Source: Acidobacterium sp.
GTDB lineage: Bacteria > Acidobacteriota > Terriglobia > Terriglobales > Acidobacteriaceae
NCBI GenBank assembly: GCA_003152595.1
Contig: PMAM01000345.1
Span: forward strand, 1-42,879
Length of the DNA: 42,879 nt
Direction: 5' to 3'
This document shows, piece after piece, positions 1 through 42,879 of this stretch. The notes under the pieces are model-generated. The model was not told where the DNA came from and ran no database searches. It saw only the letters and a list, made by a program, of their open reading frames with translations. Position numbers and translations under genes: made by a program. The number at the start of each line of letters is the position of its first letter. Positions within the stretch are counted from its first letter, which is position 1.

Positions 1-9
1 ATCCTCGGG

Positions 10-2268
10 ATGCTCGAAACGAACTACGATGCCGGCATGGCTCGTCAGACGTGGTCCGAGGTCGAGTCGCTGGCAATCCAGAGGCGCCATTATCTACTGG
101 CATCGCGCGCGGTCGGAGAGCAGGGCATTGCAGCATTTTTGCTCGGCGACATCGCAACAGCGAGGAAAGATGTCGAAAAGGCGTGGCTCGTCGCGAAGAT
201 TGACGACCCCGCTGCTCACATCCGGTATGCCAGTATGTATGGCACAGGCCTGGTTGAGCTGCATAAGTACAAAGAGGCAATCGGCCCGCTTGATGAAGCG
301 ATCAAAGTTGCTGCCAAGACACGAAATGTGGCTTATCCCTCGATCGCCGTCAACGCAAAGATCGAGGCGCTCAGCGGTATCGGTCAAAATGACCAGGCGG
401 TGGCACTTGCCGCTGATGCAATGCAGAAGGTTGCCGCTCTACACTTGGCCGGTCATCTGTATGAGCTTTACCAGACACGGGCAAGCGTCTACGAAAAGAT
501 GAACAACTGGAACCAAGCGTTTTCAGATCTCAATCAGGCCGCTCTATATGCAAAGCAGCTCTCGTATTGGCGCGGTCTCACTGAGGCAGATGGACTGTTG
601 GCCGAAGCGTACCTGCACCAGAGAGCGCTGCAGTCAGCTTTGACGGCCATCGACGAAGCTATTGATGCAAACAAAAGAATTCCAGACGAGCTGTACTTCG
701 TACCGAAGAATTTGGCGATCAAGGCAGAGATTCTTGCGCAGCTCGGCAATGTAGAGGCGTCAGATGACCTCTACGAAAAAAGCGCGGACGTGCTCGATGC
801 GCTTCTGAGCAAGGTGCCGACGCCCTCAGTCGAGAGACAGCTTTTGGGCGATCTCAGCAGCGTGTACGCCGGATATTTCGCATCGCTAGGCAAACAGGGA
901 AGAATGACCGATGCTTTTCGCGTAATCGAGCGGGCGCGCGGTCGCGTGGAAGCGCAGGGCCTTTCGCATCATGAACTCGTGATGCCGCACCAGCCGACGG
1001 AGGCTGACTTGCAGTTGACGAAACTCAATCTGCAGTTGCTCGACACGGACGATCCTGCCAAGAGGTCTGGCATTCTCGACGAAATCTACTCCGCAGAACA
1101 GCGACTCACCGGCTCCGTCACCGAAAGCGTTCCAACTCCCATTTCTCTCACGACGCTACAGAAAGACTTGCACCCATCTGAGCTGTTCATCGAATACATT
1201 TTGGATGACCCGGTTTCTTATGTCCTTGCGGTGACAAGCACGACGGTTCATCGCTATGAATTGCCAGCAAGGGCTCAAATTGAACAGGACGCAACGCAGT
1301 ATCGATCCGAAATCGTCAAACAAAAGACCAACATTGCGCTGGCCGAAAGACTGTTTCAGGAATTGCTCGGTCGGATACCGGAATACAGGGAAAAACGTGG
1401 TTTGGTCGTCGTCCCTGACGGTAAGCTTCATCTTCTCCCGTTTTCGGCACTCGCAGATTCCGGGCATTACGTTTTGACATCTCATGTCGTGAGTGTGGCG
1501 CCCTCCGGGACGGTGCTCGACATGCTCCAGCGCCGAATCATTCATACGGTTCACGACGCTCTCCCATACGTGGGAGTGGCCGCGTGGATATCTACACCTC
1601 CGCCGACCACTCTACTTGCCACCATTCGCCGTGCCGTTTCTGGGCCAGAGAAACGAGAACTGGTCCCCCTGCCCGAGAGCCGCAACGAAGTGGAAACTAT
1701 CGCCACTGATCTTCCAAAGCCCAGCACCATTCTCCTCGGCGATCATGCGACGAAAACGGCCTTCTTGCAGCTTCCGCTCAAAGAATATCGGGTTATTCAC
1801 CTAGCCTTGCACGGATACGTCGACCCTGAGTTCCCGGATCGTTCAGCCCTCGTCTTCGCGCCTCGTTCCTCACCCGCGGATGACGGCTTGCTCCAAGTAC
1901 GGGATATTCGGACTCTGCCACTGAACACGGACCTCGTGACGCTTTCAGCGTGCGACACGGGGGTTGGCCCAGTCGGCGAAGAGGGCGTGGCAAACATCGT
2001 GAACGCGTTCATCGAAGCGGGAGCACAGAGTGTTGTTTCGACGCTTTGGGAAATGGAAGACCGTTCGACTGCGCAACTCATGATCGCGTTCTACAGGCAC
2101 CTTAGCCAGAGCGAAGGTAAGGCGGAAGCAATGCGCGAAGCGCAACTCGAGTTGCTGAAGTCTGGAGACCCGCCGTACTTTTGGGCCGGCTTCGAACTTG
2201 ATGGTGAACCAAACGCAACGCTCTTTACTGATTGGAAATCAACTCCCCTGATTAGGAGCGGTCAATGA
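10..2268 (+). CDS. TPR-repeat / CHAT-domain (caspase-like) protease; N-terminus may lie upstream of the window
   Basis: 752-aa ORF; the frame is open back to nt 1. About 450 aa of helical TPR-like repeats are followed by a C-terminal CHAT signature, with His motif HLALHGY and Cys motif LVTLSACDTGVG. The TGA stop overlaps the next gene's ATG (ATGA at 2265-2268). Confidence 0.85.
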   Translation: MLETNYDAGMARQTWSEVESLAIQRRHYLLASRAVGEQGIAAFLLGDIATARKDVEKAWLVAKIDDPAAHIRYASMYGTGLVELHKYKEAIGPLDEAIKVAAKTRNVAYPSIAVNAKIEALSGIGQNDQAVALAADAMQKVAALHLAGHLYELYQTRASVYEKMNNWNQAFSDLNQAALYAKQLSYWRGLTEADGLLAEAYLHQRALQSALTAIDEAIDANKRIPDELYFVPKNLAIKAEILAQLGNVEASDDLYEKSADVLDALLSKVPTPSVERQLLGDLSSVYAGYFASLGKQGRMTDAFRVIERARGRVEAQGLSHHELVMPHQPTEADLQLTKLNLQLLDTDDPAKRSGILDEIYSAEQRLTGSVTESVPTPISLTTLQKDLHPSELFIEYILDDPVSYVLAVTSTTVHRYELPARAQIEQDATQYRSEIVKQKTNIALAERLFQELLGRIPEYREKRGLVVVPDGKLHLLPFSALADSGHYVLTSHVVSVAPSGTVLDMLQRRIIHTVHDALPYVGVAAWISTPPPTTLLATIRRAVSGPEKRELVPLPESRNEVETIATDLPKPSTILLGDHATKTAFLQLPLKEYRVIHLALHGYVDPEFPDRSALVFAPRSSPADDGLLQVRDIRTLPLNTDLVTLSACDTGVGPVGEEGVANIVNAFIEAGAQSVVSTLWEMEDRSTAQLMIAFYRHLSQSEGKAEAMREAQLELLKSGDPPYFWAGFELDGEPNATLFTDWKSTPLIRSGQ

Positions 2269-3566
2269 CAACGACTGTAGCCGCGGTTGCGCAAGTGCCG
2301 GTTGAACTCTCGGCTGAAGACAAGCACACCATTCTTCAAAATGTACTCTCGGTCCTGCGAAAACGGTTCTACTCGCCAGAAAGGCTGAACAGCGACTGGC
2401 TGGCGGCAGTGGACAGGCATCGGCCATCGATTGAATCTGCCTCCAGCGCCGACGCCTTCGAGCAGGCGGTGAGCGATCTCCTGGCGGAGTTGCACACCTC
2501 ACATCTGGGCTTCTTTCATCGAAACGCTCGCAGAGCATCGAGCCGCGCCGCACTCAGTGCCACCTACTTGGCGGACGACACGGATTATGGGAAGCGCTGG
2601 ATCTTCCAGGATGTCCACTCAGGCGGTGCGGCTGCAATTGCCGACATCGAGCCGGGCAACATCCTCCTCACCGTGGACGACCACGAAATCGTTCCCCCGG
2701 AGCACCCCGTCTTTCCGATGGGAAAGCAGACCAGAGTTGAACTCATCGACAATCAGGGGAAGCGGCGGAGCGTGATGGTCGATGTAGCTCGACCCAAAGG
2801 AAAGAAGCTCCATTTCATCGAACCGACCCTGGTAGAGGCCAGCCGGCTCGGAGATGGGCTCGGCTACCTGAAGATCGCCATGCTCCCCGGCATGGTTGGA
2901 GTTGTCGTCGCGAATCAGATAACGAGCGCGGTCCAATCTCTGGGGAGCGTCGATCGATTGATTATCGATCTCCGTGGGAATACCGGCGGTGGAGTTGGGG
3001 CGCTACGCGTGATGAGTCTCCTGATCTCAGAAAAAGTCCCTGTCGGTTTCGCTCTCGATAAGCGCCGCGCGAGTGCAAATCTCGAACAAGACAGACAAGG
3101 GTTCCCGCGGTTCTCACGGATTCCATCGAACACCAAGTTGCTCTGGCCCTTGGCCCTGCGATTTGCTCCAGCAATGCTCGCGAAAAAGCCAGTGGTGCTT
3201 GAAACTGAAGGTCTGGGACCTCAACCTTTCCACGGACGCGTTATGCTGCTGGTTGATCGGCACACAGGGAGTGCAGCGGAAATGATCGTCGCATTCGCAC
3301 GCGAGAACAACCTCGCAACGGTTGTAGGCGAACGGACGGCTGGCCGCCTCCTATCGGCCACATCCGTCAACGTGGGTAACGGATTCCGTCTTGCCTTACC
3401 AACCGGCGCATACCATACGTGGAAAGGCGCGATTCTCGAAGGAACGCCAATTGAGCCGGATCAATTCGCCGAATTCGATTGGCGCAGTCGGCGGGGCGGC
3501 TACGATCGACAACTCGACTACGCAATCGAATCGCTTCGACGGAAATCGACCGCCAGAGCCAGTTAA
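2265..3566 (+). CDS. S41 family (C-terminal processing / tail-specific type) serine peptidase
   Basis: 433-aa ORF, start/stop-coupled to the CHAT gene. S41-type motifs DLRGNTGGG and LLVDRHTGSAAEMIV are present. The N-terminus MTTTVAAVAQVPVELSAEDKH has no obvious signal peptide. Confidence 0.85.
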   Translation: MTTTVAAVAQVPVELSAEDKHTILQNVLSVLRKRFYSPERLNSDWLAAVDRHRPSIESASSADAFEQAVSDLLAELHTSHLGFFHRNARRASSRAALSATYLADDTDYGKRWIFQDVHSGGAAAIADIEPGNILLTVDDHEIVPPEHPVFPMGKQTRVELIDNQGKRRSVMVDVARPKGKKLHFIEPTLVEASRLGDGLGYLKIAMLPGMVGVVVANQITSAVQSLGSVDRLIIDLRGNTGGGVGALRVMSLLISEKVPVGFALDKRRASANLEQDRQGFPRFSRIPSNTKLLWPLALRFAPAMLAKKPVVLETEGLGPQPFHGRVMLLVDRHTGSAAEMIVAFARENNLATVVGERTAGRLLSATSVNVGNGFRLALPTGAYHTWKGAILEGTPIEPDQFAEFDWRSRRGGYDRQLDYAIESLRRKSTARAS

Positions 3567-3667
3567 GAGTTCAGGACTCTGCGCGTCCCGATTCCAAAGA
3601 AATGCCTGGATGAGTGACTCGGCGATTTGGCGCTCATTGAGAAACCATTTATCTGTAAGAGGACTTG

Positions 3668-5758
3668 ATGAGAAAACATACTCCTTTAGCGCACGGTCGT
3701 AAGCTCCGCCTCTTTGTCGCTTCGTTGCTCGCCCTTCTCCTCATCTCTGGTGTGGCCTCGCCTTCCGCCTCCGCGCAGAATGCGTCTGCGCACCCCAACT
3801 GGCCCGGCCCCGGACAGCTGTTTGTCGGCACCTGTTATCAGCCCGTAGATCGCTCGCCTGAGGAAATCGATCACGACATCGCCATCATGAAATACGCGGA
3901 CTTCAACGTCGTGCGCATGGGCGATCTGTCGTGGGACTCCTTCGAACCCCAGCAGGGCAGGTTCACATTCGAATGGTTCGACAAGATCATGGACAAGATG
4001 CAGGCTAACGGCATCCGGGTGATCCTCGATATTCCCGGAACCCCTGCTCCCATTTGGCTGCACCGCGCCTATCTTGGCGTCGATATCATCGCCCAGAGCG
4101 GTACGCGCCTTCCTCCGGCCGAGCGTTACATGGATGACATCAGCGATCCGGACTACGTGCGCGAGGTCAGCATGATGGCCGACGCGCTGACGAAGCGCTA
4201 CGCGCATCATCCCGCCGTCATCGCAGTGGGCTACGATAACGAGATCGGCAACGGCTACATGTCGTACTCTGAGGCCGACCGGCAGCGCTTCATCGCGTGG
4301 CTCAGGATGAAGTACGGAACTCCCGAGGCGCTCAACAAGGCCTGGGCGACGCAGCGCTGGTCGCGCCGCCTGAACAGCTTTGAGGACGTTGACCTGCCGC
4401 TCGCAGCCGGACCCGGGCCCTCCGAACGCTATTTTGATCTGCATCGCTTCTGGTCCGATGTAGCCATCGCGCGCCTGCGCGAACTCGACGCGATCCGCCA
4501 GCGCAACATGCCGAACATTCCATCGATCTCCAATCTATGGGACACCGCTTCGCGCCGCGGCTTCGACTATCTCTCGACTTACAAATCGTATGTCTCCTAC
4601 GGGGCCGAGGGCTTCTATCCTGCCGACCCGATCAGCGGAGCATTCGGCGCGCTGATGACTAAGGGCGACTTGCCCACTCCCATCTGGTTTAATGAGTTCA
4701 CCGCTGGCGGCGGTGGCTTTTACGGAACGCCCGGACGAAGCCGTATGTACGCCTACCTCGGCCTTGTGATGGGCGCACAGGGATTGCTCGTCTGGACCTT
4801 CAACAGTCATCTCGGCGGCGAGGAGCAGGCGCTTTTCGGCCCGCTCGATCACGACGGCACTCCCTCATGGAAGGTGGATGAGTTCGCGCGCATCGCCGAC
4901 GAGTTCAGACAACTGCAGAAGTACGGCTTCCCGCGCTACACGCATCCACAGGTCGCCATCGCATACTCTTTCGATTCCTTCATCGATTCGCACCCCAACG
5001 GTCCGTCGAACACCACGCTCCAATACTTCAGCCCTTCGTATACGGACCAGGTGCAGGGCGCATTTGAGCCCTTGTTCCGCGCCAACATCGACACCGCGAT
5101 CATCAACATCGGGCACGACAGCCTCAAGCCTTACCAGCTGGTTGTCGTTCCCGCCGACTACGTGATCGACGAGGCCAGCGCCAATGCCCTTCGCGCATAC
5201 GTGAGCAACGGTGGCACCGTGCTGATGACCGCGTTCTCCGCCAAGGTCGACGAGCACGGTCAGTGGTTCGACACGCCGCTGCCAGGACGCTTGCCCGATG
5301 TCTTCGGCCTGAGGACCAGCGCTTTCTACGATGTGGCCGCGCCGTTGGAATTCGACCTTGATGGCCATACTGTCAATAGCGGCGTTCGCCGCTATGAGGT
5401 GATCGAGCCCTCGACGGCCGAAGTCGTCTCGCGCTTCACCAACACCGCGGACCACACGCCCGCCATCACCATCAACCACTTCGGCAAGGGAGCGGCCATA
5501 TACCTAGCCACGGAGTCCAAAACATCTTCGATCAGCCCGGTATTGAACCATCTCTATGATATGACGGGCGTTCAACGCGGCCCGCAGACCCCTGAGGGAG
5601 TGTTTGCCCGCGTCGTGGATGGTCGGACGCTCTATGTGAACACCACCGGGGAGCAGAAGCGGGTCGCCATTGATGGAACAAAACGAGGGATTCTGACGAA
5701 TCGGGTTTACGCAAACGCCGTGGTTCTGGGTCCTCTCGAAGCGGATCTCGTTCAATGA
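3668..5758 (+). CDS. Secreted glycoside hydrolase family 42 beta-galactosidase
   Basis: ORF 3665-5758. The ATG at 3668 is preceded by an AAGAGGA Shine-Dalgarno. Signal peptide (LLALLLISGVASPSASAQ). GH42-like catalytic N-domain (NVVRMGDLSWDSFEPQQGRFTFEWFD, GIRVILDIPG, GYDNEIGN), with length consistent with the three-domain GH42 layout. Confidence 0.85.
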   Translation: MRKHTPLAHGRKLRLFVASLLALLLISGVASPSASAQNASAHPNWPGPGQLFVGTCYQPVDRSPEEIDHDIAIMKYADFNVVRMGDLSWDSFEPQQGRFTFEWFDKIMDKMQANGIRVILDIPGTPAPIWLHRAYLGVDIIAQSGTRLPPAERYMDDISDPDYVREVSMMADALTKRYAHHPAVIAVGYDNEIGNGYMSYSEADRQRFIAWLRMKYGTPEALNKAWATQRWSRRLNSFEDVDLPLAAGPGPSERYFDLHRFWSDVAIARLRELDAIRQRNMPNIPSISNLWDTASRRGFDYLSTYKSYVSYGAEGFYPADPISGAFGALMTKGDLPTPIWFNEFTAGGGGFYGTPGRSRMYAYLGLVMGAQGLLVWTFNSHLGGEEQALFGPLDHDGTPSWKVDEFARIADEFRQLQKYGFPRYTHPQVAIAYSFDSFIDSHPNGPSNTTLQYFSPSYTDQVQGAFEPLFRANIDTAIINIGHDSLKPYQLVVVPADYVIDEASANALRAYVSNGGTVLMTAFSAKVDEHGQWFDTPLPGRLPDVFGLRTSAFYDVAAPLEFDLDGHTVNSGVRRYEVIEPSTAEVVSRFTNTADHTPAITINHFGKGAAIYLATESKTSSISPVLNHLYDMTGVQRGPQTPEGVFARVVDGRTLYVNTTGEQKRVAIDGTKRGILTNRVYANAVVLGPLEADLVQ

Positions 5759-5839
5759 AGAGCGCACCGCGATGCTCGGTTCCGAACCGGCTTCGCTTCG
5801 CTTTAGGCAGTCCCCGCGTGACCTCATCCGGTTCTAAAC

Positions 5840-5863
5840 GAGCGCATCCAGGGCAATGCGCTC
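5840..5863. terminator. Stem-loop between convergent genes (possible bidirectional terminator)
   Basis: Perfect 8-bp stem GAGCGCAT / ATGCGCTC with an 8-nt loop, between the GH42 stop (5758) and the anti-sigma stop (5883). No U-run. Confidence 0.3.
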
Positions 5864-5882
5864 ACTTACGCCACCGAATTGT

Positions 5883-6581
5883 TCACTTGATCTGAAGCGG
5901 ATAATAGTACGCGGCTTGATCCTGCTCGTGTGTGGTTGAGAGGAAGTATTGCCCGGCGCGAGCATTTCTCAGGTCGATGTCCGCCACAATCTGCTGCTGG
6001 CCGCCGTTTACCCCCGTGGAGGCGAGACCCTCAGCGACGGCGCCATTCCCGTTTTGATCACGAGTGATTGCCACCAAATATTGGCCGGGAGCGCTGTGAC
6101 GTGGCAACACAATCGTGAGCTTGATCAATGCGGCCGGCAACGAGACGGCTTGCAATTGGCCGGGCTGCTCTCCACGGACAGTGCCAGCATCCCAGAGGTT
6201 CACTGTTTGAGAGACCGCTAGAGTGTTGCCGACGGAAGGGGTTCTCTCCATTGCGTATCTGCCAACGACGAAAGCGATCGCGATGATTGCGCAGGCCGTA
6301 ACTGCCGCGGCAACCACCACTCTTTGACGGCGGGACCGCAGATCTTCTCGAAGAGCAAGAAGCCTGTTCATGCAAGTGGGGCAGCTTGCCGCGTGATCGA
6401 TCCGTGGGTCGGAAAGTGCGATTTGGGGGGATCTGCGCGCTAGATCCCGCAGAAAAGCGTTGTCAGGGCATGGCCCTGACGGAGTCGTTTCCCCTGCGAG
6501 TACGCGTCGCTGATGCTGCTGCGCAATCCATTTCTCAAAACGGTCCTCTGCGTTTGAGGACCGACGCCAGCTTAATCGCAT
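5883..6581 (-). CDS. Zinc-finger (ZAS-like) transmembrane anti-sigma factor
   Basis: 232-aa ORF overlapping the upstream sigma gene by 10 nt. It has an H-x3-C-x2-C motif (HAASCPTC), a single TM helix (VVVAAAVTACAIIAIAFVVG) and an extracytoplasmic C-domain. Confidence 0.6.
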   Translation of the reverse strand: MRLSWRRSSNAEDRFEKWIAQQHQRRVLAGETTPSGPCPDNAFLRDLARRSPQIALSDPRIDHAASCPTCMNRLLALREDLRSRRQRVVVAAAVTACAIIAIAFVVGRYAMERTPSVGNTLAVSQTVNLWDAGTVRGEQPGQLQAVSLPAALIKLTIVLPRHSAPGQYLVAITRDQNGNGAVAEGLASTGVNGGQQQIVADIDLRNARAGQYFLSTTHEQDQAAYYYPLQIK

Positions 6582-7270
6582 TTCAGGGAATCTCCGGGTC
6601 GGGACAGATTCCGCAGCAGCGACCCCAACTCACGGAAGTATGCCTTGCGGACGTCTGAGTAGTCCATCTTCAAGTCCCGCCCAATTTCTCTCCAGGAATA
6701 TCCGTGCCAGCGCCGATTGACGATCCCTTGCGCGAACGGCGACAGTCTGGCGAAGATCTCGCTCGCGTAGATGTGCTGCTCGATGTCCGGCTGACATGCG
6801 CACATCGCTTCGAAATCTGTAGCCAAACCATTCGGGTATTCGCGCCTTTGTCTGCGCGCTAGGTATTGGGCCTGACGGCGAATCTCGCTCTTAACGCGAG
6901 CGCTCACCTTGACCAAAGTCACACTGGGATGACGGGCGATGTATTCGGTCGTGTTTTGAATCGCGTGGTCCATCAGATCGTAGGCAGCGTCGCGATTATT
7001 CAAGAATGTCCAGGCGCACAGCAGAGCGTACGGCCATGCTGCATTAGCAGCGGCCTCCAATATCTGATCAGAAGCGGGGTGTCCGGTCGTGCAGGCCCAG
7101 CTCCATGTCAGTTCTTGCCAACTGCGACCCTTTGGCGGCATTCGCGAGCATCTGCCCGGAGGGGGAGGAACCACCAGGTACCCGAAGTATAGCCAGCTTT
7201 CCGCAAAAAAAAGATGTAATTCAGCCCCCACAAACTGCCTTCTCAAATGCCTGTAGTAATTGCGGGACAC
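6572..7270 (-). CDS. Sigma-70 family (ECF-like) RNA polymerase sigma factor; start uncertain
   Basis: C-terminal region-4 HTH (GYSWREIGRDLKMDYSDVRKAYFRE) and a region-2-like segment. The longest ORF start (7270) gives an implausible N-terminus. The ATG at 7141 (MPPKGRSW...) is a more plausible start. Confidence 0.6.
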   Translation of the reverse strand: MSRNYYRHLRRQFVGAELHLFFAESWLYFGYLVVPPPPGRCSRMPPKGRSWQELTWSWACTTGHPASDQILEAAANAAWPYALLCAWTFLNNRDAAYDLMDHAIQNTTEYIARHPSVTLVKVSARVKSEIRRQAQYLARRQRREYPNGLATDFEAMCACQPDIEQHIYASEIFARLSPFAQGIVNRRWHGYSWREIGRDLKMDYSDVRKAYFRELGSLLRNLSRPGDSLKCD

Positions 7271-7321
7271 CGAGCCAGGTCAGATGGAAGTTAGGGCACG
7301 GAAAAACCAACAGACTAGGGT

Positions 7322-7786
7322 GTGTTCGCAGTGCAGCGCACAACGACATTCCGCTCAAGGCGAGATTTCGCTCGGGGAGACCACCGGGGCATTCCCAAAC
7401 CCGGTGTCGGGCGCATCCGACTGCCTGTCCCGCCAGCCACGTCGCCGACCGCAGCAGAGATCACGTATGGGCCAATCCTCAGTGCCGATGAGCCGGCCAT
7501 TCGATCCGCCGTCAAACTTCTTCAAGGAAAGTGGAAAATTGCGATTCTCCGCCAGCTCCAGAATGGCTCCGTCCGGCCGGGTGAACTAAAGAGGCGCCTG
7601 TCGCCGATCTCCAAAAAGGTGCTGAATCAGCATCTCCACCGCATGGAAAAGGACGGGCTGATCGTTCGTTCAGACCTCAGCAGGAGTGTCCCGCACGTGG
7701 AGTATTCCTTGACGAGTCCGCAGGGCTTCGCCACGCTCAATTTGCTCAGTGTGATCGTTCAATGGGGCAGGCAAACCTTTGATTGA
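7322..7786 (+). CDS. HxlR-family winged-helix transcriptional regulator
   Basis: Core LQGKWKIAILRQLQNGSVRPGELKRRLSPISKKVLNQHLHRMEKDGLIVR...VEYSLT is typical of HxlR. The only in-frame starts seen are GTG at 7322 and 7331, which gives a long N-terminal extension. Confidence 0.7.
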   Translation: MFAVQRTTTFRSRRDFARGDHRGIPKPGVGRIRLPVPPATSPTAAEITYGPILSADEPAIRSAVKLLQGKWKIAILRQLQNGSVRPGELKRRLSPISKKVLNQHLHRMEKDGLIVRSDLSRSVPHVEYSLTSPQGFATLNLLSVIVQWGRQTFD

Positions 7787-7843
7787 ATCGGAACCGTGCA
7801 CCGACTCAGGAGTGACCATGCCCACCGTGTATTTCGTATCGGC

Positions 7844-8038
7844 CTATTTCGCGGGTTTCGGCGCAGGGGTCGGACGAGTCGCGGCTTGCGTCGTCGGGTG
7901 CTGCTGCCAGTTTCCGGTGCTCACAGCAAAGGGATCTTTTCCGTGCATCAAAGCAGACCCGAAATAGCTCACGAATATGAGGGTGCCCAGCAATCCCAGT
8001 ACGATTGCGACGGGCTTCCAGGGGACGAGGATGATCAT
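7844..8038 (-). CDS. Small single-pass membrane protein (hypothetical)
   Basis: 64-aa ORF with an ATG preceded by GGAG, one hydrophobic helix (VAIVLGLLGTLIFVSYF) and a Pro/Thr/Ala-rich tail. No homology recognised. Confidence 0.3.
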   Translation of the reverse strand: MIILVPWKPVAIVLGLLGTLIFVSYFGSALMHGKDPFAVSTGNWQQHPTTQAATRPTPAPKPAK

Positions 8039-8250
8039 GGCGCTACTCCGTGGAAGAAGGGCAACTTGCGACTTTAGTCAATCTTATCGCCGAATCGGTT
8101 GAAGCAACCGCCAAAAGCACCGGCTTCAGCGAGCAAAGGAATTGCTATCGGGTTACGCGGTAGAGTCGCATGCAGCGTGCGAGGAAGCCGAGCGGGCGTT
8201 AGGAAGCGGGTGCTGAGCCCAGAGGGCCGCCAGCGGATCGCCGAGGATCC

Positions 8251-8281
8251 AAAAAAAGTTGGGCAGCCCAGAGTGGGCTGC
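8251..8281 (-). terminator. Possible rho-independent terminator (minus strand)
   Basis: 8-bp stem GCAGCCCA/TGGGCTGC (8263-8281) with a 3-nt loop. On the minus strand it is followed, after 5 nt, by a T7 run (A-run 8251-8257 on plus). The spacer between stem and T-run lowers confidence. Confidence 0.3.
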
Positions 8282-8454
8282 GAAATAGCGGCTCGGCCGC
8301 GGGAGGAGTATTCGAACCGTTCTGTCCACGACCAGGTTTCCAGAAACGGTTGGACCAGCGGTTACCGGCCGTTGGCCGAATTGTCTCTCATCACAACTTC
8401 GCCGAATTTTCCGCCGAATTGTGCGCCACAGAGACTCCGATCGTTCCTATTCGC

Positions 8455-9799
<1,345 letters not shown>

Positions 9800-10028
9800 C
9801 TTCCGCCCTCGTGGGTACCCGTGTGATGAGGAGCGAGAGGATTGACGGCAACGTTATGATGCCGAACACCTTCATGCGCGCCTTGAAGGCACCCGGAATG
9901 GGTACTTTGCGGCCCTTTTCGCTTGGGCGATTTCCTTCTTTGTGGGCGGGTCTTACCCATGATCTAAGGCAGGGAATCATGGCTGCCGCCCGAGCGGTTC
10001 CCGAGAGTACAGGTCAGGCGTGGAAGGG

Positions 10029-11627
10029 TTATTTAGACTCGTCGATTACTTCGATCGCAGAGACAGTCGCATAATTCACGATCGGATCAAAGGTCAGGTT
10101 GATCTTTCCTTCCACCGAAGGATGCAGATTGAGAAACGTTTTCGTAATGGCATGTAAACTGCCCGCTTCTTTGTAGATGTCAAAGTTATCGAGCAACATT
10201 GTGCCGTCGGAATAGGCGCGAAAGACACGCTTTCCGGCACCTCCGGACTCAGGACTGTCCGCGCCCCAATAGAGTTCGGCGAAATGGAGCACCACTGTGT
10301 AGCGCCCGCTGGGATCCACGGGAATCGAGTAAGTGAAATGGCCGTAGCGCTCCTGCGAGTACAGCTCTGGATCTGAAGTGCCACTAATTTGCTCCGGGGG
10401 GTCCGAGAGAATTCCATTCTCGAAGTAATTATCCGGATGCCAGACGTCTCCGTGGTGATCCGTAACCGCGGAAGCCTGTGTAACCAGGCGAATGGGGAGT
10501 TGCCGGTGCGGCACACCCGGCAGGATTTCGATCGCGTTCACATAAGGCGTCGACCGGTCCGTTCCAAACTTCAGATGGAGATAACCGTCTTTGTCGGGAT
10601 AGATGTCTTTGAATACCTTCTCATCAGCAACATTCGTTCCAAGGGCATCCGCGCTGATGTTGAATGCACCCAGCAGCGTGCGGCCGTTGGCCTGTACGTA
10701 GAAGAACTGGGTTTTAAAATCGTCGGGCAGCATGGCGACGAAGAACAGGTGCAACTCGTAGGGGCCAGCCGGCAGGGGAACATCGTAGGTGAAATCACCC
10801 GTTCACCAATGCTCGAACAGCATTGGATCGCTGGTGCGCAAAATCGGACTCTGTGGTCGTGCGAAAGCTGTGCCTCCGGAAAAATAACGATCTGCCTGCC
10901 AGTAAGCACCGGCGCTGTCGATTCTTGGAGAGCCATCGTATCCGCAAAGCAATCGCAGAGGAACCTGAGCTGCACCGGCGGGAGTCGACGCTTGGCTCCG
11001 CTCCCGCGAGTTGGAGTTTGCAATTCTGGTTGAAGGGGTGGATCGGTTGCGAACGAAGTAGCCGACCGCGCCCACTGCAAGAACAGCAAGCATGGCCACG
11101 GCAACGGCGTACCCGAGTCTTCGTTTGGGAAAGGAAGAAGGTAGTTGTGGTGGGGCTGCTTCCGCAGTTCCGGATTCCTGCTCGCCCGGGATTGCCGCAC
11201 TCTTTTCTAAGTCGGTGGCGTACCGTTCGCTGGAATCGCGAAATACGAGCGAAGACAGGGTGGTTGTGGCGTCGGGATCAGCCGCCGGCCGCTTGCTGAA
11301 GTCCGGGACGTAGCTTCACAGCGGAATCGTGATCTGGAGATTGTGGAACCTTCCTTCGGACTCGTAGTATTCCCTGAGTCTCTTTCTCAGCCGGTGAACC
11401 TCGACCCGGGCGATGGAATCCGTTGCGCAATCGAAAGAGTTCCTGGAACGCCCAAAGACCTCAGTTGCAATGTTGTATTCAGTAATCTCGTCGATTCGTC
11501 CCTCAAGATACCGATCGCCAAGAAACTGCAGGAGCCTGGCCAGCCGTGGAATCCGAGAGAGAGCCTCCACGATGAGCGCCAACTCTTCGCGTTCTGAAGC
11601 CGCCGACTGAAAGGTGGGGACCTGCAC
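10029..11627 (-). pseudogene. CadC-like winged-HTH / TM / tandem malectin-domain protein interrupted by two in-frame TGA codons
   Basis: One continuous frame of 533 codons read from 11627 down to 10029. It contains the wHTH domain (ARVEVHRLRKRLREYYESEG...ITIPL), TGA at 11316-11318, then SYVPDFSKRP..., a TM helix (AVAMLAVLAVGAVGYFV) and malectin repeat 1 (...DPMLFEHW). A second TGA follows at 10803-10805, then TGDFTYDVPLPAGPYELHLFF..., malectin repeat 2 and a TAA stop. I translated the 11315-11100 linker by hand and found no other stops or frameshifts. Confidence 0.7.
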
Positions 11628-12264
11628 TGTAATCCGGCTCCGATGCGTACGAATTCATCCTACAGCCATATTGCAGGACAGAAAAGGGCCGCTGTGCAGC
11701 GCCGTGCGGCGCTTTGTAACAAAGCCATTAACTCGTTTAAGTTCTTGAATGTACGTTTTTGTGTCGAAGAGAGAGCGCGCATACAACCGAACTGGCGCGA
11801 GAGAAGCGTCTGCCACCGGAGCTGATGCGCGATCCAGCTCATTCAGCTGATCCTCGAGGCCCTTCAGGCAGGGCCAGAAACCTCGTTGCCTCAGGAAAAA
11901 CAGGACTTGAGGCCGATTAGCAGGATCCAGTCGGAGCTCGTGAAGCCTCAGGCCAGCCTTTCTTTGCGGGAGCGCTCGTTGACATTTCTCGCTTCGCTGA
12001 TTTAGCTTTTGGGCAACTCAGGTATCGTTAACTGAATCGCTCACCGATGCAGAAGAAAATCAGCCCACGAAGAAGTGGCATTTCGCGAAAGTCCACGCGC
12101 CGAACGAGAAAGGGGCTGCCTGCAAGTTGAATATTCGGCACCGTCCGTGAACATCCGGCCCGCGGGTCCCTGCCAGAATTCCCAGGAGCTGTTTCGGGGA
12201 GTTCCGCGGCAGAGTATCCGTATCCTCACAGCTTCGATTCCCCGATTCCTGCCTGGAGAGAGTA

Positions 12265-14946
12265 ATGATGAGTAGTGCATTTCGCTTTGTGGCTAACTTT
12301 GCCGCTTGGACAGGAACATTCGCCTGCCTGGTCTTTGTGTCTTGCGGAAACGCGCAGGAAACTTCCACGCCGCCCTATCTGAACACTGCCCTTCCGGCCG
12401 AGACGCGGGCCAGGGATCTGGTCAGCCGTATGACGCTGGAAGAGAAAGCCTCGCAGCTGGTCAACCAGGCCCGCGCCGTTCCCAGACTCAATATCCCCGC
12501 CTACGACTGGTGGAGCGAGGCGCTGCACGGCGTGATTAACGATGGCGTGACAGAATTTCCAGAGCCGATCGGACTGGCGGCCACCTTCGACGCGCCGGCC
12601 ATTCACCAGATGGCCGGGGTCATCGGCATCGAGGGTCGCATCAAGCATGAACAGGCGGTGCGCGAAAAACGCGCAAACCTGTTTTTCCAGGGGCTCGATT
12701 TCTGGGCGCCGAATATCAATATCTTCCGCGATCCGCGCTGGGGTCGCGGCCAGGAGACCTACGGCGAAGACCCGTTCCTGACGGGGAAGATGGGTGTTGC
12801 CTTTGTGACCGGCATGCAGGGCGATGATCCGAAATATTATCGCGCTATCGCGACGCCCAAACATTTCGCCGTCCACAGCGGACCTGAATCCACTCGCCAT
12901 ACAGCGGACGTCATCGTGAGCAAGCACGATGAGCTCGATACTTACCTGCCGGCGTTTCGCGCCGCAGTCACCGAGGGTAAAGCCGGCTCTGTTATGTGTG
13001 CTTACAACGACATCAATGGCGAGCCAGCCTGCGCCAACAATTTTCTGCTTGACGATCAGCTTCGCGGTAAGTGGGGCTTCAGCGGTTATGTGGTTTCCGA
13101 CTGCGGTGCAGTGGTGGATATTTATCGTAACCACCACTTCAGGCCTTCGCAGGCGGAGGCATCGGCTATCAGCCTGCACCGGGGTATGGACAATGAATGC
13201 GCCGACGGCCCTTATCTGGTCAGAGACAATTCTGACTACAAAGCCTATCTCGACGCCGCTAAACAGGGATACCTCAAAGAAAGTGACATGGACACCGCCC
13301 TGGTGCGCCTTTACACAGCTCGCATGCGTCTGGGGATGTTCGATCCTCGGGAACTGGATCCTTACTCGAAAATCGACGAACGCGAACTAAGCAGCCCGGC
13401 GCATCGCGAACTCGCCCTTCGAATTGCAAACGAATCCATGGTGCTGCTGAAGAATGACGGCGTTCTGCCGCTCAGGACGAGCGGTATGAAAATTGCTGTC
13501 GTCGGCCCCCTTGCCAGTCAGCCAAAGGTCCTTCTGGGCAATTACAACGGATCTCCGACCTATACCGTTTCTGTCCTCGACGGCATTCTCAGGGAATTTT
13601 CAGGGGATACCGTCACCTATGTGCAAGGCACGCAGTTTCTCGCGCATGATGCGGATCCCGTTTCAGCGTCGGCACTGACGGTGGATGGCAAACCGGGCCT
13701 CAGGGTGAGCTTCTCGAAGCTCGACATGAGCAACATCAACAACCCCGAGCTCATGAAACCCGTCGCGACGGCCATGGCGACAACCATCGATGCCTCGAGC
13801 CTTAAATTGCCGCCGGAAACCGCGAACGTGCATCCCCTTGTAATTCTTTATGACGGCTCGATCACGGCGCCGGAAACGGGAGATTACAACCTGGGGCTGA
13901 AGGCCAGGGGTTTCTTCCGGATTCAGGTCGACGGAAAGAACGTTACCAACTCCTTCGACGCGGATCCCAGCGTCGCCCGGGTTGGTCGCGTTCATCTTGA
14001 GGCCGGCAAGCCGGCGATGCTGCACGTGGACTACTCGCCTCGCGAGAACAGCGAGCCCGACGCAGTGCTGGTATGGTCCAAAGTGGATTTGAGTCCAGGC
14101 CCCGAGGCCGTTGAGGCGGCAAAGAACGCCGATGTTGTGGTTGCAGTTCTGGGCATCACGAGCGAGCTGGAAGGTGAAGAGATGCAGGTGAGTGAGCCGG
14201 GCTTCAAAGGTGGGGATCGCACCAGCCTCGATCTGCCGAAGCCGGAAGAAGATCTGCTGAAGGCCATAACGGCAACGGGCAAACCGGTCGTGCTCGTCCT
14301 GACTAACGGCAGTGCGCTGGCCGTTAACTGGGCGAACGACCACGTTAATGCCATCGTCGATGCCTGGTATCCTGGGGAAGAGGGCGGTACCGCGGTCGCC
14401 GAAACTCTCTCCGGCAGGAATAATCCGGCGGGGCGCCTCCCGGTGACTTTCTACAAAAGCGTCGATCAGTTGCCACCTTTCGAGGATTATTCGATGGCTG
14501 GCCGGACTTATCGATATTTCAAAGAAACACCGCTCTATCCCTTCGGCTATGGCCTGAGCTATACCAAATTTTCCTATAGCGACCTGCGGTTGCCATCGTC
14601 TCCGGTCGCGGCCGGTCAGCCGATGGAAGCCGAAGTGACCATAACCAACAACGGCGATCGCGCCGGTGACGAAGTTGCTCAGCTCTATCTGAGCTTTCCG
14701 GATACGCCAGGAGCACCTATCCGGGCGCTCCGTGGTTTCCACCGTGTACATCTTGATCCGGGGCAGTCGGAGCACGTGCAGTTTGAACTGACCGCCCGCG
14801 ACCTAAGCATGGTTACGGCGGCTGGCGAGATCGTTATTCCTCAGGGCACTTATTCAGTAGCGGCCGGGGGAGGGCAGCCTGATACCGGTGCTCCGGTGGT
14901 CACGGGAACTTTCAGGGTGCAGGGCACGACGACTCTTCCCGAATGA
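12265..14946 (+). CDS. Secreted glycoside hydrolase family 3 (beta-glucosidase/xylosidase type) with PA14-like insert
   Basis: 893-aa ORF with a signal peptide. GH3 motifs include KHFAVHSGPE and GYVVSDCGAV (nucleophile Asp region). There is a PA14-like insertion (GLRVSFSKL...GDYNLGLKARGFFRIQVDGKNV) and a C-terminal Fn3-like domain (YGLSYTKFSYSDL). Confidence 0.9.
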   Translation: MMSSAFRFVANFAAWTGTFACLVFVSCGNAQETSTPPYLNTALPAETRARDLVSRMTLEEKASQLVNQARAVPRLNIPAYDWWSEALHGVINDGVTEFPEPIGLAATFDAPAIHQMAGVIGIEGRIKHEQAVREKRANLFFQGLDFWAPNINIFRDPRWGRGQETYGEDPFLTGKMGVAFVTGMQGDDPKYYRAIATPKHFAVHSGPESTRHTADVIVSKHDELDTYLPAFRAAVTEGKAGSVMCAYNDINGEPACANNFLLDDQLRGKWGFSGYVVSDCGAVVDIYRNHHFRPSQAEASAISLHRGMDNECADGPYLVRDNSDYKAYLDAAKQGYLKESDMDTALVRLYTARMRLGMFDPRELDPYSKIDERELSSPAHRELALRIANESMVLLKNDGVLPLRTSGMKIAVVGPLASQPKVLLGNYNGSPTYTVSVLDGILREFSGDTVTYVQGTQFLAHDADPVSASALTVDGKPGLRVSFSKLDMSNINNPELMKPVATAMATTIDASSLKLPPETANVHPLVILYDGSITAPETGDYNLGLKARGFFRIQVDGKNVTNSFDADPSVARVGRVHLEAGKPAMLHVDYSPRENSEPDAVLVWSKVDLSPGPEAVEAAKNADVVVAVLGITSELEGEEMQVSEPGFKGGDRTSLDLPKPEEDLLKAITATGKPVVLVLTNGSALAVNWANDHVNAIVDAWYPGEEGGTAVAETLSGRNNPAGRLPVTFYKSVDQLPPFEDYSMAGRTYRYFKETPLYPFGYGLSYTKFSYSDLRLPSSPVAAGQPMEAEVTITNNGDRAGDEVAQLYLSFPDTPGAPIRALRGFHRVHLDPGQSEHVQFELTARDLSMVTAAGEIVIPQGTYSVAAGGGQPDTGAPVVTGTFRVQGTTTLPE

Positions 14947-15044
14947 CGCTTCGCAGGCGCGTGCCGAGCTCAACGTGGATCGGCGAATCCGCACGTCATG
15001 CCCGGGGCGAGCGATTCAATGCCTGCCAGAGAAAATGAGGCGAG

Positions 15045-17963
15045 ATGAGCAGGAAAATGACACGGCGGGCCCTGCTGCGGGATATCGGAGCAGCAGGCGC
15101 GACCACACTTCTGGCAGCCGGCTCGGGCAAGGTGGATCTCTCTGCGGAGGCGCTGACCACGGCGTCGCAAAGCGGGCAACCGTCGCCTCATGCGCCTGGG
15201 CAGCAGGTGCACGGGCATGAACATACGCCGGCCCGGCCGAACGTTTCCCCAGGCCCGCCGCGTGCGGAAGACCTGGCGATGCTCACTGCCGGGCGGATGG
15301 TTGTGGCATTTGATCGAAGGTACGGCACAGTCTTCTCGATAACGAGGGACGGTGACCCGCTGGCCACGAACTTCGTCGGAAATCAGCTCAACACTCCCGG
15401 AGTGGATCTGTTCAACTCGCGGTTTACCGGTGATCTTGTGACATGCGTGTGGGATGTTACGGATACCAATCCGGCGCATCGCCGCTGGACGCCACGTTCA
15501 AACTTCGTCCTGAAAGGAAACTGGAGGAGGGAAGTTACAGGAAGGTCCGGAGATATCCGCCGGGTAGATGTCGACGGGACAACATTCTCTGTCGGCTACG
15601 ATGGCGTTTCCCGGAACGACGAGGGAATACGCAGCTTTAGTCTCGCGATGAAGTACTCAGCTGAAGATGGCGGCGGGTTGCTGTGGGATTGTGAACTTAC
15701 GAACAGGACAGATCAGGTTCTCGAACTGGGCGAGCTTGGGTTTCCGCTTACGGTGAATGACGATCAGGGCGAATACTATGTCGATCCGAAGACCGGTCTG
15801 CCGTTTCCACCCGATGAGACTGAGGCACCGCTGCGAGATCCGTCCGATTCCTTCGCTGTCATTCGGGAACAATACCCTCGAATTGAGAAGCTATACCACG
15901 AGAAAAAGGTACTTGCTCATCACTATATAGGGGGACACAGCTCGTATATTCTGATGGAGCGGCCGCTGGGCGATGCGCCGTACCTTCTTCTTCATGCTAC
16001 CCGGGGCGGGGCATTTGAGTGCGTCTATCGTGACGACAGCTCCTTTGGTAAGCAGGTGTACTGGTGGGACGGGCCGAACATCCTGGCCATCCATTCGTGG
16101 GCGACGAAGAACCTGCGAGGGTGGGATAAGAACCCCTGGATTAACGGACATACCTCCCTCGTGCTGGAGCCGGGGGAGAAATGGTCCTGTCAGTTGCGTT
16201 TCGTGTTTGTAGACAGCTATGACGCGATTCGAGAGGAGCTTTACAAGGCAGGCAACCTCGGGATCAGGATTCTGCCCTCGATGGTGATCCAGGAAAACGA
16301 TAATGCTTATGTCGAGCTCCACACGCGATCGGATGTGGACAAGATTGATTATCTTTCAGATAACATTACGCTGAAAGAGAAGAAGCGCATCGAGGATAAG
16401 ACTCTGCTGACGTTGTCTTTTCGAGGCCGAGGTCAAAAGAGTCTGAAGCTTCACTATGACGGTCGCTGGACGAACATTCACTTTTTCTGTATCGAGGACA
16501 TAGCCGAGCTGTTGAAGATCCGGGGCCAATTTCTTGTGGATCGGGAATTCTACGAGAATCCGCAGGATCCTTACCATCGGAATCACATGTTCCTCCCGTT
16601 CGACCACCGCACAGGCAGCACGTTTCTCGATTCGGACGAGGTATCGGAGGTGGGCGGAAGCGACGCCGAATTCGGCTTCTCTGAGCCTCTGTTTCTGGCT
16701 GAGAAGAATGTCTGCTATCCGGCGCAGAAAGAAGTTGCGGCTCTCGAAACCTACATTCATGATTGTCTCTTTCTGTATATCCAGAATCCTGATACCTATG
16801 CGGTCAGGGCGTCCCTTTACTGGAAGCTGAGATATCCATCGAGCCCATGGAGCCACTGGACTGTGGACCGGGCTGAGGCTACGTATCGGGCGTACAACTA
16901 CGCTCACGTAATGAATATTTATTACGCCATGTACCGCGTGGGGAAGCGCTATGGATTGTTGACGCGCAGGACCCCGGAAGACTACTTAAGGATGGCTTAT
17001 CGAACGGCCCTCTGCATGTTCCAGACGGAACCCTGGGGACACGTAGGGGTAATGGGCGGATCGGGCGCCCTTTTGGTTCTCGATGACATGGCTCGCGAAG
17101 GCTGGCAGGAGGAGCACAGTAAGCTCCTCGATGAGGTACAGAAGTGCAACCAGGTGTTTCTCGACGATCCCTATCCTTACGCTTCGGAATATTCAGCGGA
17201 CACGACAGCCCAGGAGCAGGTCTACTTTTTCACGCGATATTTCGGCAACGCCGAGAAAAACCGTAAGACGGTGCAGGTGATGAAAGCGCTGCGCGGGGGA
17301 AATCAGCCCGTGTGGTTCCAGTGCGGCAATGACAACAAGGGCGATCTGACCTGCTGGTACACCGAATCGACCAATGGCTGGGCACTGCTGCAGGCATTTC
17401 AGGATAACGGAGACATGGATACATTCATCAAAGGCTACTCCGGCCTGATGAGTGTCGAAGTCGACCTGCTCTCAGACGGGATGTGCTTTGCGCATTTCAT
17501 CTCCACTCCGGGGGTCTTCGACTTTACTCCTCCAAGAACGCTGGATGGAGGGATCGCCCAGTTTGGCTTTCTGAAGGCAGCCAGCTCCTGGGTCCTGGAG
17601 GACGAATCCTTTGGCCTGATCGGTTGCGGCTGTCAAGTTGAGTCCTCAACGAAGGAAATCGTCGTCTGCCCTCGGGATGGACTCAGGAAACGGTTGAGGT
17701 TCGTTCCGCAGAAGATCAATATCGAGGCAATGCAGGGAGAACTCGATAAGGTCGTCATGCGCGATTCCGGCGACTCGGTGGAGTTGCACATGAGCGACTC
17801 GACTGGTGTTGTGAAAACGGCCGAGCTGCTGGTCGAAGGTCTGGCCGGAGGCGCTTATGCAGTTCGCTACGGGGCGGTGCAGAACCGAGTGCTGATTGCC
17901 GATTCTTTGACTCTTTCCATTCCCATCGCCGAAGCAAAATTCGTCAGGATCGAAAGAGTGTAG
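15045..17963 (+). CDS. Tat-exported 972-aa protein of unknown function in glycan-utilisation locus
   Basis: Twin-arginine signal MSRKMTRRALLRDIGAAGATTLLAAGSG. Long intact ORF between the GH3 and TBDR genes. No family recognised by eye. Confidence 0.6.
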   Translation: MSRKMTRRALLRDIGAAGATTLLAAGSGKVDLSAEALTTASQSGQPSPHAPGQQVHGHEHTPARPNVSPGPPRAEDLAMLTAGRMVVAFDRRYGTVFSITRDGDPLATNFVGNQLNTPGVDLFNSRFTGDLVTCVWDVTDTNPAHRRWTPRSNFVLKGNWRREVTGRSGDIRRVDVDGTTFSVGYDGVSRNDEGIRSFSLAMKYSAEDGGGLLWDCELTNRTDQVLELGELGFPLTVNDDQGEYYVDPKTGLPFPPDETEAPLRDPSDSFAVIREQYPRIEKLYHEKKVLAHHYIGGHSSYILMERPLGDAPYLLLHATRGGAFECVYRDDSSFGKQVYWWDGPNILAIHSWATKNLRGWDKNPWINGHTSLVLEPGEKWSCQLRFVFVDSYDAIREELYKAGNLGIRILPSMVIQENDNAYVELHTRSDVDKIDYLSDNITLKEKKRIEDKTLLTLSFRGRGQKSLKLHYDGRWTNIHFFCIEDIAELLKIRGQFLVDREFYENPQDPYHRNHMFLPFDHRTGSTFLDSDEVSEVGGSDAEFGFSEPLFLAEKNVCYPAQKEVAALETYIHDCLFLYIQNPDTYAVRASLYWKLRYPSSPWSHWTVDRAEATYRAYNYAHVMNIYYAMYRVGKRYGLLTRRTPEDYLRMAYRTALCMFQTEPWGHVGVMGGSGALLVLDDMAREGWQEEHSKLLDEVQKCNQVFLDDPYPYASEYSADTTAQEQVYFFTRYFGNAEKNRKTVQVMKALRGGNQPVWFQCGNDNKGDLTCWYTESTNGWALLQAFQDNGDMDTFIKGYSGLMSVEVDLLSDGMCFAHFISTPGVFDFTPPRTLDGGIAQFGFLKAASSWVLEDESFGLIGCGCQVESSTKEIVVCPRDGLRKRLRFVPQKINIEAMQGELDKVVMRDSGDSVELHMSDSTGVVKTAELLVEGLAGGAYAVRYGAVQNRVLIADSLTLSIPIAEAKFVRIERV

Positions 17964-17980
17964 GTCGGGTTCGGCCCGAC
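17964..17980 (+). terminator. Small stem-loop just after the stop codon
   Basis: GTCGGG-TTCGG-CCCGAC (6-bp GC-rich stem) immediately after the stop at 17963. No U-run. Confidence 0.25.
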
Positions 17981-18114
17981 GCATGCGCCGCCAGCCATTT
18001 CGGGTTCAGTTGGCCGGTCAACCGCGCACCAGTCCCTCTTCGCAATTTCCGATCCTCGCTAAAACGTTAAATCACTGCGGGTTTTTGGCTGGTCACAAAT
18101 TTAGGGGATGACGC

Positions 18115-18144
18115 TTGACAACTCCTGCTGTGCATGCGTATTAT
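18115..18144 (+). promoter_or_regulatory. Sigma-70-type promoter candidate for the TBDR operon
   Basis: -35 TTGACA (18115-18120), 18-nt spacer, -10 TATTAT (18139-18144). It lies about 125 nt upstream of the TBDR start codon. Confidence 0.5.
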
Positions 18145-18148
18145 GCGG

Positions 18149-18162
18149 TAACGTTAACGTTA
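18149..18162. promoter_or_regulatory. Perfect 14-bp palindrome TAACGTTAACGTTA (operator candidate)
   Basis: A self-complementary 14-mer starts 5 nt after the -10 hexamer. Related AACGTTAA (18063-18070) and CGTTAA (18170-18175) copies lie nearby. Confidence 0.45.
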
Positions 18163-18269
18163 AAGTAGTCGTTAAACAATACAAGTCGGAATGCCGTTGC
18201 AGTCCGCGATTCAGGCTGGCGAACCGGGACCAGCCAATCGTCGCGCAACTTTTCACAGGAGGACAATTT

Positions 18270-21200
18270 ATGGGCGGGTCACTCAGAAAGTCCTGGAATC
18301 GGCGCTGGCATCTCGCGGTGCCTTTGGTAGTTTTGAGTCTTGCGGGATGGGCAACTCCGACCGCCATAGCCCAGTTGGCAACCGCCACCGTCAACGGCGT
18401 CGTCAAGGATCCGTCCGGCGCGGCAATCCCCAATGCGCGGGTTGAAATCACAAACGTCAACACCGCAGTCGTAAGGACCACGACGACAAACAGCGACGGA
18501 GCTTACGAGTTCCCGAGCGTCGTGCCGGGTGTCTATACCATGCAGGCGTCGGCCACTGGTTTCAGCACTACATCACAACCGGCGATCACGCTGGAAGTGA
18601 GCCAGACGGCAACGCTCGATTTTCAGCTCAAGGTCGGTACCACGACGCAGAACATTACGGTGAACGCCGCAGAGGGGGCAGCGCTGGAGACTGCAACGTC
18701 GGAACTCGGTACGGTCGTCTCGACCAGGGAAGTCACTGACCTGCCGTTGAACGGCCGCAACTTCACGCAGTTGCTGACCATCACGGCGGGGGTCGCCAAC
18801 CTCAATGTCGACCAGAACTCGGGTGGGGGCGGTAACTGGGCCGGTAACTCGATCGGAAGTTATAGCTATCCGGCGGTGAACGGCGCGCGCAACCGCAGCA
18901 ACTTCTTCATGCTGGACGGGGCCAACGACCTGGACACGATCGAGTCGAAGTACAACTACGCGCCGATCGTGGACGCCATTCAGGAATTCAAAACCCAGGG
19001 CCACAACGACCTTGCCGAGTACGGAGCGGCTGCCGGCGGCATCGTCAGCGTGGTCACCAAGTCCGGGACCAATCAGTTCCACGGCGCTTTGTGGGAATTT
19101 CTGCGCAATTCGGCAATGGATTCGCGGGGGTATTTCGAATCGAGCCTGCCGCCGCTGCGGCAAAACCAATACGGTGCTTCTGTCGGTGGTCCGATCTCGA
19201 TTCCGAAGGTGTATGACGGCAAGAATAAAACCTTCTTCTACGCAGCCTGGGAAGGCTACAGATACCGTTCCGCGAACGAGACCGGAGTCCTGGGGCCAAC
19301 GGATGCGGAGCGCGGTGGGGATTTCAGTGCGTTGTGCGTCAATGGATTCACGAACGGCGTTTGTAACGACCGAGATTCCAGTGGGAACATCGAACATCAG
19401 CTCTACGATCCCACTACAACAACTTTGACCGGTGGCGCGTACACGCGCAGCCCGTTCGCGGGCAACATCATTCCCCAGAACGAGATCAATCCGATCTCGG
19501 CGCTGTTCCAGGGCCTCATCCCGCACGCCGGCCCCTTGGTAAAGGGGGCCAACATCTACTCGTCCGGACCACAACAGACCAACCAGGATTCAGGAACAGT
19601 CCGCGGCGATCAGAATTTCGGCAACAATAACCAGCTCATGTTTCGCTACAGCCAATTCGACCAGAAAGAGGCGAATGCGGCGGACATCATTGGCCTGAAC
19701 AATACCCATGTTCTCGGCCATAACTACATTGGGCACTGGACCCATACGTTTAGCCCGACCGCGTTCTCGGACGTTTACTTCGGCAGAAACTACGGAGACG
19801 TTGTTACCGGCACTGGGTTCCAGAGCGAAACTCCGGCCTTTCTCGATCAGCTAAAGAGCCTGGGGATGTCATCGTACTGGATGACTCTGAATAACACTAC
19901 CTACGCGCCGCAATGGGGTGTGGACAACTATATCTCGCTGACCGGTTCACAGCTCCAGGAGACGGGGCTGGCGGATAACTGGCAGTTCGGCGGCTCATTC
20001 TCCAAAATTTTGGGCAGACACACCATCAAAGCCGGCGGCGATTTCGAGACCAATAACTTCCGTTCGCCGATCGCCTACTCCAGTGCGTCTTTCGGAACCG
20101 CGCAGACCGCTGGACTGGGGGCTCAGCAGGGCGACGGCGGAGACGCCTGGGCATCGATGCTGGTGGGTGTTGCCCGCGAGGCCAGCTATCGTAATATCCT
20201 CGAGGTGAATCATGGCGGCTGGATCGATGGCGTGTTCGCGCAGGATCAGATCAAGGCGACCAGCCGTCTCACCGTCAATCTCGGCTTCCGCAACGATATG
20301 GTGTGGACGCCGATTTACGGGACCGGGAACGGCGGCAACTATTACACCGGCAATGCCAATCCAGTCACCGGTCAATACGAGCTCAACGCGCTTCCGCCGA
20401 ACTGCTCGGCAACGCAGGGCGCGCCCTGCATTCCGAATGGCGTCTACACGTCATCGAGCACGCCCGGTACGGGCCAGCTTCCCGCCCACGCCTACGTCGA
20501 TCCAAATTCTGATCACCGTGTGATCCAGAACTCGCTGCATGACTGGGCCGGGCGTGTCGGCCTGGACTTCCGCCTCACCGACAAGATGGTCGTCCGTGGA
20601 AGCTACACACGCTTTTACGACGCGTGGGCCACTGTGGTCCAGCTCTCGCAGAATTTCGGCGGGAACTGGCCGGCGGTCGCCACCATCGATAATGCCGGTC
20701 TGAATTCCAATACGCTAACTGCCCCAGTCAACGATCCGCTGCATTTCGGCAGCGGGGGAGCGCTGGTTTATCCCATCAACGACTTCAGCCAGGTCAGCCA
20801 GTGGATGGTGGACCCCAACTTCAGAACACCATATATGGACCAGTGGAACGTCGGCATTGAGCGGGAACTGCCGGAGAATACCGTGCTCGACGCGAACTAT
20901 GTGGGCTCGGTGGGCAGGCACCTGGACTGGGGTCCGGCCATGAATGTGCCCCAACCGGGTCCGGGCGATATTCAATCGCGGCGGCCCTACCCCTATATGA
21001 TGGAGCAATGGTTCGACCAGAGCGTGGGTGACAGCCGCTACAACGCCCTGCAGGTCACCGTCAACAAGCGGACCAGCCATGGCGTCACTTTCCTGGTCGC
21101 CTACACGCTGTCCCATTCCGACGACGATGGCTGCGGGCTGGGCTACTCGGTTTGTCACTCCACCAACCCCTACAACCGCAAGGGCGATTATGGGACGTCG

Positions 21201-21752
21201 GATCTCAGTCAAACAAACGCGTTCTCCGCAGCCTTCGTCCTCCAATCGCCATTCACCAAATCTCCCAACAAGGCGGTTTCCATTCTGGCGGGTGGATGGG
21301 CGCTCAATGGTATTGGCCAGATCGCTTCAGGCCAGCCTTACACCATCAGGATCGGCAGCGATCCGGAGAATGTTGGCTACCCCAGTTACCTCAACGAGGA
21401 ACGAGTGAACCAGATCGGCGACCCGAACAGCGGCCAGGGCCTGCACACACCCGCCGAATGGTTCAATACGAAGGCCTTTGTGACGCAGCCGGCCTATACC
21501 TACGGCGACGAGAAGAGGAACCCACTCACTTCGGATGGATTCCGCAATCTCGACTTGTCCGTGTTCCGAACCTTCCATGTTGGACTCGGCGAGTCGAGAT
21601 TCTTCGAGTTCCGTGCCGAATCTTTCAACCTTTTCAACAGAGTGATGTTCGGTACTCCGAACAACACTCTGGACGGAACGAATTTCGGAGCGGTCACGAG
21701 TCAGTACAACTCACCTCGACAATTGCAGATGGGGCTGAAGTTCAACTACTAG
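18270..21752 (+). CDS. TonB-dependent outer-membrane receptor with N-terminal carboxypeptidase-regulatory-like domain
   Basis: The ATG at 18270 is preceded by AGGAGG. Signal peptide (LAVPLVVLSLAGWATPTAIAQ). CarboxypepD_reg-like segment (TVNGVVKDPSGAAIPNARVEITN...SDGAYEFPSVVPGVYT), plug-like LNGRNFTQLLTITAGV, a long beta-barrel, and a C-terminal ...MGLKFNY aromatic end. Confidence 0.9.
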   Translation: MGGSLRKSWNRRWHLAVPLVVLSLAGWATPTAIAQLATATVNGVVKDPSGAAIPNARVEITNVNTAVVRTTTTNSDGAYEFPSVVPGVYTMQASATGFSTTSQPAITLEVSQTATLDFQLKVGTTTQNITVNAAEGAALETATSELGTVVSTREVTDLPLNGRNFTQLLTITAGVANLNVDQNSGGGGNWAGNSIGSYSYPAVNGARNRSNFFMLDGANDLDTIESKYNYAPIVDAIQEFKTQGHNDLAEYGAAAGGIVSVVTKSGTNQFHGALWEFLRNSAMDSRGYFESSLPPLRQNQYGASVGGPISIPKVYDGKNKTFFYAAWEGYRYRSANETGVLGPTDAERGGDFSALCVNGFTNGVCNDRDSSGNIEHQLYDPTTTTLTGGAYTRSPFAGNIIPQNEINPISALFQGLIPHAGPLVKGANIYSSGPQQTNQDSGTVRGDQNFGNNNQLMFRYSQFDQKEANAADIIGLNNTHVLGHNYIGHWTHTFSPTAFSDVYFGRNYGDVVTGTGFQSETPAFLDQLKSLGMSSYWMTLNNTTYAPQWGVDNYISLTGSQLQETGLADNWQFGGSFSKILGRHTIKAGGDFETNNFRSPIAYSSASFGTAQTAGLGAQQGDGGDAWASMLVGVAREASYRNILEVNHGGWIDGVFAQDQIKATSRLTVNLGFRNDMVWTPIYGTGNGGNYYTGNANPVTGQYELNALPPNCSATQGAPCIPNGVYTSSSTPGTGQLPAHAYVDPNSDHRVIQNSLHDWAGRVGLDFRLTDKMVVRGSYTRFYDAWATVVQLSQNFGGNWPAVATIDNAGLNSNTLTAPVNDPLHFGSGGALVYPINDFSQVSQWMVDPNFRTPYMDQWNVGIERELPENTVLDANYVGSVGRHLDWGPAMNVPQPGPGDIQSRRPYPYMMEQWFDQSVGDSRYNALQVTVNKRTSHGVTFLVAYTLSHSDDDGCGLGYSVCHSTNPYNRKGDYGTSDLSQTNAFSAAFVLQSPFTKSPNKAVSILAGGWALNGIGQIASGQPYTIRIGSDPENVGYPSYLNEERVNQIGDPNSGQGLHTPAEWFNTKAFVTQPAYTYGDEKRNPLTSDGFRNLDLSVFRTFHVGLGESRFFEFRAESFNLFNRVMFGTPNNTLDGTNFGAVTSQYNSPRQLQMGLKFNY

Positions 21753-21763
21753 CTCGGGTCTAA

Positions 21764-21806
21764 CCAAAGGCATCACTGTCGCGTACTGCGGCAGTGATGC
21801 CTTTGG
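21764..21806 (+). terminator. Strong hairpin downstream of the TBDR gene
   Basis: Perfect 15-bp inverted repeat CCAAAGGCATCACTG (21764-21778) / CAGTGATGCCTTTGG (21792-21806) with a 13-nt loop, 12 nt after the stop. No U-run follows. Confidence 0.5.
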
Positions 21807-21861
21807 CCTTCGCAGCCTCAGCCTGGGCGATTGTAAGATGAAGGGTCAGAAGTGAAGACGA

Positions 21862-23544
21862 ATGCGTTCGGCCCTGCTCATACTGCTTTCCGCCGCTGTG
21901 CTGGCCCTGTTTGTGCCGGCCCAGAGCCCGGCGCCCCCGATCCGCTTCGAGGACATCGCTGAACGAGCCGGCGTGCATTTTGTAGTGGACAACTCTCCTA
22001 CTCCGGAGAAACACCAGCCCGAGACCATGCCTGCGGGCGTTGCGCTGTTCGACTACGACGGGGATGGCCTGCTTGATATTTATGTGGTCAACGGCGCTGA
22101 GATGCCGTCGCTGGTGAAAACCGGCCCGAAGTATTACAACAGCCTGTTCCACAACAACGGCAATGGAACCTTCACCGACGTCACCGAGCACGCCGGTGTC
22201 GCCGGAGCCGGTTATGGAATGGGCGTGGCCGTGGGCGATTACGACAACGACGGCTGGCCCGATCTGTTTCTGGCCAACGTTAACGGCAATCAGCTGTTTC
22301 GCAATAATGGCGACGGAACCTTCACCGACGTCACCGCGAAGGCGGGTCTCAGCGGCGCCACGCACAACGGCCGTAAGATGTGGTCGATTGCCGCAGGCTG
22401 GTTCGACTACAACCGCGATGGACTGCTGGACCTGTTTGTCGCAAATTACTGCGATTGGGATCCTCGTTACGAACCCAGCTGCATGGGCCTGAACGGCCGC
22501 GGTTACTGCCACCCGGACAGCTTTCCTCCGCTGACGAACACTCTGTACCGTAACAACGGTGACGGTACGTTCACCGATGTCTCGGCGGAGACTGGTATCT
22601 CCAAGGTCGAGGGCAGGGGAATGGGCGTCGCCTTTGCCGACTACGACAACGACGGCTGGCCCGATGTCTTTGTCGCCAACGACAACAGCCCGAACCTCCT
22701 GTTCCATAACATCGGTGGAAAGCGATTTGAAGAGGTCGGAATTCAGGCTGGCGTGGCTTATAACGACGAAGGGGTTGCCCTGGCCGGCATGGGTGTCGAC
22801 TTCCGCGATGTTAACAACGATGGGTTGCCGGATATCTGGCATACCGCGATCGAAAACGAAACGTTTCCCCTGTATCTGAACACCGGCAAAGGAGCTTTTG
22901 TGAATGCCGGTCTGCCGAGCCGGATGGCGAATCTCACCAGGCTCATGTCCGGCTGGTCCAACGGCATCGTCGATCTCGACAACGACGGCTGGAAGGACCT
23001 GGTGGTAGCCCGCAGCAATGTGATGGACAACATCGAGCAGATTTCGCGGCATTTTCGCTACGCCGAACCGAACTCGGTCTTTCGCAATTTGGGTAAAGAG
23101 CAGTTTGAGGATGTCAGCGCGACGGCTGGGGCCGATTTCGCTCGGGCGGCGCCGCACAGAGGGCTCGCCTACGGAGACTTGGACAACGACGGCCGCGTGG
23201 ATCTCGTGATAACGGCGCTGGGTGCCCCGGTCAGCGTGCTCCACAATATTACCGAAACGCACAATCACTGGATCCTGCTCAAGCTGGTGGGAACCAAAAG
23301 CAACCGGATGGGCATCGGCGCGCAGATTCGCGTCACGACTGGCGACGGCAGGAAACTTTACAATGAAGCAACCACCAGCACCGGCTATGCCGCATCCAGC
23401 GATCCGCGCGTTCACTTCGGCTTAGGCGACTCGCGGTTGATTCGTGAAATCGAGATCCGCTGGCCGTCGGGTACGCGCCAGTTACTGCACGATGTCACCG
23501 CCGATCGCATCATGGTAGTCACCGAGCCGGGCGATGCGAATTAG
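21862..23544 (+). CDS. CRTAC1-family protein (FG-GAP/VCBS repeats + ASPIC/UnbV domain)
   Basis: Signal peptide. Repeated DYDNDGWPD(L/V)F(L/V)AN motifs. C-terminal UnbV/ASPIC-like segment (NHWILLKLVGTKSNRMGIGAQIRV...GYAASSDPRVHFGLG...IRWPSG). Confidence 0.85.
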   Translation: MRSALLILLSAAVLALFVPAQSPAPPIRFEDIAERAGVHFVVDNSPTPEKHQPETMPAGVALFDYDGDGLLDIYVVNGAEMPSLVKTGPKYYNSLFHNNGNGTFTDVTEHAGVAGAGYGMGVAVGDYDNDGWPDLFLANVNGNQLFRNNGDGTFTDVTAKAGLSGATHNGRKMWSIAAGWFDYNRDGLLDLFVANYCDWDPRYEPSCMGLNGRGYCHPDSFPPLTNTLYRNNGDGTFTDVSAETGISKVEGRGMGVAFADYDNDGWPDVFVANDNSPNLLFHNIGGKRFEEVGIQAGVAYNDEGVALAGMGVDFRDVNNDGLPDIWHTAIENETFPLYLNTGKGAFVNAGLPSRMANLTRLMSGWSNGIVDLDNDGWKDLVVARSNVMDNIEQISRHFRYAEPNSVFRNLGKEQFEDVSATAGADFARAAPHRGLAYGDLDNDGRVDLVITALGAPVSVLHNITETHNHWILLKLVGTKSNRMGIGAQIRVTTGDGRKLYNEATTSTGYAASSDPRVHFGLGDSRLIREIEIRWPSGTRQLLHDVTADRIMVVTEPGDAN

Positions 23545-26212
23545 CGATCCCCTGGCCAAACGAGGTTCGACCCGATTGAGTGCAGTTCCATCATGCCGGT
23601 CGTTTATCTGCTGTAGCGCCCTTGTCGTGTTGCTGGCGGCGGGGGCCGGTGCGCAGCTGCCGCCGACCTGTAAGTCGCCGGCGTCCGCCGCCAACCCGCC
23701 GGAGGGGACGCCACCCTCCAAAGTTTATGACGCTGTGGGCGTCTGGTTCGCCCAGAAGGGCGATCTGAAGTGTTCCGTCGCAGCCTTCGATCAGGCCCTT
23801 CGTCTTGATCCGCACTCGGCTGAGGCGCATTTCGATCTGGGACTTGTCCGGGAGCGTCAGCGGGAGAACGACGCCGCGATTCGGGAATTCCAGCTGGCTC
23901 TGCAATATGATCCGGCGTTGTTGCAGGCGCGCTGTGCGCTTGGCTCGGCGCTGGCAGACCCGCCCGCAGCGGAAGCCGAGTTTCGCAAGGCGCTCTCTGT
24001 CAACCCTGAACTGGTTTGCGCGCTGGACGGGCTGGCCCAGGTTTTGCTCAATGGAGGGCGATACGACGCCGCTCTCGACTACTGGCGCCAGGCCGTCCGC
24101 ATCCAGCCGGATTCTCCGGATCTGCAGCTGGCTTTGGCGACGGCTATGTATAAGGTTGCGAAAGCCAGGCAGGGCGATGGGCTGCCGCCTGTCGATGGCT
24201 CCACGGTCGCGGATGCGATCGGTCTTCTGACCGCTCTGCTCAGCAAGCATCCCGGCATGACGGCGGCCCACTTTACCCTAGGCAATCTCTATGCCAACGA
24301 ACAGCGTTTTCGCGAGGCTGCGGATGAATATCGCGTGGTGGTTCGCCAGGACCCAACCGACAGGGTGGCCCTGGCTGCCGAGGTCAAGGCGCTCGTCGAC
24401 GTAACTGCCTATACCGACGTGCTTGCGCCCGCCCGCGATTACGTGCGTCTGGAGCCAAACGATCCCACAGGACATGTACTGCTGGGTATTGTGTACCGAG
24501 GCCTCGGCGAGTACGCAAAGGCGGAACCGGAACTGGAGATTGGATCAGCCAGAGCGCCGGACGATTTTGAAGCGCACTATCAGCTCGGCTTCGTTTTGGC
24601 TAAGCTCGGTAAGCCCAGTCAGGCTCTGCCTCAGCTTCGGAAAGCGGTAGCGCTGAATCCAGGGGATAAGTCGGCCCAGTTCCAGCTCGCGGCGGCGTTG
24701 CGAGCGCTCGGCCAAAACGAGGAGGCACAGAAGATCGTCGAGCAGTTTCGGAAGACCACCGACGTCGAGTTCCGTAACAGCCAGCTGACCTCCGATGGCA
24801 TCAAGGCTAATGATCTGCTGCAGGCGGGTAAGCCGGCGGAAGCTGCGCAGATCTATGGACACATGCTTGAAGAAAATCCGACCAGCGCCTGGACGGCCTA
24901 CAATCTCGCGCTGGCCCTGGAAGCCATGCACGATCAGAAAGCCGCTGAGGACGCGCTCCGCAAAGGAATCGACATCGACCCGAAGCTGGCGAAGATACGC
25001 GCTGAACTGGGCCAGCTGAAGCTGGCGGACGGCGACATGGAGTCCGCGCAGCAGTGGCTCCAGTCCGCGCTCGACCTGGAGCCTCAGCTCGTCGACGCCC
25101 GCGGAAACCTGGCCATGATCTACGCCAGAAAAGGCGACCTCGCTACTGCGGGGAAGCTCCTTCATCAGGCCCTCGAAGACGATCCACAATATAAGGAAGG
25201 CCATTTAAATCTCGGGTTGATTCTCGCCCAGCAGGGAAAAGTAACCGACGCCGAACAGGAACTCGACAAAGCCGTCGCTCTTGCGCCAGAGGATCCCGAT
25301 ACCCTTTCCACGGTTGGAAAGGCCAAAGCGCAAATGGGCAAGATGAGCGAAGGCATCGCGCTTCTTCGCAAGGTGGTGGAGCTGAGACCCGATCTGGCCG
25401 CAGCGCACCTCGACCTGGCGATCGCGCTCGCCGACAGTTACGACCTGCCCGAAGCGCTGGCGGAGACGAGCGAGGCGGTCCGCCTTGCTCCCGAGTCCGG
25501 CGTCGTCCATTTTTATCGCGGACGGGTTCTGTATGACCTGGGTCGCATGTCCGAAGCACGGCCCGAGTTCGAAAACGCCCTGAAGTTCGTGCCGCAGATG
25601 CCGGAGCCGCGATATTTTCTGGCGCTAATCGAGAAACAAGCTGGCAATTTACCGGCGGCCGCCACTCTGCTCGAGGAGACTGTCAAGCTGCAGCCCCGCA
25701 ATGTGATGGCGTGGTATTTACTGGGCCAGTGTTTTGAGCAACAGTCCGAGACCGAGAAAGCAGTCGCGGCCTGGCGGCAGGCTATCGCTCTCGACCCCAA
25801 CTTCAGCCAGGCACTCTTCGGGCTGGCGCGCGCCCTGCGATCGTCCGACGGCGCCGAGTCCGATAAGTTTATGGCGCGCTACGTCGAGATTCAGAAGCAG
25901 CGTCGCATCCTCGACCGGGTCGGCACGCTGGCCAACAACGGTGTCGTCGCGGCCTCCGCTCACGACTGGTCTCAGGCCACCAGCCAGCTGGAGGCGGCTA
26001 TCGCGGAGTGCGGGGATTGTGCGGTCAAAGCTGACCTTCATAAGAAACTCGGTTTGGTTGATTGTCAGGCCGGCGACCTCAACAACGGTGAAAAAGAACT
26101 GCTGACCGCCAAAGCTCTCAAGCCGGAGGATCGGGAGATCCAGCGCGCCCTGCAGCTCATTGCCGAGGTGCGAAACCAGCACACGCCCGCTGCGGCGGGG
26201 AAGGCGTATTAA
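23534..26212 (+). CDS. Large secreted tetratricopeptide-repeat protein
   Basis: 892-aa ORF overlapping the upstream stop by 11 nt. N-terminal hydrophobic signal, followed by more than 15 TPR-like units (A..Y/F..AL..DP... periodicity throughout). Confidence 0.8.
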   Translation: MRISDPLAKRGSTRLSAVPSCRSFICCSALVVLLAAGAGAQLPPTCKSPASAANPPEGTPPSKVYDAVGVWFAQKGDLKCSVAAFDQALRLDPHSAEAHFDLGLVRERQRENDAAIREFQLALQYDPALLQARCALGSALADPPAAEAEFRKALSVNPELVCALDGLAQVLLNGGRYDAALDYWRQAVRIQPDSPDLQLALATAMYKVAKARQGDGLPPVDGSTVADAIGLLTALLSKHPGMTAAHFTLGNLYANEQRFREAADEYRVVVRQDPTDRVALAAEVKALVDVTAYTDVLAPARDYVRLEPNDPTGHVLLGIVYRGLGEYAKAEPELEIGSARAPDDFEAHYQLGFVLAKLGKPSQALPQLRKAVALNPGDKSAQFQLAAALRALGQNEEAQKIVEQFRKTTDVEFRNSQLTSDGIKANDLLQAGKPAEAAQIYGHMLEENPTSAWTAYNLALALEAMHDQKAAEDALRKGIDIDPKLAKIRAELGQLKLADGDMESAQQWLQSALDLEPQLVDARGNLAMIYARKGDLATAGKLLHQALEDDPQYKEGHLNLGLILAQQGKVTDAEQELDKAVALAPEDPDTLSTVGKAKAQMGKMSEGIALLRKVVELRPDLAAAHLDLAIALADSYDLPEALAETSEAVRLAPESGVVHFYRGRVLYDLGRMSEARPEFENALKFVPQMPEPRYFLALIEKQAGNLPAAATLLEETVKLQPRNVMAWYLLGQCFEQQSETEKAVAAWRQAIALDPNFSQALFGLARALRSSDGAESDKFMARYVEIQKQRRILDRVGTLANNGVVAASAHDWSQATSQLEAAIAECGDCAVKADLHKKLGLVDCQAGDLNNGEKELLTAKALKPEDREIQRALQLIAEVRNQHTPAAAGKAY

Positions 26213-27993
26213 TGCGGGCCAGCCGCAGCTTTGTTCCGCTGGCCGTCGCCCTGGCATTGATGGGGCCGGTACTGATCGGGCTGAAGGTTCTTTCCCAAAT
26301 GGTTTCCGGCAACGCCACCGATCAGCCGGTGCGCCCTCTCCCCCCGGGCATGAAGGCGCCGATTGTCGATTTCCGCGACATAGCGGCGCAGGCTGGGCTC
26401 ACGGCATCGGTTATCTCCGGCGATCTGGATCAGACTTACATCGTCGAAAATACCGGAACCGGGGTTGCCATCTTCGATTACGACAACGACGGCCTGCCCG
26501 ATATCTTTCTTGTGCAGGGCGACCGTCTGCACAATTCGGGTCCGCCATTTACACCTCACCTCTATCACAATCTCGGCGGCCTTCGCTTCGAGGACGTCAC
26601 TGCCAAAGCCGGTATCGGCCACCTCGGCTGGGGGCAAGGAGTCTGTGCAGGCGACGCGGATAACGACGGTCACGTCGATCTCTTCCTTACCCAATGGGGA
26701 CATAACGTCTTCCTGCACAACCTCGGAAACGGCACCTTCCGCGACGAGACGAAGGAGCGTGGCCTTGACCGGGCGGAGTCGCGATGGAGTACGGGATGCG
26801 CGTTTATCGATTATGACCGCGATGGCTATCTCGATCTGGTGGTGGCTAACTATGTCAACTTCAAAGCGCAGGATTCGCCGCCGCCGCGCACTGAGAGCGG
26901 GTGTAACTGGAAGGGCATGCCGGTCCCCTGCGGCCCACGTGGCCTGAAGGGCGAGACGATGACCCTTTATCACAACGACGGTCACGGGCATTTTGTCGAC
27001 GTGACCAAACAGGCCGGTATCGAGACCCAACCTGAGTATTACGGATTCACGGTTCTCACCGGCGACTACGACAACGATGGGTGGCCCGATATCTTTATTA
27101 CCTGCGACTCCACGCCCAGTCTGTACTTCCACAACAAACATGACGGGACATTTGAAGAGTTAGGTCTGGCCAGCGGACTGGCCGTGAACGAGGACGGCCG
27201 CGAGCAGGCCGGCATGGGCGCCACTGCTGCCGACTACGACGGCGACGGACGCCTGGATATCTTCAAGACGAATTTTTCCAACGACACCAATACGCTCTAT
27301 CGAAACCTCGGAAATAACAATTTCGACGATGTCACCAGCGCTGCTGGTCTTGCGGTTCATACCCAGTATGTGAAGTGGGGAACCGCATTTCTCGACTTCG
27401 ACAATGACGGATGGCCGGACCTGTTCATCGCCGACGGCCACGTATACCCGTTTGTCGAAAAGTACAATCTCGGAGAAGAGTTCAAACAGCCCCACCAGTT
27501 GTTCTGGAATCGCGGCGACGGCCAGTTTTTCGATATGTCTTCGACGGGTGGCCCCGGCATTACGGCAAAGCATGCGTCCCGGGGTATCGCCGTCGGGGAC
27601 CTCGACAACGACGGATCCGAGGAGATTGTTGTCGTTAATCTCTTCGAGCCGCCTTCATTACTGAAGAACTTCGGGCCGCGGGGCAACGCGCTGCTCGTCC
27701 GCGCCGTTACCGCCTCCGGACGCGACGCCATCGGTGCGCGACTGACCCTGACGGTTGGCGGACGGAAAGAGATCGACGAAGTCCGCAGTGGCGGATACCA
27801 CATCTCCCAGGGAGACTTCCGCGTTCACTTCGGGATGGGCCATGCCACAAAGGGGGATCTTACGATTCGCTGGCCTGACGGCCCGGTGAGCCATGTGGAA
27901 GCCATCCCGGGGGTGGACGCCAATCAGTGGGTCGTCGTCCGCGAAGGGCGCGGTATCGTTGAGCGCCATCCCTTCACGCACGATAGTCCGTAG
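26212..27993 (+). CDS. CRTAC1-family protein (FG-GAP/VCBS repeats + ASPIC/UnbV domain), second copy
   Basis: Its start overlaps the upstream TAA (TAATG). It has the same repeat motifs (DYDNDGLPDIFL, DADNDGHVDLFL, DYDNDGWPDIFI, DFDNDGWPDLFI) and a C-terminal GGYHISQGDFRVHFGMG...IRWPDG. Confidence 0.85.
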   Translation: MRASRSFVPLAVALALMGPVLIGLKVLSQMVSGNATDQPVRPLPPGMKAPIVDFRDIAAQAGLTASVISGDLDQTYIVENTGTGVAIFDYDNDGLPDIFLVQGDRLHNSGPPFTPHLYHNLGGLRFEDVTAKAGIGHLGWGQGVCAGDADNDGHVDLFLTQWGHNVFLHNLGNGTFRDETKERGLDRAESRWSTGCAFIDYDRDGYLDLVVANYVNFKAQDSPPPRTESGCNWKGMPVPCGPRGLKGETMTLYHNDGHGHFVDVTKQAGIETQPEYYGFTVLTGDYDNDGWPDIFITCDSTPSLYFHNKHDGTFEELGLASGLAVNEDGREQAGMGATAADYDGDGRLDIFKTNFSNDTNTLYRNLGNNNFDDVTSAAGLAVHTQYVKWGTAFLDFDNDGWPDLFIADGHVYPFVEKYNLGEEFKQPHQLFWNRGDGQFFDMSSTGGPGITAKHASRGIAVGDLDNDGSEEIVVVNLFEPPSLLKNFGPRGNALLVRAVTASGRDAIGARLTLTVGGRKEIDEVRSGGYHISQGDFRVHFGMGHATKGDLTIRWPDGPVSHVEAIPGVDANQWVVVREGRGIVERHPFTHDSP

Positions 27994-28074
27994 CCAGGGT
28001 TTTACCTGATCGATAACTGCCGACCGCTACAGATGTTTTGATAAGGTTCAGGCCACAACAAAGAGGGATGCGAA

Positions 28075-29535
28075 ATGAATTTATCGAGACGAGCTTTTGC
28101 CAGGAGTTGCACACTCACCGCCACCGGACGTGCCCTTGTGGGCGCGCTGCCAGGTCTGGCTCAGGTGCAGGGAGAACACTTCAACACTGCGACCAACCAT
28201 CCGGTGCCGGCCATCCAGGATATTGAAACTACCGAACAGAAGAACGCACGCATGCAGTGGTTCCGCGAGGCGCGCTTCGGGATGTTTATCCACTGGGGAC
28301 TGTACTCCATTCCTGCCGGGCGATGGGATGGCAAGGAGGTCCCGGGAATTGGCGAGTGGATCATGAACCGCGCCTCCATCCCGGTGGCGCAGTACCAGGC
28401 ACTCGCTGCCCAGTTTAATCCCACCCGGTTCAGCGCCGCCGGGATCGTCGGCCTGGCAAAATCCGCCGGCATGAAGTACATCGTGATCACGTCGAAGCAT
28501 CACGATGGTTTCGCGATGTTCGACTCGCAGTCGAATCCGTTTAACATCGTTCAGGCAACGCCGTTCAAACGCGATCCTCTGAAGGAACTTGCCGCGGAGT
28601 GCCGCCGGCAGGGCCTCAAACTGGGCTTCTATTATTCGCAGGATCAGGACTGGACTGCGCCGGGCGGAGCGGCCTATAAGACCGGCGATCACCAGCCTCC
28701 GACATTTCATTGGGACCCCGCTCAGAATGGCAGCTTCGCCGCCTACCTTGAAACCAAGACGATCCCGCAGATCCGGGAGCTGCTGACGAACTACGGTGAT
28801 TTTCCTGCGATCGTGTGGTTCGATACTCCTACAAAGGACATGACCCCGGAACTGGCCGGCAAGATTGTAACGGTCCTCAATCAGCATCCAAAACTAATCT
28901 GGAACAATCGCCTTGGCGGCAGTTATCAGGGAGACACCGAGACCCCCGAACAATACATTCCGGCTCGCGGCTATCCTGGTCGCGACTGGGAGTCGTGCAT
29001 GACGATGAACGACACCTGGGGCTACAAGGTCGACGACACCAATTTCAAGAGTACAGAAACCCTGATCCGAAACCTGATCGATATTGCCAGCAAGGGTGGA
29101 AACTACCTCCTGAACATCGGCCCGGAGGCAACCGGGGAGGTACCCCAACCCGAAGTGACTCGGCTCCAGGAGATGGGCAGATGGCTGGCGGTTAATGGTG
29201 AGGCAATCTATGCAACCCGGCCCACGCTTTTTGGGGACGAAGCCGGCTCGTTTTCCTCGACCGAAAAGGATGAGGACGGGAAGCCAAAGTTCATTCCCAG
29301 CTGGAAGTGGAGATCGACGACCACCTCTAACCGGATCTACATTCACCTTTTCGAGTGGCCGGGCGCCACGTTCCACCTGGACAGGCTGCCGCGCCAGGTT
29401 ACCGGAGCCTACCTGCTGGCGGATTCCTCCCGTAGTCCACTGAAGGTTACTCGAACTGCAGAAGGTGTAGACGTCGCCGTTCCTGCGACGGCGCCTGATC
29501 CGATTGCGAGCGTGCTGGTATTGAAGACGGAATAG
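28075..29535 (+). CDS. Glycoside hydrolase family 29 alpha-L-fucosidase (exported)
   Basis: Tat/Sec-like leader (MNLSRRAFARS...). GH29 motifs ARFGMFIHWGLYSIPAG and KYIVITSKHHDGFAMFDS. C-terminal beta-sandwich domain. Confidence 0.9.
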   Translation: MNLSRRAFARSCTLTATGRALVGALPGLAQVQGEHFNTATNHPVPAIQDIETTEQKNARMQWFREARFGMFIHWGLYSIPAGRWDGKEVPGIGEWIMNRASIPVAQYQALAAQFNPTRFSAAGIVGLAKSAGMKYIVITSKHHDGFAMFDSQSNPFNIVQATPFKRDPLKELAAECRRQGLKLGFYYSQDQDWTAPGGAAYKTGDHQPPTFHWDPAQNGSFAAYLETKTIPQIRELLTNYGDFPAIVWFDTPTKDMTPELAGKIVTVLNQHPKLIWNNRLGGSYQGDTETPEQYIPARGYPGRDWESCMTMNDTWGYKVDDTNFKSTETLIRNLIDIASKGGNYLLNIGPEATGEVPQPEVTRLQEMGRWLAVNGEAIYATRPTLFGDEAGSFSSTEKDEDGKPKFIPSWKWRSTTTSNRIYIHLFEWPGATFHLDRLPRQVTGAYLLADSSRSPLKVTRTAEGVDVAVPATAPDPIASVLVLKTE

Positions 29536-29579
29536 AAGCGATCAGCTCAGACGGTTCTGCCGGCGGGATTCCGGATTCT

Positions 29580-29969
29580 TCAGCTCGACTCCAGAATCAT
29601 GTTGGCGTATTGAATCGTATCTCCGGTGCGGATGAGGCCAATCACCTGGGGGACGCGCTTCTTGAACTCAATGTGAGGTTCAAACTGGACCTCGAGTCCC
29701 GACATGGCCTCAGCGAACTCACTCACGATGGCGGGAGAATTGTTGGGCCGGAATTCCTCCGCCATCGTAATCTGCCCAATCGTGAAGTTCAGGCGTATTG
29801 CTCGCAGAACGTCGAGGACGCGGGGGATGTCGTCGACCAGAGCCAGGTCCACCGTCTCGATGGTGGGCCAGTAAGGGAATCCGCGGTCGGTAATGAGGAG
29901 CGTGTTGGTGTGGCGGACGCGACTGAGCAGGGAATTGATTTGCGGATTGAGGATTCCGGTGCGGACCAT
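29580..29969 (-). CDS. fucU: RbsD/FucU family mutarotase (L-fucose mutarotase / D-ribose pyranase)
   Basis: 129-aa ORF, MVRTGILNPQINSLLSRVRHTNTLLITDRGFP..., typical of the RbsD/FucU family. Located 2 nt downstream of the fucP fragment stop. Confidence 0.8.
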   Translation of the reverse strand: MVRTGILNPQINSLLSRVRHTNTLLITDRGFPYWPTIETVDLALVDDIPRVLDVLRAIRLNFTIGQITMAEEFRPNNSPAIVSEFAEAMSGLEVQFEPHIEFKKRVPQVIGLIRTGDTIQYANMILESS

Positions 29970-29971
29970 AC

Positions 29972-30391
29972 TTATGCCTCTCTTGCCGTCAATGCAGAAG
30001 GGTCTGATTTGACCAGCCGCATATCAGCAAAGGAATAGAACGCGATCAACACGTAGGCCAGAGCCGGGACGGCGTAAGCGGCCGCCAGGCCTCCAAAGTG
30101 AATCGAAAGCAGACCCATCACCGGCGTCAGGACGGCGCCACCAATGATCGCCATCACGATCAGGGAGGCGCCGAGTTTGGCTGTCTCACCCAGGCCCCGA
30201 ATCCCCTGAGCGAAAATCGTCGGGAACATCAGCGACATGAAGAAGCTCGTCAGCAGTAGCGCGATCATGCCTGTCCAGCCCGGGAACAAGGCCCCAACAG
30301 CGGCCAGCACCGTGTTGATCACCGCATAAATCGCCATCAGCCGGCTGGGCTGCACAAAACGCATCAGCCAGGCGGAAAAGAAACGGCCCAT
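29972..30391 (-). pseudogene. fucP: 3'-terminal fragment (about the last third) of the L-fucose:H+ symporter (MFS) gene
   Basis: The 139-aa ORF matches only the C-terminal TM helices of FucP (GRF..W..RF.P......YA...; FMSLMFPTIFAQGIRGLGETAKLGASLIVMAIIGGAVLTPVMG). The in-frame sequence upstream of 30391 (…AIPASLDAKQIRFRSTIRSTKCTVFDDSG) is not transporter-like and reaches a stop at 30479-30481. Confidence 0.7.
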
Positions 30392-30516
30392 CCCGGAGTC
30401 GTCAAAGACAGTGCATTTTGTGGATCGGATTGTCGATCGGAATCGGATCTGTTTGGCGTCGAGTGAGGCAGGGATGGCTCAAAGCGGGGAAGTCCTTCCC
30501 AAGCCGCCCGAAGAGA

Positions 30517-32070
30517 CTAGACGTAGAACTTGAGTGGTTGCTTTTCCGCATCACGAGCTGATCCCATGGTCAACACATTGCCCACCTTGTTCGCAAATCG
30601 TATGGTGACCGGGAGTCCGTCGTTGTAATTGCAAGCGTTGTAGTTGATCTTTGTGAGACCCATGATGTCGGCTAGGACCGTGCGAATGTGAGGGCGCCTT
30701 CCCGTGCTACGCAGAACGGTGATCGACAGCGGGTTCGGTGTTTCAGGGCCGATATAGGTATCAAGCCTGGGCACAAAACCGTTCGTCCACAGCAGGGCGT
30801 TGCGGTCGTTGAGGATAATGGCGGTTCCGCGCAATACCGGATAATCACCGTCGCGGAACAACTTGGACTCGCCGTGCGTCTCCTTGATGCGGACGCCAAC
30901 GACATTGGTACCTTTCGGCGCGGCCTTCTTGAAGGCTTTCCATTCTTCCTCGTTGAAGGTCGTTCGTCCGTGTATAAAGAATTCTTTCGGCGGCGCGCCG
31001 TGCTTTTCCTTGAATGTTTCGAGCACCTTGGCTATCAGACTTTGTGCCTCTTTTGGCTGAAGGTGAAATTCATAGTCCCCGGTTTTCCATGGGCCGTTTG
31101 CGCCCCGAAATACAACGGCGTCACTCTCATTGAGAAACATTTGCGCCGCGCAACAAGCGTGTTCCTGCGGGTCGTTCGGAATCATCTTGAAGACAAGCCC
31201 GATATAGCAAACGCCCGGTCTGACGTGGGCCAGCTTCCACGGCGGTTCCGGTTGAGTCTTGTAGTAAAGCCCGGTCGCCAGATTCCACGCCACCGTTGCA
31301 GGGTCTTGTAACCCTCGGATCGGATAGCCCGCGCTGTTCAGGAATCTGTCGGGTGCCAGTGTCGTCTCGCGGATAAGTTGCGAGGTGTGTCCGAGTTTGA
31401 GCAACCGCGCCTTCACCTGGCGGTGAAAATCCGGCACGTCGTCGAAGATATCTTCGGCGGTCTGGTCAATGACCCCCTGAAACAGCGGAAGGTCGGTTTT
31501 TTCTTTCTGGTTCTTGCCGAATTCACCCTTTGTCAGTTCGAGGCCGGTGCGTCGCGCCAGCGGCTTGCAACGTTGGAAGATGATCTCGGGGAGAATGAAC
31601 ATCCAGACATCGACCGTCTTTTCCTCGTTCTTGTCATAGCGTTCGATTTCACCCACGTAGAGGTCTACCGCCTTGCGTACCGCCTCGTGCTGGTTCGCCG
31701 TGTGCGTGGCGTCGTCGAGCGTCTTGTAGTCGACCGTGCGCTGGACAAACTCGCCGGGACTGATCATGATGCTGAACGCTTCTTCCAGTCCCGGAAAATT
31801 CGAAAGGTGCAGTCTGTGTTCTTTGTCGGTCTTCTTGCGCGGCGGCACGGGAACGAAACCGCCAAGCGCAATGGCCCAGGTCCGAAAATACGAAAGCCCG
31901 TCCTTCGTTCCTATGACTCCGACGGAAACCTCACGCGGACGCGTGGGACCACTGTGCGGCCCGTAGAGGAAAAGCCCGTCCTTCGGATGGTCGCTGGTCT
32001 GCCCGTGGCCGAAAGACAATTCCGGCTCGTCGATATGGATGACGTTGAGGTTTTTTTTAGGCAGTTCCAT
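30517..32070 (-). CDS. Short prokaryotic Argonaute (MID-PIWI only, catalytically inactive type) of a SPARTA system
   Basis: 517 aa from the ATG at 32070 ([24 protein letters not shown]...), overlapping the upstream stop by 14 nt. From memory, it is collinear with characterised SPARTA pAgos: [96 protein letters not shown]-terminal KFYV. The canonical DEDX positions read IGLVF and IHGRT, so the Asp residues are absent. There is no N/PAZ region. Confidence 0.93.
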
Positions 32071-33472
32071 CGGTCTCACCCTCTGAGTTGAACAGGCCCA
32101 GCGTGGAGTCGTCGGTTTCCTCCGCGTCGTCTTCCATCCTCTCCGGCAACACGGTCGTGACCGGCGACGTGAACGCGACCGGCCTCGAATCAAGGGTGAT
32201 GGCGCAAGCGGCGGAGAGAGGCACGGTAATATGCGAACACTCTCCCGAGAGCAGTTCAAGATAAGCCATGAGGCGGCCATGCCATGTGTTATTGCGCCAG
32301 CCCTTGCAGATGGTCCGTCGTAAACGATGCTGTATTGCGCTGTCCCCGATGACGGAACCGGCTCGATTGCCCGCGGCGAGTTCAGCGAACAACACGCGGG
32401 CTTTCAGCTTGAAATGCAGATACGGCCAGAAGGCCGGTGTTGCTGACATGCCATATTGCCACACGCGGCCACCGGCGGCGTTGCGCAGCATGGAGGACCG
32501 GCGCTTGCCTTGACGGCCCCAGGAAATCTTCTTGCCCAACGGCGTCTGCGCATCGCCGATGTGGAACGCCGTCTGCGTCGCAAAAAGGTACTCGTACAAC
32601 CCCTTTGAGCGGCAGAAATTTTCCCATGCGCGGCGGAACATGGAGAACACAAGGTTTTTTGCCTCGCGTGGCTCTATGTCCGGTGATTGACCGCCGCAAT
32701 CAATGAAGTCAAGCAACCTATGTTCGGAATGGATTTCAAACGGGGCAACCTCGGCGAAGTCGCGCGCAACTTCCTCCGACGACGCGAATGAAAAGAAACC
32801 GCGCTGGTAGACCTCGGCGGGTAGCGTGCTTTCACGGCACGTTTGCTCCATCAATTCGAGGTTGATTGGCCCCGGAGGAGAGTAGTAACGAACTGTCTCG
32901 GGGAGGCTGGCGACGCGAAGCCAGTTGGACGTTAGGACCTCCGGCTTTTTCTCGACTTTGATCGCCAGCCGCCTTCGATAGTTCTCCCAATTCGGATTGA
33001 TCGCGGGAGTGGGCGTGCGCGGCACGTTCTGTTTTTCGAAGGTGTCGAGCAGGTCATGCAGACCCCTGGCCCAGCTACCCAGAAAATCGACCCATTGAAG
33101 TTCGCCAATGCCGAACAGCTTTTTGAATACCTCAAGGCGAAGCGGAATGACGAATCGCTTGTCTTTCAACTCCTTCGCAACATCCGAAGCGATTCCGATT
33201 TCCTCTTGGACACCGGGCTTGTCTAGGGTAGCGTCGCGGCAACACAGGAGCATCTTCACGGCTTGACTCTGCAACGTCCCCGTAATCTCCCTTCGCCAGC
33301 GATCACCCGCTTCAAGGGAAAGAATGTCCGCAAAAACGATGTACCCTGCGGCCTCGAGGCGCGGAGCGAGCCACAGCACAAAGTCATCGTCCTCGGGGGT
33401 AGCCTTGCTGATGAACACGAGATTTCGCGTTTTTGGGTTTGCGCTCTCATCCGCGTTGTGGGAGGTTGACAT
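32057..33472 (-). CDS. TIR-APAZ protein (NADase effector partner of short pAgo; SPARTA)
   Basis: 471-aa ORF starting at an ATG. N-terminal TIR domain ([43 protein letters not shown]...[10 protein letters not shown], with a candidate catalytic Glu). APAZ-like remainder with conserved blocks [35 protein letters not shown] and [20 protein letters not shown], and an acidic C-tail. Confidence 0.93.
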
Positions 33473-33995
33473 CGCCGCTACAATACCCCATTAAGGCCTT
33501 GCAAAGAACTGGGCTGCCGATCTTTTGCATCGGTCTGATTGCAAGTGTAGCGGTTTGGCCCTGGCAGACACTTAGGTCTTGCTAAACGGGAAGAATTTAG
33601 CGACCTTCCGGGAACATAGTTGATCTCAGCGAGTGCGAAATCGCCAAGGCACTCACCGAGGCGTTTTGATCCCATCTGCAATTGTCAGGTTATCGCTCGG
33701 GAAACCGCAACAGATGGGCGACGGAGACCACCAAGAGCAAGGGCCGAAGGCTGCCAAAGAAACTTAGCGGTGGAAGCGACGAAGACCGCCGGCGGCGGGA
33801 GCGACGAGGACCGCCCAGAATGTCGTGCCGGCGCGCGTCTTTTCAGGATGATGCGTGCGCTCGTTTTTTGTTATGAGGTGGGTGGTGTGTGCGCCGCGGT
33901 TTGGCTGGAGTAGGGCTCACGGCCGGAGGGCACGACCACCCTCCGTGCTCCGTTTGGATGTGGTGCGGGGATTCAGCCACACCACGCCCGAGAGC

Positions 33996-35369
33996 TCAGT
34001 TCCATTGGCCACCCTCCCCCTCACAGGTCCAGACTCCGTATCTTTCTCCGATGGACGGGCCCATCTTTCTGAGCAACTCACATTCTTCCACGAGAGTTTC
34101 CGGTGAGAGCAGTTCGTAAACCAGGCGGGCGATGTCCGCGGGAGGAAGTTGGCAGACGAACCCCTCTTTCCGCAGGATGAACGAAGCCTCATTTTGTGTC
34201 GCGGCCATGGCTTCCTTGCCCGCGTGATCGACCGCCCAGCCCGCCGCGTAGAAATACCCGAGCACCTGAAGGAGGTTGATAGATGTGGTGTAGGCCTTGG
34301 CTCCAATCACCAGGTCAACGCAGGTTCGATCGTCCAGCGGAAAGACGGTGAGAGGCGCGGCATTGGGCACGAACTGAATGATGTCGATCGAAGAGGCGGT
34401 AATTACCAGCTCATCCCCCCACCCTTCGCGGGCGCCGATCACCTCCTTTCTTTTTGCGGCCTGCTCGGAGAAATCCCGCAGACTGGAAAAATCCGCGCAC
34501 TCGACATAGCAGTGCGGCGCAAGCAACGCTGCACTCCACCCCTTGGCCCCGGCCTCTGCCAAAAGGTCGCGCAGCCCTCCCAGGTGATTCTTCGGGGTCA
34601 CGGGCAAGACTCCGGAGATCACGGATTTTCCCTCCACGACGCCACTTCCCGAAGTTAAGACACCGGCAGCGTCGCGCAGAATCTGTTTTTGGCGAATGAG
34701 GCGCCGGCTTTTCGCGTTCCCGCTCTTCACCTCAATCAACTCCACATCCCCATTGTCATGGATGGCAGTGACGTCCCCGATGGCGATCGAATTGGTCACC
34801 GCATTGAAGATGGCTCTTCGGTTCGCCGAGTCGTTTATGGCCGCCCAGTGGCCCAACTCGGCGACGGTGCCCTCGGCGAGAATGGTCTGCTTCACCGGGT
34901 GGGAGCAAAGGATGCGCGTCGTGAACCGATCATAGTCGAAGGCCCGCCACGCCATGCCATCCCCGATTTGCCGTATGGCATTGGCAATCAAACCATGCAG
35001 TGTGATCTGCGACTGGATGAACTCCGCGGCACGATCGGGAAGATTAGCTTCGGCCGCGAGCTTCTCCTTGTAGCTCTTGATCGATTTCTCCTGAACCACG
35101 ATGTCTTCCAGCATATGAAGCTGCAGTTTGGAGAGAGCCAGCTTGTTGCTCTTCCGCTTTCGGCTGATCGACAGATAGCCCTCAAGGATATCGGGATACT
35201 CCGAGGTGGCAAGACGAACCATGCCTGCGGCTTCATGCGCCTTGCCCGGGTTGCCTCGGTTCACGCTCCATGAAAAGGCGCGCCGATACTTATTGCGCAA
35301 GCGTTCCGGATCGGACGCAGATTTATCTTTCTTCGGGCTCATTGGCGCATTATAGGGCGACGAGCGCAC
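33996..35369 (-). CDS. Hypothetical protein with PD-(D/E)xK nuclease-like motif
   Basis: 457-aa ORF (GTG at 35369; in-frame ATG at 35342 gives MSPKKDK...). The central segment NSIAIGDVTAIHDNGDVELIEVKSGN fits the D...(D/E)xK restriction-endonuclease-fold signature. Coiled-coil-like N-region. No family recognised. Confidence 0.55.
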   Translation of the reverse strand: MRSSPYNAPMSPKKDKSASDPERLRNKYRRAFSWSVNRGNPGKAHEAAGMVRLATSEYPDILEGYLSISRKRKSNKLALSKLQLHMLEDIVVQEKSIKSYKEKLAAEANLPDRAAEFIQSQITLHGLIANAIRQIGDGMAWRAFDYDRFTTRILCSHPVKQTILAEGTVAELGHWAAINDSANRRAIFNAVTNSIAIGDVTAIHDNGDVELIEVKSGNAKSRRLIRQKQILRDAAGVLTSGSGVVEGKSVISGVLPVTPKNHLGGLRDLLAEAGAKGWSAALLAPHCYVECADFSSLRDFSEQAAKRKEVIGAREGWGDELVITASSIDIIQFVPNAAPLTVFPLDDRTCVDLVIGAKAYTTSINLLQVLGYFYAAGWAVDHAGKEAMAATQNEASFILRKEGFVCQLPPADIARLVYELLSPETLVEECELLRKMGPSIGERYGVWTCEGEGGQWN

Positions 35370-35455
35370 GCGCGGTGCAACTCAGCGAATGTCGGCAATC
35401 CAATTGGACCTAGCTGCCATTACTGAAGCGGTTTCGGGCATGGCGGAACGATGGT

Positions 35456-36271
35456 TCACCGGCCTCTTGGGTTTCTGGCAGAGCATGAATCGCAGAAATC
35501 GCGCTTGAAATCCTCGACAATCGTGATCACATCAACGGACTGTGCACTGGACACATACTTGAGTTTTTCACAAATCACTTTTCGCATGGGCGACACACTG
35601 AAGGCAGTCCCCGGATCAATCGTCTGAGTAAGGTCCTCCCAGAGCTGAAGGTGTTGGCACCAGCGGCATCGCTCCTGGGCGATGAATCGCAGAGTGCGCA
35701 TGTATCCAAGGAGTTTCTTGGGATGGGCTGGCGGAGAGCCGATAATTTTCACCAAGTGCTGCGCCATTCGGGACAATTCTTCGTCCGATTGGTTTGCATG
35801 AAGTTGATCTCGATGCTGACGATCAGACTTGGCGATATCCTGCTCGTAGCGCATCAATAGTGTTCTGTTTTCGAGGACCTCGGCAGCTTCCTCCGCGATT
35901 GGCTTGAATCCCATTGCGTCCGCTTCTGGGTAGAGCATTTCCGCTGCCGCTTTGGCACCGTCAATATCGCCTCGAACCTCCAGAAATCGAATCTTCAGTT
36001 TATCGAGCGTCAGTCGGCCCTCAACCAGACCGCTAGGGCGTGAGAGTCGGTAAGCCTCGTTGAAGATATTGTCAATCGACGCTTCTACCGGCTCAGGCAC
36101 TTTGTACGATTGGTGGCTATTGATCGCTTCCATTCGCTTTTCAAATAGCCCGCCGATTCGTACGTAAAGCCTGACGATGAGAGCCTGGACAATGAGAATC
36201 GGATGCCTTAAATCGTAAGCCTCTAGCAGTGCCTCGTCAGCCTGTTGTTCCCACCCTGATTGATTGCGCAC
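35456..36271 (-). CDS. Helical-repeat protein with C-terminal Cys cluster; possibly the C-terminal part of the upstream DUF4365-like gene
   Basis: 271-aa ORF from GTG at 36271. Its frame is open up to 36331 (…SEFLYPSDTKRAKQNLQDAV-RNQSGWEQQ…) and overlaps the upstream ORF by 49 nt. The C-terminus carries CRWC...CEKL...CDSC (zinc-ribbon-like). Confidence 0.5.
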   Translation of the reverse strand: MRNQSGWEQQADEALLEAYDLRHPILIVQALIVRLYVRIGGLFEKRMEAINSHQSYKVPEPVEASIDNIFNEAYRLSRPSGLVEGRLTLDKLKIRFLEVRGDIDGAKAAAEMLYPEADAMGFKPIAEEAAEVLENRTLLMRYEQDIAKSDRQHRDQLHANQSDEELSRMAQHLVKIIGSPPAHPKKLLGYMRTLRFIAQERCRWCQHLQLWEDLTQTIDPGTAFSVSPMRKVICEKLKYVSSAQSVDVITIVEDFKRDFCDSCSARNPRGR

Positions 36272-37488
36272 AGCATCTTGGAGATTCTGTTTGGCCCTCT
36301 TCGTATCGCTCGGATACAGGAACTCGGAATTTCAGCGTGAAAGAGCGTCTCGTTGATTTGGATGTTTGCCTGCATTCCTTCCAGAAAGAGCAGGAGCAGC
36401 TTCGCATCCAGCTTGATTCCTCGATGCGCATTGGGGTGAACAAGGATTTCCGTTGTCACGTCGCGCAACCTCTCCAAAATGGCCGCACGAGTATCGCCGT
36501 CCTTCTCCGTAAGGTATTGGTGATGGAGTGCATCTTGACGTGCCTCAAGCGCTTCAAGTCCCTCCAGCGCCCGCGAACGCGCCAAAAGGCGCTGTTGGTA
36601 GGTTTCCGCGTTGATGAGTCCGATATGGAACTCGGCCCCGTCTCGGAGGGTGATAAGAAACGATTGGTCCCGCGCATTGAGTTCACTTTTGCGCGCCAAT
36701 GCCCGTCGTATATGCCCAAGCGCCGCATAGTGGTCGCCTCGGGTAAATTCGGCATACCCTGCGGTTAGTTGAATCCGCGCCGTCTCCCGGATTTCCAGAT
36801 CAAGAAGCCGCATGAGGTCAAGCACTTCCACGGGGAAACCGGCAGCCACAATGGTGGCTCCGCTGGCAAATAACACATCCCGCGCTTGAGCTGGATCGGT
36901 GATGCTCAGCGATTCGCTGTCAATGCTGAGGACAACGGTTTCGCCGCCGGTGGCCTTGGCCAGCGAGTCATGGATTTGGCGATGGAGACGCCCTTCCTTC
37001 ATGATTCGGGCGTGAATGCCCGGGAGTGACGCTTGCGAGAAGCGTTCGCCAAAATTCAACGCGATCCATTGCTGCTCTCGCCAGGCCGGATTCTCTTCAT
37101 TCAATCGGCGGCTTTCATCCTGAGCCCAAGTGAACCAGAACTCATCCTTCTCAAGGTCGTAGAGGATATAGATTGGCGCAGTCCCGTTTAAGAGATAATT
37201 CAGATTGGCTGTGCGGACGGAATGCGAAAACGACCCGTCGCGGAGAGGAGCGAGGCGGCTGGCTGCCTTCATCTGCACCTGGCCGCGAAAGTTGGTCATT
37301 CGACGGTCCATTTTGAGTTCAAATGAGCCGTCCAGACCATAGTCTTCGACCCGTTCATCGCGGAAGATGATTTCGTCCTGCCCCTTTAGGAGCGCATTGA
37401 GCGCCTTGATGCTCTCGCGTTGGAGTTCAGCCTTTTCGTCCGAGACGGGGAGTGGACCAAGATCCGGGCTGTCGTCGCCAAAACTCAC
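36223..37488 (-). CDS. DUF4365-like (PD-(D/E)xK-type) N-terminal domain protein with helical C-region
   Basis: 421-aa ORF (GTG start). The N-terminal block EDYGLDGSFELK...GQVQMKA...VRTANLNYLLNGTAPIYILYDLEKDEFWFTW matches my recollection of the DUF4365 pattern. The remainder is alpha-helical repeat-like. The last 35 or so residues (IPSSCIRAIRRGPNRISKMLCAINQGGNNRLTRHC) look like out-of-frame sequence. Confidence 0.6.
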   Translation of the reverse strand: MSFGDDSPDLGPLPVSDEKAELQRESIKALNALLKGQDEIIFRDERVEDYGLDGSFELKMDRRMTNFRGQVQMKAASRLAPLRDGSFSHSVRTANLNYLLNGTAPIYILYDLEKDEFWFTWAQDESRRLNEENPAWREQQWIALNFGERFSQASLPGIHARIMKEGRLHRQIHDSLAKATGGETVVLSIDSESLSITDPAQARDVLFASGATIVAAGFPVEVLDLMRLLDLEIRETARIQLTAGYAEFTRGDHYAALGHIRRALARKSELNARDQSFLITLRDGAEFHIGLINAETYQQRLLARSRALEGLEALEARQDALHHQYLTEKDGDTRAAILERLRDVTTEILVHPNAHRGIKLDAKLLLLFLEGMQANIQINETLFHAEIPSSCIRAIRRGPNRISKMLCAINQGGNNRLTRHC

Positions 37489-37714
37489 CGGGAATCATTC
37501 TCCTTCCGGGTCGAATTATTTCACTTTCAAATCCGCAGAGGAAAATCGATCCAACTTAGTCATGTGTCCTAATCGACGTGCAGGATGGCACGACGGCTTT
37601 TGGAACGGGGCATGGACGAAGTACGGCCGAGGACGCGGGAGTGGATGGCCGGGTGCGCGGCCGTGGGTGGTGGCGCGCTGCTACACTTTCTTGACGACCT
37701 AAGGGGCTGCGAAG

Positions 37715-38311
37715 TTGCTCTATACGGCTGAAAATGACCCAGAGCTCGGAACTTGGCTTCGCCACAACGCCGACAGCAAGAGTCCGTTCATTCGCACACT
37801 GGTCGAAGCGGCGAAGCTGGCTTCTCCCGGCGAATATACCGCCCTGCAACGAGCCCTTCGCCGCTTTCGGGCGTCCGATCCCGAACCCGACTCTTCCGTT
37901 CACACCCTGGTTACGGATGCCTACAAGGTGGTGTTCAACGAGCAGAAAGAACTCGATCATCTCGACGTCGCCTTCACTCGATTCAACGCTTCCGTCTTTG
38001 ACAACGCCTTCCCGGAGACGAAAATTCGCTATGCCAGTTCGATTGTGAGCCAAGAGGAGCCCGGCTGGCCCATCGGTTTGTTCGCCCTGCCAGATGACCC
38101 TGTCACTTACCGCGCGCCAAGCCAGTTTCGTTTGGACGTTCCCCACATCTTCATCGCCGAGAAGCTGAGCGGCGTAGCTCCCGTCGACGAATGGGTCCTC
38201 CTACACGAGATGTGTCATTACAAGGTGCCGAACCACGGACCAGATTTCATTGCCCAAGTCAAACAGGCATTGGATGCGACCGGCTGGCGGACACTCATCG
38301 GCAGCTTCTGA
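37715..38311 (+). CDS. SprT-like zinc metalloprotease-domain protein
   Basis: 198-aa ORF (TTG start, AAGGGG upstream). HExxH motif in the context DEWVLLHEMCHYKVPNHGPDF, typical of SprT-like domains. Confidence 0.55.
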   Translation: MLYTAENDPELGTWLRHNADSKSPFIRTLVEAAKLASPGEYTALQRALRRFRASDPEPDSSVHTLVTDAYKVVFNEQKELDHLDVAFTRFNASVFDNAFPETKIRYASSIVSQEEPGWPIGLFALPDDPVTYRAPSQFRLDVPHIFIAEKLSGVAPVDEWVLLHEMCHYKVPNHGPDFIAQVKQALDATGWRTLIGSF

Positions 38312-38390
38312 TCGTCCGTGGGAGTCACAGCGCTTGTAAACCCGTGCGCTATCCTGGTCTTTCCCCCAACTATAGACGCCGGAGGCCGGA

Positions 38391-39155
38391 GTGCCCGCCA
38401 GGAACAAGTACCTTCGCCGTTACACACATCTTGAGTCCTTGCGACACATGCTTTGCACGAAGTCCCTCACCCTGCTCGACTATCGCAAGTGGAAGGACAA
38501 GAACGACTCGTACTTTCTCAAGATGTACCAGGAAGAGCGGAAGCGGAAGTCTCTCCTCGTGCTCTGCCTCACGAGTGCTTCGGAGCGATTCCATCTGTGG
38601 CATGTGTTCGGGCCGAAAAAGGAAAGGCGTTCGCTTCTGAGTGCAGGTCAGCCATTCGGATGTGGTCCCTATAACGGCTCTTCACCCTTAGCCAAAATCG
38701 GAGTTCGGATTCGATTCGACCGCTCCAAGCTGATTGAAGCCCTCGCCAACTATCGGGGAATGGTTCGATGGGACGCCGTTGACTATCTAACTCACGCCCA
38801 GCTGGAGGCGCTCGCGACCGAGCGGAACGCAGTCGGTGCCATCGAGCGGTTGCCCTTTATCAAGCGCTATGGCTTTCGCGATGAACTGGAGTTCCGCATC
38901 CTCTTTGAATCAACTAAACGGCAGCTTCCGACTATCGAGATTCCCATTCCCATCGCGTGCATCAACAGAATCATCTTTAGCTACAAACTCAACTATGGAG
39001 ACTACAGAGCAATCCAAGATGCATTGCGTTCAATGGATGGCTGCGCGGGCCTGGATATCCGGCGCTCCAATCTCACCGAAAGCAAGACATGGAAGACCGC
39101 CGGGCAGGAAGTTGTCCTGGCGGCAAGACAAGCAGTAGCGATTAAGAAAAGATGA
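38391..39155 (+). CDS. DUF2971-like hypothetical protein
   Basis: 254-aa ORF (GTG with a GGAGG SD). The N-terminal YLRRYTHLESLRHMLCTKSLTLLDYRKWKDKNDSYF and the later FIKRYGFRDELEFRILF resemble the DUF2971 pattern as I recall it. Confidence 0.45.
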   Translation: MPARNKYLRRYTHLESLRHMLCTKSLTLLDYRKWKDKNDSYFLKMYQEERKRKSLLVLCLTSASERFHLWHVFGPKKERRSLLSAGQPFGCGPYNGSSPLAKIGVRIRFDRSKLIEALANYRGMVRWDAVDYLTHAQLEALATERNAVGAIERLPFIKRYGFRDELEFRILFESTKRQLPTIEIPIPIACINRIIFSYKLNYGDYRAIQDALRSMDGCAGLDIRRSNLTESKTWKTAGQEVVLAARQAVAIKKR

Positions 39156-39498
39156 TCACACGAGGGGTGCGTGCAGGTCCGCCTTGCAGGTTGCAGCGAT
39201 TCTGTCGCCCGGAGGCCTGTGGCTCAGCCTGATCGCTTCGACCGAGACCGGCTGCGGCAAGTCGGTCCGCCGCGTCGCTCGGCACGGGAGGTTGCCCTCG
39301 CCATCAAATCGGCTTTGGAAATTGTGGAACTCCGTGCGGCCGAGTTCCGCGGCCATCATACCCGGCCTGGTTCTGTCTCTCGTGCCAGCGCACGATGCCG
39401 ACGCAGCCCTCCTGCCGACATGACTGAAGCTCGGACAACGAGCATCCCGTTCTCGACGAGCGCATAATCGCCATCCATGTAAGTCATCATCTGTCAAG

Positions 39499-39538
39499 AA
39501 AAAAGCACGAGAGTGCTGGTCGCGCTCAGGAGAGCGCG
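39499..39538 (-). terminator. Tandem-hairpin rho-independent terminator (minus strand)
   Basis: On the minus strand: CGCGCTC-tcct-GAGCGCG (39538-39521), then AGCAC-tctc-GTGCT (39517-39504) running directly into TTTTTT (A-run 39499-39504 on plus). It lies about 260 nt downstream of the IS110 transposase stop. Confidence 0.6.
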
Positions 39539-39795
39539 CATTCGTTCTGATCCGGCCATCCGCCTGCGCGTGTGCCTCTCGGCTGGTGGTCCCTGCTCCC
39601 GCAGGACCGGACATCCATTTGCTGCCTCAAGCTCCGAAGAGCCGTCGCAGAAGATTGAGTTTGTGTTCTCTGCCAGTCCCGAAACAATGCGAAGAGAGCC
39701 TCGGGAGTTTCCTCCGTCGCCCGGGCGATTTACTGCAGGACCTGGCAGCCTGCGCATCGAATGATCTTGTTTTTGTTCTCCCTATTAGGAAGGTT

Positions 39796-40827
39796 TTAAG
39801 CCACTGCTTTGGCCACCAACTCTTCGGCCGGTACGAAGTCCTGTTTCCTGCGGTCCACCGCGAGCATGTATGCCACCAGCTTTCTGGCTATCGCCATAGT
39901 GGCCCGATTCTTGTTCCCTCGCTGGATTTCCTTCTCCCGGAGCAGGGCCAGCTCGTGGGAGTACCGGGGCGCCAGCTTGGCGGCTTCCACCAGCACGTGC
40001 TGGATGTGCTTGTTCCTCTGCTTGGAAATCGGCGTGCGCATCACCTTGTCGGCAGAAGTCTTCTCAGCGCCGCATAGTCCGCAGTAGCTGATGGCTTCCT
40101 TCACCGATGGGAAGCGGGTGTAGTCTCCGATCTCCAGGGCCCAGGTCAGCGCGGTGATGGGGCCGACTCCGGGGATCGTCCTCAGCCGTCTCAGCCGCTC
40201 CGACAGCAGCGGATCCCGTTCCAGGGAACTGATCAGCGCACGATCCAGTCGCTGTCCCCGCAGGATGTGTTCGCGGCCAAGCCGAAGCAGGGGCCGGATA
40301 CTGTCGCTGATCTCCTCGTTGGTCGAAAACAGTTCAGTGAAGTAACCCATCTTGTGCAGTCGCTGCTTGTCATAGCTGACCCCACTTTCCATGAGCAGCC
40401 CCGATATACGGTTCTTCATCTGCACCGTCTGCCTTACCACCAGGTGCCGATAGCGCAACGTCCGGCGCCGGTCCCGGATCTCGGTCGAAGCCATGTGGCA
40501 CTCGGGCAGAAAGTCGCACCGCAGGCAGTCGGCGATCTTGCCGGCATCGATCCGGTCGTTCTTCTTCTTGGACGCGGCGATGGCCCGGAGCATCAGCGGA
40601 TGGGCCACCTTCACCTTCTCCGCATGCGGAAGCAGGTAATCGTAGATCCAGCCGGTGAAGATCGTCGCTTCCATGGCCATCATCCGGGGTTGCGGTAACG
40701 TCTGGATCCAGGCATCCAGTTCGCGCCGGGTCGATCCGATCTTGCCCTCCCGGTGCACATGACCAGCTGCATCCTTCACGCAATAGCTGATCGTCTTCTT
40801 GTGAACATCCAGTCCGATGTAATACAT
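39796..40827 (-). CDS. IS110 family transposase
   Basis: 343-aa ORF with the hallmark N-terminus MYYIGLDVHKKTISYCVKD (DEDD/RuvC-like domain) and a C-terminal Transposase_20-like region (LRTIPGVGPITALTWALEIGDYTRFPS...SYCGLCGAEKTSADK). Confidence 0.92.
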   Translation of the reverse strand: MYYIGLDVHKKTISYCVKDAAGHVHREGKIGSTRRELDAWIQTLPQPRMMAMEATIFTGWIYDYLLPHAEKVKVAHPLMLRAIAASKKKNDRIDAGKIADCLRCDFLPECHMASTEIRDRRRTLRYRHLVVRQTVQMKNRISGLLMESGVSYDKQRLHKMGYFTELFSTNEEISDSIRPLLRLGREHILRGQRLDRALISSLERDPLLSERLRRLRTIPGVGPITALTWALEIGDYTRFPSVKEAISYCGLCGAEKTSADKVMRTPISKQRNKHIQHVLVEAAKLAPRYSHELALLREKEIQRGNKNRATMAIARKLVAYMLAVDRRKQDFVPAEELVAKAVA

Positions 40828-40836
40828 ATCGTCTCT

Positions 40837-40913
40837 GAGGAGCCTCCGAGGTAGTTCTCTGAATCAGCCTCAAGGCTGAGTTCAGCCTTTCGCAACACCT
40901 CGTGCTCCTCCTC
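40837..40913 (-). promoter_or_regulatory. Structured 5' leader of the IS110 transposase (nested stem-loop including the RBS region)
   Basis: Read on the minus strand, the outer stems are GAGGAGC/GCTCCTC and CGAGGT/ACCTCG. They enclose an internal loop and an inner 11-bp bulged hairpin CTGAACTCAGCC-TTGA-GGCTGATTCAG (plus coordinates 40859-40885). The 3' strand ends 9 nt before the ATG. Confidence 0.5.
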
Positions 40914-41496
40914 GACTTAGCATTCAAACAATGCGCTCAGCGAAGCCGGATTAGCACTGAAATGTCGGCTTTTGACAACACAATCGAGAACCCCCGAGCG
41001 ACTTCAATCCCGCCTGCCGCGACATTCGCTTTATCTTCGCCTATACTGTCCGGATGTGGGATCCCTTCGCACCAATGCCTCGCATGAATCGAACGCTGGT
41101 CTACCTGGGCGCCTGCATTATCGCTGGGCTGAGGCTTGCGAGAGAGAAGCAGGTCAATGTCCGCGTGATCCCGACCAGCGCCGCGATTGAGGAATCCGTG
41201 GATCTTGCGCATGAGATATTCAATCGAGTCTTTCGCAGGGTGCCTGATCGAGTCGATGCCAAATAGATGCCGATGGCTTTCGGCGCAGATCACAGCCGTC
41301 GACTGAGGTTTACCAACGAATCAAACGAGCAGCGTCGCCCAGGATGTTGCGACCTGGATTCCCATTGGAATACAAGGCTGGAATGCTCGTTATAACCGCA
41401 GGGAATAACGGCCGCATCAGAAGTGATTGGACTTCGAAATAGTGCCGGGCTAGCTTTGCGCCATGCTGACGTTGCGAACGCCAGCGGAGGTGCAAA

Positions 41497-41823
41497 GTGA
41501 TCCCGATCCGTCGTTTCATCCGATTCTCCACCATCCCTGTTCGGGTGGATGTCCGCGTTGTCCTCGCACTTACGATTCTGCTGCTACCGCTTGCGACCCA
41601 GGCCCAGTCGAGCGGTTCACCCTTCGATACCGGCTTCACCGCCCTGCAGACTCTTTTCACCGGGACGATTGCCAAGGTCGCATCGCTGATCGCGATCGTG
41701 ATTGGCGGCTACGGCTTCGCACACGGCGAGCCCGGCGCGAAGAAGGCCCTCGCGGGCGTTGCCGCAGGTACCGGCATAGCGGTGCTGGCTGTCAACGTCC
41801 TGAGCTGGCTCTGGGGCGTATAA
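41497..41823 (+). CDS. trbC: TrbC/VirB2-family conjugative pilin
   Basis: 108-aa ORF (GTG with a GGAGG SD). It has a signal/leader (LALTILLLPLATQAQS) and two hydrophobic helices (TIAKVASLIAIVIGGYGF; ALAGVAAGTGIAVLAVNVLSWLWG) characteristic of VirB2/TrbC. Confidence 0.8.
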   Translation: MIPIRRFIRFSTIPVRVDVRVVLALTILLLPLATQAQSSGSPFDTGFTALQTLFTGTIAKVASLIAIVIGGYGFAHGEPGAKKALAGVAAGTGIAVLAVNVLSWLWGV

Positions 41824-41878
41824 GCCGCTTCCTCCCGCCGTTCATCGCCTTGACCTTGACGAATCGATGTGAGGGCTT

Positions 41879-42181
41879 ATGCAGAGCGACATTCAACCAA
41901 AACGCCGTACCAACCGGGTCTACAAGAGCCTGCATAAGCCGCTCACGTACCTGGGAGTTGAGCGCACTCTGTTCTATTTCGTCTGCGTAGGTGCCGTGGG
42001 TGCCTTCAACCTCTTCAACAGCCTGCTCGCGGGCGTGGCCGTGTTCATCGGCGGATTCGCCTTCGGCCACTGGGTGACGAACAGCGACCCGGCGTTCCTC
42101 CTCATTCTTGCCAGGTCGGAACGGTACAAGAGCCGGTACGACGCGGCGAAACAAAGCACTCCGCGGGTCGAGGTGATGTGA
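41879..42181 (+). CDS. trbD: TrbD/VirB3-family type IV secretion protein
   Basis: 100-aa ORF: RVYKSLHKPLTYLGVERTLFYFVCVGAVGAFNLF...FGHWVTNSDPAFLLIL, typical of VirB3/TrbD. Its stop overlaps the next ATG by 1 nt. Confidence 0.8.
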   Translation: MQSDIQPKRRTNRVYKSLHKPLTYLGVERTLFYFVCVGAVGAFNLFNSLLAGVAVFIGGFAFGHWVTNSDPAFLLILARSERYKSRYDAAKQSTPRVEVM

Positions 42182-42879
42182 TGCTCCGCCTCGACAGGGT
42201 CATCAAGCCGTGGAAGGAAGCAGCCGCACTCTGCGATCACATCAACCTGTACGGTTTCTGGAACGAGACGGCGTTCCTGACCAAGAGCGGCGACCTGGGC
42301 ATGGTGCTGAGCGTCGCCGGCGTGGACTACGAGAGTCTCGACCATGCCGAGCAGGAATACGCGGTGAAACGACTTGAGGCCGCACTGAAAGCGTTCGGCC
42401 CCGGCTTCCACGTCTACCAGTACCTCTTCAAATCGAACCGGCCGGAAATCCCGTTCGCCGACTACGAGAATCCTCTTGTGCAGGAGTCGGTGGACTACAG
42501 GCGTCGGTTCTTTGAGGAGAGGGCAGACAGGCTTTACGAGATCGAAATCTATTACTGCGTTCTCCTCGAAGGCTCACGGTCGAAGACCGGCGTCGGCGCA
42601 GCTCTGGCTCAGCTTTTCCGTGATCCGGCCGGAGCCGTGAACGAGCTGAAGACGCAGTTCACCAACAACGCCATGAAGACGCTTCTGCGCTCACAGATCG
42701 AGCGTGACCTGGCGCGCCTCGAACAATGCGCGCAGGCGTTCGCGCGTCAGCTCGCCGACTTCGTGCATATCGACGTTTTGAACCAGCGCGGCCAGTTCCG
42801 CTTCTTTCGGCGGCTGCTCAACTACGACGACTGGCGCATTGCGGGCCACCCAAAGGACACGCAGTTTCTCGACTACCAG
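42181..42879 (+). CDS. trbE: TrbE/VirB4-family type IV secretion ATPase, N-terminal 233 codons (continues beyond window)
   Basis: Open frame from the ATG at 42181 to the window end (not in the ORF track because it has no stop). MLRLDRVIKPWKEAAALCDHINLYGFWNETAFLTKSGDLGMVLSVAGVDYESLDH... matches the N-terminus of VirB4/TrbE. The order trbC-trbD-trbE is canonical. Confidence 0.8.
   Translation, partial: MLRLDRVIKPWKEAAALCDHINLYGFWNETAFLTKSGDLGMVLSVAGVDYESLDHAEQEYAVKRLEAALKAFGPGFHVYQYLFKSNRPEIPFADYENPLVQESVDYRRRFFEERADRLYEIEIYYCVLLEGSRSKTGVGAALAQLFRDPAGAVNELKTQFTNNAMKTLLRSQIERDLARLEQCAQAFARQLADFVHIDVLNQRGQFRFFRRLLNYDDWRIAGHPKDTQFLDYQ

Follow-up and report, generated by a model that had tools for sequence, protein, structure and literature searches.

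SPARTA systems have been characterised from Maribacter polysiphoniae (MapSPARTA), Crenotalea thermophila (CrtSPARTA) and a Bacillales bacterium (BabSPARTA). In each of them, two coupled genes encode a TIR-APAZ protein and a short prokaryotic Argonaute (pAgo) composed of MID and PIWI domains. Other short pAgos operate with different partners: in SPARDA, the effector is a DREN/DUF4365-APAZ nuclease, while SPARSA combines a short pAgo with a SIR2-APAZ protein and also depletes NAD.

Here, we analysed a window of 42,879 nt (the whole stretch of Acidobacterium sp. DNA under study; contig PMAM01000345.1, assembly GCA_003152595.1), in which a first-pass annotation had proposed a SPARTA-type operon. 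Our analysis covered gene structure, homology, functional residues, selective constraint, gene pairing and genomic context. The operon shows the same coupled two-gene order and the same TIR-APAZ plus MID-PIWI Ago architecture as the Map, Crt and Bab systems, with which it can be aligned end to end. It further shares with them the TIR glutamate, the 5′-phosphate pocket and RNA-guide contacts, as well as an acidic tail, the Ago dimerisation residues (Y270 and K514) and non-acidic residues at the mapped PIWI positions. In contrast, overall identity to the characterised systems is only about 40% for Ago and 31% for TIR-APAZ; the TIR-APAZ protein carries a 15-aa N-terminal extension and the N-terminal region of Ago small insertions. 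At the residue level, Map H9 is replaced by K23 and D133 by E150, the BB loop is divergent, and no residue clearly corresponds to Y105. The setting is also distinct, with a soil acidobacterium as host and the cassette on a conjugative element. Searching the literature for experiments on the SPARTA clade of the window operon yielded none, the results being dominated by taxon names. Based on these sequence comparisons, the two genes most probably constitute an intact canonical SPARTA (short pAgo clade S2A) that would act by the Map/Crt/Bab mechanism, a reading to which we assign a probability of roughly 0.88.

Gene structure and conserved residues of the operon

The first-pass annotation had described a 471-aa TIR-APAZ protein encoded first and a 517-aa Argonaute encoded second, coupled by a 14-nt overlap. 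All of this was recovered, and at base level the overlap reads ATGGAACTGCCTAA (Table 1). The longest open reading frame in the Ago frame spans 30517..32280 (-) and comprises 587 aa; a start at 32070 (MELPKK) gives 517 aa and is immediately preceded on its 5′ side by a Shine-Dalgarno-like GAGGG. Public gene calls in five independent assemblies likewise give 471 and 517 aa, and intact gene pairs at related loci overlap by 1, 4, 10 or 14 nt. Rfam and tRNA scans of the whole window returned no match, and neither a tRNA attachment site nor a known RNA was found near the operon.

Table 1 Features of the SPARTA operon and its surroundings in the analysed window
Feature	Position	Strand	Basis
Truncated fucP, chromosomal side	29972-30391		Profile positions 310-429 of 438 only
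Left junction of mobile island	30388..30389	.	Homology limit against island-free relative; truncated fucP
Short prokaryotic Argonaute gene, 517 aa, MID and PIWI only	30517..32070	-	PADLOC, PDB, Foldseek
PIWI domain without catalytic tetrad	30520..31233	-	hhalign against TtAgo, motif alignment, clade conservation
MID 5′-phosphate pocket and RNA-guide contacts (H216, K220, Q231, R234, T237, K271)	31258..31425	-	MapAgo alignment
Overlap of TIR-APAZ stop and Ago start, 14 nt; translational coupling	32057..32070	-	Base-level sequence
TIR-APAZ gene, 471 aa, first gene of operon	32057..33472	-	ORF, Pfam, PADLOC, 8fex_A alignment
[quoted passage not shown]
Linker and APAZ region, about aa 150-440	32153..33025	-	Continuous HMMER alignment to APAZ part of MapTIR-APAZ
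TIR domain, aa 19-141	33050..33418	-	Pfam TIR_2, E=4.6e-20
Codon of catalytic Glu E91	33200-33202	-	Alignment to MapTIR E77
448/457-aa protein, unannotated family, invariant D190..E204-x-K206..Q218	33996..35369	-	
DUF4365-TPR-like gene; a 1-nt frameshift near 36326 divides it into ORFs of 421 aa and 271 aa	35456..37488	-	
IS110-family transposase, between cargo and T4SS genes	39796..40827	-	Pfam DEDD_Tnp_IS110, Transposase_20
T4SS genes of conjugative element	41497..42879	+	ORFs and precomputed Pfam TrbC, VirB3, VirB4_TrbE_N, same contig
TrbC/VirB2	41497-41823	+	Pfam TrbC
VirB3	41879-42181	+	Pfam VirB3
VirB4, running past window end	from about 42181	+	Pfam VirB4_TrbE_N

The TIR-APAZ protein matched the PADLOC profile Aga_TIR-PNTD1-PNTD2 (E=4.6e-173) and aligned to residues 2-429 of MapTIR-APAZ (8fex_A) with E=1.6e-50 and 31% identity. 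Its partner matched pAgo_I (E=1.7e-212), and residues 10-517 aligned to residues 4-507 of the 507-aa BabAgo (E=6e-111) with no unmatched domain, in line with an Argonaute that has MID and PIWI only. CrtAgo and MapAgo were matched with E of about 1e-107 and roughly 40% identity. The claimed block-by-block collinearity with known SPARTA proteins is thus substantiated by full-length alignments of both chains. In a PDB sequence search, SPARTA Agos reached 1e-106 to 6e-111 and the next class 1e-39, while the best 36 PDB matches in Foldseek were all SPARTA Agos (E=4e-40 to 1e-30, about 495-510 aligned columns), with a predicted Ago structure of moderate confidence (pLDDT 61). Judged by these sequence and fold searches, the Ago is nearer to SPARTA than to the other short pAgo classes. 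The PADLOC matches and the full-length matches to solved chains together exclude chance as an explanation for the identity of the operon.

Detection by profile searches, which the first-pass annotation had suggested as a check, gave a split result. The TIR_2 model, the SPARTA profiles of PADLOC and the fold search all matched, but the Pfam Piwi and MID models failed to match Ago even at E≤10, and an NCBIfam search returned no match for either protein. Taken literally, the Piwi miss would trip one of the refuting conditions set in the first-pass annotation; we nevertheless give decisive weight to the specialised profiles, the solved homologues and the fold search.

SPARDA Agos are also homologous to the window Ago (PDB 9jsb, 9qbl and 9om4, with E of about 1e-38 to 1e-40, and of about 1e-25 in Foldseek), and 2.5 kb upstream there is a gene with a DUF4365 domain. 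However, we rejected a SPARDA identity because the partner of the Ago contains TIR and is not a DUF4365 (DREN)-APAZ protein, whereas the nearby DUF4365 gene encodes no APAZ, carries a TPR-like fusion and a frameshift, and is unlinked to Ago in other genomes. SPARSA and TtAgo have the MID-PIWI core and guide-binding logic in common with the window Ago, but the operon has no SIR2 domain. A long catalytic pAgo of the TtAgo type was rejected as well, since N and PAZ are both missing, the match to TtAgo is confined to the C-terminal PIWI (E=0.05) and the mapped catalytic Asp positions are substituted.

At the residue level, H216, K220, Q231 and K271 are identical to the MapAgo 5′-phosphate pocket (H207, K211, Q222 and K263), and R234 and T237 to its RNA 2′-OH contacts R225 and T228, the roles of which have been described (PMC10355822). 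These MID pocket and guide-contact residues are invariant in 25/25 clade members. By alignment, Ago Y270, K514 and K403 correspond to interface and guide-contact residues. Compared with the characterised SPARTA systems, Y270, K514, F515, E150 and the K403/N183 pair show either conservation or a conservative exchange; N183 of TIR-APAZ corresponds to Bab/Map N174, which contacts Ago K395. The functional roles of the aligned residues were taken from PMC10355822, PMC10899771 and PMC9097488.

The catalytic aspartates of the Ago had been called lost on account of the sequences IGLVF and IHGRT. Both motifs are in the protein, as YIGLVF (aa 289-294) and FFIHGRT (aa 364-370), and the three nuclease-tetrad positions that we mapped are all non-acidic, TtAgo E512 (the glutamate finger) lying outside the mapped set. 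In a weak hhalign alignment (E=0.05), TtAgo D546 falls opposite G368/R369 and D660 opposite N494, a position variable among clade members. Global hhalign gave no usable alignment of the D478/E512 region to TtAgo; by motif alignment only, D478 is opposite V293, which is invariant and identical to MapAgo.

In the TIR domain, the catalytic Glu, singled out at the outset as a residue to be confirmed by alignment, is present: E91 (GVQEEI) lies opposite MapTIR E77 (GVLKEL; Map/Crt E77) and is retained in every member of the window's subclade. Map F45 is matched by W59, which is aromatic and invariant, while Map Y105 falls opposite L119 beside a 4-residue indel, with F116 and F120 close by. The BB-loop sequence has diverged from Map (EAGDRWR vs DKGVDFW). 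At the C-terminus, the last 31 residues comprise 11 Asp/Glu and 1 Lys/Arg, and equally acidic TIR-APAZ tails occur in 22/22 relatives; the role of this tail has been described for BabSPARTA (PMC10899771). Apart from the Y105 position and the BB loop, every testable sequence-level SPARTA feature is found in the operon.

Relatives, selection and genomic setting

Across 29 related genomic loci, TIR-APAZ is located directly upstream of Ago in 28, and no other gene is common to them. This pairing, with nothing else shared, marks the two genes as a stand-alone, horizontally mobile cassette of clade S2A. At the nucleotide level, the closest relatives match no further than the two CDS. Relatives at 70-79% identity were found in Gammaproteobacteria, Nitrosomonas, Trichlorobacter and Chloroflexi. 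Defence and conjugation genes also surround the cassette in relatives. In Acidobacteria, the cassette appears repeatedly in cargo regions of conjugative elements.

The operon had been placed at the very edge of a mobile block and next to T4SS genes. The first statement is correct: an island-free relative (L040) shows homology over window positions 28047-30388 only, and about 128 nt separate this junction from the Ago stop at 30517. The second is not, as the T4SS genes begin about 8 kb away, past the IS110 transposase and three further genes, of which one is frameshifted. The cassette is carried as cargo: it occupies a variable slot where an integrative conjugative element ends, within an Acidobacteriaceae/Terriglobia chromosome.

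This element looks decayed: it carries the IS110 insertion and the frameshifted DUF4365-TPR gene, lacks an integrase at this end and adjoins a truncated fucP. About 8/29 related loci carry truncated or split SPARTA genes, which indicates that loss of function is common in the clade, and a scan that does not reach acidobacterial promoter types found no sigma-70-like promoter upstream of the operon on the coding strand. The operon could thus be a relic with intact sequence that is no longer expressed or active and rides a decaying conjugative element. We consider this improbable, however, because both ORFs are full length with all mapped functional residues kept, and the identical intact sequence recurs in many independent soil and peat assemblies. 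Moreover, dN/dS values against relatives of 0.04-0.07 for Ago and 0.10-0.14 for TIR-APAZ show that both genes are under purifying selection.

TIR chemistry and upstream neighbours

An alternative that accepts an active complex is that the operon encodes a SPARTA-like system whose TIR output or activation differs from Map, Crt and Bab, for example through a signalling nucleotide in place of simple NAD depletion, or through another oligomeric trigger. The low identity of TIR-APAZ to its Map counterpart, the diverged BB loop, the H9 to K23 exchange and the lack of a clear Y105 equivalent would fit such a divergence. In addition, an alphaproteobacterial sister subclade carries Asp or Asn in place of the catalytic Glu while purifying selection is maintained, which suggests plasticity of the TIR chemistry within the clade. 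SPARTA proteins of this VQDDL or VQDNI type occur, for example, in Mesorhizobium metallidurans and Qipengyuania. The window protein itself, however, retains E91 and, with W59, an aromatic residue; the acidic tail and the residues of the Ago-Ago interface are conserved, and no second effector gene that could serve as signal receiver is conserved beside the cassette. A different output therefore seems quite improbable, and canonical SPARTA activity remains the preferred reading.

The first-pass annotation had also pointed to nuclease-like genes immediately upstream. One of them is indeed a DUF4365-TPR gene with a Pfam-detected DUF4365 domain, but it is frameshifted: a tblastn comparison places the frame change between 36328 and 36325, and the same split is present in five assemblies, compared with about 677 aa for DUF4365-TPR homologues. 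The PADLOC match of this protein is weak (E=8.8e-9) and covers positions 29-117 of the 429-position Aga_REase-PNTD profile only. Elsewhere, the gene adjoins T4SS genes without SPARTA, and a search for papers on DUF4365-TPR defence found none. The other gene, separated from TIR-APAZ by 523 nt, belongs to the unannotated D..ExK family, a large one that forms no fewer than 1,220 clusters when grouped at 50% identity. No match to it was obtained in Pfam, PADLOC, NCBIfam, PHROGs or a PDB profile search, and its AF2 model (pTM 0.82) had no fold match by Foldseek against PDB and BFVD. Homologues of this 457-aa protein occur without SPARTA, and the family sits in defence-cargo positions.

Neither neighbour accompanies SPARTA at any related locus (0/29), and we rejected both as SPARTA accessories on the grounds of this lack of co-occurrence and of homology ending at the two CDS. 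Although the genes lie side by side in one orientation and DUF4365 is the nuclease domain of the SPARDA effector, with the partial match to the Aga_REase-PNTD N-terminus, one composite multi-gene defence system is largely refuted by the co-occurrence data and extremely improbable, given also the missing APAZ, the TPR-like fusion, the frameshift, the gap to TIR-APAZ, and the report by Koopal et al. that the APAZ protein is the sole specific partner of short pAgos (PMC9097488).

Proposed mechanism and significance

The mechanism put forward in the first-pass annotation is the published SPARTA mechanism. For the window operon, we infer from the Map, Crt and Bab systems that a complex forms, and likewise its guide type, its trigger, the NADase output and the phenotype. 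The TIR-APAZ protein and its Argonaute partner would be co-translated and assemble into a heterodimer, the MID pocket of which would hold the 5′-phosphate of small guide RNAs drawn from the transcriptome. Pairing of the guide with complementary ssDNA of a highly transcribed multicopy invader would displace the acidic tail and trigger Ago-Ago dimerisation and subsequent tetramerisation. The tetramer would then gather the TIR domains into a composite active site that hydrolyses NAD(P)+, leading to arrest or death of the cell and to anti-plasmid immunity at the population level. The Argonaute itself would not be expected to cleave nucleic acids.

SPARTA is an already described immune system, and the window operon is an ordinary orthologue that leaves the understanding of SPARTA unchanged. 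Two side leads emerged from its surroundings and relatives, the unannotated D..ExK family and the Glu-to-Asp/Asn subclade. It is conceivable, if doubtful, that the 457-aa D..E-x-K..Q family is a new single-gene nuclease-type defence and that the Asp/Asn sister branch hints at a non-canonical TIR output. In practical terms, the operon, with about 40% (Ago) and 31% (TIR-APAZ) identity to the studied systems, offers divergent material for comparative biochemistry or SPARTA-based nucleic-acid detection. To our knowledge, few defence systems have been studied in Acidobacteriota, to which the window operon adds an intact SPARTA orthologue, and its two-gene cassette is a self-contained module moving between phyla.

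A short Argonaute paired with TIR-APAZ

The 471-aa protein carries a Pfam TIR_2 domain (aa 19-141, E=4.6e-20) and matches the PADLOC TIR-PNTD1-PNTD2 (TIR-APAZ) profile (E=4.6e-173), and residues 2-429 of the solved Maribacter polysiphoniae MapTIR-APAZ (8fex_A) align with it in a single stretch (E=1.6e-50, 31% identity). The 517-aa protein matches PADLOC pAgo_I (E=1.7e-212) and aligns end-to-end with the 507-aa SPARTA Argonautes BabAgo, CrtAgo, and MapAgo (E=6e-111 to 1e-106, ~40% identity); it therefore contains only MID and PIWI domains. These results bear out the first-pass annotation, which had described a TIR and an APAZ region in the first protein and an Argonaute (Ago) reduced to MID and PIWI in the second. 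Detection of the Ago by the Pfam Piwi model, suggested there as a profile check, failed even at E<=10, and NCBIfam offers no model for the Ago or its partner. These missing matches reflect the limits of general libraries and are no argument against the SPARTA assignment. An AlphaFold model of Ago reached only moderate confidence (pLDDT 61, pTM 0.60); even so, SPARTA Agos took the first 36 places among its PDB matches (E=4e-40 to 1e-30, TM 0.55-0.72), ahead of those of SPARDA (E ~1e-25).

The predicted coupling of the two genes was confirmed by ORFs, by gene calls of 471 and 517 aa on the same sequence in five independent metagenome assemblies, and by base-level reading: at the start of Ago and the stop of TIR-APAZ the two genes overlap by 14 nt (ATGGAACTGCCTAA), and a Shine-Dalgarno-like GAGGG motif lies directly 5' of the overlap.

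Coordinates of features in the window
Feature	Position	Strand	Remarks
Tyrosine integrase (Phage_integrase + Phage_int_M)	8534-9799	-	flanked by several ORFs without family matches
fucP fragment (L-fucose:H+ symporter)	29972-30391	-	139 aa; only last third of L-fucose permease matched
Ago ORF	30517-32280	-	internal start 32070 (MELPKK...) gives 517 aa
TIR-APAZ ORF	32057-33472	-	471 aa
448/457-aa protein	33996-35369	-	member of a large family (>=1,220 clusters, 50% identity)
DUF4365 + TPR-like gene, split	35456-37488	-	421-aa and 271-aa ORFs; 1-nt frameshift near 36326
198-aa protein	37715-38311	+	HExxH motif (HEMCH); weak YgjP-like metallopeptidase match
254-aa protein	38391-39155	+	no family match

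Functional residues and predicted mechanism

Residues listed in structure papers (PMC10355822, PMC10899771, PMC9097488) were mapped via HMMER alignments. In the TIR domain, the catalytic Glu (Map E77) corresponds to E91, Map F45, which stacks on adenine according to these lists, is replaced by W59, and Map Y105 falls tentatively opposite L119, beside an indel. A variant TIR output has a low probability in our estimation. In Ago, the 5'-phosphate pocket H207/K211/Q222/K263 corresponds to H216/K220/Q231/K271, the guide 2'-OH readers R225 and T228 to R234 and T237, and the Ago-Ago interface residues D133, Y262, and K504/Y505 to E150, Y270, and K514/F515, while the guide-contact pair K395 (Ago)/N174 (TIR-APAZ) corresponds to K403/N183. 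All 25 clade members compared carry the mapped Ago residues without variation. The C-terminal 31 residues of TIR-APAZ include 11 Asp/Glu and one Lys/Arg, resembling the autoinhibitory tail of BabSPARTA.

For the catalytic tetrad, TtAgo was taken from plasmid pTT27, and D478, E512, D546, and D660 were confirmed in its sequence. A weak (E=0.05) yet in-register profile comparison aligned D546 with G368/R369 and D660 with N494; the N494 column is variable in the clade. D478 (AVGFD) was placed on V293 solely via motif alignment on YIGLV; V293 is invariant in the clade and identical in MapAgo, which was demonstrated to be non-cleaving (PMC9097488). The motifs reported earlier are present (YIGLVF, aa 289-294; FFIHGRT, aa 364-370), and the proposed loss of catalytic Asp residues is supported at three tetrad positions, at D546 and D660 by the weak profile comparison and at D478 by motif only.

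Profiles, solved homologues, and mapped residues thus agree with the original assignment to SPARTA. The published SPARTA mechanism is the best explanation for the pair, and we infer every step from homology. TIR-APAZ and Ago would form a heterodimer holding a guide RNA through the Ago 5'-phosphate pocket. Recognition of complementary ssDNA by the loaded complex would displace the TIR-APAZ tail, followed by Ago-mediated dimerisation and then tetramerisation, in which the TIR domains would build a composite active site that hydrolyses NAD(P)+, leading to growth arrest.

In an alphaproteobacterial sister subclade within this SPARTA clade (L017-L033; e.g., L018:1004-2413, L019:8595-10004, L022:8580-9989), 10 loci have Asp (VQDDL) and three have Asn (VQDNI) where the catalytic Glu of TIR is expected, and the betaA motif reads FLIK in place of FISK. 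The TIR domain there is under purifying selection (omega 0.05-0.23), and this subclade may represent a SPARTA branch with changed TIR chemistry.

Conservation of the cassette and its island setting

At E<=1e-20 the family is large, counting 3,887 proteins. Horizontal spread is indicated by relatives at 70-90% identity from Acidobacteriota (Tunturibacter, 85%), Thiodiazotropha, Nitrosomonas, Trichlorobacter, and Chloroflexi. TIR-APAZ lies immediately 5' of Ago in 28 of 29 genomic loci, intact pairs overlap by 1 to 14 nt, and nucleotide homology with the closest relatives stops within a few bases of both CDSs (~30516-33434). We therefore regard the two-gene cassette as the conserved, mobile unit, in agreement with Koopal et al. 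on short pAgo systems generally (PMC9097488). Against four acidobacterial relatives, dN/dS (Nei-Gojobori) was 0.04-0.07 for Ago and 0.10-0.14 for TIR-APAZ; that the operon is a silent SPARTA relic appears improbable. Among the 29 loci, the cassette seems often pseudogenised: in about eight (L009, L020, L029, L030, L031, L033, L034, L035), TIR-APAZ and/or Ago is truncated, split, or a remnant, although contig ends could explain some cases.

The window background is acidobacterial chromosome (TonB-type OMP_b-brl_4, FG-GAP/ASPIC, glycosidases, fucose cluster). Directly 3' of the Ago stop lies a truncated fucP, whose cut coincides with the island junction. In L040, an island-free relative at 94% identity, fucP is longer, and homology to the window is limited to 28047-30388, which puts the junction at 30388/30389, ~128 nt from the operon. 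Neither integrase nor tRNA was found at this end, which looks eroded, unless fucP was destroyed by the insertion or by a deletion. On the other side of the operon, the order is the 448/457-aa gene, DUF4365, a YgjP/SprT-like gene, the 254-aa gene, an IS110 transposase, TrbC/VirB2, VirB3, and VirB4; the 198-aa and 254-aa genes sit in island cargo between the DUF4365 gene and IS110. The proposed position at the edge of a mobile block therefore stands, but the T4SS genes, described as adjoining, are ~8 kb off. The conjugative element looks decayed because of IS110, the frameshifted neighbour, the missing integrase, and the truncated fucP. A second putative mobile region (5883-11299), which holds the tyrosine integrase at 8534-9799, lies between glycosidase genes.

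The related element L048-L051 has an unbroken DUF4365-TPR gene of 677 aa at the equivalent position beside T4SS genes, and after it come an AbiE-like pair and a tyrosine integrase; this suggests that the SPARTA-bearing segment of the window is a variable cargo slot. In the acidobacterial relatives L008 and L010, SPARTA comes after a methylase, a ResIII helicase, and a GHKL-ATPase protein, with a T4 coupling protein gene 3' of SPARTA in L008. The end of the gene for the GHKL-ATPase protein (~1,055 aa, Sacsin/HATPase_c_3 domains; L008:5419-8595, L010:5431-8589) overlaps the TIR-APAZ start by 4 nt; an N6/N4 methylase precedes it in both, with ResIII helicase also in L010. In those genomes this arrangement may represent a defence module 5' of SPARTA that shares its transcript; the window lacks it.

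Upstream neighbours of the operon

The nuclease-like genes reported upstream are a DUF4365 gene and a member of a large family that no library annotates. DUF4365-TPR homologues measure ~677 aa, and tblastn switches frame between 36328 and 36325, so that the two ORFs are halves of one frameshifted gene; the frameshift falls outside any homopolymer and is shared by five independent assemblies. In the 448/457-aa family, D128, D190, E204, K206, and Q218 are invariant among members at 18-39% identity, and the protein shows a PD-(D/E)xK-like signature (IGDVT...VELIEVK). No family member matched Pfam or PADLOC, the window protein also had no NCBIfam or PHROG match, and its confident AF2 model (pTM 0.82) found no fold match in PDB or BFVD. 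Homologues are stand-alone genes without SPARTA, one beside an SNF2/DUF4391/GmrSD/methylase cluster, and we consider the gene a candidate new nuclease-type defence gene.

None of the 29 SPARTA loci contains either gene; both are therefore neighbours of SPARTA rather than components of it, and a composite system of SPARTA with its neighbouring genes is unlikely. The window pair adds a further example of an already known system, whose kind itself is not new.

Follow-up and report, generated by a model that had tools for sequence, protein, structure and literature searches.

For the head domain of the gene analyzed here, the closest described relatives are the DREN nucleases of SPARDA. In NbaSPARDA, residues D41, Q60 and K62 were identified as catalytic by mutagenesis, and the isolated SPARDA DREN domain is monomeric and inactive until tetramerisation turns on its activity (PMC12205087). 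The same Pfam family, DUF4365, includes the toxin EAT16, whose toxicity requires a DxGxD…QxK motif (PMC11297309). We analyzed a window of 42,879 nucleotides from Acidobacterium sp. (contig PMAM01000345.1; all coordinates below are those of the window), which carries on its minus strand a disrupted gene (35456..37488) that is one base short of a 677-codon homologue comprising a DUF4365 domain, a solenoid and a Cys module. Our main reading, to which we give a probability of roughly 0.8, is that this is a single gene, belonging to a large and uncharacterised family, and that the genuine loss of one base at codon 388 has recently inactivated it.

Gene layout and homologues

The gene is covered by two overlapping reading frames. 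ORF A starts with GTG and encodes 421 aa (36223..37488, minus strand), corresponding to family residues 1-387 followed by 34 out-of-frame residues and a stop. In the alignment, ORF A follows the family as far as I387, and nothing past residue 387 resembles any homologue. The out-of-frame tail, PSSCIRAIRRGPNRISKMLCAINQGGNNRLTRHC followed by the stop (PSSCIRAI…TRHC; 36223..36327, minus strand), agrees with an earlier note on this sequence, which had taken the last 35 or so residues of ORF A as frame-shifted junk.

The second frame, frame B, is open from 36331, directly after a TGA at 36332-36334, to the stop at 35456-35458 (minus strand), and adds about 290 further helical residues that end in CxxC…C…CxxC. 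Its earliest possible start is GTG 36271 (residue 407), the sole start codon within the first 50 codons, which would give a 271-aa product; no Shine-Dalgarno-like sequence was found upstream of this GTG. The earlier note had described a -1 frame open from 36331 with a 271-residue continuation and a Cys cluster, and we confirmed it on the minus strand. It had also proposed one protein of roughly 680 aa, and fusing both frames yields 677 aa, precisely the length that is most frequent among the homologues. Cysteines occur at just five positions of the reconstructed protein, all in the tail (608, 611, 640, 666 and 669). A promoter and terminator scan around the gene gave no signal above shuffled expectation.

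We then compared the fused protein with its homologues. About 60 of them match the 677-aa query end to end as single ORFs, at 44-94% identity, and a profile search returned 470 clusters (50% identity) at E<=1e-30, most of them 665-690 aa long and likewise matched end to end. For most of the full-length matches among 40 genome loci, tblastn gave one uninterrupted match covering residues 1-675. The relatives are thus mostly single uninterrupted proteins and not two overlapping genes. Family members occur in Acidobacteriota, Planctomycetota, Myxococcota and other phyla (hundreds of clusters), and an intact member is readily accessible in a cultured strain, Sorangium sp. So ce315 (NZ_CP150328, positions 11244174-11246165 as calculated from the locus range). 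NCBIfam held no match for the family, nor for three neighbouring genes; no PADLOC model spans the whole protein, the head domain alone being matched; and literature searches on DUF4365 and on DREN with TPR turned up no account of this architecture. The family is large and very length-conserved, and none of the libraries and sources consulted gives it a functional name.

Other truncated members are broken at positions scattered from residues 200 to 600, with differing lesions, and a few family fragments in the profile search (P0211, P0120 and P0240) begin or end near residues 390-410. We considered a recurrent break point at 388-410, where the breaks of the window (388, deletion), of the related contig L010 (~393) and of P0211 (~394) lie close together; this proximity was taken as chance, because the two DNA-level lesions differ and the other truncations scatter.

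To locate the lesion, we aligned the DNA of the window with two related loci, L001 and L002. One base is absent within or beside Arg codon 388 (36323..36327, minus strand): the window reads ATT CCGAG TTC where the relatives read ATT CGG GAG/GAT TTC, and the 1-nt gap against both L001 and L002 sits exactly where homology switches from frame A to frame B. At the protein level, AEI-R-EFLYPS of the homologues aligns with AEI|PSS of the window in frame A and NS|EFLYPS in frame B. The guess of a single -1 change near 36325-36331 was thus essentially right.

Domain architecture and proposed function

The head is a predicted DUF4365/DREN-type PD-(D/E)xK domain at aa 24-160 (37009..37419, minus strand; Pfam PF14280 and Foldseek). 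The block at the start of ORF A that had been read as DUF4365-type is present with all its parts (EDYGLDGSFELK, GQVQMKA and PIYILYDLEKDEFWFTW), and ORF A matched PF14280 with a score of 45.6 bits (E 9.6e-12), where the gathering cut-off is 24.3. The domain was also matched in 55/55 aligned homologues (Pfam). The DxGxD…QxK motif comprises D49, G51, D53 (37330-37332), Q72 (37273-37275) and K74 (37267-37269) on the minus strand. D53, Q72 and K74 are invariant in the 55 homologues, present in the window, and aligned to D41/Q60/K62 of NbaSPARDA in the HMM alignment. When the AlphaFold2 model of P0001, an 87% identical homologue, was searched with Foldseek, the top 11 matches were SPARDA DREN-APAZ chains with probability 1.0 (including 9qcc, 9vx6 and 9jt2); the DREN matches extended over ~155 aligned columns for most, with an rmsd of 3.2-4.1 Å for the best five. 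Sequence and fold together predict that the intact head is a DREN/DUF4365 PD-(D/E)xK nuclease with a complete D-Q-K set.

The P0001 model is all-helical over aa 190-610, with a mean pLDDT of 86.7. By this model, the first half of a TPR-like solenoid (aa 190-387; 36328..36921, minus strand) lies in frame A and the second half (aa 389-610; 35660..36325, minus strand) in the -1 frame. Foldseek matches of the solenoid were TPR domains of LGN/Pins, APC/C, OGT and Rap, with E ~0.01-0.06 and low TM of 0.16-0.31, and in Pfam just one of the 55 members had a weak TPR_12 match. As far as this evidence goes, the modeled body of ~420 residues may be called a 'TPR-like solenoid'. The ~500 residues beyond the nuclease match no curated family. 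A sequence-profile match to PDB chain 3anw_A (E 1e-4) was seen over the helical region 326-428; it concerns a short helical segment in a protein that is itself uncharacterised. The earlier note had seen no P-loop NTPase, and indeed the protein has no Walker A motif and none of the 55 members has an NTPase match in Pfam.

The protein ends in a Cys module at aa 608-677 (35459..35668, minus strand) with C608-x2-C611, H613, C640 and C666-x2-C669. No variation is seen among the 55 homologues at C611, C640, C666 and C669, and very little at W610, R612 and H613; most also have C608 and H613. For the final 134 aa as encoded in the window itself, the model reached a pLDDT of 87.2. Its Cys tail fold had no significant match in PDB (best E 0.46), and the best match in BFVD, a Lar-type restriction alleviation zinc-ribbon protein, was not significant either (probability 0.87, E 0.26). 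Judged from its residues, the module is a probable zinc-binding domain. Taken together, Pfam, the homologue alignment and the AlphaFold2 model bear out the proposed order of nuclease-like head, long helical repeat region and Cys-cluster tail; the zinc ribbon suggested for the tail is plausible in view of the four invariant cysteines, but none of the fold matches is significant.

The gene lies between a SPARTA pair and a PDC-S31-like gene and adjoins an IS110 transposase. The SPARTA pair is formed by a pAgo gene (30517-32280; pAgo_I, E 2.7e-212) and the adjoining TIR-APAZ gene (E 4.6e-173), whose reading frames are uninterrupted. The gene is located in a defence island beside SPARTA, and the window shows one gene of this island decaying with the adjacent SPARTA pair still open. 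A tblastn search with the pAgo of the window found no match in 40 related genome loci. Distant homologues are found in integrative conjugative elements or adjoining toxin-antitoxin, AbiE-like or TIR genes, and many of their neighbours are housekeeping genes. We clustered all vs all the ORFs lying up to 4 kb to either side of the gene at 33 distant loci and found no family in more than four loci. Similarly, PADLOC and Pfam matches pooled on 135 neighbour ORFs revealed no family in more than four members, with defence matches scattered among housekeeping genes, a pattern that is suggestive. Having no conserved neighbour, the family behaves as a single-gene unit. Two candidate partners were rejected: the sole 4-locus neighbour cluster, which overlaps the gene start on the other strand, is in all likelihood spurious, and the downstream 457-aa gene co-occurs in close relatives only, its distant family members having no DUF4365 neighbour.

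Domain content and neighbourhood suggest that the intact protein may have a defence role. We propose that the solenoid and Cys module would serve as sensor and scaffold, and that binding of an invader-derived trigger would cause the protein to self-associate, which would bring the DREN heads into the oligomer required for activity. The active heads would then cleave DNA non-specifically, and the infection would be aborted. Activation by oligomerisation is proposed after the SPARDA precedent, in which DREN alone is inactive and is switched on by tetramerisation. We tentatively put forward the possibility that the family is a new single-protein abortive-infection class, in which a TPR-like sensor carrying a new zinc module as its cap would oligomerise directly, without the need for a nucleotide, and would activate a SPARDA-type DREN nuclease in place of an Argonaute filament or STAND ATPase.

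It seems unlikely that the gene is a non-immune one, encoding a nuclease for DNA processing or mobile-element maintenance with a protein-interaction scaffold. The characterised DUF4365 domains in the literature searched are toxic or immune effectors (SPARDA, EAT16 and Divona), although models of defence databases never cover the whole protein. Regarding the context, several homologues lie within conjugative elements, adjoining type IV secretion genes and integrases, and many neighbours are housekeeping genes, as described above; against this, the window copy and its close relatives are found among SPARTA, PDC-S31-like, toxin-antitoxin, AbiE-like and TIR genes. The patchy distribution across phyla, the variable context and the frequent disruption are also typical of defence genes. 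We regard the family as a moderately interesting uncharacterised defence candidate, and the frameshift in the window as an ordinary one.

Nature of the frame interruption

The 421-aa product is found, identical, on at least 23 public contigs. Four of these were fetched, which have differing sample accessions and assembly pipelines and serve as evidence at the level of assembled contigs: two MEGAHIT-style contigs (k119 and k141), one single-run Logan assembly and one scaffold with a project-style name. ENA ERZ27254140 (k119 contig name), Logan SRR23247709 and ENA ERZ27254069 match the window at 100% identity across 6-7 kb, and ERZ28656341 (WOOD18-1) is 99.93% identical, with all 4 differences within ~30 bases of the contig ends. 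The frameshift-bearing contigs are all essentially one clone. Their recurrence across samples therefore shows that the base is truly missing, and is silent on whether selection favours or disfavours the allele.

The split is best read as a recent pseudogenisation. This was one of four options in the earlier note, and it fared best: sequencing error is opposed by the at least 23 contigs, and a programmed frameshift or overlapping genes by the single-ORF homologues. The window copy is most likely non-functional, since a good start signal is lacking for the sensor half. The deletion ends the reading frame inside a solenoid helix, leaving at most a 421-aa product with the nuclease head, half of the solenoid and 34 junk residues. 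The lesion appears to be recent: catalytic D53/Q72/K74 and all five cysteines are intact in the window, which deviates at 4 columns of >=90% conservation, intact homologues ranging from 0 to 6. On the window branch we counted 20 non-synonymous to 15 synonymous changes vs 13 to 19 on the L001 branch (Fisher p = 0.22). This amounts to no significant excess of damaging changes, and would fit a very recent event. In annotation, the two overlapping ORFs become one frameshifted pseudogene, not two hypothetical proteins and not a case of recoding.

The N-terminal product retains the complete predicted nuclease domain, so some activity could remain, and separate synthesis of the two halves is conceivable in principle. 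Whether the 421-aa head and the ~271-aa tail work as two proteins, reassembling or acting as a two-component system, is a separate question, and we consider it quite improbable. Both ORFs are long, undamaged and predicted by gene callers, but in the P0001 model the break falls within helix 356-391 of a continuous solenoid and not at a domain boundary, and the only available start of frame B lies inside the next helix, without a Shine-Dalgarno-like sequence. Such a split would also lose residues 388-406 and add 34 junk residues to the head. The few fragments that end or start near residues 390-410 could be taken as similar splits; however, truncated relatives break at scattered positions by different lesions, and the single ORF is kept in hundreds of family clusters. 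A bolder variant of the abortive-infection reading given above would have the split allele of the window itself work as a two-piece version.

It is very improbable that a programmed -1 ribosomal frameshift or transcriptional slippage yields the full-length protein as a regulatory device. In favour of it, the shift is by -1, and downstream of it the frame is intact with every conserved residue. However, neither an X XXY YYZ heptamer nor a homopolymer >=5 occurs anywhere in the overlap (36223-36334), and the -1 frame TGA just upstream limits the slip to CCG/AGT, with poor tRNA re-pairing. At codon 388 the homologues keep the frame, those with 94% and 87% identity among them. The allele persists in several samples, but the frameshift contigs are the same clone, so evolutionary maintenance is not evident. 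Further, the break lies inside a solenoid helix, and other broken family copies break elsewhere, via other lesions. The junction peptide expected from a recoded fusion would be …LFHAEIPEFLYPS….

Finally, a sequencing or assembly error, by which the genome would truly hold an intact 677-codon gene and the missing base would be an artefact, is effectively excluded because the identical allele occurs on at least 23 contigs, the four fetched ones coming from different sample accessions and pipelines and being 99.9-100% identical to the window. A three-base run is also atypical as an Illumina indel site. In favour of an error, the deletion is positioned at a short G run (GGG in relatives), and two related contigs, whose names are of long-read style, have single-base indels of their own elsewhere in the gene: L001 an insertion close to the C-terminus, and L010, a low-coverage contig, an extra C in a CCCC run.

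Comparison with known systems

The intact members can be compared with systems that share their head or their layout. Divona, a Vibrio integron cassette defence system, and EAT16, a toxin of an extracellular contractile injection system, likewise have an N-terminal DUF4365 domain with DxGxD…QxK as a toxic or defensive nuclease module. Going by the published descriptions, their similarity to the family is confined to this head: Divona is set apart by its C-terminal crr6 domain, and EAT16 by an unrelated second domain. P0069, a DUF4365 domain-containing protein of Agrobacterium sp. CCNWLW71 (647 aa), has the same head followed by a repeat solenoid and a similar total length, but it aligns with the query over the N-terminal ~20-30% only, at ~30% identity. 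Proteins with DUF4365 and canonical TPRs match many Pfam TPR models, whereas the family matches essentially none (the weak TPR_12 match in 1/55).

The earlier note had likened the protein to STAND/Avs-type immune proteins. The likeness is a loose one, of an effector joined to a repeat sensor: Avs/STAND proteins also have an N-terminal nuclease effector followed by helical repeats able to sense a trigger, and they are also single-gene units in variable, island-like contexts. The likeness fails at the defining feature, as the NTPase oligomerisation module is absent from the family (no Walker A, NACHT or NB-ARC). Oligomerisation of family members, if any, would therefore be nucleotide-independent. 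The nearest characterised relative of the head is SPARDA DREN.

The DREN-APAZ proteins of SPARDA (NbaSPARDA and XauSPARDA; PDB 9jt2, 9jsz, 9qcc and 9vx6) share the Pfam family and PD-(D/E)xK fold of the head, and their D/Q/K catalytic residues align with the invariant ones of the family. SPARDA DREN is an oligomerisation-dependent effector, and the family probably is as well. The two differ in what the nuclease is attached to. SPARDA has an APAZ domain, whereas the family has none, its head being fused to a 420-residue solenoid and a Cys module; correspondingly, the PADLOC model Aga_REase-PNTD1-PNTD2 matches aa 41-128 only, that is, profile positions 29-117 of 429. SPARDA also has an Argonaute partner, whereas the pAgo of the window pairs with TIR-APAZ and the distant homologues have no nearby pAgo. 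The family thus puts the DREN collateral nuclease of SPARDA into a different chassis, and if its intact members are immune, they would represent a third way to trigger a DREN nuclease.

One gene in two reading frames

Both reading frames lie on the reverse strand. Frame A (36223..37488) starts at GTG and encodes 421 aa. Frame B, in the -1 frame, is open from 36331, directly preceded by a TGA at 36332-36334, and ends at 35456; its first possible start, a GTG at 36271, would give 271 aa. The earlier note had described, from sequence alone, a DUF4365 block in the first ORF and a cysteine cluster ending the second, and every detail of that observation was borne out at the locus. PF14280 matched aa 24-160 of the 421-aa ORF with 45.6 bits (cut-off 24.3; E 9.6e-12). 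A Pfam scan of the second ORF gave no match; its end carries the cluster C608-x2-C611 … C640 … C666-x2-C669 (numbering of the reconstructed protein), which comprises the only cysteines of that protein.

A 677-aa query was built by reading frame A as far as …LFHAEI and continuing in frame B at SEFLYPS…. Among the 71 proteins returned, about 60 were single proteins over 98-100% of the query with 44-94% identity, and their modal length was exactly 677 aa. An exhaustive profile search covering 1.84 billion cluster representatives yielded 1544 matches at E ≤ 1e-3, of which 470 reached E ≤ 1e-30; among the best 150, almost all were 665-690 aa long and aligned from about position 5 to 676. Relatives are thus single fused proteins (about 60 in the query search, most of the 470 by profile), and this alignment of homologues confirms the interpretation that the two ORFs are one gene. 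Reference-genome hosts include Acidobacteriota (Terriglobia, Pyrinomonadaceae), Planctomycetota, Myxococcota, a cyanobacterium, Armatimonadota and others, with Sorangium sp. So ce315 as a cultured host, and most full-length genome matches were one uninterrupted tblastn match over residues 1-675.

Nature and age of the break

At the break, homologues read …ETLF(H/Y)AEI-R-EFLYPSDTK…. Frame A tracks them to I387 and then diverges as PSSCIRAI…, while frame B resumes the family match at E389. The window DNA reads ATT CCGAG TTC, compared with ATT CGG GAT TTC in a 96%-identical locus (L001) and ATT CGG GAG TTC in an 87%-identical one (L002). Alignment with both placed a one-base gap at 36323-36327, in or beside Arg codon 388. 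A single deletion would be enough if the Arg codon of the immediate ancestor was CGC; otherwise a deletion plus a substitution would be needed.

We consider an ordinary recent inactivating mutation, with a probability of about 0.8, to be the origin of the split. Pseudogenisation was among the options of the earlier note and is now favoured. A functional split, with head and tail as two working products, is disfavoured. The AlphaFold2 model of P0001, an 87%-identical homologue (mean pLDDT 86.7), shows an unbroken solenoid with residue 388 in the interior of helix 356-391; frame B's only start codon, at residue 407, falls within the helix after that and is not accompanied by a Shine-Dalgarno-like sequence. 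Other damaged members are also broken at other places and by other lesions: in L010 a surplus C sits in a CCCC run, at about residue 393 (its contig name suggests 2× coverage), L034 loses the family alignment after residue 371 and has an obviously out-of-frame junk tail beyond about residue 430, and in L038 the N-terminal part is displaced by about 1.3 kb in another frame.

Programmed frameshifting was rejected. The frame overlap contains no slippery X XXY YYZ heptamer and no homopolymer of 5 or more, the TGA just upstream in the -1 frame limits any slip to CCG/AGT, where re-pairing is poor, and the nearest relatives are in frame at the break. Since all frameshift-bearing contigs represent one clone, there is no sign of selection maintaining the frameshift. 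Sequencing error was likewise rejected, because at least 23 contigs are on record with exactly this 421-aa product and the four that we fetched and compared with the window over 6-7 kb (two ENA contigs with MEGAHIT-style names from two sample accessions, one Logan assembly of SRR23247709 and one WOOD18-1 scaffold) were 100%, 100%, 100% and 99.93% identical to it. The four differences of the WOOD18-1 scaffold, the last of these, all lie within about 30 bases of contig ends. The base is thus truly missing, in a clonal population present in several samples.

The window copy retains its catalytic residues and all cysteines. Compared with 55 homologues, the reconstructed protein departs at four columns of at least 90% conservation (V52L, A212T, D293N, R612Q); intact homologues show 0-6 such departures. 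With L002 as outgroup and the codon-388 change left out as part of the lesion, we counted 20 non-synonymous and 15 synonymous changes on the window branch, evenly distributed before and after the break, against 13 and 19 on the L001 branch, a difference that leans towards relaxation and is not significant (p = 0.22).

The closest in-frame relative, L001 (ENA ERZ25039592 contig_12592), has its own 1-nt insertion near the C-terminus. Many genes on this contig appear fragmented (AAA, Helicase_C, MTaX1 and methyltransferase genes are in pieces of 80-180 aa), and the 457-aa neighbour contains two frame changes. The contig looks like an indel-rich long-read assembly, and its breaks are therefore not to be taken as biology.

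Genomic neighbourhood

The window looks chromosomal, from an Acidobacteria-like organism, and encodes TonB-type outer-membrane barrels, FG-GAP/ASPIC proteins and glycoside hydrolases. An island from about 30.5 to 40.8 kb holds, in order, a SPARTA pair, a 457-aa gene, the frameshifted gene, YgjP-like and PDC-S31-like genes and an IS110 transposase. The SPARTA pair of short pAgo and TIR-APAZ (30517-33472, reverse strand; PADLOC pAgo_I, E 2.7e-212; Aga_TIR-PNTD1-PNTD2, E 4.6e-173, with Pfam TIR_2) is complete, both reading frames being uninterrupted; the pAgo ORF aligned to pAgo_I from residue 78, so its true start is probably near 32050.

Directly downstream of the frameshifted gene lies the unannotated 457-aa gene (33996-35369, reverse strand; 3188-4552 in L002). 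Its 27-match family had no Pfam, PADLOC or NCBIfam match and shows an invariant, PD-(D/E)xK-looking D199…E213-V-K215 motif. Four related loci, L002-L005, keep an intact 677-aa gene and have the 457-aa reading frame closed by a stop at precisely K215 (ELIEV*); the window shows the reverse, an intact neighbour and a broken 677-aa gene, a curious reciprocal inactivation. Since distant 457-aa family members do not sit beside a DUF4365 gene, the pairing is probably local synteny only.

On the other side, a divergently transcribed pair (37715-39155, forward strand) encodes a 198-aa protein, whose YgjP-like/SprT-like metallopeptidase motif lies close to the C-terminus, and a 254-aa PDC-S31-like protein (PADLOC candidate, E 8.8e-14). 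The same pair stands beside the gene in L001. An IS110-family transposase (39796-40827, reverse strand; DEDD_Tnp_IS110 and Transposase_20) forms the island border. At the far window end, a 752-aa CHAT-domain protein with N-terminal TPRs (CHAT, E 8.4e-62) and a 433-aa S41 peptidase (10-3566, forward strand) are encoded by genes overlapping by 4 bases and may be another conflict-system pair. A tyrosine recombinase lies at 8534-9799 (reverse strand; Phage_integrase, E 1.3e-6), and ARAGORN found no tRNA genes across the window.

No conserved neighbour of distant homologues was found. They occur in integrative conjugative elements and beside PIN/VapB and HicB toxin-antitoxin pairs, AbiE-like pairs, TIR genes and integrases, as well as ordinary metabolic genes. 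In its behaviour the family is an accessory gene that is self-contained, mobile and frequently disrupted, which fits a defence role and does not prove it.

Architecture and comparison with known systems

In the intact protein, the head (aa about 18-150) is a bona fide DUF4365/DREN domain. Its top eleven Foldseek matches in the PDB were SPARDA DREN-APAZ chains (9qcc, 9vx6, 9jt2, 9jsz, 9qbp), with probability 1.0, about 155 aligned columns for most and an rmsd of 3.2-4.1 Å for the best five. D53, Q72 and K74, invariant in 55/55 aligned homologues, align with D41, Q60 and K62 of NbaSPARDA in a profile-to-sequence alignment. In NbaSPARDA these residues are catalytic: collateral nuclease activity is lost in the D41A and Q60A mutants and reduced in K62A. 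The DREN domain on its own is an inactive monomer there until the filament brings it into tetramers (PMC12205087). EAT16, a DUF4365 toxin, also needs the DxGxD…QxK motif to be toxic (PMC11297309).

No curated models were found for the 500 residues after the head. The body (aa about 190-610) is entirely helical in the model of P0001 and only loosely like the TPR solenoids LGN/Pins, APC/C, OGT and Rap by Foldseek; Pfam TPR models detected none in the bodies of 55 members, except for one weak match in 1/55. The tail (aa 608-677) has four invariant cysteines, a near-invariant H613 and a usually conserved C608. The last 134 residues of the window's own protein were modelled confidently (pLDDT 87.2); the tail model had no significant match in the PDB and, among viral models, only a weak one to Lar-type zinc-ribbon proteins.

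By analogy with SPARDA, a monomeric DREN head would be expected to be inactive. Since neither an NTPase nor an Argonaute is present, only the solenoid and Cys module come into question for sensing and self-association. Oligomerisation might be driven by the binding of a protein or nucleic acid from an invader, and the assembled heads would then degrade DNA indiscriminately. The window copy is most likely dead, because head and sensor half are no longer coupled; the truncated head would be missing what its activation requires, which may be why the allele is tolerated.

We read the window gene as a pseudogenised copy from a family that already exists in databases but is unstudied; our literature search found no paper describing a DUF4365/DREN head with solenoid and Cys tail. 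The frameshift itself is unremarkable, and the modest interest comes from the family. Neither a Walker A motif in the reconstructed protein nor an NTPase domain (Pfam, 55 members) was detected, in agreement with the earlier note, which had seen no P-loop NTPase. The STAND/Avs resemblance that it had drawn extends to the nuclease head and helical body as a loose analogy; for want of an NTPase, the family protein is not a STAND/Avs protein. DUF4365 proteins with canonical TPR repeats (e.g. in Agrobacterium) are a separate group, and other single-protein DUF4365 effectors have been reported, Divona and EAT16 (PMC11297309). Lacking both an APAZ domain (the PADLOC match is confined to the head) and a partner, the family protein is not a SPARDA component, but it shares with SPARDA the DREN head.
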